Part shown: positions 1-64,000 of the stretch, in pieces
How positions within the stretch are numbered: the first letter of the stretch is position 1
Layout of the letters: every line of letters starts with the position of its first letter
Source: an uncultured Acidimicrobiales bacterium
GTDB lineage: Bacteria; Actinomycetota; Acidimicrobiia; Acidimicrobiales; DATKAS01
NCBI GenBank assembly: GCA_963773315.1
Contig: CAVZAF010000002.1
Coordinates: 411,410-475,409 of the forward strand
DNA length: 64,000 nt
Direction: 5' to 3'
Made by a program: the position numbers and the translations under genes
The notes under the pieces: model-generated
The model's database searches: none
What the model saw: only the letters and a program-made list of their open reading frames with translations
Told to the model about the DNA's origin: nothing

Positions 1-461
1 TGCAGCTGCGCGAGAAGCAGAAGGCGCGCCGCATCTACGGACTCATGGAGAAGCAGTTCCGCAAGGTCTACGCCGAGGCGAACCGTCAGCAGGGTGTGAC
101 GGGCGAGAACCTCCTTCGGCTCCTCGAGTGCCGCCTCGACAACGTCGTGTTCCGCGCCGGATGGGCAGCGAGCCGCGCGCAGGCGCGCCAGCTCGTGCGG
201 CACGGCCACGTCAAGGTCAATGGCAAGCGCGTCACCATCCCGAGCTACGAGGTGCGCAAAGGCAACGCGGTCGCGCTGGGTGACAAGGCCCGCTCGATGA
301 TCGTGATCCGCCACAATGTCGACACGCTCGATCGTCGCACCCCGCCCTGGCTCGAGATGGGCGACGGCGGCAACGAAGCCACGGTGCGAGACCTGCCGAT
401 GCGCGAGCACATCGACGTGCCCGTGCGCGAGCAGCTCATCGTCGAGCTCTATTCCAAGTAA
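1..461 (+). CDS. rpsD: 30S ribosomal protein S4, C-terminal part (5' end lies outside the window)
   Basis: The frame is open from the window start. The translation QLREKQKARRIYGLMEKQFRKVYAEANRQQGVTGENLLRLLECRLDNVVFRAGWA...IVELYSK is S4-like. It is followed by rpoA and rplQ, as in the alpha operon. Confidence 0.93.
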   Translation, partial: QLREKQKARRIYGLMEKQFRKVYAEANRQQGVTGENLLRLLECRLDNVVFRAGWAASRAQARQLVRHGHVKVNGKRVTIPSYEVRKGNAVALGDKARSMIVIRHNVDTLDRRTPPWLEMGDGGNEATVRDLPMREHIDVPVREQLIVELYSK

Positions 462-499
462 CGGCTCTCCAGCCCCCCGCTTCAAAGCAAGGAACGCCC

Positions 500-1438
500 A
501 TGCTGGTCATTCAGCGACCCACCGTCGAGACGCTCGGGGAGGCCGACGGCAACCGTCAGCGGTTTGCCGTCAGCCCGCTCGAGCCCGGCTTCGGATACAC
601 CATCGGCAACTCGCTCCGTCGCACGTTGCTTTCGTCGATCCCGGGTGCGGCGATCACGACGGTGCGCTTCGACGACGCTCTGCACGAGTTCGGCACCGTC
701 AACGGCGTCACCGAAGACGTCACCGACATCATCCTGAACCTCAAGGACATCGTGCTGCAGTCGACGTCCGACGACCCGGTCGTCGTCCGCCTCGACGTGC
801 GCGGTCCGGCCAAGGTCACCGCAGGCGACATCAAGCTGCCCTCGGAGGTCGAGATCCTCAACCCCGAGCTGCACGTCGCGACGCTGAACCAGCGCGGCCG
901 CCTCGCCGTCGACCTCACGGTCGAGCGGGGCCGCGGCTACCTGTCGGCCGAGCGTCCCGCCGGCACCTCGACGATTGGCATCATCCCGATCGACGCGATC
1001 TTCTCGCCGGTGCGCCGGGTCACCTTCAGTGTCGAGCCGACCCGCGTCGAGCAGTCGACGAACTACGACCGCCTGGTGCTCGACATCGAGACCGACGGCT
1101 CGATCACGCCGCGCGACGCGCTCGCGTCCGCCGGCGCCACGCTGCGCTCGCTGGTCGAGCTCGTCGCCGACATGAGCGAGAACGCAGTCGGGCTCGAGCT
1201 GGGCGAGATCATCGGCCCCAGCGCGGGCTCGCCTGACCTCGATCATCCGATCGAAGACCTCGACCTGTCCGAGCGCCCGCGCAACTGCCTGAAGCGCGCC
1301 CAGATCAACACGATCGGCGAGCTCGTGACCAAGAACGAGGACGACCTCCTCAACATCACGAACTTCGGCCAGAAGTCACTCGACGAGGTCAAGCAGAAGC
1401 TCGACGAGCGGGGCCTGTCGCTCCGCGGGGCGAACTAG
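500..1438 (+). CDS. rpoA: DNA-directed RNA polymerase subunit alpha
   Basis: 312-aa ORF. N-terminal domain reads RFAVSPLEPGFGYTIGNSLRRTLLSSIPGAAIT. C-terminal domain reads LDLSERPRNCLKRAQINTIGELV. Synteny is rpsD-rpoA-rplQ. Confidence 0.97.
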   Translation: MLVIQRPTVETLGEADGNRQRFAVSPLEPGFGYTIGNSLRRTLLSSIPGAAITTVRFDDALHEFGTVNGVTEDVTDIILNLKDIVLQSTSDDPVVVRLDVRGPAKVTAGDIKLPSEVEILNPELHVATLNQRGRLAVDLTVERGRGYLSAERPAGTSTIGIIPIDAIFSPVRRVTFSVEPTRVEQSTNYDRLVLDIETDGSITPRDALASAGATLRSLVELVADMSENAVGLELGEIIGPSAGSPDLDHPIEDLDLSERPRNCLKRAQINTIGELVTKNEDDLLNITNFGQKSLDEVKQKLDERGLSLRGAN

Positions 1439-1465
1439 AGCACCGAACCAGACAAGGACGAGACG

Positions 1466-1819
1466 ATGCCCGGAACTCCCCGTCGATCGCGCCGCTTCGG
1501 CGGCGACGCCGCTCACCAGCGGCTCATGATGGCCAACCTCGTCGCGTCGCTGATCGCCGCCGAGGCGATCGTCACCACTGAGGCGAAGGCCAAGGCGCTG
1601 CGCCCGGTCGCCGAGAAGATGATCACCAAGGCGAAGAAGGGCGGCCTGCATCAGCACCGTCAGCTCGTGGCGTACATCGGCGACAAGGAGATGGTGCACA
1701 AGCTGGTCACCGAGGTCGCGCCTCGATACGCCGAGCGACCAGGCGGTTACACCCGCATCCTCAAGCTCGGCCCGCGCCAGGGCGACAACGCGCCCATGGC
1801 TCGCATCGAGCTGGTGTAG
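1466..1819 (+). CDS. rplQ: 50S ribosomal protein L17
   Basis: 117-aa ORF with [22 protein letters not shown]...[25 protein letters not shown]. It lies directly after rpoA. Confidence 0.95.
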
Positions 1820-1836
1820 CCAGACCGAGTCCGTCC

Positions 1837-2649
1837 GTGACGCGGGTCCGCATGCGCGTCGCGTACGACGGCAGCGGGTTCGCGGGCTTTGCTCCCAATC
1901 CCGGCGTGGTGACCGTCAGCGGCACGCTGGCGGCGACCCTCGAGCGGGTCCTACGGCACCCGGTCACCCTGACCTGCGCGGGTCGCACCGACGCCGGTGT
2001 GCACGGATGGGGTCAGGTCGTCTCGTTCGACACGACGATCGAGCCCGAGGGGCTCGATCTCGCGGCGCTCCGTCGCTCGGTCAATGGCCTGTGCGGCCCT
2101 GCCGTCGTCCTGCGCGACGTCGAGCTCGCCGAGGACGACTTCGACGCTCGCTTCTCCGCGATGAGCCGCACGTACCGCTACACGGTGCTGAACCGGGCCG
2201 TGCCCGATCCGTTCCTCGCCGCGACGACGTGGCACGTGCCGACCCCGCTCGATCTCGCGGGGATGCGGCTCGCGTGTGATCCCTTCATCGGCGAGCACGA
2301 CTTCTCGTCGTTCTGCCGCAGGCTTCCGGACAAGACCCTGGTGCGCACGGTGATCGGGGCCGACTGGGACGACCTCGGAGACGACCTGCTGCGGTTCGAG
2401 ATCACCGCCAACGCCTTCTGCCAGCAGATGGTGCGAGCGATCGTGGGCACGCTCGTCGAGGTCGGTCAGGGTCGCAAGCACGCCGGGCACATCGCAGCGA
2501 TCCTCCGAGCCCGCGACCGCGCGTTTGCGGGCGGGCTGGCGCCTCCTCACGGCCTTCTGCTGTGGCGGGTCGACTACCCGGAGCCGGTGCCCGGCTGGGA
2601 CTTGCCTCCCGCCCCCGACTTCGTCGAGGCGTCCTTCGGGTCTCCCTGA
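1837..2649 (+). CDS. truA: tRNA pseudouridine(38-40) synthase
   Basis: 270-aa ORF with a GTG start. It contains the TruA motifs [12 protein letters not shown] and [18 protein letters not shown]. Confidence 0.9.
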
Positions 2650-2660
2650 GCCGTGCGCGG

Positions 2661-2690
2661 TTGGCAAGCGAGCCCCTCGACCCCTAGAGT
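2661..2690 (+). promoter_or_regulatory. Candidate sigma-70-type promoter upstream of rplM
   Basis: TTGGCA at 2661-2666, an 18-nt spacer, then TAGAGT at 2685-2690. It sits about 60 nt upstream of the rplM GTG. This is a pattern match only. Confidence 0.3.
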
Positions 2691-2749
2691 TGCACGGCTT
2701 TGTGGCCCACGAGGCCCGAGCGTCACCCCTGCAAGAAAAAGGTCGTTTC

Positions 2750-3200
2750 GTGCGCACGTACTCACCGAAGGCCAGCGAGATCCAGCGCGACTGGTACGTC
2801 ATCGACGCGGACGGGCTCGTCCTCGGCCGGCTGTGCACCGAGATCGCCCGCGTGCTCCGCGGCAAGCACAAGCCGATCTTCGCCCCGCACCTCGACACCG
2901 GCGACTTCGTGATCGTCGTGAACGCCGACAAGGTCGTGCTCACCTCGGGCAAGGCCGATCGCAAAGAGGTGTACCGCCACTCGCAGTATCCCGGAGGTCT
3001 CACGCGTCGAGACGTACGCGAACCTCCTCGCCCGCAAGCCTGCCGACGCGATTCGCAAGTCGGTGTGGGGGATGCTCCCGAAGGGCCCGCTCGGCCGCCA
3101 GCAGCTGCGCAAGCTGAAGGTCTATGCCGGGGCCGAGCACCCGCACGCCGCCCAGCAACCGAAGGTCCTCGAGGTCACCCACGCCCAGGCGCGGGTCTGA
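2750..3200 (+). CDS. rplM: 50S ribosomal protein L13 (one apparent frameshift near 3000-3006)
   Basis: GTG start at 2750. [27 protein letters not shown]...[10 protein letters not shown] is read in one frame. [46 protein letters not shown]...ARV-stop is read in the +1 frame and ends at 3200. Confidence 0.88.
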
Positions 3201-3222
3201 CGAGGCGTAGAGCGAGGTTCAC

Positions 3223-3615
3223 GTGTCCAAGCCGCTCATCCAGACGACCGGTCGCCGCAAGCAGGCCATCGCACGCGTGCGCCTGCGTCCCGGCAGCGGG
3301 CTGATCGTCATCAACTCCCGTCCGATCGACGCCTACTTCCCGACCGCGACGCATCGCATGGTGGTGACCGAGCCGCTTCGCCTCACGCAAACCGCCGAGG
3401 TCTACGACGTCGACGCGACGCTCGACGGTGGTGGCATCACCGGTCAAGCCGGCGCCCTACGTCTCGGCATCGCTCGTGCACTTGCCGAGCTCGACGCCGA
3501 GATGCGACCCGCGCTCAAGCGTGCGGGCCTTCTCACGCGAGATGCTCGCGAGAAGGAGAGCAAGAAGTACGGCCTGAAGAAGGCGCGCAAGGCGCCGCAG
3601 TACTCGAAGCGCTAG
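3223..3615 (+). CDS. rpsI: 30S ribosomal protein S9
   Basis: 130-aa ORF with [13 protein letters not shown]...[11 protein letters not shown]. Synteny is rplM-rpsI. Confidence 0.95.
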
Positions 3616-3629
3616 TCGCCCCGGGCGGC

Positions 3630-4956
3630 GTGGGCTCCGAGCCTCGCCTGCGCTTCGGCACCGACGGGGTGCGAGCGCCGGCCGACCAGTTGTCATCCGA
3701 CGAAGTGCGCGCGCTCGGGCGAGCCGCTGCGCGGGTGCTCGGCAACGATCGGTGGGTCATCGGCCGTGACACGCGCGAGTCCGGGCCTCGCATCGAGGCC
3801 GCCCTCGCGGATGGGTTCGCGGCAGAGGGCGCGGCGGTGACGTTGCTCGGCGTGCTGCCCACCCCCGCGGTCGCGTGCGCTTCGCGTGAGCTGGATGCGC
3901 CCGCTGCGGTGATCTCGGCTTCGCACAACTCCTATGCGGACAACGGCATCAAGCTCTTCGCCACGGGGGGTCGAAAGCTCGCGGACGGCGTGCAGGTCGA
4001 CATCGAGCGGGCGATGGTCGAGACAGATCGTCCTGCGTTGTCGTCAGGAAGCGTGACGAGCGACGGCACGTTCGCGTCGCGCTATGTCGATTGGCTGATC
4101 TCGACGATGGACGGGCGTCGTCTCGACGGCATCACCGTCGCGATCGACGCCGCGCACGGCGCTGCCCACGCGGTCGGCCCTCTCGTGCTCGACGCGCTCG
4201 GGGCCGATGTCGTGGCGATCAACGTCACTCCCAACGGCCGCAACATCAACGATCGATGTGGTTCGCAGCATCCGGAAGCCGTGCGTGAAGCAGTGCTCGC
4301 CGCGGGCGCAGATGTCGGGCTCGCCCTCGACGGCGACGCCGACCGGGTCTTCGCGGTCGACGCGTCGGGCGGGATCGTCGACGGCGACCAGATCATGGCG
4401 ATGTGCGCGCTCGACCTCCGAGATCGCGGCCGGCTGACTGACGACACGCTCGTCGTCACGGTGATGAGCAACCTCGGCCTGCGTCTGGCCATGCGAGGCG
4501 AGGGCATCTCGGTCGAGGAGACGCCCGTCGGTGACCGCTACGTGCTCGAGGTGCTCGACGACCGCGGGCTCAGCCTCGGCGGCGAGCAGAGCGGTCACGT
4601 GATCTTCCACGACCTCGCTCCGACCGGGGACGGCCTGCTGACCGGCATCAGGGTGCTCGACCTCGTGAAGCGCACCGGGCGGTCGCTCGCCGAGCTCGCC
4701 TCCGTCATGACCCGGCTGCCACAGGTGCTCGTGAACGTGCCCGTGCGCGGCGGCGACGGCTTGGCTGCGCAGATCGCGTCCGCGGTCGACGAAGCCGAGC
4801 GGCGCCTTGCCGGCCGCGGCCGCGTGCTCGATCCGCCCGAGCGGCACCGAGGCGCTGGTGCGGGTCATGGTCGAGGCCCCCACCCACGATGAGGCCGCCC
4901 AGGTCGCAGGCCATCTGGCCGACGTCGTGGCGAGGGCCGGCGACTCGTCCTCGTAG
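3630..4956 (+). CDS. glmM: Phosphoglucosamine mutase (one apparent 1-nt insertion at about 4830)
   Basis: FGTDGVRA and the active-site ISASHNSYADNGIK are present. The ORF derails at GRVL. Dropping the g at 4830 restores IRPSGTEALVRVMVEAPTHDEA...DSSS-stop at 4956. Confidence 0.9.
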
Positions 4957-5026
4957 ACTTTCCGTACAGGGCGGATGACCGTGCTCGATCAGGTGGGCGC
5001 TGCCACCTTGGAGGTTCAGCCAACCG

Positions 5027-8000
5027 ATGTGCGGGATCGTCGTCGTCGTCCGCCGTCCGAGCCTTCGCGCCCTGCCGTCTGTCGACGCGCTCGAGGCCGA
5101 GCTCACCGAGGTGCTCGCCGCGTTGTCGAGCGGAGGGTCGGCTGCCGCCTTGGCCGGCGCCGCGGAGAGGGTCGAAGCGATCGACCGCGAGCTGCGGGGC
5201 GTGCCCGGGTTGCGGGCGCTGCTGGCAGCCCCGACGTCGCTGACGCGGCTCGACGGCATCTGCGGTGCGCTCGATGCCCAGATTGCGACGTTCGAGCGGG
5301 CGCTCGACGAGCCCGGGCTCTCGGCGGAGAGCTTGGAGCACGCGCACGCCGCCCTCGTCCGCCTCAAGGACGCGGTGTGGTGCGTGCGGCGTGATCGGTT
5401 GCGCAACGCGCGGGCCGTCGGTGACCTCGCCGGACGCGACGCGGGCCGCGCCGCGATCGAGGCGATGGCCTCGGTGCAGGTCGCGCTGTCGTCGCTCGAT
5501 CGACTCGAGGTGCGAGGCCGTGACTCCGCGGGCCTCCACCTGATGGTGTGGGACCACGGGGTCGATGTCGCCGCGCCCGCGATGCGAGCGCTGTTCGAGC
5601 AGCGCCATGACCCGCTGTTCGGCTCGGGTTCGGTGCGCGAGCACGACGGCGTCCTCAGCTTCATCTACAAGGCCGCGGCCGAGATCGGGGAGCTGGGCGA
5701 CAACACCCGCGTCCTGCGTGAGGCGATCACGAGCGACGAGCTGTTGCGGCTCGCGTTGTCGTCCGAGCGCGCGAAGGCGACAGTGCTCGCCCACACGAGA
5801 TGGGCGTCCGTCGGGCTCATCGGCCAGCCGAACGCGCACCCGCTGAACAGCGACGAGGAGGGCCGGACCGACGACCGGACTCCTTACGTGGTGGCGGCGC
5901 TCAACGGCGACGTCGACAACCACGCCGACTTGAAGGCAGCGGAGGGCCTGCGCATCCCGGTCGAGGTCACCACTGACGCAAAGGTGATCCCGATGATGGT
6001 CGCCAGCCGAGCGGGTGAAGGCCTCGAGCCGGGTGAGGCGTTCCGGCGGGTTGTCGCGAGCTTTGAGGGATCGGTCGCGATCGCTGCGGGAATCGCCGAG
6101 TCGCCCAGCACCGTGCTGCTCGCCCAACGCGGCAGTGGTCAGGGGCTCTACGTAGGTCTCGCCGAGGACGCGTTCGTCGTCGCGAGCGAGCCCTACGGGC
6201 TCGTCGAGGAGACCGCGGAGTACGTACGGCTCGACGGCGAGACGCCGTCCGATCCCGCGAACCCGAACGCCAGCCGCGGCCAGCTGTTCGTGCTCGATGG
6301 CGACCTCGCCGGCTCGCTCGACGGCATCACCCGCCTGTCGTACGACGGCACGGTGATGCCCGTGACCCGTGACGACGTCCAGGTCGCGCAGATCACCACC
6401 CGTGACATCGACCGCGGGGCTTACCCACACTTCTTGCTGAAGGAGATGGTCGAGGCACCGGGGTCGTGGCGCAAGACGTTGCGGGGCCGGATCGGCGAGA
6501 CGGCCGACGGTCTTCTGGTCGCGTCACTCGGACCGGAGACCATCCCGACTGACGTGGCAGACCGTCTGCGCAGCGGCGCGATCGAGCGCGTGATCGTCAT
6601 CGGTCAGGGCACCGCTGCTGTCGCCGGCCAGAGCCTCGCCCTCACCCTCTCGTCGCTCACCGACGGGCTCGACCTGCGCGTCGAGGCGACGCCTGCGACC
6701 GAGCTGTCGGGGTTCGGCATGCGGCCGGACATGAGCGACACCCTCGTCGTCGCCATCAGCCAATCCGGGTCGACGACCGACACAAACCGCACCGTCGACG
6801 TCGCGCGTGCGCGGGGCGCGTCGGTGATCGCCATCGTCAACCGTCGCAACAGCGATCTCACCGAGCGCACGGACGGCGTGCTGTACACGTCCGACGGTCG
6901 CGACGTCGAGATGAGCGTTGCCTCGACCAAGGCGTTCTACGCGCAGGTCGCCGCCGGGGTCCTTCTCGCGTGCGGCATTGCCGACGTCGTCGGTGCTCCC
7001 CGCCGCGAGGCCCGCTCCGACCTGCTGCGCGGCCTCCGCGAGCTGCCCGACGCGATGCAAGCAGTGCTCGCGGAACGCGGGTCGATCGCCGAAGCCGCCC
7101 AGCGGCTCGCACCCGCCCGGCGGTACTGGGCGGTCGTCGGCAACGGGCTCAACCGCGTCGCGGCCGAGGAGGCGCGGATCAAGCTCTCCGAGCTCTGCTA
7201 CAAGTCGATCGCCTGCGACGCGACCGAAGACAAGAAGCACATCGACCTGTCCTCTGAGCCTCTGATCCTCGTGTGCGCAGCCGGCCTGTCCGGCTCGAAC
7301 GCAGACGATGTCGCGAAGGAAGTCGCGATCTACCGCGCGCACAAGGCCGCGCCGATCGTGATCGCGAGCGAAGGCGACGAGCGGTTCAACGCCGCCCAGG
7401 CCGTGATCTCGGTGCCATCGGTGCACCCGTCGCTCGCGTTCGTGCTCTCGGCGATGGCGGGTCACCTGTTCGCCTACGAGGCTGCCCTCGCCATCGACGC
7501 GCAAGCTCGCCCGTTGCGTGAGGCGCGCGCGGCGATCCAAGCGGCGGTCGAGGCCGAGGTGAGCGACGACGCGCTGCTCTGGTGGCTGACGCCGCGGCTC
7601 GAGCCCGTCGCGCGGCGCTTCCTCGACGGGCTGCGCACGAACGCCTATGACGGACACCTCGAGGCCAGCACGGCGGTGCGGGTCGCATCGCTCATGCGGT
7701 ACGCGACGACGGCCGTGCCGCTCGACGCGTATGAGATGGAGCACGGGCGTGTGGGTACGCCGAGCGCAGTCATCGAAGACCTGAGCCAGGCGCTCACCCG
7801 TGCGGTCGGGGAGCTCACGCGTCCGGTCGACGCGATCAAGCACCAGGCCAAGACGGTCACCGTCGGCATCTCCCGTTCGGACGAGACGCTGCTCGCGGTG
7901 CCGCTCGTGCAAGCGGTGCTCGACGCCGGGGCGCCCCGCGATCGCCTCGGCTACCGCGCTTTGCGCAAGCTGGGCGCGCTCGATCCCGCGATCGACGCCG

Positions 8001-8446
8001 TCATCGGGTTCACGCGGTATCGCATCGACGGCGATGCGACGGCTGACCAAGCGATCATCGCAGTCGTCGATCGTGGTGGCATCGGCCGCGACCTCGAATC
8101 GCGGACTGAGCGCAACCCGCGCCTGCGGGGCACGAAGCGTCGCGTCGCGGTCGAGCGCGAAGTGATGGCGGCACGCGGTCGGTCGGACGGGCGCACCCTC
8201 GTGTTCGTGCCCGAGGTGAAGGGCTCCGACACGACCGGCATCACCTTGTTGCACGTGCGGTGGGTGGATCGCCTGCCCGCGGCGACGGCGCGCAGCGTGC
8301 TCGAGGGGTACGGCCGGTACGGCGCGCTCGTCGACGCGGTCACCGAGACCGAGCCGACGTTCCGCGACGATCTCCTCGGCTCGATCGACGTCGTCGACCT
8401 CCTCACCGAGTCGATCCAGCGCCTCGCCGACCGCTGGCGCTCGTGA
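5027..8446 (+). CDS. Oversized GlmS-like protein: class-II (Ntn) glutamine amidotransferase, two SIS domains and a C-terminal extension
   Basis: Intact 1139-aa ORF. It starts MCGIV (Cys1 nucleophile). LEVRGRDSAGLH lies about 165 aa in. The SIS motif is VVAISQSGSTTDTNRTVDVARARGASVIAIVN. A second SIS-like block is WAVVGNGLNRVAAEEARIKLSELCYKS. A GlmS-tail-like HQAKTVTVGISR is followed by about 230 extra residues. Confidence 0.8.
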   Translation: MCGIVVVVRRPSLRALPSVDALEAELTEVLAALSSGGSAAALAGAAERVEAIDRELRGVPGLRALLAAPTSLTRLDGICGALDAQIATFERALDEPGLSAESLEHAHAALVRLKDAVWCVRRDRLRNARAVGDLAGRDAGRAAIEAMASVQVALSSLDRLEVRGRDSAGLHLMVWDHGVDVAAPAMRALFEQRHDPLFGSGSVREHDGVLSFIYKAAAEIGELGDNTRVLREAITSDELLRLALSSERAKATVLAHTRWASVGLIGQPNAHPLNSDEEGRTDDRTPYVVAALNGDVDNHADLKAAEGLRIPVEVTTDAKVIPMMVASRAGEGLEPGEAFRRVVASFEGSVAIAAGIAESPSTVLLAQRGSGQGLYVGLAEDAFVVASEPYGLVEETAEYVRLDGETPSDPANPNASRGQLFVLDGDLAGSLDGITRLSYDGTVMPVTRDDVQVAQITTRDIDRGAYPHFLLKEMVEAPGSWRKTLRGRIGETADGLLVASLGPETIPTDVADRLRSGAIERVIVIGQGTAAVAGQSLALTLSSLTDGLDLRVEATPATELSGFGMRPDMSDTLVVAISQSGSTTDTNRTVDVARARGASVIAIVNRRNSDLTERTDGVLYTSDGRDVEMSVASTKAFYAQVAAGVLLACGIADVVGAPRREARSDLLRGLRELPDAMQAVLAERGSIAEAAQRLAPARRYWAVVGNGLNRVAAEEARIKLSELCYKSIACDATEDKKHIDLSSEPLILVCAAGLSGSNADDVAKEVAIYRAHKAAPIVIASEGDERFNAAQAVISVPSVHPSLAFVLSAMAGHLFAYEAALAIDAQARPLREARAAIQAAVEAEVSDDALLWWLTPRLEPVARRFLDGLRTNAYDGHLEASTAVRVASLMRYATTAVPLDAYEMEHGRVGTPSAVIEDLSQALTRAVGELTRPVDAIKHQAKTVTVGISRSDETLLAVPLVQAVLDAGAPRDRLGYRALRKLGALDPAIDAVIGFTRYRIDGDATADQAIIAVVDRGGIGRDLESRTERNPRLRGTKRRVAVEREVMAARGRSDGRTLVFVPEVKGSDTTGITLLHVRWVDRLPAATARSVLEGYGRYGALVDAVTETEPTFRDDLLGSIDVVDLLTESIQRLADRWRS

Positions 8447-8464
8447 TCTCTTCGTGATCCGTTC

Positions 8465-8830
8465 GTGATCGGGGTCGGGATCGACGCGGTGGAGATCGAC
8501 CGCTTTCGGCTCGCCCTGCAGCGCACGCCGCGGCTCTCCGAGCGGCTCTTTTCCGACGCCGAGCGCGCCTATGCAGCACGTCGCAACGACCCGACCGAGC
8601 GGCTCGCGGCGCGCTTCGCGGCGAAGGAAGCGGTGATGAAGGCGATGGGCGTCGGGCTCTGGAAGTTCAACTTCCGCGACGTCGAGGTGGTGCGAGGACC
8701 GCTCGGCGCACCCGCCGTGAAGCTCGTCGGGAAGGCGGCCGCCCTGGCTGTCGAACGGGGGATCACCGAGTGGAAGCTGTCGTTGACGCACACGGAGCGC
8801 TCTGCGCAGGCGATCGCGATCGCTCTGTAG
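8465..8830 (+). CDS. acpS: Holo-[acyl-carrier-protein] synthase
   Basis: 121-aa ORF with IGVGIDAVEIDRF...AAKEAVMKAMG...SLTHTERSAQAIAI. Confidence 0.85.
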   Translation: MIGVGIDAVEIDRFRLALQRTPRLSERLFSDAERAYAARRNDPTERLAARFAAKEAVMKAMGVGLWKFNFRDVEVVRGPLGAPAVKLVGKAAALAVERGITEWKLSLTHTERSAQAIAIAL

Positions 8831-9586
8831 TCAGACTGCTTCGAACACGAGGAGGTCGTGCTGCGCGCGTCGCGTGCGAGGCCGTGTCTGGTCGGGCAGG
8901 CGCCGCAACGCGTCGATCGCGGGCACTACGACGCGTTGCCAGTCGGCCTCGCCGAGGTCGAGCAGGATGCCGAAGTTGCGGCGCTCGATGCGCTCGATGA
9001 TCTCTGTGGGCGATTCGTCCCAGCTCTGAGGCGGGGTCGTGTGACGAGCAAGGAGTCGGAACCCGGCCGCCTCCGCGAGCGCGACGAGCCGATCGGCAGC
9101 GTCGGGCCGCACTCCGTGCACCACCGCGTTGAAGTCGACGGCGACCTCGTCGATGTCATCGGGCTCGTGGATCGCCCGGGACGGGACCACGATGAATCGA
9201 CCCTCGTCGGCGATCGCTCGCCGGGCCTCGCTCATGGTCTGCTCGACGCTCGCCACGAGCTGGAACACCCACACAGCGACGATGTTCGTGACCGACGCGG
9301 TCGCGATCGGCAGCGCCATGACGTCGCCGAGCGCGATGCGAGCGCCGAGTCGGTCGTGCGCGACGGCCAACATCTTCGGCGAGAGGTCGACCCCGACCAC
9401 GGCGTGACCAGCCTCGACGAGGGGCAGGGCCACGGCGCCGGTGCCGACCCCGATCTCGAGCACGACGCCGGGTCTGAGATGCGGTGCGATCGCCCGTGCG
9501 TAGGCCCCGCCTCGCTGGAGCCCACCGCGACTCTCGTCGTACACCGCTGCGAGGCGGTCGAAGTTGATCGAACCGCGGTCGCTCAC
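8831..9586 (-). CDS. Class I SAM-dependent methyltransferase
   Basis: 251-aa ORF with the SAM-binding motif VLEIGVGTGAVALPL...VVGVDLSPKML. Confidence 0.8.
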   Translation of the reverse strand: MSDRGSINFDRLAAVYDESRGGLQRGGAYARAIAPHLRPGVVLEIGVGTGAVALPLVEAGHAVVGVDLSPKMLAVAHDRLGARIALGDVMALPIATASVTNIVAVWVFQLVASVEQTMSEARRAIADEGRFIVVPSRAIHEPDDIDEVAVDFNAVVHGVRPDAADRLVALAEAAGFRLLARHTTPPQSWDESPTEIIERIERRNFGILLDLGEADWQRVVVPAIDALRRLPDQTRPRTRRAQHDLLVFEAV

Positions 9587-9614
9587 GGCGACAGCCTGGC
9601 ATCATCGATGGCAG

Positions 9615-10995
9615 ATGATCCCCATCGTGACGCCGGCGGAGATGGCCGCGATCGATGCCGCCGCGTCCGAGCCGGTCGAGGTGCTGATCGGACGAGCCGG
9701 AGCGGCGGTCGCCCGCGCGGCGATCGACATGCTCGGCGGCACCTATGGCCGGCGTGTCGTCGTGCTCGCGGGCAAGGGCAACAACGGCAACGACGGACGA
9801 GACGCGGCGCGCAGGTTGCGACGGCGAGGGGTGCGAGTCGCCGAGGCCGATGCCCACGGCGCGCCCAGCGCACTGCCTCCCGCTGATCTCGTGATCGATG
9901 CCGCGTTTGGCACCGGGTTCAGGGGATCGTGGCGAGCGCCAGACGTGTCTGCACCCGTGCTCGCGGTCGACATCCCGAGTGGTGTCGACGGGCTCACGGG
10001 GCTGGCTTCCGAGCGGGTGCTCGCGGCCGAGCGGACCGTCACGTTCGCCGCGTTGAAGCCGGGCCTGCTGCTTGGCAGCGGCCGCGAGCTCGCGGGTGAG
10101 ATCGAGGTCGTCGACATCGGCCTCGACGTCAGCGCAGCCTCCGCCTGGTTGGTCACCGAAGAGGACGTGACCGCGCTCCTTCCGCAGCGGTCAATCGACG
10201 CGCACAAGTGGAAGGCGGCGGTGTGGATCGCCGCCGGCTCTCCCGGCATGACGGGAGCGGCGCATCTCTCGGCGCGGGGCGCGCAACGCGCGGGCGCGGG
10301 CTACGTCCGGCTCGGCACGCCTGGTGTCGATCACGACGCGCGGGCTCCGGAGGAGGTCGTCGGGCACGCGCTCAGCCAGACCGGTTGGGCGCGTGAGGTG
10401 CTCGGCGACCTGGCTCGATTTCGCCGCGCTCGTCGTCGGACCGGGCCTCGGCCGCGAGGTCGCGACGCTCCACGAGGTCGTCGAGCTGCTCGAGTCCGCG
10501 CCGATCCCGATCGTCCTCGACGGTGACGGCTTGCACGCAGTGCCCGAGAACCCGGCAGTAGCCCGCGACCGCGCCTGGCCGCTCGTGCTCACGCCCCACG
10601 ACGGGGAGTACGAGGCCCTCGCGGGGCATCCCCCTGAGGCCGATCGCCTCGAGGCGGCGCGGACGCTGGCGCGCGACCTACGCGCGGTCGTCCTCCTGAA
10701 GGGGTCGGCCACCGTCATCGCGGACGAGACGGGGCGCGTGCTCGTCGCCGATGAGGGTGACCCGCGCCTCGCGACCGCCGGCACGGGTGACGTGCTCTCC
10801 GGGATCATCGGCGCATTCGTCGCTCGCGGCATGCCTGCCCTCGAGGCCGCGGCGGCCGGTGCCTTCGTGCACGGCCACGCGGGGAACCTAGGCTGGCCTG
10901 ACGGGCTCGTTGCTGGCGACCTGCCCGATCTCGTCCCCGCCGTCCTCGATCTGCTGGACCCCGCAAGGAGCCTCGATGCCGACCTCCGTCCGTGA
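9615..10995 (+). CDS. nnr: Bifunctional NAD(P)H-hydrate repair enzyme (epimerase/dehydratase), one apparent frameshift near 10415
   Basis: The N-terminal YjeF_N part reads MIPIVTPAEMAAIDAAA...VVLAGKGNNGNDG. The C-terminal kinase-like part reads ALVVGPGLGRE...LTPHDGEYEAL...ATAGTGDVLSGIIGA and sits in a second frame. Confidence 0.85.
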
Positions 10996-11449
10996 GGTGA
11001 TGACGACCAACGTCGTCTCGTTCACCCGAGAAGAGTCCGTCGCCGACGGCATGCAGCGGCTGATCGACGCGAACGTGAGCGGCGGCCCCGTCGTCGACGG
11101 CGACAACAAGGTCGTCGGCATGCTCACCGACAGCGACCTCATCGTCCAGGACGCGCAGCTGCACGCACCCACAGCGATCGCGATCCTCGGCACGGTCATC
11201 TCCCTCCCGAAGGCGCGGCGCGAGTTCGAGGAGGAGCTCCACAAGCAGATCGGGCTCACCGTCGGCGAGGTGATGGGAGAGGAACCGATCACGATCCATG
11301 CCGACGCCGCCGTCGAGGACGCCGCGACGCTCATGCACGACGAGGACGTGTCCCGGATTCCCGTCGTCGACGACGAGGGTCGCCTCGTCGGGGTGATCGC
11401 ACGCGGCGACATCCTTCGCTACATGGTCAGCGGGCGCGACTCGAGCTGA
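10976..11449 (+). CDS. CBS domain pair protein
   Basis: AAGGAG lies 5 nt before the ATG at 10976. The translation is MPTSVREVMTTNVVSFTREESVADGMQRLIDANVSGGPVVD...EDVSRIPVVDDEGRLVGVIARGDILRY. Confidence 0.85.
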   Translation: MPTSVREVMTTNVVSFTREESVADGMQRLIDANVSGGPVVDGDNKVVGMLTDSDLIVQDAQLHAPTAIAILGTVISLPKARREFEEELHKQIGLTVGEVMGEEPITIHADAAVEDAATLMHDEDVSRIPVVDDEGRLVGVIARGDILRYMVSGRDSS

Positions 11450-11462
11450 GTCGCGCAGTCCG

Positions 11463-12593
11463 TTGCGTCCCACCGTCGCCGAGGTCGATCTCGAAGCCAT
11501 CCGACAGAACGTCCGGCTGCTGCGCAAGGTCGCGTCTCCGGCGGCGCTGTGCGCGGTCGTCAAGGCGAACGGATATGGCCACGGCGCGCTCGAGGTGTCG
11601 GTCGCCGCGCTCGAAGCCGGCGCGACGAGCCTTGCAGTCGCGCTCGTCGAAGAGGGCGTCGCGCTGCGCGACGAGGGCATCGCCGCGCGGATCATCGTGC
11701 TCTCCGAGCCGCCGCTCGATGCGATGGAAGCTGCGCTCCAGCACAACCTCGAGCCCGCGGTGTACACGTTCGACGGCATCCAAGAGGCGCTGCGTGCGGT
11801 GCTTCGCGCGCCTGGTGCTCCCGTGTGGCCGCTGCACCTGAAGGTCGACACGGGGATGCACCGCGTCGGATGCAGCCCCGACGAGGCCCTCGTACTCGCG
11901 CGGGCGATCCACCGTCGTCCCGAGCTCGTGCTCGGCAGCGTCTTCACGCACGGCGCGGTCGAGGACGAACCAGACAACGACTTCACGATGCGCCAGCTCG
12001 CGGCGTTCGACGAGGTCGTTCGTCTCATCGGCGCCGAGAACATCCCGGTGCCGTTCACGCACGTGGCGAACTCCGCCGGCGCGATCGCGCATCCCGCGGC
12101 GCGCCACGACCTCGTCCGCTGCGGCATCGCGATCTATGGGCTCGCACCCTCGCCCCAGGTCGACGCGCTGGTCCCCGAACCTGGGTTGCGCCCCGCGATG
12201 CGGTTGCGGTCCGAGGTGTCGTTCGTGAAGGTCGTCGCTGCGGGCGAAGGCGTCTCCTACGGGCTCCGCCATACCTTCGACGAAGACACCGTCGTCGCGA
12301 CCGTCCCGATCGGATACGCGGACGGCGTGCGTCGCAACCTCGGGCTCGCGGGCGGTGAGGTGCTCATCGGCGGGCAACGACGGCCGATCGTCGGCGTCGT
12401 GACCATGGATCAGCTGATGGTCGCTTGCGACGACACCGTCCACGTCGGCGACGAGGTCGTGCTGATCGGCGACCAGGGCGAGGAGCGCGTCACCGCAACC
12501 GAGTGGGCCGATCGACTGGGCACGATCAGCTACGAGATCGTCTGCGCCATCAGCGCGCGGGTGCCTCGCGAGTATCCCGGGGAGGACGAGTGA
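11463..12593 (+). CDS. alr: Alanine racemase
   Basis: 376-aa ORF with AVVKANGYGHG (PLP-binding lysine) and VSYGLRHTF...PIGYADG. Confidence 0.92.
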   Translation: MRPTVAEVDLEAIRQNVRLLRKVASPAALCAVVKANGYGHGALEVSVAALEAGATSLAVALVEEGVALRDEGIAARIIVLSEPPLDAMEAALQHNLEPAVYTFDGIQEALRAVLRAPGAPVWPLHLKVDTGMHRVGCSPDEALVLARAIHRRPELVLGSVFTHGAVEDEPDNDFTMRQLAAFDEVVRLIGAENIPVPFTHVANSAGAIAHPAARHDLVRCGIAIYGLAPSPQVDALVPEPGLRPAMRLRSEVSFVKVVAAGEGVSYGLRHTFDEDTVVATVPIGYADGVRRNLGLAGGEVLIGGQRRPIVGVVTMDQLMVACDDTVHVGDEVVLIGDQGEERVTATEWADRLGTISYEIVCAISARVPREYPGEDE

Positions 12594-13513
12594 TCACCGA
12601 CGTCGCGGGCATCCGCGTCGGGCACTGGACGCATCCCGAAGCTCAGACCGGCTGCACGGTGATCCTGTTCCCCGACGGCACGGTCGCGTCGGGCGAGGTG
12701 CGGGGTGGCGCGCCGGCGACGCGCGAGTTCGATCTGCTGTCGCCCGAACGCATCGTCGACCGCCTCGATGCCGTCGTGCTCACCGGTGGCTCGGCATTCG
12801 GGCTCGCCGCGGCGGACGGAGTGATGCGTTGGTGCGCCGAGGAGGATTCCGGGTTCCCGACGGGCGCCGGGCCGGTGCCGATCGTCGTCGCCATGGCGCT
12901 GTTCGACCTGCTCGTCGGTGACGGGTCGGTGCGCCCCGGCGCGGTGGAGGGCTACGCCGCATGCAGCGACGCGGGGACTGGTCACGTGCAGGTCGGGCGC
13001 ATCGGAGCCGGCGCGGGAGCGACGATCGGGAAGTGGCGAGGACGCGAGCACGCGCGGCCCGGCGGACTCGGCAGCGCGACAGTCCGGGACGGCGAGCTCG
13101 TCGTCAGCGCGCTGATCGCCCTGAACGCCGTGGGCGACATCGACGACGGCAGCGACCCGAGCTGGCCGCCCCCGCCCCCCGAAGGTGTGTTCGGAGGGGC
13201 GGGCAGTGTGTTCGGAGGGGCGGGCAGTGTGTTCGGAGGGGCGGGCAGTGTGTTCGGCGCCGGGGAGAACACGACGATCGGCGTGGTCGCGACGAACGCG
13301 AAGCTCGACAAGGTCGGCTGTCTGCTCGTCGCGCAGGGCGGTCACGACGGGTTGGCTCGGGCTCTGATGCCGTCGCATGCTCGCGGAGACGGCGACGCGA
13401 TCGTCGCCGCCGCGACGGGAGGCGTCGACGCGGTCGTCGATCACGTCCGCTTCCTCGCGGTGCGCGCCGCCGAGCGCGCGATCCGGTCGGTGGCTCCGGC
13501 CGGGCACCCCTGA
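12590..13513 (+). CDS. Peptidase S58 / DmpA (L-aminopeptidase-D-esterase) family protein
   Basis: The GTG at 12590 overlaps the alr stop. The translation is ITDVAGIRVGHWTHPEAQTGCTVILFP...VVLTGGSAFGLAAADGVMRW...GENTTIGVVATNAKLDK. Confidence 0.8.
   Translation: MITDVAGIRVGHWTHPEAQTGCTVILFPDGTVASGEVRGGAPATREFDLLSPERIVDRLDAVVLTGGSAFGLAAADGVMRWCAEEDSGFPTGAGPVPIVVAMALFDLLVGDGSVRPGAVEGYAACSDAGTGHVQVGRIGAGAGATIGKWRGREHARPGGLGSATVRDGELVVSALIALNAVGDIDDGSDPSWPPPPPEGVFGGAGSVFGGAGSVFGGAGSVFGAGENTTIGVVATNAKLDKVGCLLVAQGGHDGLARALMPSHARGDGDAIVAAATGGVDAVVDHVRFLAVRAAERAIRSVAPAGHP
13185..13257 (+). repeat. In-frame 21-bp tandem repeat, about 3.5 copies, inside the DmpA-like CDS
   Basis: The unit gtgtgttcggaggggcgggca recurs at 13185, 13206 and 13227, with a partial copy at 13248. 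It encodes GVFGGAGSVFGGAGSVFGGAGSVFG. Confidence 0.95.
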
Positions 13514-13538
13514 GCCTCGGACACCTAGCCTTGCCCCA

Positions 13539-14093
13539 GTGGTGACCCTCAGCGAGCTGGCTGTCGAGGCTTCGACGTGCACCCGCTGCGCACTTGCCGC
13601 CGGGCGCACGCAAGTCGTGTTCGGGATGGGACGTTCCGACGCGGACCTTCTCTTCGTCGGCGAGGGACCAGGAGCCGAGGAGGACAAGCAGGGCCTGCCG
13701 TTCGTTGGCCGTTCCGGCAAGCTCCTCGACCGGCTGCTGGCCGAGGAGCTCGGCATCACTCGCGACGAGTGCTACATCGCGAACGTCGTGAAGTGCAGGC
13801 CGCCGGAGAACCGCGACCCTCGTCCCGACGAGATCGCCGCGTGCCGCCCGTGGCTCGCACAGCAGGTCGATCTCATCCGGCCGAAGGTCGTCGTCACGCT
13901 CGGGCGCTTTGCCGCGCAGCTGCTGCTCGAGACGACCGAGGGCATCACGAAGCTTCGCGGTCGCAGCTACCCCTTCGGTGACGCGGTGCTCGTGCCGACC
14001 TTGCACCCCGCTGCTGCGCTCCGGGGCGGAGCGGAGCCGCTCGCTCAGATGCGGGCCGACTTCGTGCGGGCCAAGCTCGCGCTCGCCGCATGA
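13539..14093 (+). CDS. Uracil-DNA glycosylase, family 4 type
   Basis: The translation includes CTRCALAAGRTQVVFGMGRSDADLLFVGEGPGAEEDKQGLPFVGRSGKLL...ANVVKCRPPENRDP...HPAAALR. The start codon is uncertain (GTG 13539 or 13542). Confidence 0.85.
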   Translation: MVTLSELAVEASTCTRCALAAGRTQVVFGMGRSDADLLFVGEGPGAEEDKQGLPFVGRSGKLLDRLLAEELGITRDECYIANVVKCRPPENRDPRPDEIAACRPWLAQQVDLIRPKVVVTLGRFAAQLLLETTEGITKLRGRSYPFGDAVLVPTLHPAAALRGGAEPLAQMRADFVRAKLALAA

Positions 14094-14581
14094 GCTCGGT
14101 GGCCTTCCGCACCGCGGGAGTCGAGGACACGCGGTCCGTGGCAGGCGTCGTCGCGTCGCTTGCTCGTCGAGGCGACCTCATCCTCCTCGTCGGTGAGCTC
14201 GGAGTCGGGAAGACCGCGTTCGTGCAGGGCTTCGCGCGCGAGCTCGGCATCACCTCGCCCGTCACGAGCCCGACGTTCACGCTCGTCCACCGCTACGAGG
14301 GCAAGCACGTCCTCCATCATGTCGACGTGTACCGCCTCGAACGTCTCAACGAGGTGACCGACCTCGGCCTGCCGGAGATGCTCGACGAGGGCATCACCGT
14401 GATCGAGTGGGGCGACGCTGTGCTGCCCGCGCTGCCCGCCGACTTCCTCGAGGTGCGCCTTTCGTACGTCGACGACACGGACCCGACCTATACCGACGAC
14501 GCGCGCGACCTCGCGTTCACGGTCGTAGGGCCGTCGTGGTCGACGCGGGCTGCCACGATCCGCGCCGCGTTGGAGCGCTGA
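14090..14581 (+). CDS. tsaE: tRNA t6A37 biosynthesis ATPase TsaE
   Basis: The ATG overlaps the previous stop (ATGA). It has the P-loop LVGELGVGKTAFVQG and SPTFTLVHRY. Confidence 0.9.
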   Translation: MSSVAFRTAGVEDTRSVAGVVASLARRGDLILLVGELGVGKTAFVQGFARELGITSPVTSPTFTLVHRYEGKHVLHHVDVYRLERLNEVTDLGLPEMLDEGITVIEWGDAVLPALPADFLEVRLSYVDDTDPTYTDDARDLAFTVVGPSWSTRAATIRAALER

Positions 14582-15279
14582 TGCTCATCCTCGGCATCGA
14601 GACCGCCACGCATCGGGTCGGCTGTGCCATCGGCGGCCACGAAGGCGTGATCGCTCTCTACGAGTCGGCGCGCGATCGGCGTCACGCGGAGACGCTCGTC
14701 CCCGCGATCCAGTTCCTCACCCGCCAAGCCCGCATCGGGCTCGACGAGATCGGCGCGGTCGCCGTGGATGTGGGGCCGGGGCTCTACACCGGGCTTCGAG
14801 TGGGCGTCGCGGCTGCGAAGGCGATCGCGAGCGCGCTGCGGGTGCCGATGGTCGGCATCCCGAGTCTCGATCTGCTGGCGCTCCCAGTGCGGCATACGAG
14901 CCGCACGATCGTCGCGATGATCGACGCGCGGCGAGGCGAGCTCTTCTACGCCTTCTACCGAGCGGTTCCGGGTGGCGTGCAGCGGCTGACTCCGCATCAG
15001 GTCGGCAAGCCGGACGACGTGGTGTCCGAGCTGCAGGCGACGGGGCAGGACGTGCTCCTGGTCGGAGACGGTGCCCGCCGCTATGCCGCGGCGTTCGAGG
15101 ACCTGCGGGGAGTCGAGCTCGTCGAGCAGTGGCTCGCCCATCCTTCAGCGGCGCCCCTCGTGCAGCTCGCGCACTCGTACGCTCTACGGGAGGAGTTCGT
15201 GAACCCGTGGGACCTCGAGCCGGTCTACCTCCGCCGGCCCGACGCAGAGATCAACTGGGAGACTCGAGACAGCCGATGA
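14581..15279 (+). CDS. tsaB: tRNA t6A37 biosynthesis protein TsaB
   Basis: The translation is MLILGIETATHRVGCAIGG...AVAVDVGPGLYTGLRVGVAAAKA. It lies between tsaE and rimI. Confidence 0.9.
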   Translation: MLILGIETATHRVGCAIGGHEGVIALYESARDRRHAETLVPAIQFLTRQARIGLDEIGAVAVDVGPGLYTGLRVGVAAAKAIASALRVPMVGIPSLDLLALPVRHTSRTIVAMIDARRGELFYAFYRAVPGGVQRLTPHQVGKPDDVVSELQATGQDVLLVGDGARRYAAAFEDLRGVELVEQWLAHPSAAPLVQLAHSYALREEFVNPWDLEPVYLRRPDAEINWETRDSR

Positions 15280-15841
15280 GCGCCGCACGCATGCCGCGAG
15301 ACGCCGCCGAACCGCTCGACGTGAAGATCGCATTGATGCATCGGCGCGACGTCCGTCAGGTCATGCCGATCGAGCAGAGGGTCTATCCCCGGGGCTGGAG
15401 CAAGGGTGTCTTCGTGCGAGAGATCGCGCAGCGCACGACCCGGTGCTACCTCACGGCGAAGGTCGGCACGACCCTCGTCGGCTACGCGGGGATGCTCATC
15501 GCTCCGGACGAGGCGCACATCACGAACGTCGCGGTCGCGCCAGAGTGGCAGCGGCACAAGCTCGCGACTCGGCTGCTGCTGGCCCAGGCGCGGGTCGCTT
15601 CGTGGCGAGGGTCTCGCGCGCTCACATTGGAGGTGCGACCCAGCAACACGGGAGCGCAGGAGCTGTACCGGCGGTTCGGCTTCGCTCCCGCAGGGATGCG
15701 CAAGCTGTACTACCGAGATCCCGACGAGGACGGGATGATCATGTGGGCGCACGACATCGATCAGCCCGAGTACCACGCGCGGCTGCGAGCGATCGAGGCC
15801 GAGGTCTCCGGCACCACGGTGGTCGACGACGAGGTGTGGCG

Positions 15842-15845
<4 letters not shown>
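15276..15845 (+). CDS. rimI: Ribosomal-protein-alanine N-acetyltransferase
   Basis: GNAT fold with HITNVAVAPEWQRHKLATRLL...LEVRPSNTGAQELYRRFGF. Start and stop both overlap the neighbouring genes in the tsaEB-rimI-tsaD operon. Confidence 0.85.
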
Positions 15846-16867
<1,022 letters not shown>

Positions 16868-16889
16868 GTCGCTGGTCTTCTTGTCGATT

Positions 16890-16912
16890 CGCCGGCCATA
16901 TGCCGGCGTTTT
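16890..16912 (+). terminator. Intrinsic terminator hairpin after tsaD
   Basis: The stem is cgccggc / gccggcg (7 bp) with loop catat, followed by tttt at 16909-16912. It sits between convergent genes. Confidence 0.55.
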
Positions 16913-16929
16913 GACAAAAGAACCAGCCG

Positions 16930-17325
16930 TCAGAGCTGGATGAGGCCGGCGTTGGTGGGGGTGAACCCGCAGGCGCCGAAGTAGAACTCGCGCAGGTCGT
17001 CGTCGAAGTCGACGTGCAGCCACTCGCATCCCGCGGCGCGGGCGTGGTGGATCGCGACGCCGACGAGCTCGGTGCCGATGCCCTGGCGGGCGTGGGTCTG
17101 GGCGGTGAGGGTGTCGAGGATGAACGCGTGGACGGCGCCGTCCCACGCGACGTTCACGAACCCGACCAACGCCTCGGCGTCGCGGGCCGTGACCCAGCCG
17201 AGGCTGTGGCGAGCGAGCTGGCCGACCCAGTCGTCCTCGAGCACCCGGTGATCGAAGCGGTCGGCGTGGAGCCGGTTGACCTCGTCGTTTGTGAACCGGC
17301 CCCGCCACTCGTAGAAGATCGCCAT
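16930..17325 (-). CDS. GNAT family N-acetyltransferase
   Basis: 131 aa from the internal Met ([11 protein letters not shown]...). The acetyl-CoA motif is [22 protein letters not shown]. The longer ORF upstream (to 17982) is antisense to groES/groEL and is rejected. Confidence 0.8.
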
Positions 17326-17346
17326 CGCAGTCGGAGGGTAGGCCCG

Positions 17347-17375
17347 GTTGCACCTGGGGGCCGAGGCTCGTATCG
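17347..17375 (+). promoter_or_regulatory. Candidate groES promoter
   Basis: TTGCAC at 17347-17352, a 17-nt spacer, then TATCGT at 17370-17375. It abuts the CIRCE element. Confidence 0.45.
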
Positions 17376-17401
17376 TTAGCACTCGACCCATGAGAGTGCT
17401 A
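17375..17401 (+). promoter_or_regulatory. CIRCE operator (HrcA binding site)
   Basis: Exact match to the consensus TTAGCACTC-N9-GAGTGCTAA (ttagcactc gacccatga gagtgctaa). It ends 18 nt upstream of the groES start. Confidence 0.92.
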
Positions 17402-17418
17402 ACCACGGAGGCTGGCGT

Positions 17419-19372
<1,954 letters not shown>

Positions 19373-19401
19373 CCCCTCCGTTCTCGAGAGAACGATCGAC
19401 T

Positions 19402-19432
19402 GCGCCCCGGGCCTGTGCCCGGGGCGCTTTCG
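19402..19432 (+). terminator. Intrinsic terminator after groEL
   Basis: Perfect 11-bp stem gcgccccgggc / gcccggggcgc with loop ctgt, followed by tttcg. Confidence 0.6.
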
Positions 19433-19455
19433 CGCCCGACCGTTAGGCTCGGCTC

Positions 19456-19632
19456 ATGGCCGACCGCCCGCCGCCCGACCCCGCGAAGCTCCTCGAGTAC
19501 TGGATGGAGTGGGAGCGCGGCGACGAGAGCCCGGGACGCGTGATGGCGAACTTGAAGACGCACGGACTCCGGGAGCTGCTCGAGGACCTCGGGTCAGAGG
19601 CACCGGCACCGTCGACGTCCCAGACGGGGTGA
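19456..19632 (+). CDS. Small hypothetical protein (58 aa)
   Basis: The translation is MADRPPPDPAKLLEYWMEWERGDESPGRVMANLKTHGLRELLEDLGSEAPAPSTSQTG. It has high GC3. Its stop overlaps the next start as GTGA. It is below the 60-aa cutoff of the ORF track. Confidence 0.4.
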   Translation: MADRPPPDPAKLLEYWMEWERGDESPGRVMANLKTHGLRELLEDLGSEAPAPSTSQTG

Positions 19633-20283
19633 CTGCACCGATCCCACGTCCGGCTGACGTCCGCGCGGGCGACCCTGCTCCTTGGGCAGGCCTCGACGCG
19701 GCCGATCGGTTCGTCGACCTCGCAAAGGCGAGGGCGGGCCTCGCGGGCCGCGCCCCTCGCCCCGCGCTCGACAGAAGCACCCGAGGATCGCCCTTCCGCA
19801 GTGCTGGTGCCGCTCTTCGAGGAGGAGGGCGAGCTGCGTGTCCTGCTGACGTTGCGCAACTCGAACCTGCGCAGCCACGCCGGGCAGGTGAGCTTCCCAG
19901 GCGGCCGGATGGACCCCGGTGAGGATCCGGTCACGACGGCGCTGCGCGAAGCGAACGAGGAGACGGCGCTCGACCCCAGCTGTGTCGAGATCGTCGGCGA
20001 GCTCGATCACTTGCGCACGGTCGTGAGCAACTCGTTCATCGTGCCGATCGTCGGTGTGCTCGCCGCGCGGCAAGTGCTCAGGCCCAACCCCGCCGAGGTC
20101 GACCGCATCTTCGACGTCTCGATCTCCGAGCTCCTCGCTCACGGCGTGTACAGAGAGGAGCGTTGGGGGATCCCGAACATCGAGCGAGCGATCAGCTTCT
20201 TCGAGGTCGAGGGTGAGACGGTGTGGGGTGCGACCGGCACCATGCTCAAGAACTTCCTCATGCTCTCGCTGGGGCTCGGGTGA
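19629..20283 (+). CDS. NUDIX hydrolase, CoA pyrophosphatase-like (probable frameshift about 19745-19795)
   Basis: The Nudix box is GQVSFPGGRMDPGEDPVTTALREANEETAL, preceded by RPSAVLVPLF. A protein-like N-terminus (VTAPIPRPADVRAGDPAPWAGLDAADRFVDLAKARAGL) sits in another frame, starting at GTG 19629. The minimal intact ORF is 19801-20283. Confidence 0.72.
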
Positions 20284-20816
20284 TCAGGCCGATCGGCTTC
20301 GACGCGGTCGCGGGTGGCGCCGTCACGCTCCGGCCCTGGGAGCCGGCCGACGTGTCGTTCGTCTTCGACGCGTGCCAAGACCCTGAGATCCAGCGTTGGA
20401 CGAACTTGCCGTCGCCGTTCAAGGCCGCGGACGCGATCGCATTGCTCCACCTCTCGACGTCCTTGCGGGAGGAGGGCAAGGCCGCACTCTTCGCGATCAC
20501 GTCGACCGACCAGGGCGAGCTGCTGGGCGCCGCGTCGGTGCGCGATGTCGACCACCGCCGCCGGCAGGCATTGATCGGCTATTGGCTCGCGGTCGAGGCT
20601 CGGCACCGGGGAGCCGCGACCGCTGCGGTCGTCGCACTCTCGGACTGGGCGCTCGACGCGCTCGACCTCGATGAGGTTTACGCCGACGTGCTGCGCGGCA
20701 ACGAGGCCTCGACCCGGGTGCTCGAGCGCTGCGGATACGAGGAGCGTGCCGAGGGAAGCTGCACGCAGCGGGGCCTGTCACTGCCATCGACCAGGTACGT
20801 GCGCCGAGCCGGTTAA
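20280..20816 (+). CDS. GNAT family N-acetyltransferase (RimJ/RimL-like)
   Basis: The GTG overlaps the previous stop. The translation is LRPWEPADVSFVFDACQDPEIQRWTNLP...IGYWLAVEARHRGAATAAV...NEASTRVLERCGY. Confidence 0.8.
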   Translation: MIRPIGFDAVAGGAVTLRPWEPADVSFVFDACQDPEIQRWTNLPSPFKAADAIALLHLSTSLREEGKAALFAITSTDQGELLGAASVRDVDHRRRQALIGYWLAVEARHRGAATAAVVALSDWALDALDLDEVYADVLRGNEASTRVLERCGYEERAEGSCTQRGLSLPSTRYVRRAG

Positions 20817-20825
20817 CTTCCGACG

Positions 20826-21392
20826 GTGTCGGGGTCTGGCAGTCGCCGAGGACGCACGAAGCTGATCCTGCTCATCAGCGGAGCGGTGCTCTCGGCGGTC
20901 GGACTCGTCGGCCTCCTCGTCGACCGGACCGACGAGACCTCGGCGAGCGCTGCTCCCGCGACCACGTCCCCGTCGGCGTCGTCGACATCGGCCGCCTCGA
21001 CGACGGTCGCTCCCGCCGAGTCGGTGACGACGACATCGACGATCGCTCCCGCCGAGACGCCTGAGCTGTTCTTGGGGTTGCTCGCCGCGGCGTACCGCAG
21101 CGACGACGTCGACTTCCTCGTCTCCCGGCTGAACCCCGCAGTCATCGAACGGTTCGGCGAGGAAGCGTGCCGCGCGAACTTGACGTTCCCGCCTGACCCC
21201 ACTGCCGCGTTCACCGTCAAGAGCGTGAGCGAGCCGCAGCCCTACGACTACAAGACCGACACCCGGACGACGACGGTGCCGAACACGCTCTTCGTGGATG
21301 TCGACCAGGTCGGGGGAGGGTCGACGCAGGCGGTGACGGTGCACCTCACACCGGTCGACGGGAAGCTGACATGGTTCCGAAACTGCGCCTGA
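20826..21392 (+). CDS. Hypothetical membrane-anchored protein with Ser/Thr/Ala-rich linker
   Basis: It has an N-terminal TM helix (LILLISGAVLSAVGLVGLLV), then an S/T/A-rich stretch, then a globular C-terminal part. I recognise no family. Confidence 0.6.
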   Translation: MSGSGSRRGRTKLILLISGAVLSAVGLVGLLVDRTDETSASAAPATTSPSASSTSAASTTVAPAESVTTTSTIAPAETPELFLGLLAAAYRSDDVDFLVSRLNPAVIERFGEEACRANLTFPPDPTAAFTVKSVSEPQPYDYKTDTRTTTVPNTLFVDVDQVGGGSTQAVTVHLTPVDGKLTWFRNCA

Positions 21393-21712
21393 TCGTCGGG
21401 AGCGCCGTGGCGCTGGCGGTCATGGTGGCCGCGGGCCCCGTCGCAGCCGCGAGCTCAGCGGGTGGCTCTGACGGTGGCGCCGGCATCAAGTGGTTCCCGT
21501 GGGTGCCACTGCTCGTCGTCGGCATCGGTCTCGGGATCGCGGGCGTGGTCATGCGCAAGGACGCTTCCGAGCACGATCCCAAGCAAGACACGAGGGACGA
21601 CGACACGGGGGAGTCGCCGGTGGTGCATCGGCCTCCGCCCGCGGCAACCGGCTCGACCGGCAACGAGCGCACGCCACCGCGGCCGCCGCCGAAGCCGTCG
21701 CGAGGATCCTGA
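21371..21712 (+). CDS. Hypothetical small membrane protein
   Basis: It has a signal/TM-like N-terminus, a second TM helix (WVPLLVVGIGLGIAGVVM) and a Pro-rich tail. It overlaps the previous gene by 22 nt. Confidence 0.55.
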   Translation: MVPKLRLIVGSAVALAVMVAAGPVAAASSAGGSDGGAGIKWFPWVPLLVVGIGLGIAGVVMRKDASEHDPKQDTRDDDTGESPVVHRPPPAATGSTGNERTPPRPPPKPSRGS

Positions 21713-21732
21713 GCAAGGCATACCGTTGGCGC

Positions 21733-22707
21733 GTGTCAGACCACGGCGGATCGCACGACCCTGCGGACATCGATCCGCATCGCTTCGCAGTGCACACGGC
21801 CTCGCCGCGCGGCCTGCGCCAGGCCTACGTGCGGGAGGGCATGGGCGGGGTGCCGCTGCTGCTCGTGCACGGCTGGCCTGAGACCAAGCGCATCTACTGG
21901 AAGGTGATCGCGCCACTCGCGGACGCCGGGTTCGACGTCATCGTCCCCGACCTGCGGGGGTTCGGCGACAGCGACGTGGCGACGGGCTTCCACGACGTGC
22001 CTGCGCACAGCCGCGACCTCTACGCCCTCGTGCACGATCACCTCGGGCTCGACGGCGTCGTCCTCTGTGCCGGTGATCTCGGCGGCCCCGTCATCCAAGA
22101 CATGTCGCTGCGGTTTCCGCAATGGGTCGACCGGATGGTGCTCTTCAATTCACCGTTGCCTTTCGACAAGGAGGAGATGGCCGGGATGGCGACGCGCCCG
22201 GCCACTGAGGCGAGCGACTACTTCGTGCGCCAGGGCACTGACCCCGACGGACTCGCGGCGGAGCTCGACACGCCCGAGAAGCGTCGCCGCTACATCGCGA
22301 CCTTTTACACGTCTCGGTTCTGGGCTCATCCGGGCGCGTTCACGGTGCGCGGATCAACCGGCCGGTTCGGCGCGAGCGAGGCCATCGACTTCCACACCGA
22401 GCCCTTTGCCGACGGCAAGAAGCTGCGCGCCAGCTTCGGTGGCTACGAGAGCACGTTCTCCGGCGCCGCGCGCAGCGAGCCGACGACGATGGCGACGCCG
22501 AACTTCACGCGCTGCCTCATCTTGTTCGGCACCTCGGATCACGTGATCTACCCCGAGTTCGACCGCATGGCTGCGGTCGTGTTCCCGAAGCACGTGGGGC
22601 CGTTCTTGCTCCGCGACTGCGGCCACTTCGTGCCTTGGGAAGCACCGCACGCCCTGGTCAGCGGCCTGGTCGCGTTTTGCGGCGACAGGCTCGCGCCGCC
22701 CCGCTGA
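21733..22707 (+). CDS. Alpha/beta hydrolase (epoxide hydrolase / haloacid dehalogenase-like subgroup)
   Basis: The translation is PLLLVHGWPETKRIYWKVIAPLADAGFDVIVPDLRGFGDSD...GDLGGPV...CGHFVPWEAP. The start is taken at GTG 21733. Confidence 0.85.
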   Translation: MSDHGGSHDPADIDPHRFAVHTASPRGLRQAYVREGMGGVPLLLVHGWPETKRIYWKVIAPLADAGFDVIVPDLRGFGDSDVATGFHDVPAHSRDLYALVHDHLGLDGVVLCAGDLGGPVIQDMSLRFPQWVDRMVLFNSPLPFDKEEMAGMATRPATEASDYFVRQGTDPDGLAAELDTPEKRRRYIATFYTSRFWAHPGAFTVRGSTGRFGASEAIDFHTEPFADGKKLRASFGGYESTFSGAARSEPTTMATPNFTRCLILFGTSDHVIYPEFDRMAAVVFPKHVGPFLLRDCGHFVPWEAPHALVSGLVAFCGDRLAPPR

Positions 22708-23125
22708 AGTCCCCCTGCTGATGTCAAGGGGTTGATTCGCCTCTCCCGCGGGTGCAAAGTCGGAAGTACTCCCTCTGTGGGGGAGGTCCGATCCCGTCGA
22801 GCACACGGGAGGTTGAGATGCCTTCATCCACCCCTGAGGCGGAGGAAGCTCCGCCCGACTGAGCACGCGCGGAGAAGGGCACGGCAGCCAGGAAGGTCGC
22901 TCGCCGAACGCCCCGCCCGCTGGTCGTCGCCACGCACGGACGTGCCGCTACACCTGACCGGCTTCGAGCCGGCTGCGCCGCATGCATCCCACGCTGTGCC
23001 CGTCGACCGCGGCTCCGCTTCTTCGGCCGAGGAGCGGGGGGCCGCTTCTCGGAACACCATCCCTGTTCGCCCGGCGTCGGCCTTCCCGAGGACGCCGGGA
23101 CGTGTCGCGCAATAGGGTGATCGAC
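22708..23125 (+). other. 418-bp non-coding, hairpin-rich region (candidate leader or unassigned structured RNA)
   Basis: No credible ORF is present. GC-rich hairpins lie at 22838-22855 (7 bp, loop GAAG), 22958-22972, 23015-23037 (UUCG-containing loop) and 23070-23099 (9 bp). There is also a 14-codon micro-ORF with a GGGAGG Shine-Dalgarno at 22818-22862. Confidence 0.3.
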
Positions 23126-23515
23126 ATGCCGACGCTCTCCTTCGAAGGCGAGACGCACCAAGAGATCGTGAGCAAGGTCAAGAAGTGGCTGGCCTCCCAA
23201 GCCAGTGACGAACGTTTGTCGGCGACAGACGCGGTCACCGCGACGGCTGACATCACAAAGGAGGCACTCCGCGTGATCGCGGCTGCGGCACCGGAGCCGA
23301 TCGCGCAGAACGAGTTGGTGAAGGCGCTGACCGGCATGGGCTACAAGGCCACCGACGCGACCCGCGACGCGATGATCCAGTCGCTGAACGCGCTGTCCAC
23401 GGTGACCGGCGGGGGCTTGCTGAAGCCGGTGAGCGACGCGCAGGCCGCGGCCATGTGGGAGATGAACCAGCAGGTCGCGAAGCAGGTGCTCAAGGGGCTC
23501 AGCCGAAAGCGCTGA
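23126..23515 (+). CDS. Hypothetical protein (129 aa, helical-looking)
   Basis: The ATG at 23126 is preceded by AGGGTG. The translation is MPTLSFEGETHQEIVSKVKKWLASQ...QVAKQVLKGLSRKR. I recognise no family. Confidence 0.65.
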   Translation: MPTLSFEGETHQEIVSKVKKWLASQASDERLSATDAVTATADITKEALRVIAAAAPEPIAQNELVKALTGMGYKATDATRDAMIQSLNALSTVTGGGLLKPVSDAQAAAMWEMNQQVAKQVLKGLSRKR

Positions 23516-23607
23516 AGGCGCTGGGCGTCGCGTGCTGAGGGGTGCTCTGACCGCCCATTTTGCGGCGGTACGCTGCCTCCTTCCCCCCAACGGCACGAGG
23601 AGGCAGC

Positions 23608-24773
23608 GTGGCTGAGGTGGAGATCGGCCTGGGAAAGTCAGGCCGCCGCGCGTACGGGTTCGACGACATCGCAATCGTGCCGAGTCGGCGCACGCGCGAT
23701 CCCGAGGATGTCGACATCTCGTGGGAGATCGACGCCTTCCGCTTCGAGCTGCCGCTGATGGGTGCCGCGATGGACGGTGTGATCTCGCCGCACACCGCGA
23801 TCGAGATCGGCCGGCTCGGCGGTGTGGGCGTGCTCAACCTCGAGGGCTTGTGGACGCGATACGAAGATCCGGAGCCGCTCTTCGCCGAGATCGCAGAGCT
23901 CGGTGCCGAGAAGGCGACGTTGCGCATGCAAGACATCTACAGCGAGCCGATCAAGCCCGAGCTGGTGTCGGCCCGCATCCGTCAGATCCGTGATGCCGGC
24001 GTCGTGTCGTGCCGCGAGCGTCACACCCCAGCGCACCGAGAAGCTCGCGGCAGCGATCATCGCGGCCGAGCTCGACCTTCTCGTGATCCAAGGCACGGTC
24101 GTGTCGGCCGAGCACGTCTCGAAGACGGTCGAGCCCCTGAACCTGAAGCGCTTCGTGCGTGAGCTCGACATCCCGGTGATCGTGGGCGGGTGCGCGTCGT
24201 ACCAAGCCGCGTTGCACCTCATGCGCACGGGCGCTGCCGGCGTTCTGGTCGGGGTCGGGCCGGGGCACGCCTGCACCACACGTGGCGTGCTCGGCATCGG
24301 CGTGCCGCAGGCGACCGCGATCGCCGACGCGCGCGGCCGCGCGCATGCGCCACCTCGACGAGACCGGCGTGTACGTGCAGGTCATCGCCGACGGCGGGAT
24401 GGCGACGGGCGGCGACATCGCGAAGGCGATCGTCTGTGGCGCCGACGCAGTGATGATCGGCTCACCGCTCGCCGCAGCCGCCGAGGCGCCCGGCCGCGGC
24501 TACCACTGGGGCATGGCGACGTTCCATCCGACGCTGCCGCGGGGCGCACGAGTGAAGACGTCCACGCGCGGCACGCTCAAGGAGATCCTCGTCGGCCCCG
24601 CGCACGAGAACGACGGACGGATGAACCTCTTCGGCGCCCTGCGCACCTCGATGGCCACCTGCGGCTACGAGACGGTGAAGGAGTTCCAGAAGGCCGAAGT
24701 GATGGTCGCACCTGCACTGCAGACCGAAGGCAAGTCGCTGCAGAAGTCGCAGGGCATCGGCATGGGCGCGTAA
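23608..24773 (+). CDS. guaB3: GuaB3-type IMP dehydrogenase-related protein (two apparent 1-nt insertions, about 24010 and about 24335)
   Basis: GAGGAGG lies before the GTG at 23608. The translation is EIGLGKSGRRAYGFDDIAIVPSRRTRDPEDV...VIQGTVVSAEHV...VGGCASYQAALHLMRTGAAGVLVGVGPG...VIADGGMATGGDIAKAIVCGADAVM, spread over three frames. Confidence 0.85.
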
Positions 24774-24782
24774 GCAACACCC

Positions 24783-26330
24783 ATGACGACGCCCGAGTCG
24801 TTCGACACCATCCTCGTCGTCGACTTCGGCGCGCAGTACGCCCAGCTGATCGCGAGGCGCGTGCGCGAGGCGCACGTCTACTCCGAGATCGTGCCCCACA
24901 CGATCACCGCGGCCGAGATCGCGGCACGGCGGCCCGCGGGCCTCATCTTCTCGGGTGGTCCCGCGTCGGTCCACGTCGAGGGCGCGCCTCGCATCGACCC
25001 CGGCGTGTACGAGCTCGGCGTCCCGGTGTTCGGCATCTGCTACGGCGCCCAGCTCGTGGCCCTCCAGCTCGGCGGGGAGGTCGCGCGCACCGGACGCGGT
25101 GAGTACGGCCGCACGCCGCTCGCCGCGATCGGCGCGTCAGTGATCCTGGGGGAGGGCGCACCGCCAGAGGACACCGTGTGGATGTCCCACTTCGACACGA
25201 TCACGCGGGCCCCCGAGGGCTTTCACGTCGCGGCGAGCACTCCCGACACTCCGGTCGCGGTGCTCGAGCACGATGGCCGTCGGATCTACGGCGTCCAGTT
25301 CCACCCAGAGGTCGGGCACACGCCGCGCGGCCAGGACATGCTCAAGCACTTCTTGTACGCGGTGTGCGAGTGCCGCCCGACCTGGACGATGGCTTCGATC
25401 ATCGAGACGTCGGTCGACGCGATCCGTGCGCAAGTGGGCGGCGAGCGCGTGATCTGCGCACTCTCGGGCGGAGTCGACTCGTCCGTTGCTGCCTCGTTGG
25501 TGCACAAGGCGGTGGGTCACCAGCTCACTTGCGTGTACGTCGACACCGGTCTCATGCGATCGGGCGAAAGCGAGCAGGTCGTCGACACGTTCCACCGTCA
25601 CCAGGGCATCGAGCTCGTGCACGTGAAGGCGGCCGACCGGTTCTTCGAGGGGCTCGCGGGCGTCACCGATCCCGAGAACAAGCGCAAGGTGATCGGTGAG
25701 CTCTTCATCCGTGTGTTCGAGGAAGCCGCGGGCGGGCTCTCTGACGCGCGCTTCCTCGTGCAAGGCACCCTGTATCCGGACGTGATCGAGTCGGGCACGA
25801 AGGACGCGGCTCGCATCAAGAGCCACCACAACGTCGGCGGCCTTCCCGACGACATGGACTTCGAGCTGGTCGAGCCGCTGCGCAACCTGTTCAAGGACGA
25901 GGTGCGTCGAGTCGGCGAGCAGCTCGGCCTCCCCGAGGAGATCGTGTGGCGGCAGCCGTTCCCAGGGCCTGGGCTCGGAGTGCGCATCATCGGCGAGGTC
26001 ACCCGCGACAAGGTCGAGACGCTGCAGCACGCCGACGCGATCGTGCGCGAGGAGGTGCGCCGCGCGGGGCTCGAGCGCGAGCTCTGGCAGGCGTTCGCGG
26101 TGCTCGCCGACATCCGCACCGTCGGGGTGATGGGCGACGAGCGCACGTACGCGCATCCGATCATCGTGCGGGCGGTGACGAGCGACGACGCGATGACCGC
26201 GGACTGGGCTCGTCTGCCGTACGACCTGCTCGAGCGATTCTCGAGTCGGATCATCAACGAGGTACCGGGCGTGAACCGGGTCGCGTACGACATCACGTCG
26301 AAGCCGCCCGGCACGATCGAGTGGGAGTGA
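24783..26330 (+). CDS. guaA: GMP synthase (glutamine-hydrolysing)
   Basis: 515-aa intact ORF with [19 protein letters not shown], and the C-terminal [11 protein letters not shown]. Confidence 0.97.
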
Positions 26331-27365
26331 GCTCGGCCGTCCGGCTGGTCGACCGTCGTCCTCATCTGACCGGAACGGATCTGCTGTCGCGGCTCGTCCC
26401 TCCTCGTCGTTTCGCATCGGCTCGGTTCGCGACGTACCTGCCCGATGCCGCTCACCCTTCTCAAGCCGCGGCGCGTGCGGAGATGGAGCGGTTCACGACG
26501 GCGCTGAAGCCGGCGCCCACCACGAAGCGGTGGCGACGGTCGAGCGCGGCCGCGAGCACGAGCGCCGCGGCTCGCTACCTCGACGGCGGCTACGGCGTCG
26601 GCAAGACCCACTTGCTTGCGGCAGCGTGGCACGAAGCCCCCGCCCCCAAGGCGTACCTGACGTTCGCCGAGCTGGCCGGCATCATCGGCTTCCTCGGCAT
26701 GGACCAGGCGATCCACGCGTTCTCGCCTCACCGGCTGCTCTGCATCGACGAGTTCGAGCTCGACGACATCGCCCAGACGTTGATGACGGTCACCTTCCTT
26801 CGCGCGGTCATCGGGCAGGGAGTGAAGGTCGTTGCCACGTCGAACTCGCTGCCCGATCGACTCGGGGAGGGGCGGTTCGCGGCGGATGACTTCACGCGTG
26901 AGATCGCCGCGATCGCCTCGCATTTCGAGGTCGTGCGCATCGACGGACCGGACTACCGGGCCAAGGCGCGGGTCGAGGCCGATCCGTTCAGCGCTGAGGA
27001 GGTCGACAGGGTGCTTGCGAACGCTCGTGGACGGAGGCGCCGCCGCGAGTGACGATGAGTTCGACGCCCTCGTCGCCCACCTGCGTGTGGTGCCTCCTGT
27101 GCAAGTCGCCGCGGCGCTCGAAGGCCTCGACGCGGTCGTGATCCGTGGGCTCGCACCGCTCGACAACCAGGGCGCGGCTTTGCTGTTCGTCCACCTGATC
27201 GACGAGATCTACGACTCGGGCCTCACGTTTGTCGCGTCCGGATGTGCAGTCACCGACGTCTTCCCTGCGTCGTACCGACGGGGCGGGTACCGCAAGAAGT
27301 ACGGGCGGTGTGAAAGCCGGCTGGCGGCGTTGCTAGGGGAGGCGCGCGTCGCCGCGGGATCCTGA
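26327..27365 (+). CDS. zapE: Cell division protein ZapE / AFG1-like ATPase (one apparent frameshift about 27026)
   Basis: It has Walker A ([18 protein letters not shown]) and Walker B ([11 protein letters not shown]). The C-terminus continues in another frame ([11 protein letters not shown]...[13 protein letters not shown]). Confidence 0.8.
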
Positions 27366-27896
27366 GGCGGGACCAGTGGCCCGCTCGTGCATCGCGACGA
27401 AGAGCGCCCAGGGCTCGCCATCGTCCGCGCGAGGCCACGACGCCGCCTCTTCGATGAGGGCTTCGAGTCGGGCTTCGAGCTCGACCCGCTGCTCTGGCGT
27501 CAGTCGAAGCGCGAGGCGGCTGGCTTTGCGCGTCTCGACCGGTGACTCGAGGAGTTCGGCACGAAGGGCGTCGACCATGGCGCTGGTGACATCGGGATCG
27601 GGCTCACCGACGTCGAGCGTCCACGACTTCCCCGTCGATCGGTAGGGAACCTCGGCGGCGCCCCTCGCGCCGCGCCGAGGGTCCTCGGGAGCGACGAAGC
27701 CGGTCGCGACCAGCATCCGAAGGTGATAGAGCGTGGTGCCGGGGTTGCGGCCGAGCCGGTCGGCCAGCTCTTTGTTGGTGAGCGCGTCGTCGAACGTCAG
27801 CCGGATGATGCGGAGCCGATCGGGGTGGGCGAGGGCCTTGGCTTCCTGGGGAGTCGCCTGCCGCCGGGCCGATTTGTCCCGTGACGGCTGACTCAT
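27333..27896 (-). CDS. ArsR-family winged-helix transcriptional regulator
   Basis: The translation is ALAHPDRLRIIRLTFDDALTNKELADRLGRNPGTTLYHLRMLVATGFV. It is divergent from the MFS transporter gene. Confidence 0.8.
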   Translation of the reverse strand: MSQPSRDKSARRQATPQEAKALAHPDRLRIIRLTFDDALTNKELADRLGRNPGTTLYHLRMLVATGFVAPEDPRRGARGAAEVPYRSTGKSWTLDVGEPDPDVTSAMVDALRAELLESPVETRKASRLALRLTPEQRVELEARLEALIEEAASWPRADDGEPWALFVAMHERATGPASGSRGDARLP

Positions 27897-27911
27897 TGAC
27901 TTCTCTCAATC
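27893..27911. promoter_or_regulatory. Imperfect inverted repeat in the ArsR-MFS divergent intergenic region (possible operator)
   Basis: The repeat is tcattga-N5-tcaatca (6 of 7 positions complementary). It overlaps the ArsR-family start codon. This is a pattern match only. Confidence 0.2.
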
Positions 27912-27930
27912 ACTTCGGTAACCATACCGG

Positions 27931-29236
27931 GTGCCCGAGCAGCAGGAGCAAGCTGCGCCGTCTGAGCAGACCTCCGTTCTCAAGAACCGGGACTTCGTCC
28001 TGTTGTGGACTGGCCAGACGGTCAGCGAGGTCGGTAGCTCGGTCACCCAGCTGGCCATCCCGCTCCTCGCGGTCATCACCCTCGACGCGACGACGTTCGA
28101 AGTCGGCGCGCTCGCCGCGTGCACGCAGCTCGCCTTCCTGCTGATCGCGCTGCCCGCCGGCGCGTGGGTCGACCGGTGGCGCCGCCGGCCCGTGCTCATC
28201 TGGGCGGACATCGGGCGCATGGCGATCATCGGCTCGATCCCGATCGCCGACGCGTTCGGCGTGCTCTACCTGCCGCAGCTCTTCGTCGTCGCGATCGTCG
28301 CTGGCGTGCTCACCGTCTTCTTCGACGTCGCGTACCAGAGCTATCTGCCGGTGCTCGTCGAGCCCGAGCACCTCGTCGATGCGAACGGGAAGCTCGGTGC
28401 GAGCCAGGCGTTCGGGCAGGTTGCTGGTCCGAGCTTCGGCGGCGCCCTCGTCGGCGCGTTCGGTGCCGGGTACGCGGTCGTGGTCGACGCGGTCGAGCTT
28501 CCTCGTGTCGGCGGTGACGACGATCGGGATCCGCAAGCACGAGCCGGCTCCCGACGCTCGACATCCCGATGTCCGATTGCGGGACGAGATCAAGGAAGGG
28601 CTCGCGTTCGTCTTCCACCACCCGATCCTGCGCAAGGTCGTCGGCTGCACCTCGACGAGCAACTTCTTCAGCGCGGCGACCTTTGCGGTCATCACCGTCT
28701 TCCTCGTGCGCACGCTCGACTCCCCGACATGGGTGATCGGCGTCGTGTTCAGCGTGGGCAGCCTCGGCGGCCTCATCGGCGGGTTGCTGGCGGGGCGCAT
28801 CGGCAACGCGGTCGGCACCGCTCGCATCATCTGGCTGAGTCAGGTGGTGGCCGGTCCCTTCGGCCTCCTCGCCGTGATCGCCTTCCCACGCTGGGGCCTG
28901 ACCCTCGTCGCCATCAGCATCCTCGCCACGAGCATCGGCAGCGTCGTCTACAACACCGCGCAGGTCTCGTACCGGCAGAGCATCTGCCCACCTGCACTGC
29001 TCGGGCGCATGAACGCGTCAGTGCGCTTCGTGGTCTGGGGGACCATGCCCCTCGGCGCCCTCTTCGGAGGCATCATGGGCTCGATCATCGGGGTGCGCGA
29101 GACCATGCTCATCGGTGCCTTGGGCGCCTGGGCGGCCTGCCTCTGGGTGGTCTTCTCGCCCCTGCTCCACATGCGTGACCTGCCCACACTCGAGGACGAG
29201 CTGGGCAATTCGGACCTTTTCGCAACGCGTTCGTAA
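27931..29236 (+). CDS. MFS transporter (EntS/MFS_3-like), one apparent 1-nt insertion at about 28495
   Basis: The translation is NRDFVLLWTGQTVSEVGSSVTQLAIPLLAV...WVDRWRRRPVLI. TM-rich sequence continues in a second frame to 29236. Confidence 0.85.
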
Positions 29237-29271
29237 CCTCGAATTGGCCCCTCTGCTAGGGTCTGTTCTCC

Positions 29272-30378
29272 ATGAGCCCGGTCACTGACCGAGCCCCCCA
29301 CCGCAAGCGGAGGCGGGTCTCTCGTGCCGTTGTGGCGGCGGTGGTCTTCGGACTTCTGACCCCGCTGGTAGTCGCCTCGCCCGCCTCGGCCGACAAGATC
29401 GGCGACATGCGCAAGCAGGCGGCGCGCATGGCCGACCAGCTCGATGCGCTCCAGAACCGAGCCGACGACCTGAGCGAGAACTACGCCGAGGCGGTCTACG
29501 AGCTCCAGCAGCTCGACCAGCAAGTGGCCCAAGCCCAGTCCCAGCTCGATGCCGCAGACGCCGCGCTTGGCTCCACCCGCACACGCATGCGCGACTACGC
29601 GGTCAACGCCTACGTGCAGTTCGATCAGGCGAGCGAGCTGATGGTGTTCCTCGGCAGCACGCCCGAGAACACCGAAGCCCGCATCGGGTACGCCGATGTG
29701 GCCGTCGGCAAGGATCGAGCGCTCGCCGACACGTTCCGCTCAGCGAGCGAGGACGCGTCGTTCGCCCGGGCCGATCTGCAGTCGCAGCGCGAGAAGCAGA
29801 GTCAGCTGCAGGCACAGGTGAGCTCGGCGAAGAAGTCTGCCGAGCAAGCGGTGTCCGCGCAGCAGCGGGCGCTCTCGAAGGTGCAGGGCCAGCTCGCCAC
29901 ATTGGTGAAGCAGGAGCAGGCGCGCCGGGCCGCCGAGGCGGCGCGGGCCGCTCGAGCCCGCCAGCAGCAGAGCCGGTCGGGCCGCGTGTCGTCCTCGACC
30001 GCCGGTCGCAACGTGCCGGCGCCGTCAGCCGGTGTGTTGGGTGCGATCGCAGCCGCCCGCAGCCAGCTCGGTGTCCCCTATCGGTGGGCGAACGCGTCGC
30101 CGGGCGTGGGCTTCGACTGCTCCGGCCTCACGTCGTGGGCGTGGAGTCGCGCCGGCCGCTCCCTGCCTCACTCGTCACGGGCGCAGTACGCATCGCTCCC
30201 GCACGTGCCGCTCGACCAGCTGCAGCCCGGCGACCTCGTCTTCTTCGGCGGTCGGAGCGTGAACCACGTCGGCCTCTACATCGGCGGCGGGATGATGATC
30301 CATGCGCCGCACACAGGTGCCAATGTCGAAGTGACGACGATCTACCGCGGTGGCTTGATCGGCGCCGCTCGCCCCTGA
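29272..30378 (+). CDS. NlpC/P60 peptidoglycan endopeptidase with N-terminal coiled coil (RipA-like architecture)
   Basis: It has a signal/TM segment and a long Q/A/E-rich coiled coil. The C-terminus reads GVPYRWANASPGVGFDCSGLTSWAW...GDLVFFGGRSVNHVGLYIGGGMMIHAPHTG. Confidence 0.85.
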   Translation: MSPVTDRAPHRKRRRVSRAVVAAVVFGLLTPLVVASPASADKIGDMRKQAARMADQLDALQNRADDLSENYAEAVYELQQLDQQVAQAQSQLDAADAALGSTRTRMRDYAVNAYVQFDQASELMVFLGSTPENTEARIGYADVAVGKDRALADTFRSASEDASFARADLQSQREKQSQLQAQVSSAKKSAEQAVSAQQRALSKVQGQLATLVKQEQARRAAEAARAARARQQQSRSGRVSSSTAGRNVPAPSAGVLGAIAAARSQLGVPYRWANASPGVGFDCSGLTSWAWSRAGRSLPHSSRAQYASLPHVPLDQLQPGDLVFFGGRSVNHVGLYIGGGMMIHAPHTGANVEVTTIYRGGLIGAARP

Positions 30379-30911
30379 CGGGCCCGCTCGCCCACCTCGG
30401 TCCAGAAGTCGATCGTCAGCTGCTCGAAGCGTTGCCCCAGGTCGAGGGTGGCGAGCTCCCACTCACCGGCGTCGTCCTCGATCGCGTCGTTCAGCGCTTC
30501 GTACTCCGCGAGCATCCGCTCATGCACCTCGGTCTGAAGGTCCGCGAGTGCAGCGACCTCGTCCGCCGAAGCTGAGGCCGCGAAGAACAACTTGAGCAAC
30601 CCGAGGTCGCGCACCTCGGTGCCGTCGCCGGTGGGCTCCCCGATCCATTCGCGCAGGGCGGCGCGTCCGGCCGGCGTGATTCGGTACAGCCGGCGTCGGC
30701 GACCGTGCTCTTCCACCTCCTCGTCGAGGAGGCCCGCCGACGCCAGGCGTGCGGGCTCCGCGTACAGCTGGCTGTGCGGGAAGGGCCAGAAGTACCCGAC
30801 TGAGCTCGCGACCATCTGCTTGAGGTCGTACGACGTCACCGGCGATTCGCGAGCTGCGAAGCCGAGGACCACATACGAGACGGGGTTGAGGGAGATGTCG
30901 ACCCCGTTCAT
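30342..30911 (-). CDS. PadR family transcriptional regulator
   Basis: The translation is YVVLGFAARESPVTSYDLKQMVASSVGYFWPFPHSQLYAEPARLASAGLL...RRLYRITPAGRAAL. Confidence 0.85.
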   Translation of the reverse strand: MNGVDISLNPVSYVVLGFAARESPVTSYDLKQMVASSVGYFWPFPHSQLYAEPARLASAGLLDEEVEEHGRRRRLYRITPAGRAALREWIGEPTGDGTEVRDLGLLKLFFAASASADEVAALADLQTEVHERMLAEYEALNDAIEDDAGEWELATLDLGQRFEQLTIDFWTEVGERARQGRAAPIKPPR

Positions 30912-30941
30912 GGTACGAGTCGGACGGTATGGTCACACTCC

Positions 30942-31754
30942 GTGCCTCTCGCCTCGTCCGGCTCGTCGGCCGACCCCTTCGACGGATTCGACCGACTGCC
31001 GTTCACGGCGGAGGGGCGCACGTACCCGCTGTTCCGCATCGGCGCGGGGCCCGGCATCGTCGTGATGACCGAGATGCCCGGCATCAGCCCGAAGGTCGCG
31101 GGCTTCGGGCGGCGACTCGCCGACGAAGGCTTCACCGTGGTGCTTCCGTCGATGTTCGGCACGCCGGGGCGAGAGCCGTCGGTCGGCTACGGCGTGCAGT
31201 CGATGATCCCGGCGTGCGTCGCGAAGGAGTTCGCTGCGCTCGCCACCGACAAGACCGCGCCGGTCACGCTGTGGTTGCGTGCGCTCGCGAAGCAGGTGCA
31301 CACGGAATGCGGCGGCCCCGGAGTCGGCGCTGTCGGCATGTGCTTCACCGGCGGCTTCGCGCTCGGGATGATGCTCGATGAGACGACGGTCGCTCCCGTG
31401 CTGAGCCAGCCGTCGCTCCCGATCGCGGTCTCGAAGTCACGACGAGGTGCGATCGGGCTGTCGCCGGCCGACCTCGCAGCCGTGAAGGCGCGGGCGGCCG
31501 CCGGATGCGACGTGCTCGGCTTGCGGTTCACAGGCGACAAGTTCGTCCCGAAAGAGCGCTTCGAGACGCTTCGACGCGAGCTCGGCGATCGCTTCATCGG
31601 CGTCGAGATCGACTCGTCCGAAGGCAATGCGCACGGAATCCCCAAGAACGCCCACTCGGTTCTGACCGAGCACCTCGTCGACGAGCCCGGGCACCCCACC
31701 CACGATGCGCTGAACCAGGTCATCAGCTTCTTCAAGGACCGTCTGGCGCCCTGA
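30942..31754 (+). CDS. Dienelactone hydrolase family protein
   Basis: 270-aa ORF with GIVVMTEMPGISP...VGAVGMCFTGGFAL...HSVLTEH. It is divergent from the PadR gene. Confidence 0.78.
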   Translation: MPLASSGSSADPFDGFDRLPFTAEGRTYPLFRIGAGPGIVVMTEMPGISPKVAGFGRRLADEGFTVVLPSMFGTPGREPSVGYGVQSMIPACVAKEFAALATDKTAPVTLWLRALAKQVHTECGGPGVGAVGMCFTGGFALGMMLDETTVAPVLSQPSLPIAVSKSRRGAIGLSPADLAAVKARAAAGCDVLGLRFTGDKFVPKERFETLRRELGDRFIGVEIDSSEGNAHGIPKNAHSVLTEHLVDEPGHPTHDALNQVISFFKDRLAP

Positions 31755-31799
31755 GCAGGCCGGGGGGAGTGACCACCCCAGCCGTAAAGTGGAGCGACC

Positions 31800-34700
31800 A
31801 TGCCGACCGCCGAGCTCAACCCCGATCAGCTCGACGCGGTCGTCCACGCGGAGGGGCCGCTCCTGATCGTCGCCGGTGCGGGGTCGGGCAAGACCCGGGT
31901 GCTGACGCACCGCATCGCTCACCTGATCGAGCACGAAGGCGTCAGCCCGTTCCGCATCCTGGCCATCACGTTCACGAACAAGGCGGCCGACGAGATGCGT
32001 CATCGCGTCGAAGCGCTCGTCGGGCCCGTGGCGAAGAAGATGTGGGTGTCGACGTTCCACTCGGCGTGCGTGCGCATCTTGCGGCGCGACATCGGTGCGC
32101 TCGGGTACCCGTCCTCGTTCACGATCTACGACGAGGCCGACGCGGTGCGGCTCACGGGATACGTGCTTCGTGACCTGAACGTCGATCCGAAGCGCTTCCC
32201 GCCGCGCAGCGTGCACGCGACGATCAGCGCCGCGAAGAACGAGCTGATCCTGCCGGAGGAGTACGCGGCGAAGGCATCGACCATCTTCGAGCGCCGCATC
32301 GCCGACATCTACCGTGAGTATCAGTCGCGGTTGCAGCGCGCAGGCGCGCTCGACTTCGACGACTTGCTCACGCTCACAGTGCGCCTCTTCAACGAGCACC
32401 CCGACGTGCTCGCGCACTACCAAGAGCGGTTCGAGCACATCCTCGTCGACGAGTACCAAGACACGAACCGCGCCCAGAACGAGATCGTGCTGAAGCTTGG
32501 CGAGGCTCACCACAACGTCTGTGTGGTCGGAGACTCAGATCAGTGCCTCCCGCCAGGGACGTTGGTGGCGACGCCTCGAGGCATGGTGCCCATCGAAGCC
32601 ATCAGCGAGGGCGATCAGGTGGTCGGCACAGGCGGTCGGCTGACGACACTCGACGGCACCGTCACCGCCGCGGTCGAGGGTGAGTACGACGGACCGATGG
32701 TCGAGGTGCGCGCCGACGGCTACACGGTTCGGGGGACGCCGCACCATCTGGTGCCGGCGCGACTCACCTTCCCGTGCGGTCAGCACCTCGTCTATCTGAT
32801 GTACCGCGCCGATCGCGGCTACCGAGTCGGGCGGACGATCAGCATGCGCCCGCGTTCGAAAGGCAAGGACGACGTGGGAATTCGCGTCCGTGTCGTCCAG
32901 GAACATGCGGACGCGGCGTGGGTGCTGCGAGTGTGTGACACGGTCGCGGAGGCGGCCTACTGGGAGGCCTACTACGCAGCCGAGTACGGCATTCCGACCG
33001 CGTGCTTCCACGGCCTCGGCCGCGACCTCGCGATGGACGAAGCGTGGCTCGGACGGCTGTACACCGAGCTCGACACGGCGCTCGGGGCGAAGGTGCTCCT
33101 CGAGGATCATCTGCTCCACCCCGAGTTCCCCCATGTTCGCCCGCAGAACGGGTCTCGACGCCAGACGCTCAACGTGACGATGTTCAGTGGCGCTCGCGGG
33201 GAGGTTGGTCACCACCGGATCCAGTGGTCGTCGAACCGGCTCGAGATCGCCGAGCGCATCCAGCGCGCCGGCATCCTCGTGCGAGGGCTCGGCGGCGACC
33301 GTGCTGGCTATCGCTTCGAGACGGCCCGGAAGAGCTGGGCCGAGGCACTCGACCTCGCCAAGTCGGTCGCTTCAGCGGGCGGTCTCGACCTTCGCCGGCG
33401 GATGGCGATCGGCGACGTGATCTACGACCTCATGCCGTTGTCGCACCTACGACCCGGGATGACGGTGCTGGTGCGGGGCGACGGCGGCTCGCTCGTCGAG
33501 GCCACCGTGGATGCAACGGAGCAATCGCACTACTCCGGTCCGGTGTACGACCTCGAGGTCGATCGACTGCACAGCTACATCGCGAACGACGTGCTGGTGC
33601 ACAACAGCATCTACCGCTTTCGTGCTGCCGACATCCGCAACATCCTCGAGTTCGAGCAGGCGTTCCCCGACGTCACGGTGATCACGCTCGAGCAGAACTA
33701 CCGGTCGACGCAGACGATCCTCGACGCGGCAAACGCGGTGATCGCGAACAACCTCGGCCGCAAGCCGAAGAACCTCTGGACCGATCAGGGCATCGGCGAT
33801 CCGATCGTGCGCTACCACGCCGACGACGAGGGAGACGAAGCGCAGTGGGTCGCGCACCAGATCGCACTGCTGCACGACGAGGATCATCGTCGATGGGGTG
33901 ATGTCGCCGTCTTCTACCGCACGAACGCGCAGAGCCGCGTGCTCGAGGAGCACTTCATGCGCGTGGGAATCCCGTACAAGGTGCTCGGCGGCACCAGGTT
34001 CTACGACCGGCGTGAGATCAAAGACGCGGTCGCCTACCTCAGGGCCGTCGCGAACCCGGCGGACGAGGTGAGCGTCAAGCGGGTCGTGAACGTGCCCAAG
34101 CGGGGCGTCGGTGACACCACGGTCGGACGCGTCGACAACTGGGCGACGAGTCACGGCTTGTCGTTTCACGACGGCGCTGCGCAGGGCCGATGACGCTGGT
34201 GTGTCGACGGCCGCGCAGAAGGGCATCGCGTCGTTCCTCGAGCTGCTCGACGAGGCGCGGGGGATGCTCGACGAGGGACCCGGGTCGGTGCTCGAGCTGC
34301 TGCTCGAGGGGTCGGGGTACCTGAAGGAGCTGCACGTCGAGCACTCGGTCGAAGCAGAGGGAAGGCTCGAGAACCTCGCCGAGCTCGTCGGCTCGGCGCG
34401 CGAGATGGCGTCCGTGGACGACTTCCTCGAGCAGGTCTCGCTGGTCTCCGACACCGACGAGCTCGATGGGGACAGCGGCGCGGTCGTGCTCATGACGTTG
34501 CACTCGGCGAAGGGCCTCGAGTTCCCGGTCGTGTTCCTCATCGGGTGTGAGGACGGCGTGTTCCCACACATCCGCTCGCTCACCGAGCCCGAGGAGCTCG
34601 AGGAGGAGCGCCGGCTCGCTTACGTCGGGATCACACGGGCTCGCGAGCGCCTCTTCGTCAGCCACGCGTGGAGCCGCATGCTGTGGGGCGCGACGCAGTA

Positions 34701-35092
34701 CAACCCTCCGAGCCGGTTCCTCGATGAGATCCCGTCTGGGCTGGTCCAGATGGTCGACGGCGCGGGCCGGACGCCGGGTCGAGCGTCGATGCGCGCGCAC
34801 TATCGGTCAGATGGAGGGGGGCGTCGCGAGGGCTTCGGCCCGGCCACAGGCGTGGCGCGTGACCGAATCGTCGATCAGGCGATCCGCGGCAGGCGAGCGA
34901 CCGGCGACGACGGGTGCCGAGCGGCTCGGGCTGCGCATCGGTGACGACGTGCGCCACGCCAAGTTCGGCGATGGCGTGATCCTGGGGATCGAGGGCGCGG
35001 GCGACAAGGCCGAGGCGATCGTCCAGTTCAGCGGCTTCGGAGAGAAGCGCCTTCTGCTGTCGTGGAGCCCGCTCGAGAGGCTCGGGCCGTGA
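31800..35092 (+). CDS. pcrA: ATP-dependent DNA helicase PcrA/UvrD, interrupted by an intein, with two apparent frameshifts (about 34172 and about 34888)
   Basis: SF1 helicase motifs are present: AGAGSGKTRVLTHRIA, TFTNKAADEM, VDEYQDTN, VGDSDQ|intein|SIYRFRAADIRN, YRSTQ, TLHSAKGLEFPVVFL and LAYVGITRARERL. The C-terminal tail reads HAKFGDGVILG. Confidence 0.9.
32544..33605 (+). mobile_element. Intein (354 codons) inserted in PcrA helicase motif III
   Basis: Block A is Cys1 (CLPPGTLVATPRGMVPIEAISEGDQVVG). Block B is GTPHHLV. Blocks F/G are GPVYDLEVDRLHSYIANDVLVHN, followed by +1 Ser. Excision restores GDSDQSIYRFRAA. Confidence 0.88.
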
Positions 35093-36560
35093 TCCAGGCC
35101 GCGGCCGCACGGGGCCGGCTCGTCACCGCCCGCGACCTCACGCTCGGCTCGTTCCTTCCGCTCCTCGCCGAGATCCACGGGGAGCGCACGCTCATGACCA
35201 CGAACGCCGAGCGGCTCTCCTTCGCGCAGGCGGCCGAGCGCGTCGAGCGGTGGGCGGGAGCGGTGCGCGCCGAGGTCACCGGCGGCAGCCGCGTCGTGCT
35301 CATCCTCGAGGGCTACGACCTCTTGCTCGCGTCACTGGCGGTCTCGCGCGGGCGGGCTGCCGGTGCCGATCAACGCTCAGATGCGCCCTGACGAGGTCGA
35401 CCATGTGGTGCGCGATGCGGGCGCGGCGATGGTCGTGCGTGACGCGGTCGAGCTCAGCGGAGCCTCGCGGCTCGTCGAACCGGTGCCCGCTCGAGCGTCT
35501 GACGTCGCGGCCCTCTTCTACACGTCGGGCACCACCGGCAAGCCGAAGGGGGTCGAGCTCACCCACCGCGGGCTGCTCGGCACATCGAACCTCGCGGCGC
35601 TCTTTCCGAGCGGGCTGCGCCACGACGAGGCGGTGGTCGCGCTGCCCGTCGCCCACATCTACGGGTTCACCGCGCTGCTCGGCCTCGCGGCAGCGGGTGT
35701 TCCGGTGCACTATCTGAATCGCTTCCGAGCAGATGACGTGCTCGACGCGATCGAGCAGCGGGGAGCGACGATGTTCCTGGGGGTGCCGGCGATGTACCGG
35801 CTCATGGCCGAGGCGGGCGCGTCCGCGCGCGACCTGAGGAGCGTGCGCGTGTGGGCGTCGGGCGCGGACGTGATGCCCGAAGACCTCGCCGCAGCGGTTC
35901 CGGCACATGGGTGCGAGCGCGGCGCTCCCCGTCGTCGGGCACGTTGGCGATGCGCTCTTCGTCGAGGGCTACGGCATGGTCGAGCTCGGAGGAGGAGTGG
36001 CCCTGAAGGTGGGCCCGAACCTCGTCGCTCTCCCGGGCTACCGCTTCCGTGTCGTCGACGACAATGGCCGTGAAGTCGCGGTCGGCCAGATCGGTGAGCT
36101 GTGGGTGCGCGGACCCGGCACGTTGCGCGGCTACTACGGCGACGCGAAGGCGACCGCTGACACGCTGACAGCTGACGGCTGGGTGCGCACCGGCGACCTC
36201 GTGAGGCGAGGACTCGGCAACACCGTCCGCTTCTCGGGCCGCAAGAAGGACGTGATCAAGCACGGCGGCTACTCGGTGTACGCGGTCGAGGTCGAGGCGG
36301 CCCTGACTGAGCATCCCGAAATCGTCGAGGCCGCGGTCGTGGGTCTCGCCGACCCGCGCAAGGGCGAGGTCCCGGTCGCCGCGGTGCGCGTGCGCGAGGG
36401 ATCGAAGGTGAAGCCTGCTGAGCTCGTGGCATGGGCGGCGGAGCACCTGTCTGACTACAAGGCGCCGCGACAGGTGGTCATCGTCGACGAGCTCCCGCGC
36501 ACCGGCACCACGAAGGTGCAGAAGAGCGGACTCGTCGACCTCTTCGACGCTCGCGTCTGA
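35089..36560 (+). CDS. Acyl-CoA synthetase / AMP-dependent ligase (two apparent frameshifts, about 35353 and about 35897)
   Basis: AMP-binding motifs are present: LFYTSGTTGKPKGVELTH, EGYGMVE, WVRTGDL, SGRKKDVIKHGGYSV and [21 protein letters not shown]. The gene is read across three frames. Confidence 0.85.
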
Positions 36561-37158
36561 GACGACCTTTCACCCCGACGGTCGTCGTGGTGAGGCGTCC
36601 GGTCACGAGGATGGTCGTCGATGTCGACGTCGTCGACGGGCCTTGTCCGGGCAGCCCGCCCGGCGAGAGGTCGATCACCAGCGCGCCGTCGGTGACACGG
36701 GTCGGGTAGTGCGGCAGCCCGTCGCCGTCAGCGGGCACTGTCGCCTTGGTGCAGGGGTCGGTGAATGAGTCGGCACCCGCGTTCCACACGAGCGTGCACT
36801 CGCGCGGTGAGCCGGGCACGCGCGCCTCGAACGCGAGCCATCCGAGGTCGTTGTCGGAGCCGAGGTGGTTCACGTAGATGTCGCGCGTGCCACCGATGAG
36901 GAGGTCTTGGAACAGGAGTGGGCCGTCGCGCTCGACGCGAGTGGCCAGCCCGTCGACCTTGCCGACCTTGAAGTCGTCATCGCCCAGCCTCACCTTCGTT
37001 CCTCCTCCGCTGCTCAGCAGCGCCGCGGCGAAGAACAGTGCCGCCGCGATGACGACGCCCACGACCGCGATGACGAGGCCTCGGCTGCGGCGGCGCTTGT
37101 CGGGGCGCGCAGGGTGGTACTCGGACGGGGTGCCGGATTGGGTGCCGGAGGCGGACAC
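36478..37158 (-). CDS. Hypothetical membrane-anchored protein
   Basis: It has an N-terminal TM helix ([21 protein letters not shown]) and a globular part. The Arg-rich last 35 aa or so overlap the 3' end of the convergent gene, so the true stop may be earlier (possible frameshift). Confidence 0.55.
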
Positions 37159-37178
37159 CGACCTATTGTGCCGGTCTT

Positions 37179-37598
37179 GTGAATCGCCGCTATCGGGTCG
37201 TCGTCGCCAAGCCCGGCCTCGACGGTCACGACCGTGGCGCGAAGGTCATCGCCCGCGCCTTGCGCGATGCCGGCTTCGAGGTCGTCTACACGGGCTTGCA
37301 CCAGACGCCCGAGCAGGTGGCCGAGACCGTCGTGCAAGAAGACGCCGATGCGGTCGGGCTCTCACTCCTCTCGGGCGCGCATCTGACGCTCTTCCCGAGG
37401 GTGATCGAGGAGCTCCGCTCGCGGGGCCGTGCCGACGTGCTGGTCTTCGGCGGCGGCGTCATCCCTTCCGCGGACATCCCCGTGCTGAAGCAGCAGGGGG
37501 TCGCTGAGATCTTCACCCCGGGTGCGAACCTCACCGAAGTGAGCCACTGGCTCGAACAGGCCCTCGACGGCCTGGCCCAAGAGACTGAGAGGGACTGA
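37179..37598 (+). CDS. Cobalamin-binding domain protein (methylmalonyl-CoA mutase C-terminal domain type)
   Basis: It has [33 protein letters not shown] (the DxHxxG B12 motif) and GLSLLSGAH. Confidence 0.85.
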
Positions 37599-37600
37599 CC

Positions 37601-38749
37601 GTGGATCTCTTCGAGTACCAGGGGAAGCAGTACTTCGCCCGCTTCGGCATCCCCGTGTCTCCTGGCGGTGTCGCCGACACGGTCGACGAGGCCGTGGCCG
37701 AGGCCGACAAGGCCGGCTACCCGGTCGTCGTCAAGGCGCAGGTGCAGGTCGGCGGTCGAGGAAAGGCCGGCGGCATCAAGCTCGCCGCCACCGCGGACGA
37801 GGTGCGCCTGCACGCCGGGAACATCCTCGGCATGGACATCAAGGGCCATGTCGTGAAGCGGGTGTGGGTCGAGCACGCGTCAGACATCGCGGCGGAGTAC
37901 TACGCGAGCTTCACGCTCGATCGCTCAGCGAAGAAGTACCTGAGCATGGTGTCGGCACGTGGGGGCGTCGACATCGAGCAGGTCGCCGATGAGGAGCCCG
38001 ACGCGATCGTGAAGACCTGGATCGATCCGGTCGACGGGCTGAGCCTCGAGCAGGCGCGTCAGATCGCGGTCGACGCGAAGCTCGATCCGGCGGCGATCGA
38101 CGGCGCGGCCGAGATCCTGACGAAGCTCTATCGGTGCTACGTCGAAGGCGATTGCGACCTCGCGGAGATCAACCCGCTGATCCTCACGCCTGACGGCCGC
38201 GTGCACGCGCTCGATGCGAAGGTGAGCCTCGACGGCAACGCGGCGTTCCGCCATCCCGAGTGGGACGAGTACGCCGCGACCGAGGAGCTCGACGAGCGCG
38301 AGCAGCTCGCCCGAGCGAAGGGCCTGCAGTACATCGGCCTCGACGGCGAGGTCGGGATCATCGCGAACGGCGCGGGCCTCGCGATGAGCACGCTCGACGT
38401 CGTGAACCAGGTCGGCGGGCGCGCCGCGAACTTCCTCGACATCGGGGGCGGCGCGAGCGCGGACGTGATGGCGGCCGCGCTCGAGGTCATCAACTCGGAC
38501 GAGAAGGTGCAGGCGATCTTGGTCAACATCTTCGGTGGCATCACGAAAGGCACCGAAGTCGCGAACGGCATCGCCGAGGCGCTCGGACGAGTCGATGTGA
38601 AGGCGCCGATCGTGATCCGCCTCGACGGCACCCTCGCTGAGGAGGGGCGAGCGATCCTCGCTCCGCTCCTCTCTGACCGGCTCATCAGCAGACCGACGAT
38701 GCTCGATGCCGCCCGAACCGCCGTCGCGCTGGCCGAAGGGAGCAAGTGA
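37601..38749 (+). CDS. sucC: Succinate--CoA ligase subunit beta
   Basis: 382-aa ORF with MDLFEYQGKQYFARFGIPV...VVVKAQVQVGGRGKAGGIK...NIFGGIT. Confidence 0.95.
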   Translation: MDLFEYQGKQYFARFGIPVSPGGVADTVDEAVAEADKAGYPVVVKAQVQVGGRGKAGGIKLAATADEVRLHAGNILGMDIKGHVVKRVWVEHASDIAAEYYASFTLDRSAKKYLSMVSARGGVDIEQVADEEPDAIVKTWIDPVDGLSLEQARQIAVDAKLDPAAIDGAAEILTKLYRCYVEGDCDLAEINPLILTPDGRVHALDAKVSLDGNAAFRHPEWDEYAATEELDEREQLARAKGLQYIGLDGEVGIIANGAGLAMSTLDVVNQVGGRAANFLDIGGGASADVMAAALEVINSDEKVQAILVNIFGGITKGTEVANGIAEALGRVDVKAPIVIRLDGTLAEEGRAILAPLLSDRLISRPTMLDAARTAVALAEGSK

Positions 38750-39633
38750 TGGCGATCTTCGTCGACGACTCCACAAGGGTGCTCGTGCAGGGCCTCACCG
38801 GCGGCCAAGGCCGCTTCCACGGACTGCGCAACCGCGAGTACGGCACGAAGGTGGTCGCGGGCGTGACGCCGGGCAAGGGTGGGCAGGACGTCGAAGGCAT
38901 TCCGGTGTTCGACACGGTGTCCGACGCGGTCGCCGCCACCGGCGCGGACGCCTCGTTCATCTCCGTGCCGCCGAAGGCCGCGCCGGTCGCGATCCTCGAG
39001 GCCGCAGCGGCCGGCGTGCCGTTCGTCGTATGCATCACCGAAGGAATCCCCGCTCACGACGAGGCGCGGGTGTTCAACACCTTGCTGCGCGAGCACGCAG
39101 GCACCCGACTGCTCGGTCCGAACTGCCCCGGCATCATCAGCCCCGGCAAGTGCAACATCGGCATCACCGCCGGTGAGATCGCGGAGCCGGGCGGACCAGT
39201 CGGCATCGTGAGCCGCTCGGGCACGCTCACCTACCAAGCCCTCTACGAGCTGAAGCAGAAGGGCATCGGTGTCACCACGTGCGTCGGCATCGGCGGCGAC
39301 CCCGTGCCGGGCACCTCGTTCATCGACTGCCTCCGAGAGTTCCAGGCTGATCCCGACACGCGCGCGGTGATGATGATCGGTGAGATCGGTGGCTCAGCCG
39401 AGGAAGAGGCAGCCGAGTTCATCGCGGCCCAGATGGACAAGCCGGTCGTGGCGTACGTCGCCGGCGTGACCGCGCCGGCGGGCAAGAAGATGGGCCACGC
39501 CGGTGCGATCGTGTCGGGAGGCAAGGGCACTGCGCAGGGGAAGATGGACGCGCTCGCTGCGGCGGGCGTGATCGTTGCGCAGAACCCGACCGAGGCCGGG
39601 GATCGGATGGCCGAGATCGTCGCTCGGCTGTAG
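38746..39633 (+). CDS. sucD: Succinate--CoA ligase subunit alpha
   Basis: The translation is VLVQGLTGGQGRFH...GPNCPGIISPGKCNIGI...SRSGTLTY...MGHAGAIV. The start is either GTG 38746 or ATG 38749. Confidence 0.95.
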   Translation: MMAIFVDDSTRVLVQGLTGGQGRFHGLRNREYGTKVVAGVTPGKGGQDVEGIPVFDTVSDAVAATGADASFISVPPKAAPVAILEAAAAGVPFVVCITEGIPAHDEARVFNTLLREHAGTRLLGPNCPGIISPGKCNIGITAGEIAEPGGPVGIVSRSGTLTYQALYELKQKGIGVTTCVGIGGDPVPGTSFIDCLREFQADPDTRAVMMIGEIGGSAEEEAAEFIAAQMDKPVVAYVAGVTAPAGKKMGHAGAIVSGGKGTAQGKMDALAAAGVIVAQNPTEAGDRMAEIVARL

Positions 39634-39650
39634 CGGCTACGCCGCCCTGA

Positions 39651-40202
39651 TCAGGCTGAGGGCGGTGGCGGGGGCGGCGAGCTCGGCGGAGGCGGCGGGG
39701 CCGGCGGAGCAGCGCCAGGCGCCGCGCCACCCTTGGCGGCCTGCGGGTCGAACCCGATGGTCTCCATCACCGCGCCGGCGACCAGAGCGATGGCGCCCAG
39801 CAGCATCAGCCAGAAGCCGATGCCGAAGTCGAGGCCACCCTTGTCGACGATGAGGTAGCCGAGCATGAGCAGGCCGGCGAAGATCGCGAGCGCGAGGCGA
39901 ATCTGCTTCCACGTGAACCCGATGATCGGCTCGGGGAGCTTCGTGCCCGCGAAGACGCGCAGCGCGGCGGACCCACCGATGATCAGTCCGAAGAGCGCGA
40001 CGTATGTCGCGATCGGGAAGAGGCCGCTACCCCATGCGCTCCGGCTCACGCTCCCGAATTTGTAGAACGCGAGGAACGAGAACAGCAGGACCACGAGGCC
40101 GCCGGCCATCATGACCCAGTCGGGAACGGTCGGTTTCTCTTTCACGGCGGGCGCCTCCCAGGTGATGCCGAACGGCAGCACCGTACCCAATGGGGCTCCC
40201 AA
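39651..40202 (-). CDS. Hypothetical polytopic membrane protein with Pro/Ala-rich C-terminus
   Basis: 183-aa ORF with four hydrophobic helices and the tail APPAPPPPPSSPPPPPPSA. I recognise no family. Confidence 0.6.
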   Translation of the reverse strand: MGAPLGTVLPFGITWEAPAVKEKPTVPDWVMMAGGLVVLLFSFLAFYKFGSVSRSAWGSGLFPIATYVALFGLIIGGSAALRVFAGTKLPEPIIGFTWKQIRLALAIFAGLLMLGYLIVDKGGLDFGIGFWLMLLGAIALVAGAVMETIGFDPQAAKGGAAPGAAPPAPPPPPSSPPPPPPSA

Positions 40203-40257
40203 AGTGACGGACCTGAAGTGACGGAACGGTGTACCTCACGGAAGTAGGTTCCCTCTG

Positions 40258-40819
40258 GTGCAGATCGGGGTGCTTGCGTCGGGGACGGGCACGAACCTCG
40301 AAGCCATCCTCGAAGCCCGTCTGCCGGTCGTGATCGTCGTGGCTGACCGGCCGTGCCGAGCGCTGCAGGTCGCGGAAGAGGCGGGCGTCACATCGGTGCT
40401 CGTGGAGCGCACCTCGTTCGGCGCGAGCTTCGATCGGTTGGCCTTCACCCACGAGGTGATCGATGTCCTCGAGGCGGCCGGCGTCGAGCTCGTCGCGATG
40501 GCAGGTTTCATGACCATCCTCGACAAGCCCTTCGTCGACCGGTGGCCAAGACGCATCCTCAACACCCACCCCTCGCTCTTGCCCTCGTTCCCCGGCGCCC
40601 ACGGCGTGCGCGATGCCCTCGAGGTCAGGCGTGAAGGTCACCGGGTGCACGGTGCACATCGCGACGGCCGAGCTCGACGCCGGGCCGATCGTGGCGCAGA
40701 CGGCCGTCGACGTGCTTCCCGACGACACCGTCGAGTCGTTGCACGAGCGAGTCAAGGCGGCCGAGCGCGTGCTCTACCCGGCCGCGATCCAACGGTTCAT
40801 GGAGGATGACGTCGCGTGA
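40258..40819 (+). CDS. purN: Phosphoribosylglycinamide formyltransferase (one apparent 1-nt insertion at about 40624)
   Basis: The translation is IGVLASGTGTNLEAIL...ILNTHPSLLPSFPGAHGVRDALE, then SGVKVTGCTVHIATAELDAGPIVAQ in the next frame. Confidence 0.88.
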
Positions 40820-42308
40820 GGGCACTGCTGTCCGTGTACGACAAGTCCGGCATCGTCGACCTGGGTCGAGGCCTGCACGACCTCGGGTGGGAGCTCGTGT
40901 CGAGCAGCAACACCGCGCGAGTGCTGCGCGAGGCGGGGCTGCCAGTCACCGAAGTCGCCGATGTCACGGGAGTGGCCGAGATGCTCGGCCACCGGGTGGT
41001 GACGTTGCACCCGAACATCCACGGCGGGCTGCTCGCCGACCTCGACAACCCCGAGCACGTCGCCGACCTCGAGCGCCACGACATCACACCGATCGGCCTC
41101 GTCGTGTCGAACCTCTACCCGTTCGTCGAGCGTCCCGACGTCGAGACGATCGACATCGGCGGCCCCGCGATGGTCCGCGCCGCCGCGAAGAACCATGCCC
41201 ACGTCGCGGTCGTGGTCGATCCGTCCGACTACGACGCGGTGCTCGGCGAGCTGCGTCGCGAAGGTGCGATCTCGCTGGCGACGCGGCGCGCACTCGCACG
41301 CAAGGCGTTCGCGCACACGTCCGCGTACGACGCGGCGATCTCCGCGTGGCTCGTCGACAGCGACGATGTGCTTCCGGCGACGCTCTCATTGACGCTCGAT
41401 CGCGTGCAGGAGCTGCGCTACGGCGAGAACCCCCACCAATTCGGCGCTCGTTACCGCTTCCGCGGTCTCCAGAGCTGGTGGGACGACGCGGTGCAGCACG
41501 GCGGCAAGGAGCTGTCGTACCTCAACCTCTTCGACGCCGAGGCCGCGTGGCGCCTCGTGCACCAGCTCGGTGACCGGCCCGCCGCGGTCGTCGTGAAGCA
41601 TGCGAACCCATGTGGCGTCGCGGTGGCCGACGACATCTCCGAGGCGTACATCGCGGCGCACGAGTGCGATCCGATCTCGGCGTTCGGCGGCATCGTCGCG
41701 CTGAACCGTCCCGTTCCCGATTCGCTCGCGCGACGCGCTCGCGCCGGTCTTCACCGAGGTGGTCGTCGCTCCTTCCTATGAAGATGCCGCGCTCGCGACG
41801 CTCACGGCGAAGAAGAACCTGCGCGTGCTCTCGGCCGGACCGCCGGGGCGCGCAGCCTCGACTTCCGATCGATCGATCACGGGCTCCTGGTGCAAACCGC
41901 TGACACCGTGAACCTCGACCGCGCCGCATGGCGGGTCGTCACCAAGGTCGCGCCCACCGAGGAGCAGTGGCGCGACCTCGAGCTCGCATGGATCGTGTGC
42001 GCGGCGGTGTCGTCCAACGCCATCGTCCTCGTCGGCAACGAGCGGGCGGTCGGCATCGGAGCGGGGCAGCAGAACCGCGTCGACTCGGCTCGCATCGCCG
42101 CCACGCGGGCGACGGCCGCGCCAGAGGCGGTGCGTGCGCGAGCGATGCCTACTTCCCCTTCCGCGACGGCCTCGACACGGCGGCCGAGGCGGGCGTCGCG
42201 GCGGTGATCCAGCCCGGTGGCTCGATCCGTGACGAAGAGGTGATCGCGGCCGCCGACGAGCACGGCCTGGCGATGGTCTTCACCGGCGAGCGCCACTTCC
42301 GCCACTGA
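40816..42308 (+). pseudogene. purH: Bifunctional AICAR transformylase / IMP cyclohydrolase, with three apparent frameshifts as given (about 41730, 41850, 42105); these may be sequence errors rather than real decay
   Basis: The translation is RALLSVYDKSGIVDLGRGL...VVTLHPNIHGGLLA...DIGGPAMVRAAAKNH...VVKHANPCGVA...SAFGGIVALN...FTEVVVAPSY...[13 protein letters not shown]...[10 protein letters not shown]. It is spread over four reading-frame segments. Confidence 0.85.
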
Positions 42309-42327
42309 CCCAGTCCGGCGCACAGCC

Positions 42328-44119
42328 GTGTCGCCGTTCCCGCGAAACCTCTGGCAGGCTGAGCCCGTGAACATCCACACCCACAGCTACGACGCCGTGA
42401 TCGTGGGGGCAGGGGGGGCCGGCCTACGGGCGGCGATCGAGGTGGCCGGCAAGTGCCGCACCGCCGTCATCACCAAGCTCTATCCCACCCGCTCGCACAC
42501 GGGTGCTGCGCAGGGCGGCATGTGCGCCGCGTTGGCCAACGTCGAAGAGGACTCGTGGGAGTGGCACACCTTCGACACAGTGAAGGGCGGCGACTACCTC
42601 GTCGACCAGGCCGCGGCCGAGATCATGTGCCGCGAGGCGATCGACGCGGTGATCGAGCTCGAGCACTTCGGCTTGCCGTTCAACCGCACACCCGAGGGTC
42701 GCATCGACCAGCGCCGGTTCGGCGGCCACACCCGCAACCACGGCGAGGCTCCGGTGCGTCGGGCCTGCTACTCGGCCGACCGTACGGGCCACATGATCTT
42801 GCAGACGCTGTACCAGCAGTGCGTGGCGCGTGACGTCAACTTCTTCAACGAGTACCAGGTGCTCGACGTCGTGTTCGAGGGGGAGGGTGCCGATCGTCGC
42901 GTCGCTGCTGCAGTTGCGTACGAGCTCGCGCACGGGCGACCTCCACGTCTTCCAGACGAAGGCGATCCTGTTCGCGTCCGGCGGCTTCGGGAAGATGTTC
43001 AAGATCTCGTCGAACGCGCACTCGCTCACCGGCGACGGGCCCGGCCTTCTCTACCGGCGGGGCATCCCCATGGAAGACATGGAGATGTTCCAGTTCCACC
43101 CGACGGGCATCTACAAGATGGGGATCCTCCTGTCCGAGGCCGCACGCGGCGAGGGCGGCATCCTGCGCAACGCCGACGGTGAGCGGTTCATGGAGCGCTA
43201 CGCCCCGACGGTGAAAGACCTCGCGCCGCGCGACATGGTGAGCCGGGCCGAGCTGCTCGAGATCCGCGAGGGACGCGGATGCGGTCCGAACAAGGATCAC
43301 ATCATGCTCGACCTCACTCACCTGCCTCCCGAGCAGATCGACGCCAAGCTGCCGGACATCACCGAGTTCGTGCGCACGTACTTGGGCATCGAGCCGAAGA
43401 AGGATCTCATCCCGATCCAGCCGACCGCGCACTACGCGATGGGTGGCATCCCGACGAACGTCAACGGCGAAGTAGTGGTCGACGCCGAGGGAACGGTGCT
43501 GCCGGGTCTGTACGCCGCGGGGGAGTGCGCGTGCGTGTCGGTGCACGGAGCCAACCGGCTCGGCACCAACTCGCTGCTCGACATCGTGGTGTTCGGCCGA
43601 AGAGGCGGAAACGCAATGGCCCAGTTCGTTGCGACCGCAACGATGCCCGAGCCCCAGGCCGACGCGGCCGACGACACAAAGGCGCGCGTCGAGCGGCTCC
43701 TCGCCTCGGCGGGCAACGAGAACGTCGCCGACATCCGCAAAGAGCTGCAGGACGAGATGATGGACAAGGCGTCGGTGTTCCGCACCGAGGAGAGCCTCGG
43801 CGCGATGCTCGACATCCTCGCCGACCTGAAGGATCGCTACGAGCGCGTCGGCGTGCAAGACAAGGGCGCGGTGTTCAACTACGACCTCACCGAAGGCCTC
43901 GAGCTCGGTTACCTGCTCGACCTCGCGGAGTGCCTTGTGGTCTCGGGTCGAGCCCGCACCGAGAGCCGCGGCGCGCACTGGCGTGAGGACCATCCACTGC
44001 GCGACGACGCGAACTGGATGAAGCACACGCTCGCGTGGCGCGAGGACGATGGCACGGTCCGCCTCGGCTACAAAGAGGTCGACTCCGGGAAGTACCTACC
44101 GATGGAACGGAAGTACTGA
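42328..44119 (+). CDS. sdhA: Succinate dehydrogenase / fumarate reductase flavoprotein subunit (one apparent insertion at about 42932)
   Basis: The translation is YDAVIVGAGGAGLRAAIE...TRSHTGAAQGG...HPTGIYKMGILLSEAARGEGG...HYAMGGIPT...SRGAHWRED. The alternative start is GTG 42367. Confidence 0.9.
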
Positions 44120-44120
44120 G

Positions 44121-44821
44121 ATGGTCGCTGTCCACCTCAAGGTGAAGCGCTACGACCCCGAAGTCGACAAGAAGCCTCGCTGGCAGGAGTACGAGGTCGA
44201 GGTCGACTCGAAGGATCGAGTGCTCGACGCGCTGCACGAGGCGAAGTGGCACCACGACGGCACCCTCACCTTCCGTCGCTCGTGCGCGCACGGGGTGTGC
44301 GGCTCCGACGCGATGGTCATCAACGGGCAGAACGGCCTCGCGTGCGGGCAGCTGATCGAGAACGTGGGCACTGACATCACCCTCGAGCCAATCCGTGGGC
44401 TCCCGGTGATCAAGGACCTCGTCGTCGACATGGAGCCGTTCTTCGCCCAGTACCGGTCGATCCTCCCGTACCTCATCAACGGGGACGACCCGGGATACAA
44501 GGAGCGCAACCAGTCGGCCGACGACCGCGAGCGGTTCGACGACACGACGAAGTGCATCCTGTGCGCCTGCTGCACGACTTCGTGCCCCGTGTACTGGGGA
44601 AACTCCTCGTACGTCGGCCCGGCGGCGATCGTGAACGCGCACCGCTTCATCTTCGACTCGCGCGACCAAGCGGCCGAGCAGCGCCTCGACATCCTGAACG
44701 AGAAGTCCGGCGTCTTCCGCTGCCGCACGGCGTTCAACTGCACCGACGCGTGCCCCGCGGCATCAAGGTCACCCAGGCGATCGAAGAGGTGAAGCGGGCC
44801 CTGCTGTTCGACCGCGTCTGA
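44121..44821 (+). CDS. sdhB: Succinate dehydrogenase / fumarate reductase iron-sulfur subunit (one apparent deletion in a C-run at about 44756)
   Basis: The translation is FRRSCAHGVCGSDAMVINGQNGLAC...CILCACCTTSCP...CRTAFNCTDACP, then RGIKVTQAIEEVKRALL in the shifted frame. Confidence 0.9.
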
Positions 44822-44960
44822 CGCCGAACACCTGATCAGGGGCCCGTTCCACCTGTTGAGCGGGCATTTCGCATCGCCGGGGATCGCTCCATAGACTCCC
44901 CCGGACCTTTCTGCCAGATTGCGCCGCGAGACGCGCGCGGCCGCACACACAGGGGAATTC

Positions 44961-47322
44961 GTGACGCACATCCTCGCCGCCGAGGGCGGCTACCAAGAGT
45001 TCACGCTGTCGGGCGGCGAGTGGGCGATTCTGATCGCCTGCGCGCTGACGGCGCTCCTCGCCATCGTCGTCGGCTTCGTGCTGGCGCGCCTGGTGCTGGC
45101 CGAGGACGCGGGCACCCCGAAGATGCAGGAGATCGCCAAGGCGATCCAGGAGGGTGCCAGCGCGTACCTCAGTCGTCAGTTCAAGACGATCGTCCTCATC
45201 CTCATCCCGCTGGCCGTCGTGGTGTTCCTCACGTCGGTTCGGGTGGTGAAGCCGAACGAGACGAATGCGTTGTCGTTCGGAGAGTCCGGTCTTTACCGCA
45301 CGCTCGCGTTCATCCTCGGCTGCTTCATGTCGGGCCTCACCGGCTTCATCGGGATGACCCTCGCCGACACGCGGCAACGTGCGCACAGCTGCGGCGGCGA
45401 GGACTGGTTCGATGCCCGCGGCGCTGAAGGTCGCGTTCCGCACCGGTGGCGTCGCCGGAATGTTCACGGTCGGCCTGGGCCTGCTCGGCGCGACCGTCAT
45501 CATCATGATCTTCCAGAACACGGCGACAGCGATCCTCATCGGATTCGGCTTCGGCGGCTCGCTGCTCGCTCTGTTCCTGCGAGTAGGCGGCGGCATCTTC
45601 ACCAAGGCCGCGGACGTGGGGGCTGACCTCGTGGGCAAGGTCGAGGCGGGCATCCCCGAGGACGACCCCCGCAACCCGGCAACCATCGCGGACAACGTGG
45701 GCGACAACGTCGGTGACTGCGCCGGCATGGCCGCCGACCTGTTCGAGAGCTACGAGGTCACGCTCGTCGCGGCGATCATCCTCGGCGTCTCGGCGTTCCA
45801 CTCCATCTACCCGGACGACCCGAGCAAGTGGGCGCTCGGGCTCGTCTTCCCGCTCGGCTGCCGCGCCATCGGCGTGCTCGCGTCGATCGTCGGGCTGTTC
45901 TCGGTGCGGGCGACGGAGAAGGACAAGTCGGCGATGACGCCGATCAACCGGGGCTTCCTCGTCGCCGGCCTGCTCACCGTGGTCGGCACGCTCGTCTTCG
46001 CGCTCGTCTATGTCGGAAACGACAAGGGCACGCTCTCGAACCCCGGTTGGCGAGTGTTCGCCGCCGTGGTCATCGGTCTCGTGCTCGCACAGATCGTCAG
46101 CCGGCTCACCGAGTACTTCACCTCCACCGAGACGCGACCAGTCCGTGAGATCGCCGAGGCGGCCCGTACGGGACCCGCGACCACCGTGCTCTCGGGCATC
46201 GCCTCGGGACTCGAGTCTTCGGTGTGGGCGATCATCGCGATCGCAATTGCGATCGGCACTGCGATCGCACTCGGCGGTGGGAACCTCCAGTTCGTCTTCT
46301 ACCTCGTCGCCCTCACCGGCATGGGCATGCTTGCCACGACCGGCGTCATCGTGTCGGAGGACACGTTCGGCCCGGTGGCCGACAACGCCGCCGGCATCGC
46401 CGAGATGTCGGGTGAGTTCACCGGCGAGGCCGAGCGCATCATGGTGAGCCTCGACGCGGTCGGCAACACCACCAAGGCCGTCACCAAGGGCTTCGCGATC
46501 GGCTCAGCGGTCATCGCCGCGGTCGCGCTCTTCGCATCGTTCATCGAGACGATCGGCGCCGAGCTCAAGCTCGACGCGGTCGGGAACGCGCTGTTCCGCG
46601 ACCCGCTGACCCAGATCAACGTCGCCGACCCGAAGACGTTCATCGGTCTTCTCATCGGCGGATCGATCGCGTTCATGTTCAGCTCGCTCGCGATCCGTGC
46701 GGTCGGTCGCACTGCCGCGACCGTTGTGCAGGAGGTCCGCAGCCAGTTCGCCGACGGCAAGATCATGAGCGGCGAGAAGCTGCCTGAGTATGGCCCCGTC
46801 ATCGACATCTGCACCAAGGCGTCACTGCGTGAGCTCGCCACCCCGGCACTGCTCGCCGTGCTCTCGCCGGTCATCATCGGGTTCGGCCTCAACTACTTCG
46901 CGCTCGGTGCGTTCCTCGCTGCGGTCATCCTCACCGGGCAGCTCATGGCGAACTTCCTGTCGAACTCCGGTGGCGCGTGGGACAACGCGAAGAAGTACAT
47001 CGAGGACGGCCACGAGGGCGGCAAGGGCTCCGACGCTCACAAGGCCGCGGTCATCGGCGACACCGTCGGCGACCCGTTCAAGGACACCGCCGGCCCCGCG
47101 CTCAACCCGCTCATCAAGGTGATGAACCTGGTGTCGCTGCTGATCCTGCCCGCCGTGATCAACCTCCAGGACAACGACGGCGCCCGCTTCACGATCGCGG
47201 GCGGTGCGCTCGTCATCCTCCTCGGAGCGATCGCGTTCGCCAAGCGCAGCACGGGCTCGATGACCGACACACCGTCGGCACCGGCGGCCGCAGCCGCGCC
47301 GGCCCCACAACCCGTGAGCTGA
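44961..47322 (+). CDS. hppA: Membrane-bound H+-translocating pyrophosphatase (one apparent insertion at about 45366)
   Basis: The translation is MQEIAKAIQEGASAYLSRQF...NVRTAAAAR...GGGIFTKAADVGADLVGKVEAGIPEDDPRNPATIADNVGDNVGDCAGMAADLFESY...GGAWDNAKKYIE...DTVGDPFKDTAGPALNPLIKV. Confidence 0.92.
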
Positions 47323-47366
47323 CGGGGCGCGCAGTCGCGCGCCAGGAGCGACGCGAGCCCGCAGAC

Positions 47367-48065
47367 TCAGCCGTCTCGCGACTCGTCAACCGAGGACTCG
47401 GTCGGCGCGGCCCCGGTGGCCTTCTTCTTCTGCCGGCGGTACTCGACGAACACAGGGATGAGCGACACGACGATGATCCCGAAGATGATCGGCAACAGGT
47501 ACTTGTCGATGTTCGGGATCGTGTTGCCGAGCCAGTAACCGAGCAGCGTGACGCCGACGGCCCACAGGAACGCACCGATCACGTTGTAGAAGACGAACGT
47601 GCGGTAGCGCATGGTGCTGACGCCCGCGACGATCGGAGCGAACGTCCGCACGACGGGAACGAAGCGGGCGAGGATGATGGTCTTCGACCCGTGGTGCTCG
47701 AAGAACTCCTCGGCTCGCTCGACGTTCTCGTGCTTGAACCAGCGTGAGTCCGGTCGCTTGAAGATGCTCGGCCCGACCTTCTTGCCGAACGCGTAGCCCA
47801 CCTGGTCGCCGATGAACGCGGCGAGAAAGCAGCCGAGGAGCACGACGGCGAGGTTCAGCTTTCCTTGCGATGCGAGGAGACCCGCGGAGAAGAGCAACGA
47901 GTCGCCCGGAAGGAAGAAGCCGACGAGAAGGCCCGATTCGGCGAAGATGATCGCGATCAGGCCGATCGTCCCGAACGTGCGGATCAGGTGCTCGGGGTTC
48001 AGGCTCAGCGTGGCCAGCACGTGCACGACGTCCGACCCTACGGGCCGGGCTCCCTCCGGAGCCAT
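47367..48065 (-). CDS. DedA family membrane protein
   Basis: The translation is IIFAESGLLVGFFLPGDSLLFSAGLL...FVPVVRTFAPIVAGVSTMRYRTF. Confidence 0.85.
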   Translation of the reverse strand: MAPEGARPVGSDVVHVLATLSLNPEHLIRTFGTIGLIAIIFAESGLLVGFFLPGDSLLFSAGLLASQGKLNLAVVLLGCFLAAFIGDQVGYAFGKKVGPSIFKRPDSRWFKHENVERAEEFFEHHGSKTIILARFVPVVRTFAPIVAGVSTMRYRTFVFYNVIGAFLWAVGVTLLGYWLGNTIPNIDKYLLPIIFGIIVVSLIPVFVEYRRQKKKATGAAPTESSVDESRDG

Positions 48066-48708
48066 TCATGCCAGCCGTCTTCGTTCATCACTCGTTCGAC
48101 GAGCAACGGGCCGCCAGCGGGCCGGTCGATGCGCAGCGGGGCCCGGAGGCCGTGCGGCATCTGGGCGGGCGGCTCCGGCCAGGTCAGGCGTCCCCACTCG
48201 TGCTGCCAGCCGGCCGATCAGGTCGATGCCGAGGCTCTCGTCGGCGATCAGGATCTCGCCGCTGACCGTCGCCTCGATCGAGTAGCCGTTGGGCCCCTCG
48301 ACGGGGTCGGCGGCGGACTCCCACTCGAGGTCGATGCCGAGGGGAACGAGCACGCCGCGCTGCGCGCCGAGCGCCTCGTCCGGATCGTCGAGCGCAACGG
48401 AGAACGCCTCGTTCGCAACGGTCCAATGCTCGAGCGACGTCTCGCACACGTGGTCGGCCCACAGCCCTTCACCCCGGATTGCCAGCGAGGTCGACGGCAG
48501 ACGCAGCTCGGTGTCGACGAGCGTGAGGAGCGGGTGGCCCTCACGCACCACCGCCGCCCAGTACCACGCCTCACGTGCATGCTGGCAGCAGCGTGACCGC
48601 GGCGACCGCACCGAACGTGCCGTCGATGTCCCAGGCTTCGAACGTCCATCGCTCTTGCCAGTCGTTCCCTTCGGGCTCGTGGCGGTGCTCGTCGAAGTCA
48701 GCGGTCAT
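48048..48708 (-). CDS. Hypothetical protein, last gene of the swivel-domain operon (two apparent frameshifts, about 48590 and about 48210)
   Basis: The translation is MTADFDEHRHEPEGNDWQERWTFEAWDIDGTFGAVAAVTLLP / REAWYWAAVVREGHPLLTLVDTELRLPSTSLAIRGEGLWADH...IEATVSGEILIADESLGIDLIG / WQHEWGRLTWPEPPAQMPHGLRAPLRIDRPAGGPLLVERV. The start overlaps the upstream stop as ATGA. I recognise no family. Confidence 0.5.
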
Positions 48709-49839
48709 GGGATCTGTTCGTAGTACGCAGCGCCGTCGTCCATGTTGCCCGCCGTGTTGTCGCCTTCGAGCATCGACACGAGGTCGTAGAGCGGCTGCGG
48801 GGATGTCGCGCGGGACGGTCCAGTCGAGCTCGTCGCCGATCCCCGCGACCAGCGCGAACGGGCGAAGAAACGAGAAGTAGACGTATGCGCCGCAGCGGAT
48901 CTTCTCGTTCCGGTCCATCGCTGCGATGTTGCGATAGTGGGCCGACTGCGCCGTGCGGACCGCTGCGACGATCGCGTCGATCTCGTCGAGAGGTACCGCA
49001 TGCAGCACCCCCGTCGTCTCGTCGGTCGTGTAGAGGCCGAAGCGCACGAGGCGGTCGAGGTAGTCCTCGGGCGTCGTGTACGACGTGCCGAAGTCGGTGA
49101 CCCGGAACCTCACATCGTCGAGCACCAACGCCGCAGTGAGGTTCGAGTAGGGCACGTCGCGCGGCGACGTCGCTCCACCAGAAGTCGCTGTCCGCGAGCT
49201 GCGCGAAGTCGCGGACGAGCATCACTTGTCCGGCTTGGCCGGGCACCGCGTAGGGCCCGGTGTCTTGCGCGCCGGAGCGCGTGTCGAACCACATCAGGAA
49301 CAGATAGCCGACGAGGGTCGCGTTGAGCTTCTTGATGAGCGAGCGCTGCTCGTCGTCGACGGCGACGGTGCCCTCGAGGAGCTGCCGCGGCAACTGCCCC
49401 TTCGTACGGGCGCACGTCGTCGGTGTCCCACGCCTGCAGGTTGCCGTCGCCCCGGAAGGCGAGCGTTGCGCGCTCCCAGAAGTCGAGCACGCTCGAACGC
49501 GCCGGTCGGGGTCGTTCGCCTCGAGCGCCCATGCCCGGCGACGACCTTGCGGCCGAGCAGCCAGAAGTTGGGGACGCCCCAGAGGTGCACCGTGTTGATG
49601 CGGGTGCCCGGCCGGCGGCCGATGCGGCCGATGTCTTCCGCCGGCATCGCGGCGTCGATGGCCCGGATCATCTCGGGGTAGCGATACCAGCACTCCACGC
49701 ACGCGGTGATCACATACGCAGTCACCGGGATCAGCTTCGACTCGAGCGATGTGCGCTCCGCGCTCGAGCGCTTGCGCGATGGGCGAGTGATAGGCGATGA
49801 GGCGGTTCGCCTCGGCCTTGTGATCGACGGGTCAGCCAC
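48705..49839 (-). pseudogene. Hypothetical protein of about 377 aa, middle gene of the swivel-domain operon, broken by at least six apparent frameshifts as given
   Basis: Protein-like segments appear in alternating frames: HKAEANRLIAYHSPIAQALER / SLESKLIPVTAYVITACVECWYRYPEMIRAIDAAMPAEDIGR...WGVPNFWLLGRKV / WALEANDPDR / SVLDFWERATLAFRGDGNLQAWDTDDVRPYEG / QLPRQLLEGTVAVDDEQRSLIKKLNATLVGYLFLMWFDTRSGAQ...DFWWSDV / PYSNLTAALVLDDVRFRVTDFGTSYTTPEDYLDRLVRFGLY...DELDWTVPRDI / LYDLVSMLEGDNTAGNMDDGAAYYEQIP. I recognise no family. Confidence 0.45.
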
Positions 49840-50177
49840 GGACGATCCCCGTCGCGCCCGAGCAGTCGACCTCGACCTCGGCGTCGTTCGCGGGCTCCCC
49901 GGACGAGAAGGTGCACGCCATCACGCACGGGACTTGGAACTCGCGGCTCACGATCCCGATGTGGCTCCGCGGCGTGCCGCCGGTGCAGATGACCGCGGTG
50001 AGCTCGTGGTAGATCGGCGCGAGGAACGTCGCGCCCGCGTCGCGCACCGAGCGCGACGACGCCCTCGGCTCCGGTGTCCATGAGGGCGAGCACGTCGTCG
50101 GGACTCTCGATCGCTCGGAACCGGCCCCGCACCGACGCGGCGTCGAACACCTTCGTGCCCTCGCCGATCTGCTGCAT
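49832..50177 (-). CDS. Stand-alone PEP-utilizing-enzyme mobile (swivel, phosphohistidine) domain protein (one apparent insertion at about 50045)
   Basis: The translation is MQQIGEGTKVFDAASVRGRFRAIESPDDVLALMDTGAEGVVAL / VRDAGATFLAPIYHELTAVICTGGTPRSHIGIVSREFQVPCVMAC. This matches the pattern ...ILV..dtsP.......giVtegGg.tSHaAIvaRe.giPav. Confidence 0.7.
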
Positions 50178-50590
50178 GGCCGGGCACACTACCGACGTGG
50201 CGAAGTATCTGAGCCCGGAGTGGATCGACGAGCTCGACCGCGCCGCGCAGGCGAGCGACCTCGTGCGTCGCCGCTGCTCCCGAGCTCGTGTTCGTCGTCG
50301 AGCACGAGGTCACAGGCCTGCCCGAGGGCACTGTTCGCTACCACATCGCGTTCGATCGTGGCTCGGCGCGGCTGAGGCCTGGCGGGGCACCCGACGCGGA
50401 CGCGTGCTTCACCGAGGACGTCGAGACACGCCGTCGCCGTGAGCAGCGGTGCGATCAACGCGCAGAGCGCGTTCATGAGCGGACGACTTCGGATTCGTGG
50501 CGACATGGACAAGCTGATCGCGGCGCAGCGGGCAATCGAGGCGCTCGACGTCGCGCTCCAAGGGCCGAGAGCGAGGACCACGTATGCCTG
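50176..50590 (+). CDS. SCP2 sterol-binding domain protein (two apparent frameshifts, about 50262 and about 50428)
   Basis: The translation is AKYLSPEWIDELDRAAQASDL / PELVFVVEHEVTGLPEGTVRYHIAFDRGSARL / AVSSGAINAQSAFMSGRLRIRGDMDKLIAAQRAIEAL. The start is uncertain (ATG 50176 or GTG 50197). Confidence 0.62.
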
Positions 50591-51405
50591 AGCTTCCCGA
50601 GCTGCAGGCGCACGCCGAACGTCTCACGACGGGATGGGGCGGCAACGTGCTGCGCAAGTTCACGCCGCTCTCCTTCACGGCGATGAAGACCGCGGTGCCG
50701 CCCCCCTCCGATGCGCTCGACCATGCGCTCGAGGGTGTCGGCCGCCGCGGCAAGTACCTGCTGCTCGACTTCGGCGCGCTCACGTTCGCGGTGCACCTCA
50801 TGCAGGGCGGACGCCTGAAGCCCGACCCCAAGCAGGCAGCGAAGGTGAAGGGGGGCGTGGCGCGCTGGGTGTTCGACGATCGCAGCGCGCTCATGCTCAC
50901 CGAGGCCGGTCATGAGAGACGGGCAGGAGTGTGGACCGACCCGGAGGTCGCGACGGCCGGTCTCGGGCCCGAAGCCGATCAGGTCACGCCCGAGGAGCTC
51001 GCTGCGCTGTTCGCCGAGCACTCGATGCGGGTGCACAAGTTCCTCCGTGATCAGGGGTGCATTGCGGGGCTCGGCCGTCGCCTGGCGAACGAGGTCTGCC
51101 ATCGCGCCAAGATCTCGCCGTTCGCGTCGACGACGAAGCTCGGAGTCGCTGGCGCGCAGGCCGTTGTCACCGCGATCCACGACTGCGTCGACGAGTCGCT
51201 CGCGTACGAGCGCAGCCGCGACGACATGAGCTCGTCAGCCGACCGTCCCGGCGCGGTGCACCACCGCACGGGCCAGGCGTGCCCGGTGTGCGGCGACACG
51301 GTGCGCGAGGTCTCGTACTCCGCGTACACCGTGAACTACTGCCCGACGTGCCAGACCGGCGGGAAGGTGCTCGCGGACAACACGACGAGCAAGTTCCTCA
51401 AGTAG
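50584..51405 (+). CDS. Fpg/Nei family DNA glycosylase / AP lyase
   Basis: It starts MPELPEL (N-terminal Pro nucleophile). The H2TH region is FLRDQGCIAGLGRRLANEVCHRAKISP. The zinc finger is CPVCGDTV...YCPTCQTGG. Confidence 0.88.
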   Translation: MPELPELQAHAERLTTGWGGNVLRKFTPLSFTAMKTAVPPPSDALDHALEGVGRRGKYLLLDFGALTFAVHLMQGGRLKPDPKQAAKVKGGVARWVFDDRSALMLTEAGHERRAGVWTDPEVATAGLGPEADQVTPEELAALFAEHSMRVHKFLRDQGCIAGLGRRLANEVCHRAKISPFASTTKLGVAGAQAVVTAIHDCVDESLAYERSRDDMSSSADRPGAVHHRTGQACPVCGDTVREVSYSAYTVNYCPTCQTGGKVLADNTTSKFLK

Positions 51406-51420
51406 CGCGGACCGACGCGG

Positions 51421-52054
51421 TCATGACTGCTCGACCCCCTCGCCCACATCCGCCATGTTTCCGGTGCCGGGGATCCCGGCGGCAAGGGCGTAGCGCAACG
51501 TCACCGTGCCCTTCGGCGAGGTGCCCGCGGGCTCGACGAGGGTGAGGTTGGCGGGCACGGTGCCGCCGGAGAAGACCTTCTTTCCGCCCCCGAGCACGAT
51601 CGGGAAGACCCACAGCGTGAGCTGGTCGAAGAGCCGCTCGGCGAGCAGCGTCTGCACGAAGTCGAGGCTGCCGATGACGTGCACGTTCGCGTGACGATCT
51701 CGCACCCGGCGCACCTCCTGCGCGAGGTCGGGCCCGAGCAGCGTCGAGCCGTCCCATTCGAGCGTCGGGTTGCTCCGTGACGCGACGTACTTGGGCACCT
51801 TGTTGAAGACCTGGGCGATCTCGTTCGTTTGGTGGGGCCAGTAGGCGGCGAAGATGTCGTAGGTCTTCCTGCCGAGCAGCAGCGCGTCGAGCTTTGCGAT
51901 GCCGGCGCCCACCTGCTCGCCGATGACCGTCGTCGGCCACCGGCGCCTGCCAGCCACCGAACTCGAAGCCGCCGTCGGTGTCCTCGTCAGGTCCGCCGGG
52001 CGCCTGCGCGACCCCGTCGAGGGTCGTGAACAGATCGATCTGGATGACTCCCAT
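51421..52054 (-). CDS. Dihydrofolate reductase-like (RibD C-terminal domain) family protein (one apparent insertion at about 51940)
   Basis: The translation is MGVIQIDLFTTLDGVAQAPGGPDEDTDGGFEFGGWQAP / WPTTVIGEQVGAGIAKLDALLLGRKTYDIFAAYWP...LTLWVFPIVLGGGKKVF. Confidence 0.8.
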
Positions 52055-52131
52055 GGTGCTTCCCTTTCCGTCGAGGTGATGTCCTGACCCCTCTACGAAC
52101 GGGACAGCGCGGTTTCGACGTCAGGTGTCCC

Positions 52132-53016
52132 TCAATTGACTGTGTCGAGCGTGACCTCGTTTCGCAGTGCCTCACCGCGCGCGTAGCGAGCGAGGTTGTC
52201 GACCAGCAGGTCGTCGTAGCGCTCGTAGCGGGCGAAGCCGCCCGCCGAGTTGTGCGGCGTGAGGATGACGCTCGGGTGAGACCAGAGTGGGTTCTTCCTC
52301 GGCAGCGGCTCGGTCGCCATCACGTCGAGGATCGCCGCTTGGGGACGACCGCGGCTGAGCGCCGACAGCAGCGCGCCTTCGTCGACGAGCGAGCCTCGAG
52401 CGATGTTGACCAGGACCGAACCCTCGGCCATCGAGGCGAGGAACGCGGCGTCGACGAGCGGGGGCGCCTCCGGTGTCGAGGGAAGCGAGAGCACGACGAC
52501 GTCGGCCGAGGGCAGCGTCGAGACCAGTTCGGTGGGCGCGACAACCGCATCGACCGGTTCGGTGCCAGTCGGGTTGCGTCGGCACCCGATGACACGAGCG
52601 CCGAACGCCCTCGCCCGCACCGCGACCGCTTGACCGATCGTGCCCAGGCCGACGATCAGCCATGTGGTCCCCGCCACCTCGCGGAACTGGTGCCGGTCCC
52701 ATGCTCGGCGGCGCTGGGCGTCGCGCCATCGCTCAGCCTGCTGGAAGTGGTCGAGCACCGACCGCACCACGAACTCGCTGATCGGGATGTCGGTGACGTG
52801 CGCGTTGGTGAGCCGGACGCCACGCTCGAGCACCGCGGTGAACACGGGGCTGTCGAGGCCCGCGTTCGGGACGCTGAACCAGCGAAGCGTCGCGCTGCGC
52901 ATCACCATCCCGAAGAACGGTCGCAGCGCGCCCTCGTAGGCATCGAAGAGATCGAACGCGGCTGCCGCCACCTCGATGTCCGACGCATCCGCCGTCAGCG
53001 AGCCGTCCTTCTGCAT
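52132..53016 (-). CDS. D-2-hydroxyacid dehydrogenase family (NAD-binding) protein
   Basis: The translation is WLIVGLGTIGQAVAVRARAFGARVIG (GxGxxG)...LVNIARGSLVDEGAL...DVMATEPLP...LTPHNSA. Confidence 0.85.
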   Translation of the reverse strand: MQKDGSLTADASDIEVAAAAFDLFDAYEGALRPFFGMVMRSATLRWFSVPNAGLDSPVFTAVLERGVRLTNAHVTDIPISEFVVRSVLDHFQQAERWRDAQRRRAWDRHQFREVAGTTWLIVGLGTIGQAVAVRARAFGARVIGCRRNPTGTEPVDAVVAPTELVSTLPSADVVVLSLPSTPEAPPLVDAAFLASMAEGSVLVNIARGSLVDEGALLSALSRGRPQAAILDVMATEPLPRKNPLWSHPSVILTPHNSAGGFARYERYDDLLVDNLARYARGEALRNEVTLDTVN

Positions 53017-53087
53017 CGGGACGGGCTCGTACTCCGCAGGAAGCCGCGCCTCGATTCGGTCGAGGGTGCCCTGTGTGACGAGGAGCT

Positions 53088-54074
53088 TCAGATGAGACCC
53101 AGCTCTCGCACCGCGTCACGCTCTTCGGCGAGCTCGGCGACCGACGCGTCGATGCGTCCGCGCGAGAAGTCGTCGATGTCGAGGCCCTGCACGACTGCCC
53201 ACTCGCCGTTGGTGCACGTCGCCGGGAACGACGAGATGAGGCCCTCGGCGACCCCGTAGGACCCGTCGGACGGCACCGCCATGCTCGCCCAGTCGCCGTC
53301 GCCGGTGCCGAGCGCCCACGTGCGCATGTGGTCGACGGCCGCGTTCGCCGCCGACGCCGCGCTCGACAGGCCGCGCGCTTCGATGATCGCTGCACCGCGC
53401 TTCTGCACGGTCGGGATGAAGTCGCCCTCGAGCCAGGCCTGGTCGTTGAGGAGCTCGGCCGCGTTCTTGCCGGACACCTCGCAGTGGAACAGGTCCGGGT
53501 ACTGCGTCGCCGAGTGGTTGCCCCAGATCGTCATCTTCTTGATGTCGGTGACGTGCACGTCGAGCTTGCTCGCGAGCTGCCCGACCGCCCGGTTGTGATC
53601 GAGCCGCGTCATCGCGGTGAACCGCGAGGGATCGATCTTCGGCGAGTTGTTCATCGCGATCAGGCAGTTCGTGTTCGCCGGGTTGCCGACGACCAGGATC
53701 TTGATGTCGACCGCCGCGCTCTCCGAGAGCGCCTTGCCCTGTCCGGTGAAGATCTTGCCGTTGATGGTGAGCAGATCGGAGCGCTCCATGCCCGCCTTGC
53801 GGGGCACCGATCCGACGAGCAGCGCGTAGTTCGCGTCGCCGAACGCAGTGTTCGGGTCGTCGGTCTGCACGACGTCCTCGAGCAGAGGGAACGCGCAATC
53901 TTCGAGCTCCATCGCGACACCACGCAGCGCGTCGAGCGCGGGGGTGATCTCGAGGAGCTGCAGGATGACGGGCTGGTTGGGCCCGAGCATCTCACCCGAC
54001 GCGACGCGGAAGAGGAGGCTGTAACCGATCTGGCCAGCCGCGCCGGTGATGGCAACGCGAACAGGAGCAGGCAT
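53088..54074 (-). CDS. mdh: Malate dehydrogenase
   Basis: The translation is [31 protein letters not shown]...[15 protein letters not shown]...MTRLDHNRA...IWGNHS. The start could instead be GTG 54083. Confidence 0.93.
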
Positions 54075-54124
54075 GCCCCGCACCCTACCGAAGGGGTGCG
54101 GGGCTCACGCCCTGGCTCCCGCGA

Positions 54125-55543
<1,419 letters not shown>

Positions 55544-55589
55544 CCATGTCCTCCCTGTGCTGGTGCGCCGACCATAGGTCGGGCGGTGC

Positions 55590-56454
55590 TCAGGGGGCCA
55601 GACCGAGGTTGGCGTAGATCTCGCGGGTCGCGGTGGAGCGGTTGAGCGTGTAGAAGTGCAGGCCGGGCGCGCCGGCGTCGAGCAGCGCCGCGGCCAGTTC
55701 GGTGGCGGTCTCGACACCCACAGCGCGGACGGCATCGGGCTCGTCGGCCACCGCGTCGAGCCGGGCGGTGAGCCACGCCGGGATCGCCGCGCCGCTCGAG
55801 CTGGGCCATGCGAGCGACCGAGGCGATGTTCGTGATCGGCATGATCCCGGGGATGACCGGCTTGTCGATGTCGCGAGCCGCGAGATCGTCGACGAGGCGC
55901 AGGTACGCGTCGACCTCGAAGAAGAACTGCGTGATGGCGAAGTCGGCGATGCGGAGCTTCGCGGCGAGATGGTCTCGGTCGGCCTCGGCGCTCAGCGCCC
56001 TGGGATGCACCTCGGGGTGGGCGGCGACCCCAATCGAGAAGTCGGGGTTGTGGTCACGTACATGCTCGACGAGCTCGAGCGCGTAGCGGTACTCACTCGG
56101 TCGCGCGTTCGCCGGGTCGTTCGGCGCATCGCCGGCGAGCGCCAAGATGTTCTCGACCTCGACTGCGTCGTAGGCATCGAGGATCTCGCCGATCTCGTCG
56201 CGCGTGTGGCTCACGCACGTGAGGTGCGCCATCGGCGTCACCGGCGTCTCCTTGCGGATCCACGCGACCGCCTCGTGCGTGCGCCGCCTCGTGCCACCGC
56301 CCGCGCCATAGGTCACCGACACGAACGAGGGATGCAGCACGTCGAGCTCGGCGATCGTGCGGCCGAGCGTCAGCCATCCCGCTTCGGTGCCGGGCGGTGA
56401 GAACTCGAACGAGTAGGTGCGCCCCGCGGCGAGCAGCTCGGCGATGTGCGCCAT
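55590..56454 (-). CDS. metF: Methylenetetrahydrofolate reductase (one apparent insertion at about 55797)
   Basis: The translation is [13 protein letters not shown]...[13 protein letters not shown]...MAHLTC...ALAGD...ITQFFFEVD...GIMPI, then [14 protein letters not shown]...[16 protein letters not shown] in the shifted frame. Confidence 0.88.
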
Positions 56455-56481
56455 CCGGACAGGTTAGAGGCAGGATGTGCG

Positions 56482-57153
56482 ATGGCCCTTGTGCAGGTGA
56501 GCGATGCCGCGGACGGCGTCGTGACGGTGACGCTGAACCGCCCCGAGAAGAAGAACGCGCTCTCGATCGCGGTGCGTGATGAGGTGGCAGACGTGCTCGA
56601 CGTGCTCGCGGTCGACGATCGAGTGCGCGCCGTGATCCTCACGGGCGCGGGGTCGGTCTTCAGCGCGGGGTTCGACCTGTCGGAGTTCGCCGATCCCGAT
56701 CCTGATCACCAACGACGTCTGTGGGCCTCGAGTGATCGCTATCACCACACGGTGCTGTGCTTCCCCCTCCCCCTCGTCGCCGCGGTGAACGGGGCGGCGT
56801 TGGCCGGAGGGTTCGACCTCGCGGTGATGTGCGACCTGCGCGTCGCTTCTGAGGGCGCCTACTTCGCGCACGTGGAGCACACGTTCGGCGACGTGGTGTA
56901 CCGGCCGTTGCGCGAGCTCGTCGGCGCGAGCGTGGCGCGCGACCTCGTGTTGACGGGCCGACGCATCGAAGCCGGCGAAGCGCTCGCGGTGGGGCTCGTG
57001 AACCGAGTCGTGGCGGGTGGCGATCTTCTCGACGCGGCGGGCGCGGTTGCCGCCGAGATCGCGCTCGCGCCACGCGAGGTCCTCATCCGCACGAAGGCGA
57101 AGATCATCGCCGCCGCGGGCATCGACTCGAGCAGCGGAACGCTCGACCTCTGA
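56482..57153 (+). CDS. Enoyl-CoA hydratase/isomerase (crotonase) family protein
   Basis: The translation is VVTVTLNRPEKKNAL...VILTGAGSVFSAGFDL...AAVNGAALAGGFDLAVMCDLRVA. Confidence 0.88.
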   Translation: MALVQVSDAADGVVTVTLNRPEKKNALSIAVRDEVADVLDVLAVDDRVRAVILTGAGSVFSAGFDLSEFADPDPDHQRRLWASSDRYHHTVLCFPLPLVAAVNGAALAGGFDLAVMCDLRVASEGAYFAHVEHTFGDVVYRPLRELVGASVARDLVLTGRRIEAGEALAVGLVNRVVAGGDLLDAAGAVAAEIALAPREVLIRTKAKIIAAAGIDSSSGTLDL

Positions 57154-57163
57154 ACGCGCCCGC

Positions 57164-57208
57164 CGGTGAACTATGGCGTTTGCGCGCTGTCGCGCCACAG
57201 TTCCCCGG
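57164..57208. repeat. Palindromic element, copy 1
   Basis: The sequence is ccggtgaactatggcg-tttgcgcgctgtcg-cgccacagttccccgg. The 16-nt arms are complementary apart from three mismatches and share a GAACTRTGGCG / CGCCACAGTYC core with copy 2. Confidence 0.8.
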
Positions 57209-57515
57209 AATGTGCGGATGAGCGCGTCCTTTCGGGCGCGTTGGCACTCGACTTCTGACGCCTACGCTCTCGTGCTGGCGGGGTTTCGTGGGGTCTTGCA
57301 TCGCGTCGTGATCGTGGGCGCCGTCGTCGCGCTCGCGGCTCAGGGGATCAGGTAGCCGAGCAGATGCCGGGATACCCGCACCGGCCGATACCGATCGCTG
57401 TGATGTCGATCGGCGGCGAGACGCGGTTCGCGTTTGCGGTCGGCAGCGGTCCGTTGAGTGGCGACGAGGTCGCGGCGTGCATGGAGGTCGTTCAGGACCG
57501 GACCGCCTCACCGCC

Positions 57516-57563
57516 GAACTGTGGCGTTTGGAGGCGCCGTTCCGCGCGCTGGCGCCACAGTCC
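57516..57563. repeat. Palindromic element, copy 2
   Basis: The sequence is gaactgtggcgtttg-gaggcgccgttcc-gcgcgctggcgccacagtccc. It has the same ends and gcgcgct core as copy 1, plus an internal insertion of about 12 nt. Confidence 0.8.
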
Positions 57564-57598
57564 CATTCGGTTCCAAAGCGTCAGCGGTTGACGTGTAC

Positions 57599-57722
57599 CG
57601 ATGGATGCCCGATCGAGCATCGAGAGGTACAAGTTGCGAAGCGATGGGACCCGGTCGAGTCGAACTTGTACCTGTGAACGCCTGATCGAGGCATCGAGGG
57701 GTACAAGTTGCCTGGGCGATGG
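57599..57722. repeat. Two roughly 37-39-nt imperfect direct repeats flanking an inverted copy of their core
   Basis: Repeat A is 57611-57647 (gatcgagcatcgagaggtacaagttgcgaagcgatgg). Repeat B is 57684-57722 (gatcgaggcatcgaggggtacaagttgcctgggcgatgg). The central aacttgtacct (57663-57673) is the reverse complement of aggtacaagtt found in A and, as ggtacaagtt, in B. cgatgg recurs at 57599, 57642 and 57717. Confidence 0.85.
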
Positions 57723-57739
57723 AGCTGGCGACCAATCGG

Positions 57740-59885
57740 TCAGCGGTCGCGGCGGGTGATGGTCGAGCGGTAGCGGTTCGTCACCGCGACGTCGTCGCAG
57801 ATGAGCTCGAGGTCGAGGTCCATCGCACCGGGTGCGTTGGGCACCATCGCCGACACCGTGCCGATGCGGACGCAGTCGTCCGCGGGCACGTCGCCCTGCC
57901 ATCGCCACGTGTGATGGCCGCCCGCCCACACGAGCCGCGCAGTGACGACGGCGTCGGACAGCGGCACGCGCAGGTCGGATACGACGTGGACATCGATAGC
58001 GACTGAGGCGCCGGGCGCGAGCAACGCAGGCGGCCGCTCCGCGACCACGATCACCGGACGGCACACCTCGACCAGTGCCTGGAACCCCGGCTTGGGCTGA
58101 CGGTCATGCCCGAGCACCGACCACGTCACCGCGGGCCACGCGTCCGCGAAGAGGAACTGTGCGAACCCGCCGGTCGGCCGGTACTTGAGCCGCCGCAAGG
58201 TCTCGATGTGGTGCTTGAGCACGGTCGCTTGGTACGCCTGCGTCGCGCGCCGCCACGACTCGAACGTCTCGTAGGCCTCGGGCGGCACATGCCGATCGAA
58301 GATCGACTTCTGCAACGAGTGCACGCGGCCGGCGCGCTCCCAGTCGAGGTCGGGCCACTTCTCGGGATCGAGGAACTCTGCATCGGCCGGCACCGCTTGC
58401 GCGCCGAACTCGCTCACGAAGCGAGCCATGCGCGGCACGGTCGCGCAGAAGCGCGGGAAGTCGCGCTCGTGCCCGGTGTACCAACCGAGGTAGATGTGCG
58501 TGTCGGTGCCGTCGAGCTTGGGGAGGTGCGGCACGACTCCCGAGTGCGCGATGACCGGACGGCTGCCGTCGACGCGCTCGAACGCGCTCTTCACCGCGCG
58601 GTCGAGGATGCTCCGGTTGAACGTGGGCAGCTGCTGACCCACCGCGAGCTTCAGGCCGAACCGCTTCGGATCCATCGAAGGCTCGACGTCGACGGCGACC
58701 GGGACGTTGTGCCCGCACCACAGCACGATCGACGGATGGTGACCGAGGAGGTCGACAGCCTTGCGCGCTTGGCGGATCGCTTGCTTGCGAACGCTGCGCG
58801 CATAGCCCCACTGCAGGGGCATGTCCTGCCAGAGCAGAAGCCCCGCCTCGTCCGCCGCGTCGTACAGCTCGGGCCGCGCGACGTGCGCGTGCACGCGGAA
58901 CAGGTCGAGCCCGGCATCGATCGCGAGGTGCACGTCCCGAGCGACCTCGTCGGCGGTCGCCTCGCCGAGCGCCATGCGCGTCGGCCCGTGGTTCGCTCCC
59001 TTGAGGAACAGCCGCTCGCCGTTGACCGACATGATCCAGCTCCGCATCGTCACGGAGCGCAAGCCCATGCGCGCCTCGCGCCGGTGGCTCACCTCTTCGC
59101 CGAGCTCGACCGAGACCGACACGTCGTGGAGTGGCTGCTCGCCGAGTGCGCGGGGCCACCAGAGCGCCGGGTTGTCGACGCGCAGCTGCCACTCGACGCG
59201 GTTCACGCCCTCGGCGAGTGAGTGCTCGACGTTCGACTCCGCGAAGCCGGGGACCGTCGTCCGCAGCGTGACGGTGTGCGCCTCGTCGCTGTCGAGGTCG
59301 GCGACGAACGAGATGATCGCCCGTGTGGCATCGGCCTCGCGGCAGAGCACGCGGCAGGCGGCTGATCCGCACCGGGCCTGTGCGCTCGAGCCGCACCGGA
59401 CGCCAGATGCCACCGGGGTTCCATTCGGGATCGATGCAGTCCCAGTGCTGGAAGACACCGGTGATGTTGCGCTTCGCCGTGCGATCGGACTGCCGGGCGC
59501 ACGCGACCTCGATCGCGAGGAGGTGCTCGCTGCGCCCCGACATGTGCTCGGTGATGTCGAACTCGTGAGGGAAGAAGTAGCCCTCGGTGTCACCGAGGTA
59601 CGCGCCGTCGAGCCACACGTCCCCCAAATAGAAGATGCCGTCGAAGACGAGCCAGCTGCGCGCGCCGCCGTCCGCGCCGGCCCATTCGGGTGAGTCGAAC
59701 CAACGGCGGTGCAGCACCGGGCCGTCGGTCGACCCGAACGCCGGATGCGTGCGCCAGTGGCCGGGAAGTGCGACTGGGTCCCAGTCGCGGTCGTCGTAGG
59801 TGGTGTCGAAGAACACGCGTCGGAGGGCCTCGTCCGCGATCGTCGCGGCCCACGTTCCAGACAGCTCGGTTCCCGGCTGGTCCAT
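57740..59885 (-). CDS. Glycoside hydrolase family 2-like protein (beta-mannosidase-like), one apparent insertion at about 59354
   Basis: The N-terminal part (WLVFDGIFYLGDVWLDGAYLGDTEGYFFPHEFDIT) is in one frame. The rest reads NGERLFLKGANHGP...GLLLWQDMPLQWGY...HHPSIVLWCGHN...SEFGAQA in the other. Confidence 0.75.
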
Positions 59886-59957
59886 GCTCGCCAGAGGGTA
59901 CCGGTGCCGCGCTCGGGCCCGTCACGGCAAGCAAGATCGGGCGGTAGGTTGGCTCGC

Positions 59958-61361
59958 ATGTCATCACGGCCCGCAACCCTCGGTCAGCTGCGCGACGCGG
60001 GCTGGCAATCAGTCCCGGTCAAGGAAGAGGTTCGGCGCAACGCGATCGCTCGGATCGCAGCGGGCGAGCCCCTCGTCGAGCGGGTCATCGGCTACGAGGA
60101 CACCGTGCTGCCGCAGCTCGAGAACGCGCTGATCGCAGGTCACGACATCATCTTCTTGGGGGAGCGCGGTCAGGCCAAGACGCGGATCATCCGTTCGCTC
60201 ACGAACCTGCTCGACGAGTGGATGCCGATCATCGCGGGCAGCGAGATCAACGACGATCCCCACAACCCGGTGTCGCAGCACGCGCGCGACCTCATCCGCG
60301 AGCGCGGCGACGACACGCCGATCGACTGGGTGCACCGCGACGATCGCTTCGGCGAGAAGCTCGCCACTCCCGACACGTCGATCGCAGACCTCATCGGCGA
60401 GGTCGACCCGATCAAAGTGGCCGAGGGGCGCTACCTCTCGGACGAGCTCACGCTCCACTACGGCCTCGTGCCCCGCACGAACCGCGGCATCTTCGCGATC
60501 AACGAGCTACCCGACCTGGCAGAGCGCATCCAGGTCGGCTTGCTCAACGTGCTCGAAGAGCGCGACGTGCAGGTGCGTGGCTACAAGATCCGCCTGCCGC
60601 TCGATCTCATGCTCGTCGCCTCGGCGAACCCCGAGGACTACACGAACCGCGGGCGCATCATCACGCCGCTGAAAGACCGGTTCGGCAGCCAGATCCGCAC
60701 GCACTACCCGCTCGACGTCGAGACCGAGACCGGCATCGTGCTGCAAGAGTCGCGTTCGTTCGACGTCCTCGGTCTGCGCGTGCACGTGCCCGAGTACATG
60801 GCCGAGGTGGTGTCGACGCTGTCGCAGCTCGCTCGCCAGAGCCCGCACATCAACCAGCGGTCGGGCGTCTCGGTGCGCCTCAGCGTGTCGAACTACGAGA
60901 CGCTCTCCGCGAACGCGGTGCGCCGCGCTCTGCGCCACGGTGAGCGCGACGTCGTGCCCCGCGTGTCAGACCTCGAGGCGCTCGCGGCGTCGACTTCGGG
61001 CAAGGTCGAGATCGAGAGCATCGAAGAGGGACGGGATGGCTCGATCATCGAGAACCTCGTGAAGGCCTCGATCCTCACGGTGTTCAAGGGACGCTTCACT
61101 CCCGACAAGCTGCGTGAGGTCATCACCGCGTTCGACGAAGGGCTCATCGCCCACGTCGGCGAGGACGTCACGTCGGCCGACGAAGCCGATCTCCTCGCAC
61201 GGGTGCCGAGCTTGCGCGAGCCCGTGTCGCAGCTGACTGACGACGAGAGCCCGGCCGCTGTCGCGAGCGCAGTCGAGTTCCTCCTCGAAGGGTTGCACCT
61301 GTCGAAGCGTCTCAACAAGGACGCGGCCGGAGCGCGCGCCACCTACCGCAGCAGAGGCTGA
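59958..61361 (+). CDS. AAA+ ATPase, Mg-chelatase ChlI/BchI-like
   Basis: 467-aa intact ORF. Walker A is IFLGERGQAKTRIIRSL. Walker B is RGIFAINELPDL. It also has LLNVLEERDVQVRGYKIRLPLDLMLVASANPEDY. Confidence 0.85.
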   Translation: MSSRPATLGQLRDAGWQSVPVKEEVRRNAIARIAAGEPLVERVIGYEDTVLPQLENALIAGHDIIFLGERGQAKTRIIRSLTNLLDEWMPIIAGSEINDDPHNPVSQHARDLIRERGDDTPIDWVHRDDRFGEKLATPDTSIADLIGEVDPIKVAEGRYLSDELTLHYGLVPRTNRGIFAINELPDLAERIQVGLLNVLEERDVQVRGYKIRLPLDLMLVASANPEDYTNRGRIITPLKDRFGSQIRTHYPLDVETETGIVLQESRSFDVLGLRVHVPEYMAEVVSTLSQLARQSPHINQRSGVSVRLSVSNYETLSANAVRRALRHGERDVVPRVSDLEALAASTSGKVEIESIEEGRDGSIIENLVKASILTVFKGRFTPDKLREVITAFDEGLIAHVGEDVTSADEADLLARVPSLREPVSQLTDDESPAAVASAVEFLLEGLHLSKRLNKDAAGARATYRSRG

Positions 61362-61362
61362 G

Positions 61363-62162
61363 TCAGCTTCCCGTCGTCGTGGCGCCGGGCGTCGCAACCG
61401 CTGTGGTGGCGGGCGCGGACGTCGCGCCGAGGTTGTCCTTGTCGGGCAGCGTGGTGAGCCGGGCGACGAGTGCCTTCACCACCGCGTCCTCGTCGGCTTG
61501 CACGGTCGGCGTGCCGGGGTTCGCGAACCACAGCGCGAGCAGCGCGCGGTCGACCTTCACGACCATGAAGTCGGCGACGAAGCTCTCGTTCGTGCCTCCC
61601 TGGCCGGGATAGACGACGTTCAGCCGCGACCCGGTGCTCTCGCCCGCGGTGAGGTTCGTCGCGAGGCTCTGGCCCCCGTCGGCCGAGACGGGCGGGTTCG
61701 CCCGGAAGTCGATCGTGTACGTCGCGATGCAGCTCGCGAAGGTCGGACTGGTCGCCATCGTGTAGAGCGCGGCCGCCTGCTCGGGACTCGTCGTGACGAG
61801 GGCCGTAGACGCGGCGAACGCGCCGTTCGGGCGGGTGAAGCGCGGGAGCCGGCGTCGGCGGAGATCGTCGCCGGATCGAGCGGACTGCCCTTCACTGCGG
61901 TGAGGCAGTCGATGAACGGCAGACCGACGGTCGGCTTCGTCGCCGCATCGCGGATCTCACGCCACTCCGGCCCGAAGTCAGGCCGGAAGAAGATGCTGCG
62001 CAATGCCCACGCCTGGTCCTCGATCTTCAGCTGCGCCGCCTGCACCTGTGCCGTTGCGTCACCGTTGTCCTTGGGCGCGCCGATGCGCACGCAGCTCGTC
62101 AGGCACAACGCGAGCACAGGAAGAAGGAGGGCCGCCGAGGCACGATTCCGCACCTGCGACAT
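61363..62162 (-). CDS. Putative lipoprotein (one apparent frameshift at about 61840)
   Basis: The lipobox is ALLLPVLALCLTSC. The mature part continues in a second frame (FTRPNGAFAASTALVTTSPEQAAALYTMATSPTFASCIATYTIDF...). It is convergent with the AAA gene, only 1 nt away. Confidence 0.6.
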
Positions 62163-62247
62163 TTTACGGTGGAGCACCTGGTACTCATCGGCACCCCCGG
62201 TCTCGAGTTCAGGCGTAGGTCGTTCGGCCCAGCGGTAGCGTGCGTTC

Positions 62248-64000
62248 ATGACCGGACGGTTCAGCTACTCCCGGTGGGACGGCACGCAGGTCGGGTTCGA
62301 TCTCGACGCCGATGCGATCCTCGCGGAGATCACCGACGACCTGCTGTACCACGGCGATCTGAACAACGCCCTGCGGCGGATGATGCAGTCCGGGCTTCCG
62401 CGACCGCAACGGCGAGCGGCTCGAGGGCATCCGCGAGATGCTCGAGAAGCTCCGGCGCAAGCGCCGTGACGAGCTCGAGCGCTACGACCTCGGCGGGCGT
62501 CTACGACGACATCGCGCGAGGAGCTGCGCGAGGTGGTCGAGCAGGAGCGCGAGGCGCTCGACCAGCAGATGCAGCAGGCGCGCGCAGTCCGGCGACCAGC
62601 GTCGCCAGGAGACCGCGCAGCAGGCGACCGAAGAGCGGCACATGCAGCTCGACATGCTGCCTCCCGATCTCGCCGGTCAGGTGCGCGACCTGCAGCAGTA
62701 CGACTTCCAGTCGCCCGAGGCCCGCGCAGCGCTTCGAGGAGCTGCTCGACAAGCTCCGCCAGCAGCTCGCGCAGAGCTACTTCAACCAGATGGCCGGCGC
62801 GATGAGCAACGTCGACCCGAGCAGATGCAGCGGATGAAGGACATGCTCAACGCGCTGAACGAGATGCTCGCTCAACGGGAACGAGGCGAGGAGCCCGACT
62901 TCGAGAGCTTCATGCAGCGCTTCGGCGACTTCTTCCCCGAGAACCCGCAGAGCCTCGACGAGCTGCTCGAGATCATGGCGCAGCGGATGGCGGCGATGCA
63001 GTCGATGCTCAACTCGATGACGCCCGAGCAGCGCGCCCAGCTGCAAGGGCTCGCCGAGCAGCTGCTCGAAGACATGGACCTGCGCTGGCAGGTCGATCAG
63101 CTCGGCGAGCACCTGCGCGGCCTGTTCCCGCAGATGGGGTGGGATCGCCGGTACGACTTCAGCGGGCAGGACCCGCTGGGCTTCGCCGAGGCGGCACAGC
63201 TCATGGAGCAGCTCGGCGACATCGACCAGCTCGAGAACCTGCTCCGCGGCGCCACCAACCCCGGAGCGCTGGCGGAGGTCGACATCGATCGCGCCCGCGA
63301 CCTGCTCGGTGACCAGTCAGCCCGCAGCCTCGAGCGCCTCGCGGAGCTCGCCAAGATGCTCGAGCAGGCCGGGCCTGATCGAGAACAAGGAAGGCCGCTA
63401 CGAGCTGACGCCGAAGGGCATCCGCAAGATCGGGGCGAACGCGCTCTCCGATCTCTTCGCCAAGCTCGCCAAGGACAAGATGGGCAAGCACGAGCTCGAG
63501 CGCAGCGGCGTCGGGCACGAGCGCTCGTACGAGTCCAAGCCCTACGAGTTCGGCGACCCGTTCAACCTCGACATCCACCGCACGATCCGCAACGCGATCC
63601 AGCGCACGGGCGGCGGCACTCCGGTGCGGCTGTCACCCGACGACTTCGAGGTCGAGCGCACCGAGACGCTGGTGCGGTCGAGCACCGTGCTCATGCTCGA
63701 CCTGTCGCTGTCGATGCCGATGCGCGACAACTTCCTCGCCGCCAAGAAGGTGGCGATGGCGCTGCACTCGCTGATCTCGAGCCAGTTCCCGCGCGACTTC
63801 CTCGGCATCGTCGGGTTCTCCGAGATCGCCCGCGAGCTCAAGCCCGAGCAGCTGCCCGAGGTGTCGTGGGACTTCGTCTACGGCACGAACATGCAGCACG
63901 GGTTCCTGCTGAGCCGCCGCATGCTCGCTCGTCAGTCGGGCACGAAGCAGATCATCATGATCACCGACGGCGAGCCGACCGCCCACCTCCTGCCGGACGG
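62248..64000 (+). pseudogene. VWA domain-containing protein (partner of the AAA ATPase); the 3' end lies outside the window, and there are at least seven apparent frameshifts as given
   Basis: The translation is MTGRFSYSRWDGTQVGFDLDADAILAEITDDLLYHGDLNNALRRMMQSG..., then segments in alternating frames. It ends in the VWA core VLMLDLSLSMPMRDNFLAAKKVAMALHSLI...IIMITDGEPTAHL. Confidence 0.75.

Follow-up and report, generated by a model that had tools for sequence, protein, structure and literature searches.

Organisation of the locus and its frameshifts

Three overlapping genes, hereafter g1, g2 and g3, lie on the minus strand of the window (the whole 64-kb stretch of DNA that was analysed), next to a divergent gene for a sterol-carrier-like protein and a gene for a DedA-type membrane protein (Table 1). 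The arrangement agrees with the preliminary description in all its elements and in nearly all coordinates; only the end of g3, formerly placed at 48048, had to be moved to 48038. The reading frame of g1 begins with the ATG at 50177 and ends with the TGA at 49834-49832, g2 starts with a GTG at 49839 that overlaps this stop (GTGGCTGA) by 8 nt, the stop of g2 at 48705 and the start of g3 at 48708 are joined in an ATGA overlap, and g3 itself runs 28 nt into the start of the DedA gene (48065). The latter is co-directional with g3 in the clade of the window, and elsewhere it is found on the opposite strand or farther off. The SCP2 start codon is situated at most 20 nt from the start of g1 or overlaps it, and SCP2 stands divergently upstream of g1 in 75 of the 80 loci compared. 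A promoter and terminator scan of the locus found none, a result that carries little weight in DNA of 69% GC.

Table 1. Coordinates of the three-gene run and of the adjacent genes in the window
Feature	Position	Strand	Description
g1	49832..50177	-	stand-alone PEP-utilizers (phosphohistidine swivel) domain protein, ~114 aa after repair
g2	48705..49839	-	unannotated family, ~374 aa; nine frameshifting insertions and one real in-frame +3
g3	48038..48708	-	DUF7065/DUF7064 short form, ~222 aa; two spurious +1 insertions (48583, 48209)
SCP2 gene	50176..50591	+	sterol-carrier-like lipid-binding protein, divergent; PF02036 in orthologue; spurious insertions 50268, 50428
DedA gene	47367..48065	-	DedA/VTT-domain membrane protein, intact ORF; PF09335 in orthologous loci

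Frameshifts were placed by alignment to three relatives (L001, L005 and L006), the last of which has all three genes intact. Twelve frameshifting insertions were located in the 2.1 kb of g1-g3, one in g1 (+1 at ~50048), those of g2 (+2 at 49829; +1 at 49765, 49533, 49527, 49503, 49491, 49386, 49164 and 48802) and the two of g3. With the two of the SCP2 gene added, the density over 48038-50591 is ~5.5/kb, compared with ~0.7/kb in the other comparable 10.6 kb. Of all clusters of short frame segments that a reference-free GC3 HMM detected in the window, the one here is likewise the largest, in accordance with the earlier description of the locus as its most frameshift-dense part. A second dense frameshift patch is present at 62277-62817.

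This ~8-fold excess over the flanks, together with a g3 that is shorter than in many relatives and has lost a conserved motif, might be taken as a sign that the frameshifts are real and that the genes are decaying pseudogenes, dead in the source organism. However, every insertion is one or two bases long and none, including that of g1, is common to L001, L005 or L006; after removal of the indels no stop codon is left, and dN/dS against L006 is 0.27 for g1, 0.14 for g2 and 0.22 for g3, and the orthologues of L001 and L005 gave the same in comparison with L006. In the frame plot GC3 remains at 0.8-1.0 through repeated changes of frame, single-base indels were detected also in the housekeeping genes of the window (H+-PPase, succinate dehydrogenase Fe-S subunit, Ldh, MTHFR, RibD_C), and in five related species the short form of g3 is uninterrupted and shows purifying selection. 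Furthermore, the sister MAG L005 carries ~35 single-base insertions within 2.4 kb of its H+-PPase gene, so these assemblies are prone to insertions in local patches. Decay is therefore very improbable: the frameshifts are due to misassembly, and of the earlier wording, decaying or poorly assembled, only the second half stood. As this case illustrates, long-read MAGs can contain dense patches of local frameshifts that look like pseudogenisation.

The swivel domain and its partner

The sole match of the repaired g1 is PF00391 (35.4 bits against a cut-off of 23.1; 39.7 bits for the L002 orthologue), and its polypeptide bears neither an ATP-grasp domain nor a PEP/pyruvate TIM barrel, in accordance with its first description as a swivel domain only. 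It carries the motif TGGTPRSHIGIVSRE, with the His codon at 49963-49961, and the sequence CTGGTPRSHIG sets the catalytic His behind a Gly-rich loop, as in the swivel signature T/S-x-x-G-G-x-x-x-H (PMC12167813). The phospho-carrying His is retained in 79 of 79 loci and the surrounding G-[GT]-x-R-S-H-I-G-I-V-S-R-E in 78 of them, the remaining one having ASH and VG in place of RSH and IG, while the Gly-rich loop is slightly variable, with a single Gly in many orthologues.

The protein encoded by g2 had been judged unplaceable in any family, and it proved to be so. Neither Pfam nor NCBIfam gave a family match, its more than 1600 homologues (~378 aa) are without any Pfam domain, its profile found nothing among PDB sequences, and its AF2 model, although confident (pLDDT 92.3), had no fold match in the PDB by Foldseek (best E 0.29). 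A divergent ATP-grasp or PPDK_N domain was considered and found unsupported by profile search, Foldseek and hhalign (probability 0.08% against PPDK_N), and a substrate domain of the RPH/HpeH type was supported by neither Foldseek nor profile search. The protein, its length first put at ~377 aa, is of neither ATP-grasp nor PEP/pyruvate type. More than 300 Acidimicrobiia genomes, counted at species level, share it, with an identity of 60-66% across the class; R126, R190 and D251 are invariant, and R101 and R212 nearly so, including relatives at ~25-30% identity. This identity, the invariant Arg and Asp residues and the low dN/dS indicate, at the level of sequence, that g2 encodes a real and constrained enzyme-like domain.

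The association of the genes across related genomes, which had been put forward for checking, was recovered: in 79 of the 80 loci from Acidimicrobiia species g2 is immediately preceded by g1, the only departure being a locus that begins at a contig edge, and the median overlap of the two is 8 nt. In distant relatives (Thermoleophilia, Conexibacter, Paraconexibacter, Pseudonocardia, Gordonia) they are fused, in at least seven representative clusters (P0242, P0324, P0295, P0365, P0383, P0275, P0352), with the swivel at the N-terminus and with a C-terminal extension, absent from Acidimicrobiia g2, that comprises a winged-helix-like region and a conserved helical motif, SxHTVWMELHEDLL. Synteny within one class may partly reflect shared ancestry. 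The g1-g2-g3 run is a real set of genes that recurs across hundreds of species of actinobacteria, and adjacency, overlap, fusions and the invariant His support the view that g1 and g2 act together like the halves of a single enzyme. PADLOC profiles of anti-phage defence had zero matches for g1, g2, both forms of g3 and the fused protein, and a reading of the module as a defence system was dropped.

The third gene and its beta-barrel relatives

Formerly regarded as family-less and as a possible phosphotransfer partner, g3 belongs to DUF7065/DUF7064 (hhalign against the full-length family: probability 99.9, E 2e-37, residues 5-176 of 222 aligned) and is a member of the AttH / 25-phosphosteroid-lyase (25-PSL) beta-barrel superfamily, not a phosphotransfer domain. 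The suggested split phosphotransfer enzyme found support as to its g1-g2 halves (in adjacency, fusions and the invariant His) and none as to g3. Shuttling of the swivel between both partner proteins is disfavoured, since g3 is a beta-barrel, g2 is neither an ATP-grasp nor a PEP-type domain, and no nucleotide-binding domain was detected at the locus or anywhere in the window by tblastn.

Both domains of the family (PF23213 and PF23212) are present in 49 of the 80 loci, a short g3 lacking the motif described below is found in 25, including that of the window, and 6 have no g3 within 5 kb. The window copy retains the N-terminal beta-barrel and the last strands, without most of DUF7064 and the GQRDHSWG motif, and in tblastn it covers only residues 53-175 of a full-length protein; g3 of its clade does not have both barrels, and the L006 orthologue is without any Pfam match. 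The full motif, G-Q-R-D-H-S-W-G-V-R-D-W-W, is kept by 44 full-length copies (one with E for Q), and the window clade has GRWRH(E/Q)WG instead, while the other short forms match it nowhere. A lineage-specific truncated pseudogene was rejected as an explanation of the short form, since the frameshifts of L001 and of the window differ, their bases being 10 nt apart, the L006 gene is intact (222 aa), the L007 and L009 copies align to nearly its full extent free of stops, and the short form recurs among the 80 loci under purifying selection.

The model of full-length g3 (pLDDT 93) has 25-PSL as its best Foldseek match (E 2e-10, TM 0.64), with AttH the other top structural match. Its GQRDHSWGVR aligns with GSRDRSWGVR of 25-PSL, the Asp of which is replaced by Asn in the product-bound PDB entry 9g4c. 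Sequence orthology to 25-PSL (PDB 9fzn) was not found (profile E 0.027 over 46 residues, hhalign probability 3.7%); the relationship is accordingly one of predicted fold, remote at the sequence level. The short g3 has lost the motif that carries the 25-PSL Asp. A role as ligand-binding accessory is more probable for the window's protein than one as a lyase, and since g3 is short or absent in so many of the loci, coupling to a lyase cannot be essential to g1-g2. Searches of the literature on DUF7064, DUF7065 and Rv3169 found no functional information.

A possible phosphotransferase for hydrophobic alcohols

More is seen around the module in distant loci. DUF7065/64 genes follow directly downstream of the fused g1-g2 in L088 and L089, and a gene run of Paraconexibacter contains, beside the g1-g2 fusion, a fusion of an APH kinase with DUF7065-DUF7064 and a true homologue of 25-PSL (phmmer E 7e-36, the value of the 360-aa L086 protein). 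DUF7065/64 or 25-PSL-like genes recur with the module in Acidimicrobiia, Thermoleophilia, Pseudonocardia and Burkholderia, and the genes of distant loci include P450, acyl-CoA dehydrogenase, enoyl-CoA hydratase, monooxygenase and PKS. The ATP-grasp partner that the first description proposed to look for was found in part: Paraconexibacter and Burkholderia ambifaria each have, as the next gene downstream of g2, one for PPDK_N plus PEP-utilizers (ATP-grasp plus swivel), and Conexibacter has a fragment of it, but no PPDK_N-type component was detected in the window by tblastn or in the gene lists of L001-L004, nor an ATP-grasp gene within 8 kb of the L088 and L089 modules. Literature on the B. ambifaria cluster yielded no functional information.

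Taking conservation, fusions and neighbours together, we give about an even chance to g1 and g2 forming a phosphohistidine-dependent phosphotransferase of new architecture, a kinase of hydrophobic alcohols that would often be paired with phosphate elimination. The chemical steps that we infer are as follows. The swivel His of g1 would be phosphorylated, the donor being possibly a site on g2 or alternatively an ATP-grasp-plus-swivel protein acting in trans, as encoded beside the module in some distant lineages; transfer of the phosphoryl group from g1 to a g2-bound substrate would follow, most likely at a hydroxyl of a hydrophobic molecule (lipid, isoprenoid or steroid-like); and a full-length third partner would probably strip the phosphate off again, so that the net reaction would be a dehydration driven by ATP, or else some similar elimination or a cyclisation. 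The hydrophobic substrate is suggested by the frequent SCP2 gene and by the P450, CoA and PKS neighbours of distant loci, the link to phosphoester chemistry by the 25-PSL-like fold and motif, the true 25-PSL homologues and the APH fusion nearby. It is possible, though we lean against it, that g2 is an unrecognised catalytic fold, fed by the swivel, which phosphorylates lipid or isoprenoid alcohols that are tertiary or unreactive for another reason, and forms with DUF7065/64 lyases a widespread 'phosphorylate-then-eliminate' dehydration module, core in Acidimicrobiia and recruited elsewhere (Thermoleophilia, Pseudonocardia, Gordonia, Burkholderia) to catabolic and polyketide clusters.

The beta-barrel could instead be a hydratase, cyclase or pericyclase in the style of CrtC, kievitone hydratase or Fsa2, with no phosphoester involved and with g1-g2 otherwise engaged, for example in the reverse harvest of a high-energy phosphoester, as a phosphatase or mutase, or in the activation of a different group. 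In its fold, full-length g3 resembles kievitone hydratase and the decalin-forming Diels-Alderases nearly as closely as it does 25-PSL, the sequence link between g3 and 25-PSL is weak, and 25-hydroxysteroid kinase (25-HSK) is fully reversible, tertiary phosphoesters being high-energy compounds (PMC8449060). This reading is nonetheless unlikely, since the 25-PSL and AttH matches, the common motif with its Asp, the existence of the APH-kinase fusion and the bona fide 25-PSL homologues in g1-g2 gene runs tie this branch of the superfamily to phosphorylated substrates. A regulatory phosphorelay like the nitrogen PTS, with g1 as phospho-carrier, g2 as sensor or regulator and the g3 neighbourhood incidental, would be compatible with the handing of phosphate between proteins by swivel domains in the PTS, with the lack of a recognisable substrate- or nucleotide-binding fold in g2 and with the C-terminal extension of the fused relatives. 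We consider it quite unlikely: that extension is missing from Acidimicrobiia g2, neither HPr nor EIIA was seen in any locus examined, DUF7065/64 or 25-PSL-like genes accompany the module repeatedly in the four groups named above, and its position amid catabolic or PKS enzymes fits a metabolic role.

Among known systems, the phosphotransferase proposed here comes nearest to HpeHI, CreHI, PpsAB (phenylphosphate synthase) and RPH, in which the swivel His likewise carries phosphate to a small hydrophobic substrate (PMC12167813, PMC4844700). The two-component dikinases of this group are split polypeptides like g1 and g2, whereas RPH is a single chain, and the ATP-grasp gene beside the substrate-side gene in Paraconexibacter and B. 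ambifaria recalls them also. On the other hand, their substrate domain is a homologue of the RIF-binding domain that precedes the swivel on one chain, whereas the g1 swivel is separate, or N-terminal in fusions, and g2 has no detectable similarity to RPH, PPDK, PpsA or EI, homology to the RIF-binding domain included; moreover, the ATP-grasp protein of distant loci bears its own second swivel, and the Acidimicrobiia locus is without an ATP-grasp gene. PEP synthase, pyruvate phosphate dikinase and PTS enzyme I have the PF00391 swivel and catalytic His in common with g1. In these multidomain enzymes one chain also bears an ATP-grasp domain, a PEP-binding TIM barrel or both, and g1 and g2 have neither.

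For the third gene the closest precedent is the 25-HSK/25-PSL pair of Sterolibacterium denitrificans, in which a kinase is combined with a beta-barrel lyase and the substrate is a hydrophobic alcohol (PMC8449060, PMC7411048; PDB 9fzn, 9g2i, 9g4c); there 25-PSL acts after an APH-type kinase and the two genes are unclustered (PMC8449060). Full-length g3 has the same predicted fold and the common RD(H/R)SWGVR motif, but it is a remote relative and not an orthologue, and the window copy is short and motif-less; unlike the proposed g1-g2 enzyme, 25-HSK consists of one APH-family kinase and takes its phosphate straight from ATP, with no phosphohistidine involved. The Rv3169 family (NF053593), other DUF7065/DUF7064 proteins and AttH (PDB 2ich) belong to the same superfamily, of which the window g3, unlike these, represents the first barrel only.

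To our knowledge two architectures of swivel-histidine enzymes are known, that of PEP synthase, PPDK and enzyme I and that of RPH with its two-component relatives. The g1-g2 module would be a further one, with a partner domain that has no solved or annotated relative; if the proposal is true, it would stand as a third swivel-dependent kinase architecture beside the PpsA/PPDK and RPH/HpeHI types, and might include an unprecedented swivel-to-swivel phosphorelay from the PPDK_N-swivel protein. Acidimicrobiia are a class abundant in soil and wastewater, and since the module occurs also in culturable organisms, among them Gordonia otitidis with the fusion WP_007239118, Conexibacter, and Burkholderia ambifaria AMMD with the genes around Q0B252, it is directly testable. 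Relatives of 25-phosphosteroid lyase, an enzyme solved only recently, accompany it time and again, which suggests a hypothesis of phospho-activated elimination on hydrophobic alcohols that also takes in the large orphan DUF7065/DUF7064 (Rv3169) family.

Gene layout and conservation of the module

The genes of a swivel domain protein (g1), of an unannotated protein (g2) and of a DUF7065/DUF7064-type protein (g3) follow one another on the minus strand with overlapping stop and start codons, in a window where the GC content is 66-71% over the entire length. The preliminary description had recognized three overlapping minus-strand genes, the first encoding a swivel domain alone, and this was correct: the sole domain match of the repaired g1 was the PEP-utilizers swivel domain (PEPut, PF00391; 35.4 bits, cut-off 23.1). 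Pfam search with the g2 and g3 fragments gave no match. The end of g3, previously set at 48048, had to be moved to 48038; g3 overlaps the ATG of the DedA gene. The CATG at 50175-50178 is usable as ATG by both g1 (-) and the divergent SCP2 gene (+), and the alternative SCP2 start, GTG 50197, is still only ~20 nt from the g1 start codon; since the two starts are shared or so close, the sequence would imply overlapping promoters or leaderless transcripts.

Homologues of the stitched g2 form more than 1600 clusters (~378 aa, without any Pfam domain; top match 90% identical). In a species-level scan (one genome per species) 308 loci were recovered and 80 examined, and all loci from the scan belonged to Acidimicrobiia (Acidimicrobiales, Ilumatobacteraceae, Iamiaceae, Rhabdothermincola and Microthrixaceae, the latter with Candidatus Microthrix parvicella). 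The association of g1 and g2 was preserved in these related genomes: g1 stood immediately 5' of g2 in 79/80 loci (median overlap 8 nt), and the remaining locus starts at a contig edge. The R-S-H-I-G-I-V-S-R-E motif of g1 was found in 78 of 79 loci and its His in all 79. A divergent SCP2 gene was present at 75/80 loci, usually with an Fpg/Nei gene beyond it, and DedA and H+-PPase genes often lay downstream of the three genes.

Features of the window and of the compared loci (L numbers)
Feature	Position	Strand	Remarks
g1	ATG 50177 to TGA 49834-49832	-	swivel domain protein
g2	GTG 49839 (within GTGGCTGA) to stop 48705	-	start overlaps g1 stop
g3	ATG 48708 (ATGA) to 48038	-	start overlaps g2 stop
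DedA/VTT gene	ATG at 48065	-	co-directional with g3, which overlaps its ATG
SCP2 insertions	50428, 50268		alignment to L001, L005, L006
g1 insertion	50048		alignment to L001, L005, L006
g2 insertions	49829 (+2), 49765, 49533, 49527, 49503, 49491, 49386, 49164, 48802		alignment to L001, L005, L006
g3 insertions	48583, 48209		alignment to L001, L005, L006
Isolated single-base indels	45365, 51929, 53232, 44756, 44825, 55798, 42931		in this order: H+-PPase N-terminus, RibD_C, Ldh, succinate dehydrogenase Fe-S subunit, intergenic, MTHFR, unnamed gene
Second dense cluster	62277-62817	+	five short GC3 frame segments in 540 nt, within overlapping ORFs 62169-62837
L086 (Paraconexibacter, first copy)			P450, aldehyde dehydrogenase, SDR, PEPut-g2-Cterm, PPDK_N+PEPut (509 aa), 25-PSL homologue, APH-DUF7065-DUF7064
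L088 (Paraconexibacter, second copy), L089 (another genome)			DUF7065/64 gene immediately 3' of fusion gene
L085 (Conexibacter)			fusion, PPDK_N-PEPut fragment, 25-PSL-like protein, DUF7064 fragment amid beta-oxidation-type genes
L087 (Pseudonocardia)			upstream: RPH-like, P450, Rieske oxygenase, DUF7065/64-like protein
L090, L091 (B. ambifaria)	2286-14181		DUF7065 gene divergent from PEPut (~250 aa), then g2-Cterm, then PPDK_N+PEPut; inside PKS/FabH/ACP cluster

Origin of the frameshifts

The locus had been described as rich in frameshifts, which was correct, and as decaying or poorly assembled. In the GC3 frame plot the coding frame switches repeatedly within each of g1-g3, with third-position GC steady at 0.8-1.0. 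A reference-free GC3 HMM gave short frame segments across the whole window with the largest cluster at 48037-50256; the second dense cluster is probably another insertion patch. The references were a metagenome-assembled contig (L001, 94% identity across 13.2 kb, 42666-55889) and two species representatives (L005 and L006, 86-92% identity; Acidimicrobiales MAGs, isolate names starting with MFD). All three confirmed the extra window bases in SCP2 and g1-g3: every event in this patch is an insertion, none is common to any relative, and their density is ~5.5 per kb versus ~0.7 per kb in the rest of the comparable 13 kb.

After removal of the window indels no stop codons were left in g1-g3, and dN/dS against L006 was 0.27, 0.14 and 0.22 for g1, g2 and g3, indistinguishable from the values of the L001 and L005 orthologues and similar to those of the adjacent SCP2 and DedA genes. 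Additionally, the H+-pyrophosphatase gene at L005:7567-9960 (MAG MFD02159.bin.2.18), an essential gene, carries ~35 single-base insertions in a 2.4-kb stretch, at sites where L001, L006 and the window agree; because this patch resembles that of the window, local insertion patches are a recurring artefact of such assemblies. Since the insertions are private to the window, the repaired genes are free of stops and evolve as their orthologues do, and L005 has a similar patch, the g1-g3 locus is misassembled and not dead; decay was therefore rejected.

Single-base indels also occur in the window genes of H+-pyrophosphatase, succinate dehydrogenase Fe-S subunit, Ldh, MTHFR and RibD_C, and L001 carries insertions of its own. 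Several indels of the window and L001 have CTCGAG or TCGA context, which could reflect systematic basecalling error, for example methylation-related.

Distant relatives and predicted structures

An exhaustive profile search for g2 gave 551 representative clusters, many of them fused proteins: PEPut-g2 (P0242, P0324, P0275, P0352), PEPut-g2 with a ~230-aa C-terminal domain (P0295, P0365, P0383) and g2 with the C-terminal domain (P0323, P0363). Hosts of the distant relatives include Conexibacter, Paraconexibacter, Solirubrobacterales, Baekduia, Pseudonocardia, Actinomycetospora, Gordonia otitidis and Burkholderia ambifaria. The C-terminal region (P0295 residues ~545-777; also in P0383, P0323, P0363, P0339) combines a winged-helix-like stretch with the motif S-x-H-T/D-V/I-W-M/F-E-L-H-E-D-L/Y, which is strictly conserved; Pfam gave no match for the region, and Acidimicrobiia g2 lacks it.

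As the neighbourhoods in Paraconexibacter, Conexibacter, Pseudonocardia and B. ambifaria demonstrate, the combination of swivel, g2 and DUF7065/64-type barrel recurs across phyla, often with an added protein of ATP-grasp (PPDK_N) and swivel domains. L086:11820-12902 encodes a true 360-aa homologue of 25-phosphosteroid lyase (25-PSL; phmmer E 7e-36 to PDB 9fzn), and L086:12971-14941 a 656-aa protein in which an APH/EcKL-type kinase is fused to DUF7065 and DUF7064, a Rosetta stone that ties the orphan barrel family to phosphorylated substrates. A clear 25-PSL homologue also stands beside beta-oxidation-type genes in Conexibacter (L085:194-1261), the Paraconexibacter one being near P450; Sterolibacterium, where the kinase-lyase dehydration route was described, may not be the only genus that has it. 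The B. ambifaria module lies between FabH-like ketosynthases, ACPs, an SDR and a KS-AT-ACP-TE polyketide synthase, and this context suggests that it works in an as yet uncharacterised pathway for a lipid or polyketide.

The confident g2 model (P0001 and 61 homologues; pLDDT 92.3, pTM 0.91) predicts an N-terminal helical bundle followed by a sheet of seven strands against which two long helices pack. Foldseek against PDB found no match (best E 0.29, TM <=0.13); the only hints were lipid-binding helix-grip proteins, which overlapped with the model partially and non-significantly. The full-length g3 model (P0121, pLDDT 93.1) is an all-beta double barrel, best matched in Foldseek by 25-PSL (9g4c/9fzn, E 2e-10, TM 0.64) and AttH (2ich), then by fungal decalin Diels-Alderases and kievitone hydratase; by sequence, g3 and 25-PSL are weakly related (profile E 0.027, hhalign probability 3.7%). 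GQRDHSWGVR of g3 aligned with GSRDRSWGVR of 25-PSL, whose Asp is Asn in the product-bound PDB entry, which suggests, without proving, that the motif Asp is catalytic.

The long g3 (~310 aa, DUF7065 + DUF7064) was found in 49/80 loci, with an essentially invariant G-Q-R-D-H-S-W-G-V-R-D-W-W motif in 44 copies. A short form (~220 aa) without this motif occurs in 25/80, the window's clade included, and at six loci no g3 was found within 5 kb. The short form is a clear homologue of the long form's first half (hhalign probability 99.9, E 2e-37), and in the window's clade it retains the first barrel together with the last strands and a GRWRHxWG in which the motif is degenerate. The reading as a truncated pseudogene was dropped, given the intact 222-aa ORF of L006 and purifying selection (omega 0.16-0.25); the short, motif-less g3 of this clade is more likely a ligand-binding accessory.

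Possible function of the module

Among characterised enzymes, the kinase side (g1-g2) is closest in logic to the two-component small-molecule dikinases HpeHI, CreHI and PpsAB and to rifampin phosphotransferase (RPH), where an ATP-grasp component loads the swivel His, and this in turn phosphorylates a hydrophobic substrate that sits in a second domain (PMC12167813, PMC4844700). When g3 is included, the nearest parallel is 25-hydroxysteroid kinase followed by 25-PSL, in which a tertiary alcohol is phosphorylated and thereby activated for elimination (PMC8449060, PMC7411048). The g1 His could receive phosphate from a site within g2 or from a trans-acting ATP-grasp-swivel protein, which is not encoded within the 64-kb window. 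Phosphorylated g1 would then serve as phosphate donor for a g2-bound hydrophobic alcohol, and full-length DUF7065/64 proteins would eliminate the phosphate; a lipid as substrate agrees with the conserved SCP2 neighbour.

The earlier proposal of a split phosphotransfer enzyme is thus supported for g1 and g2, since they are fused in relatives and invariantly adjacent, and does not extend to g3, which belongs to a lyase/hydratase superfamily and not to a phosphotransfer family. The module is best read as an enzyme of the swivel-histidine kind whose partner domain (g2) is unannotated and has no structural match. B. ambifaria AMMD is a cultured, genetically tractable strain, and the module is testable in cultured organisms.
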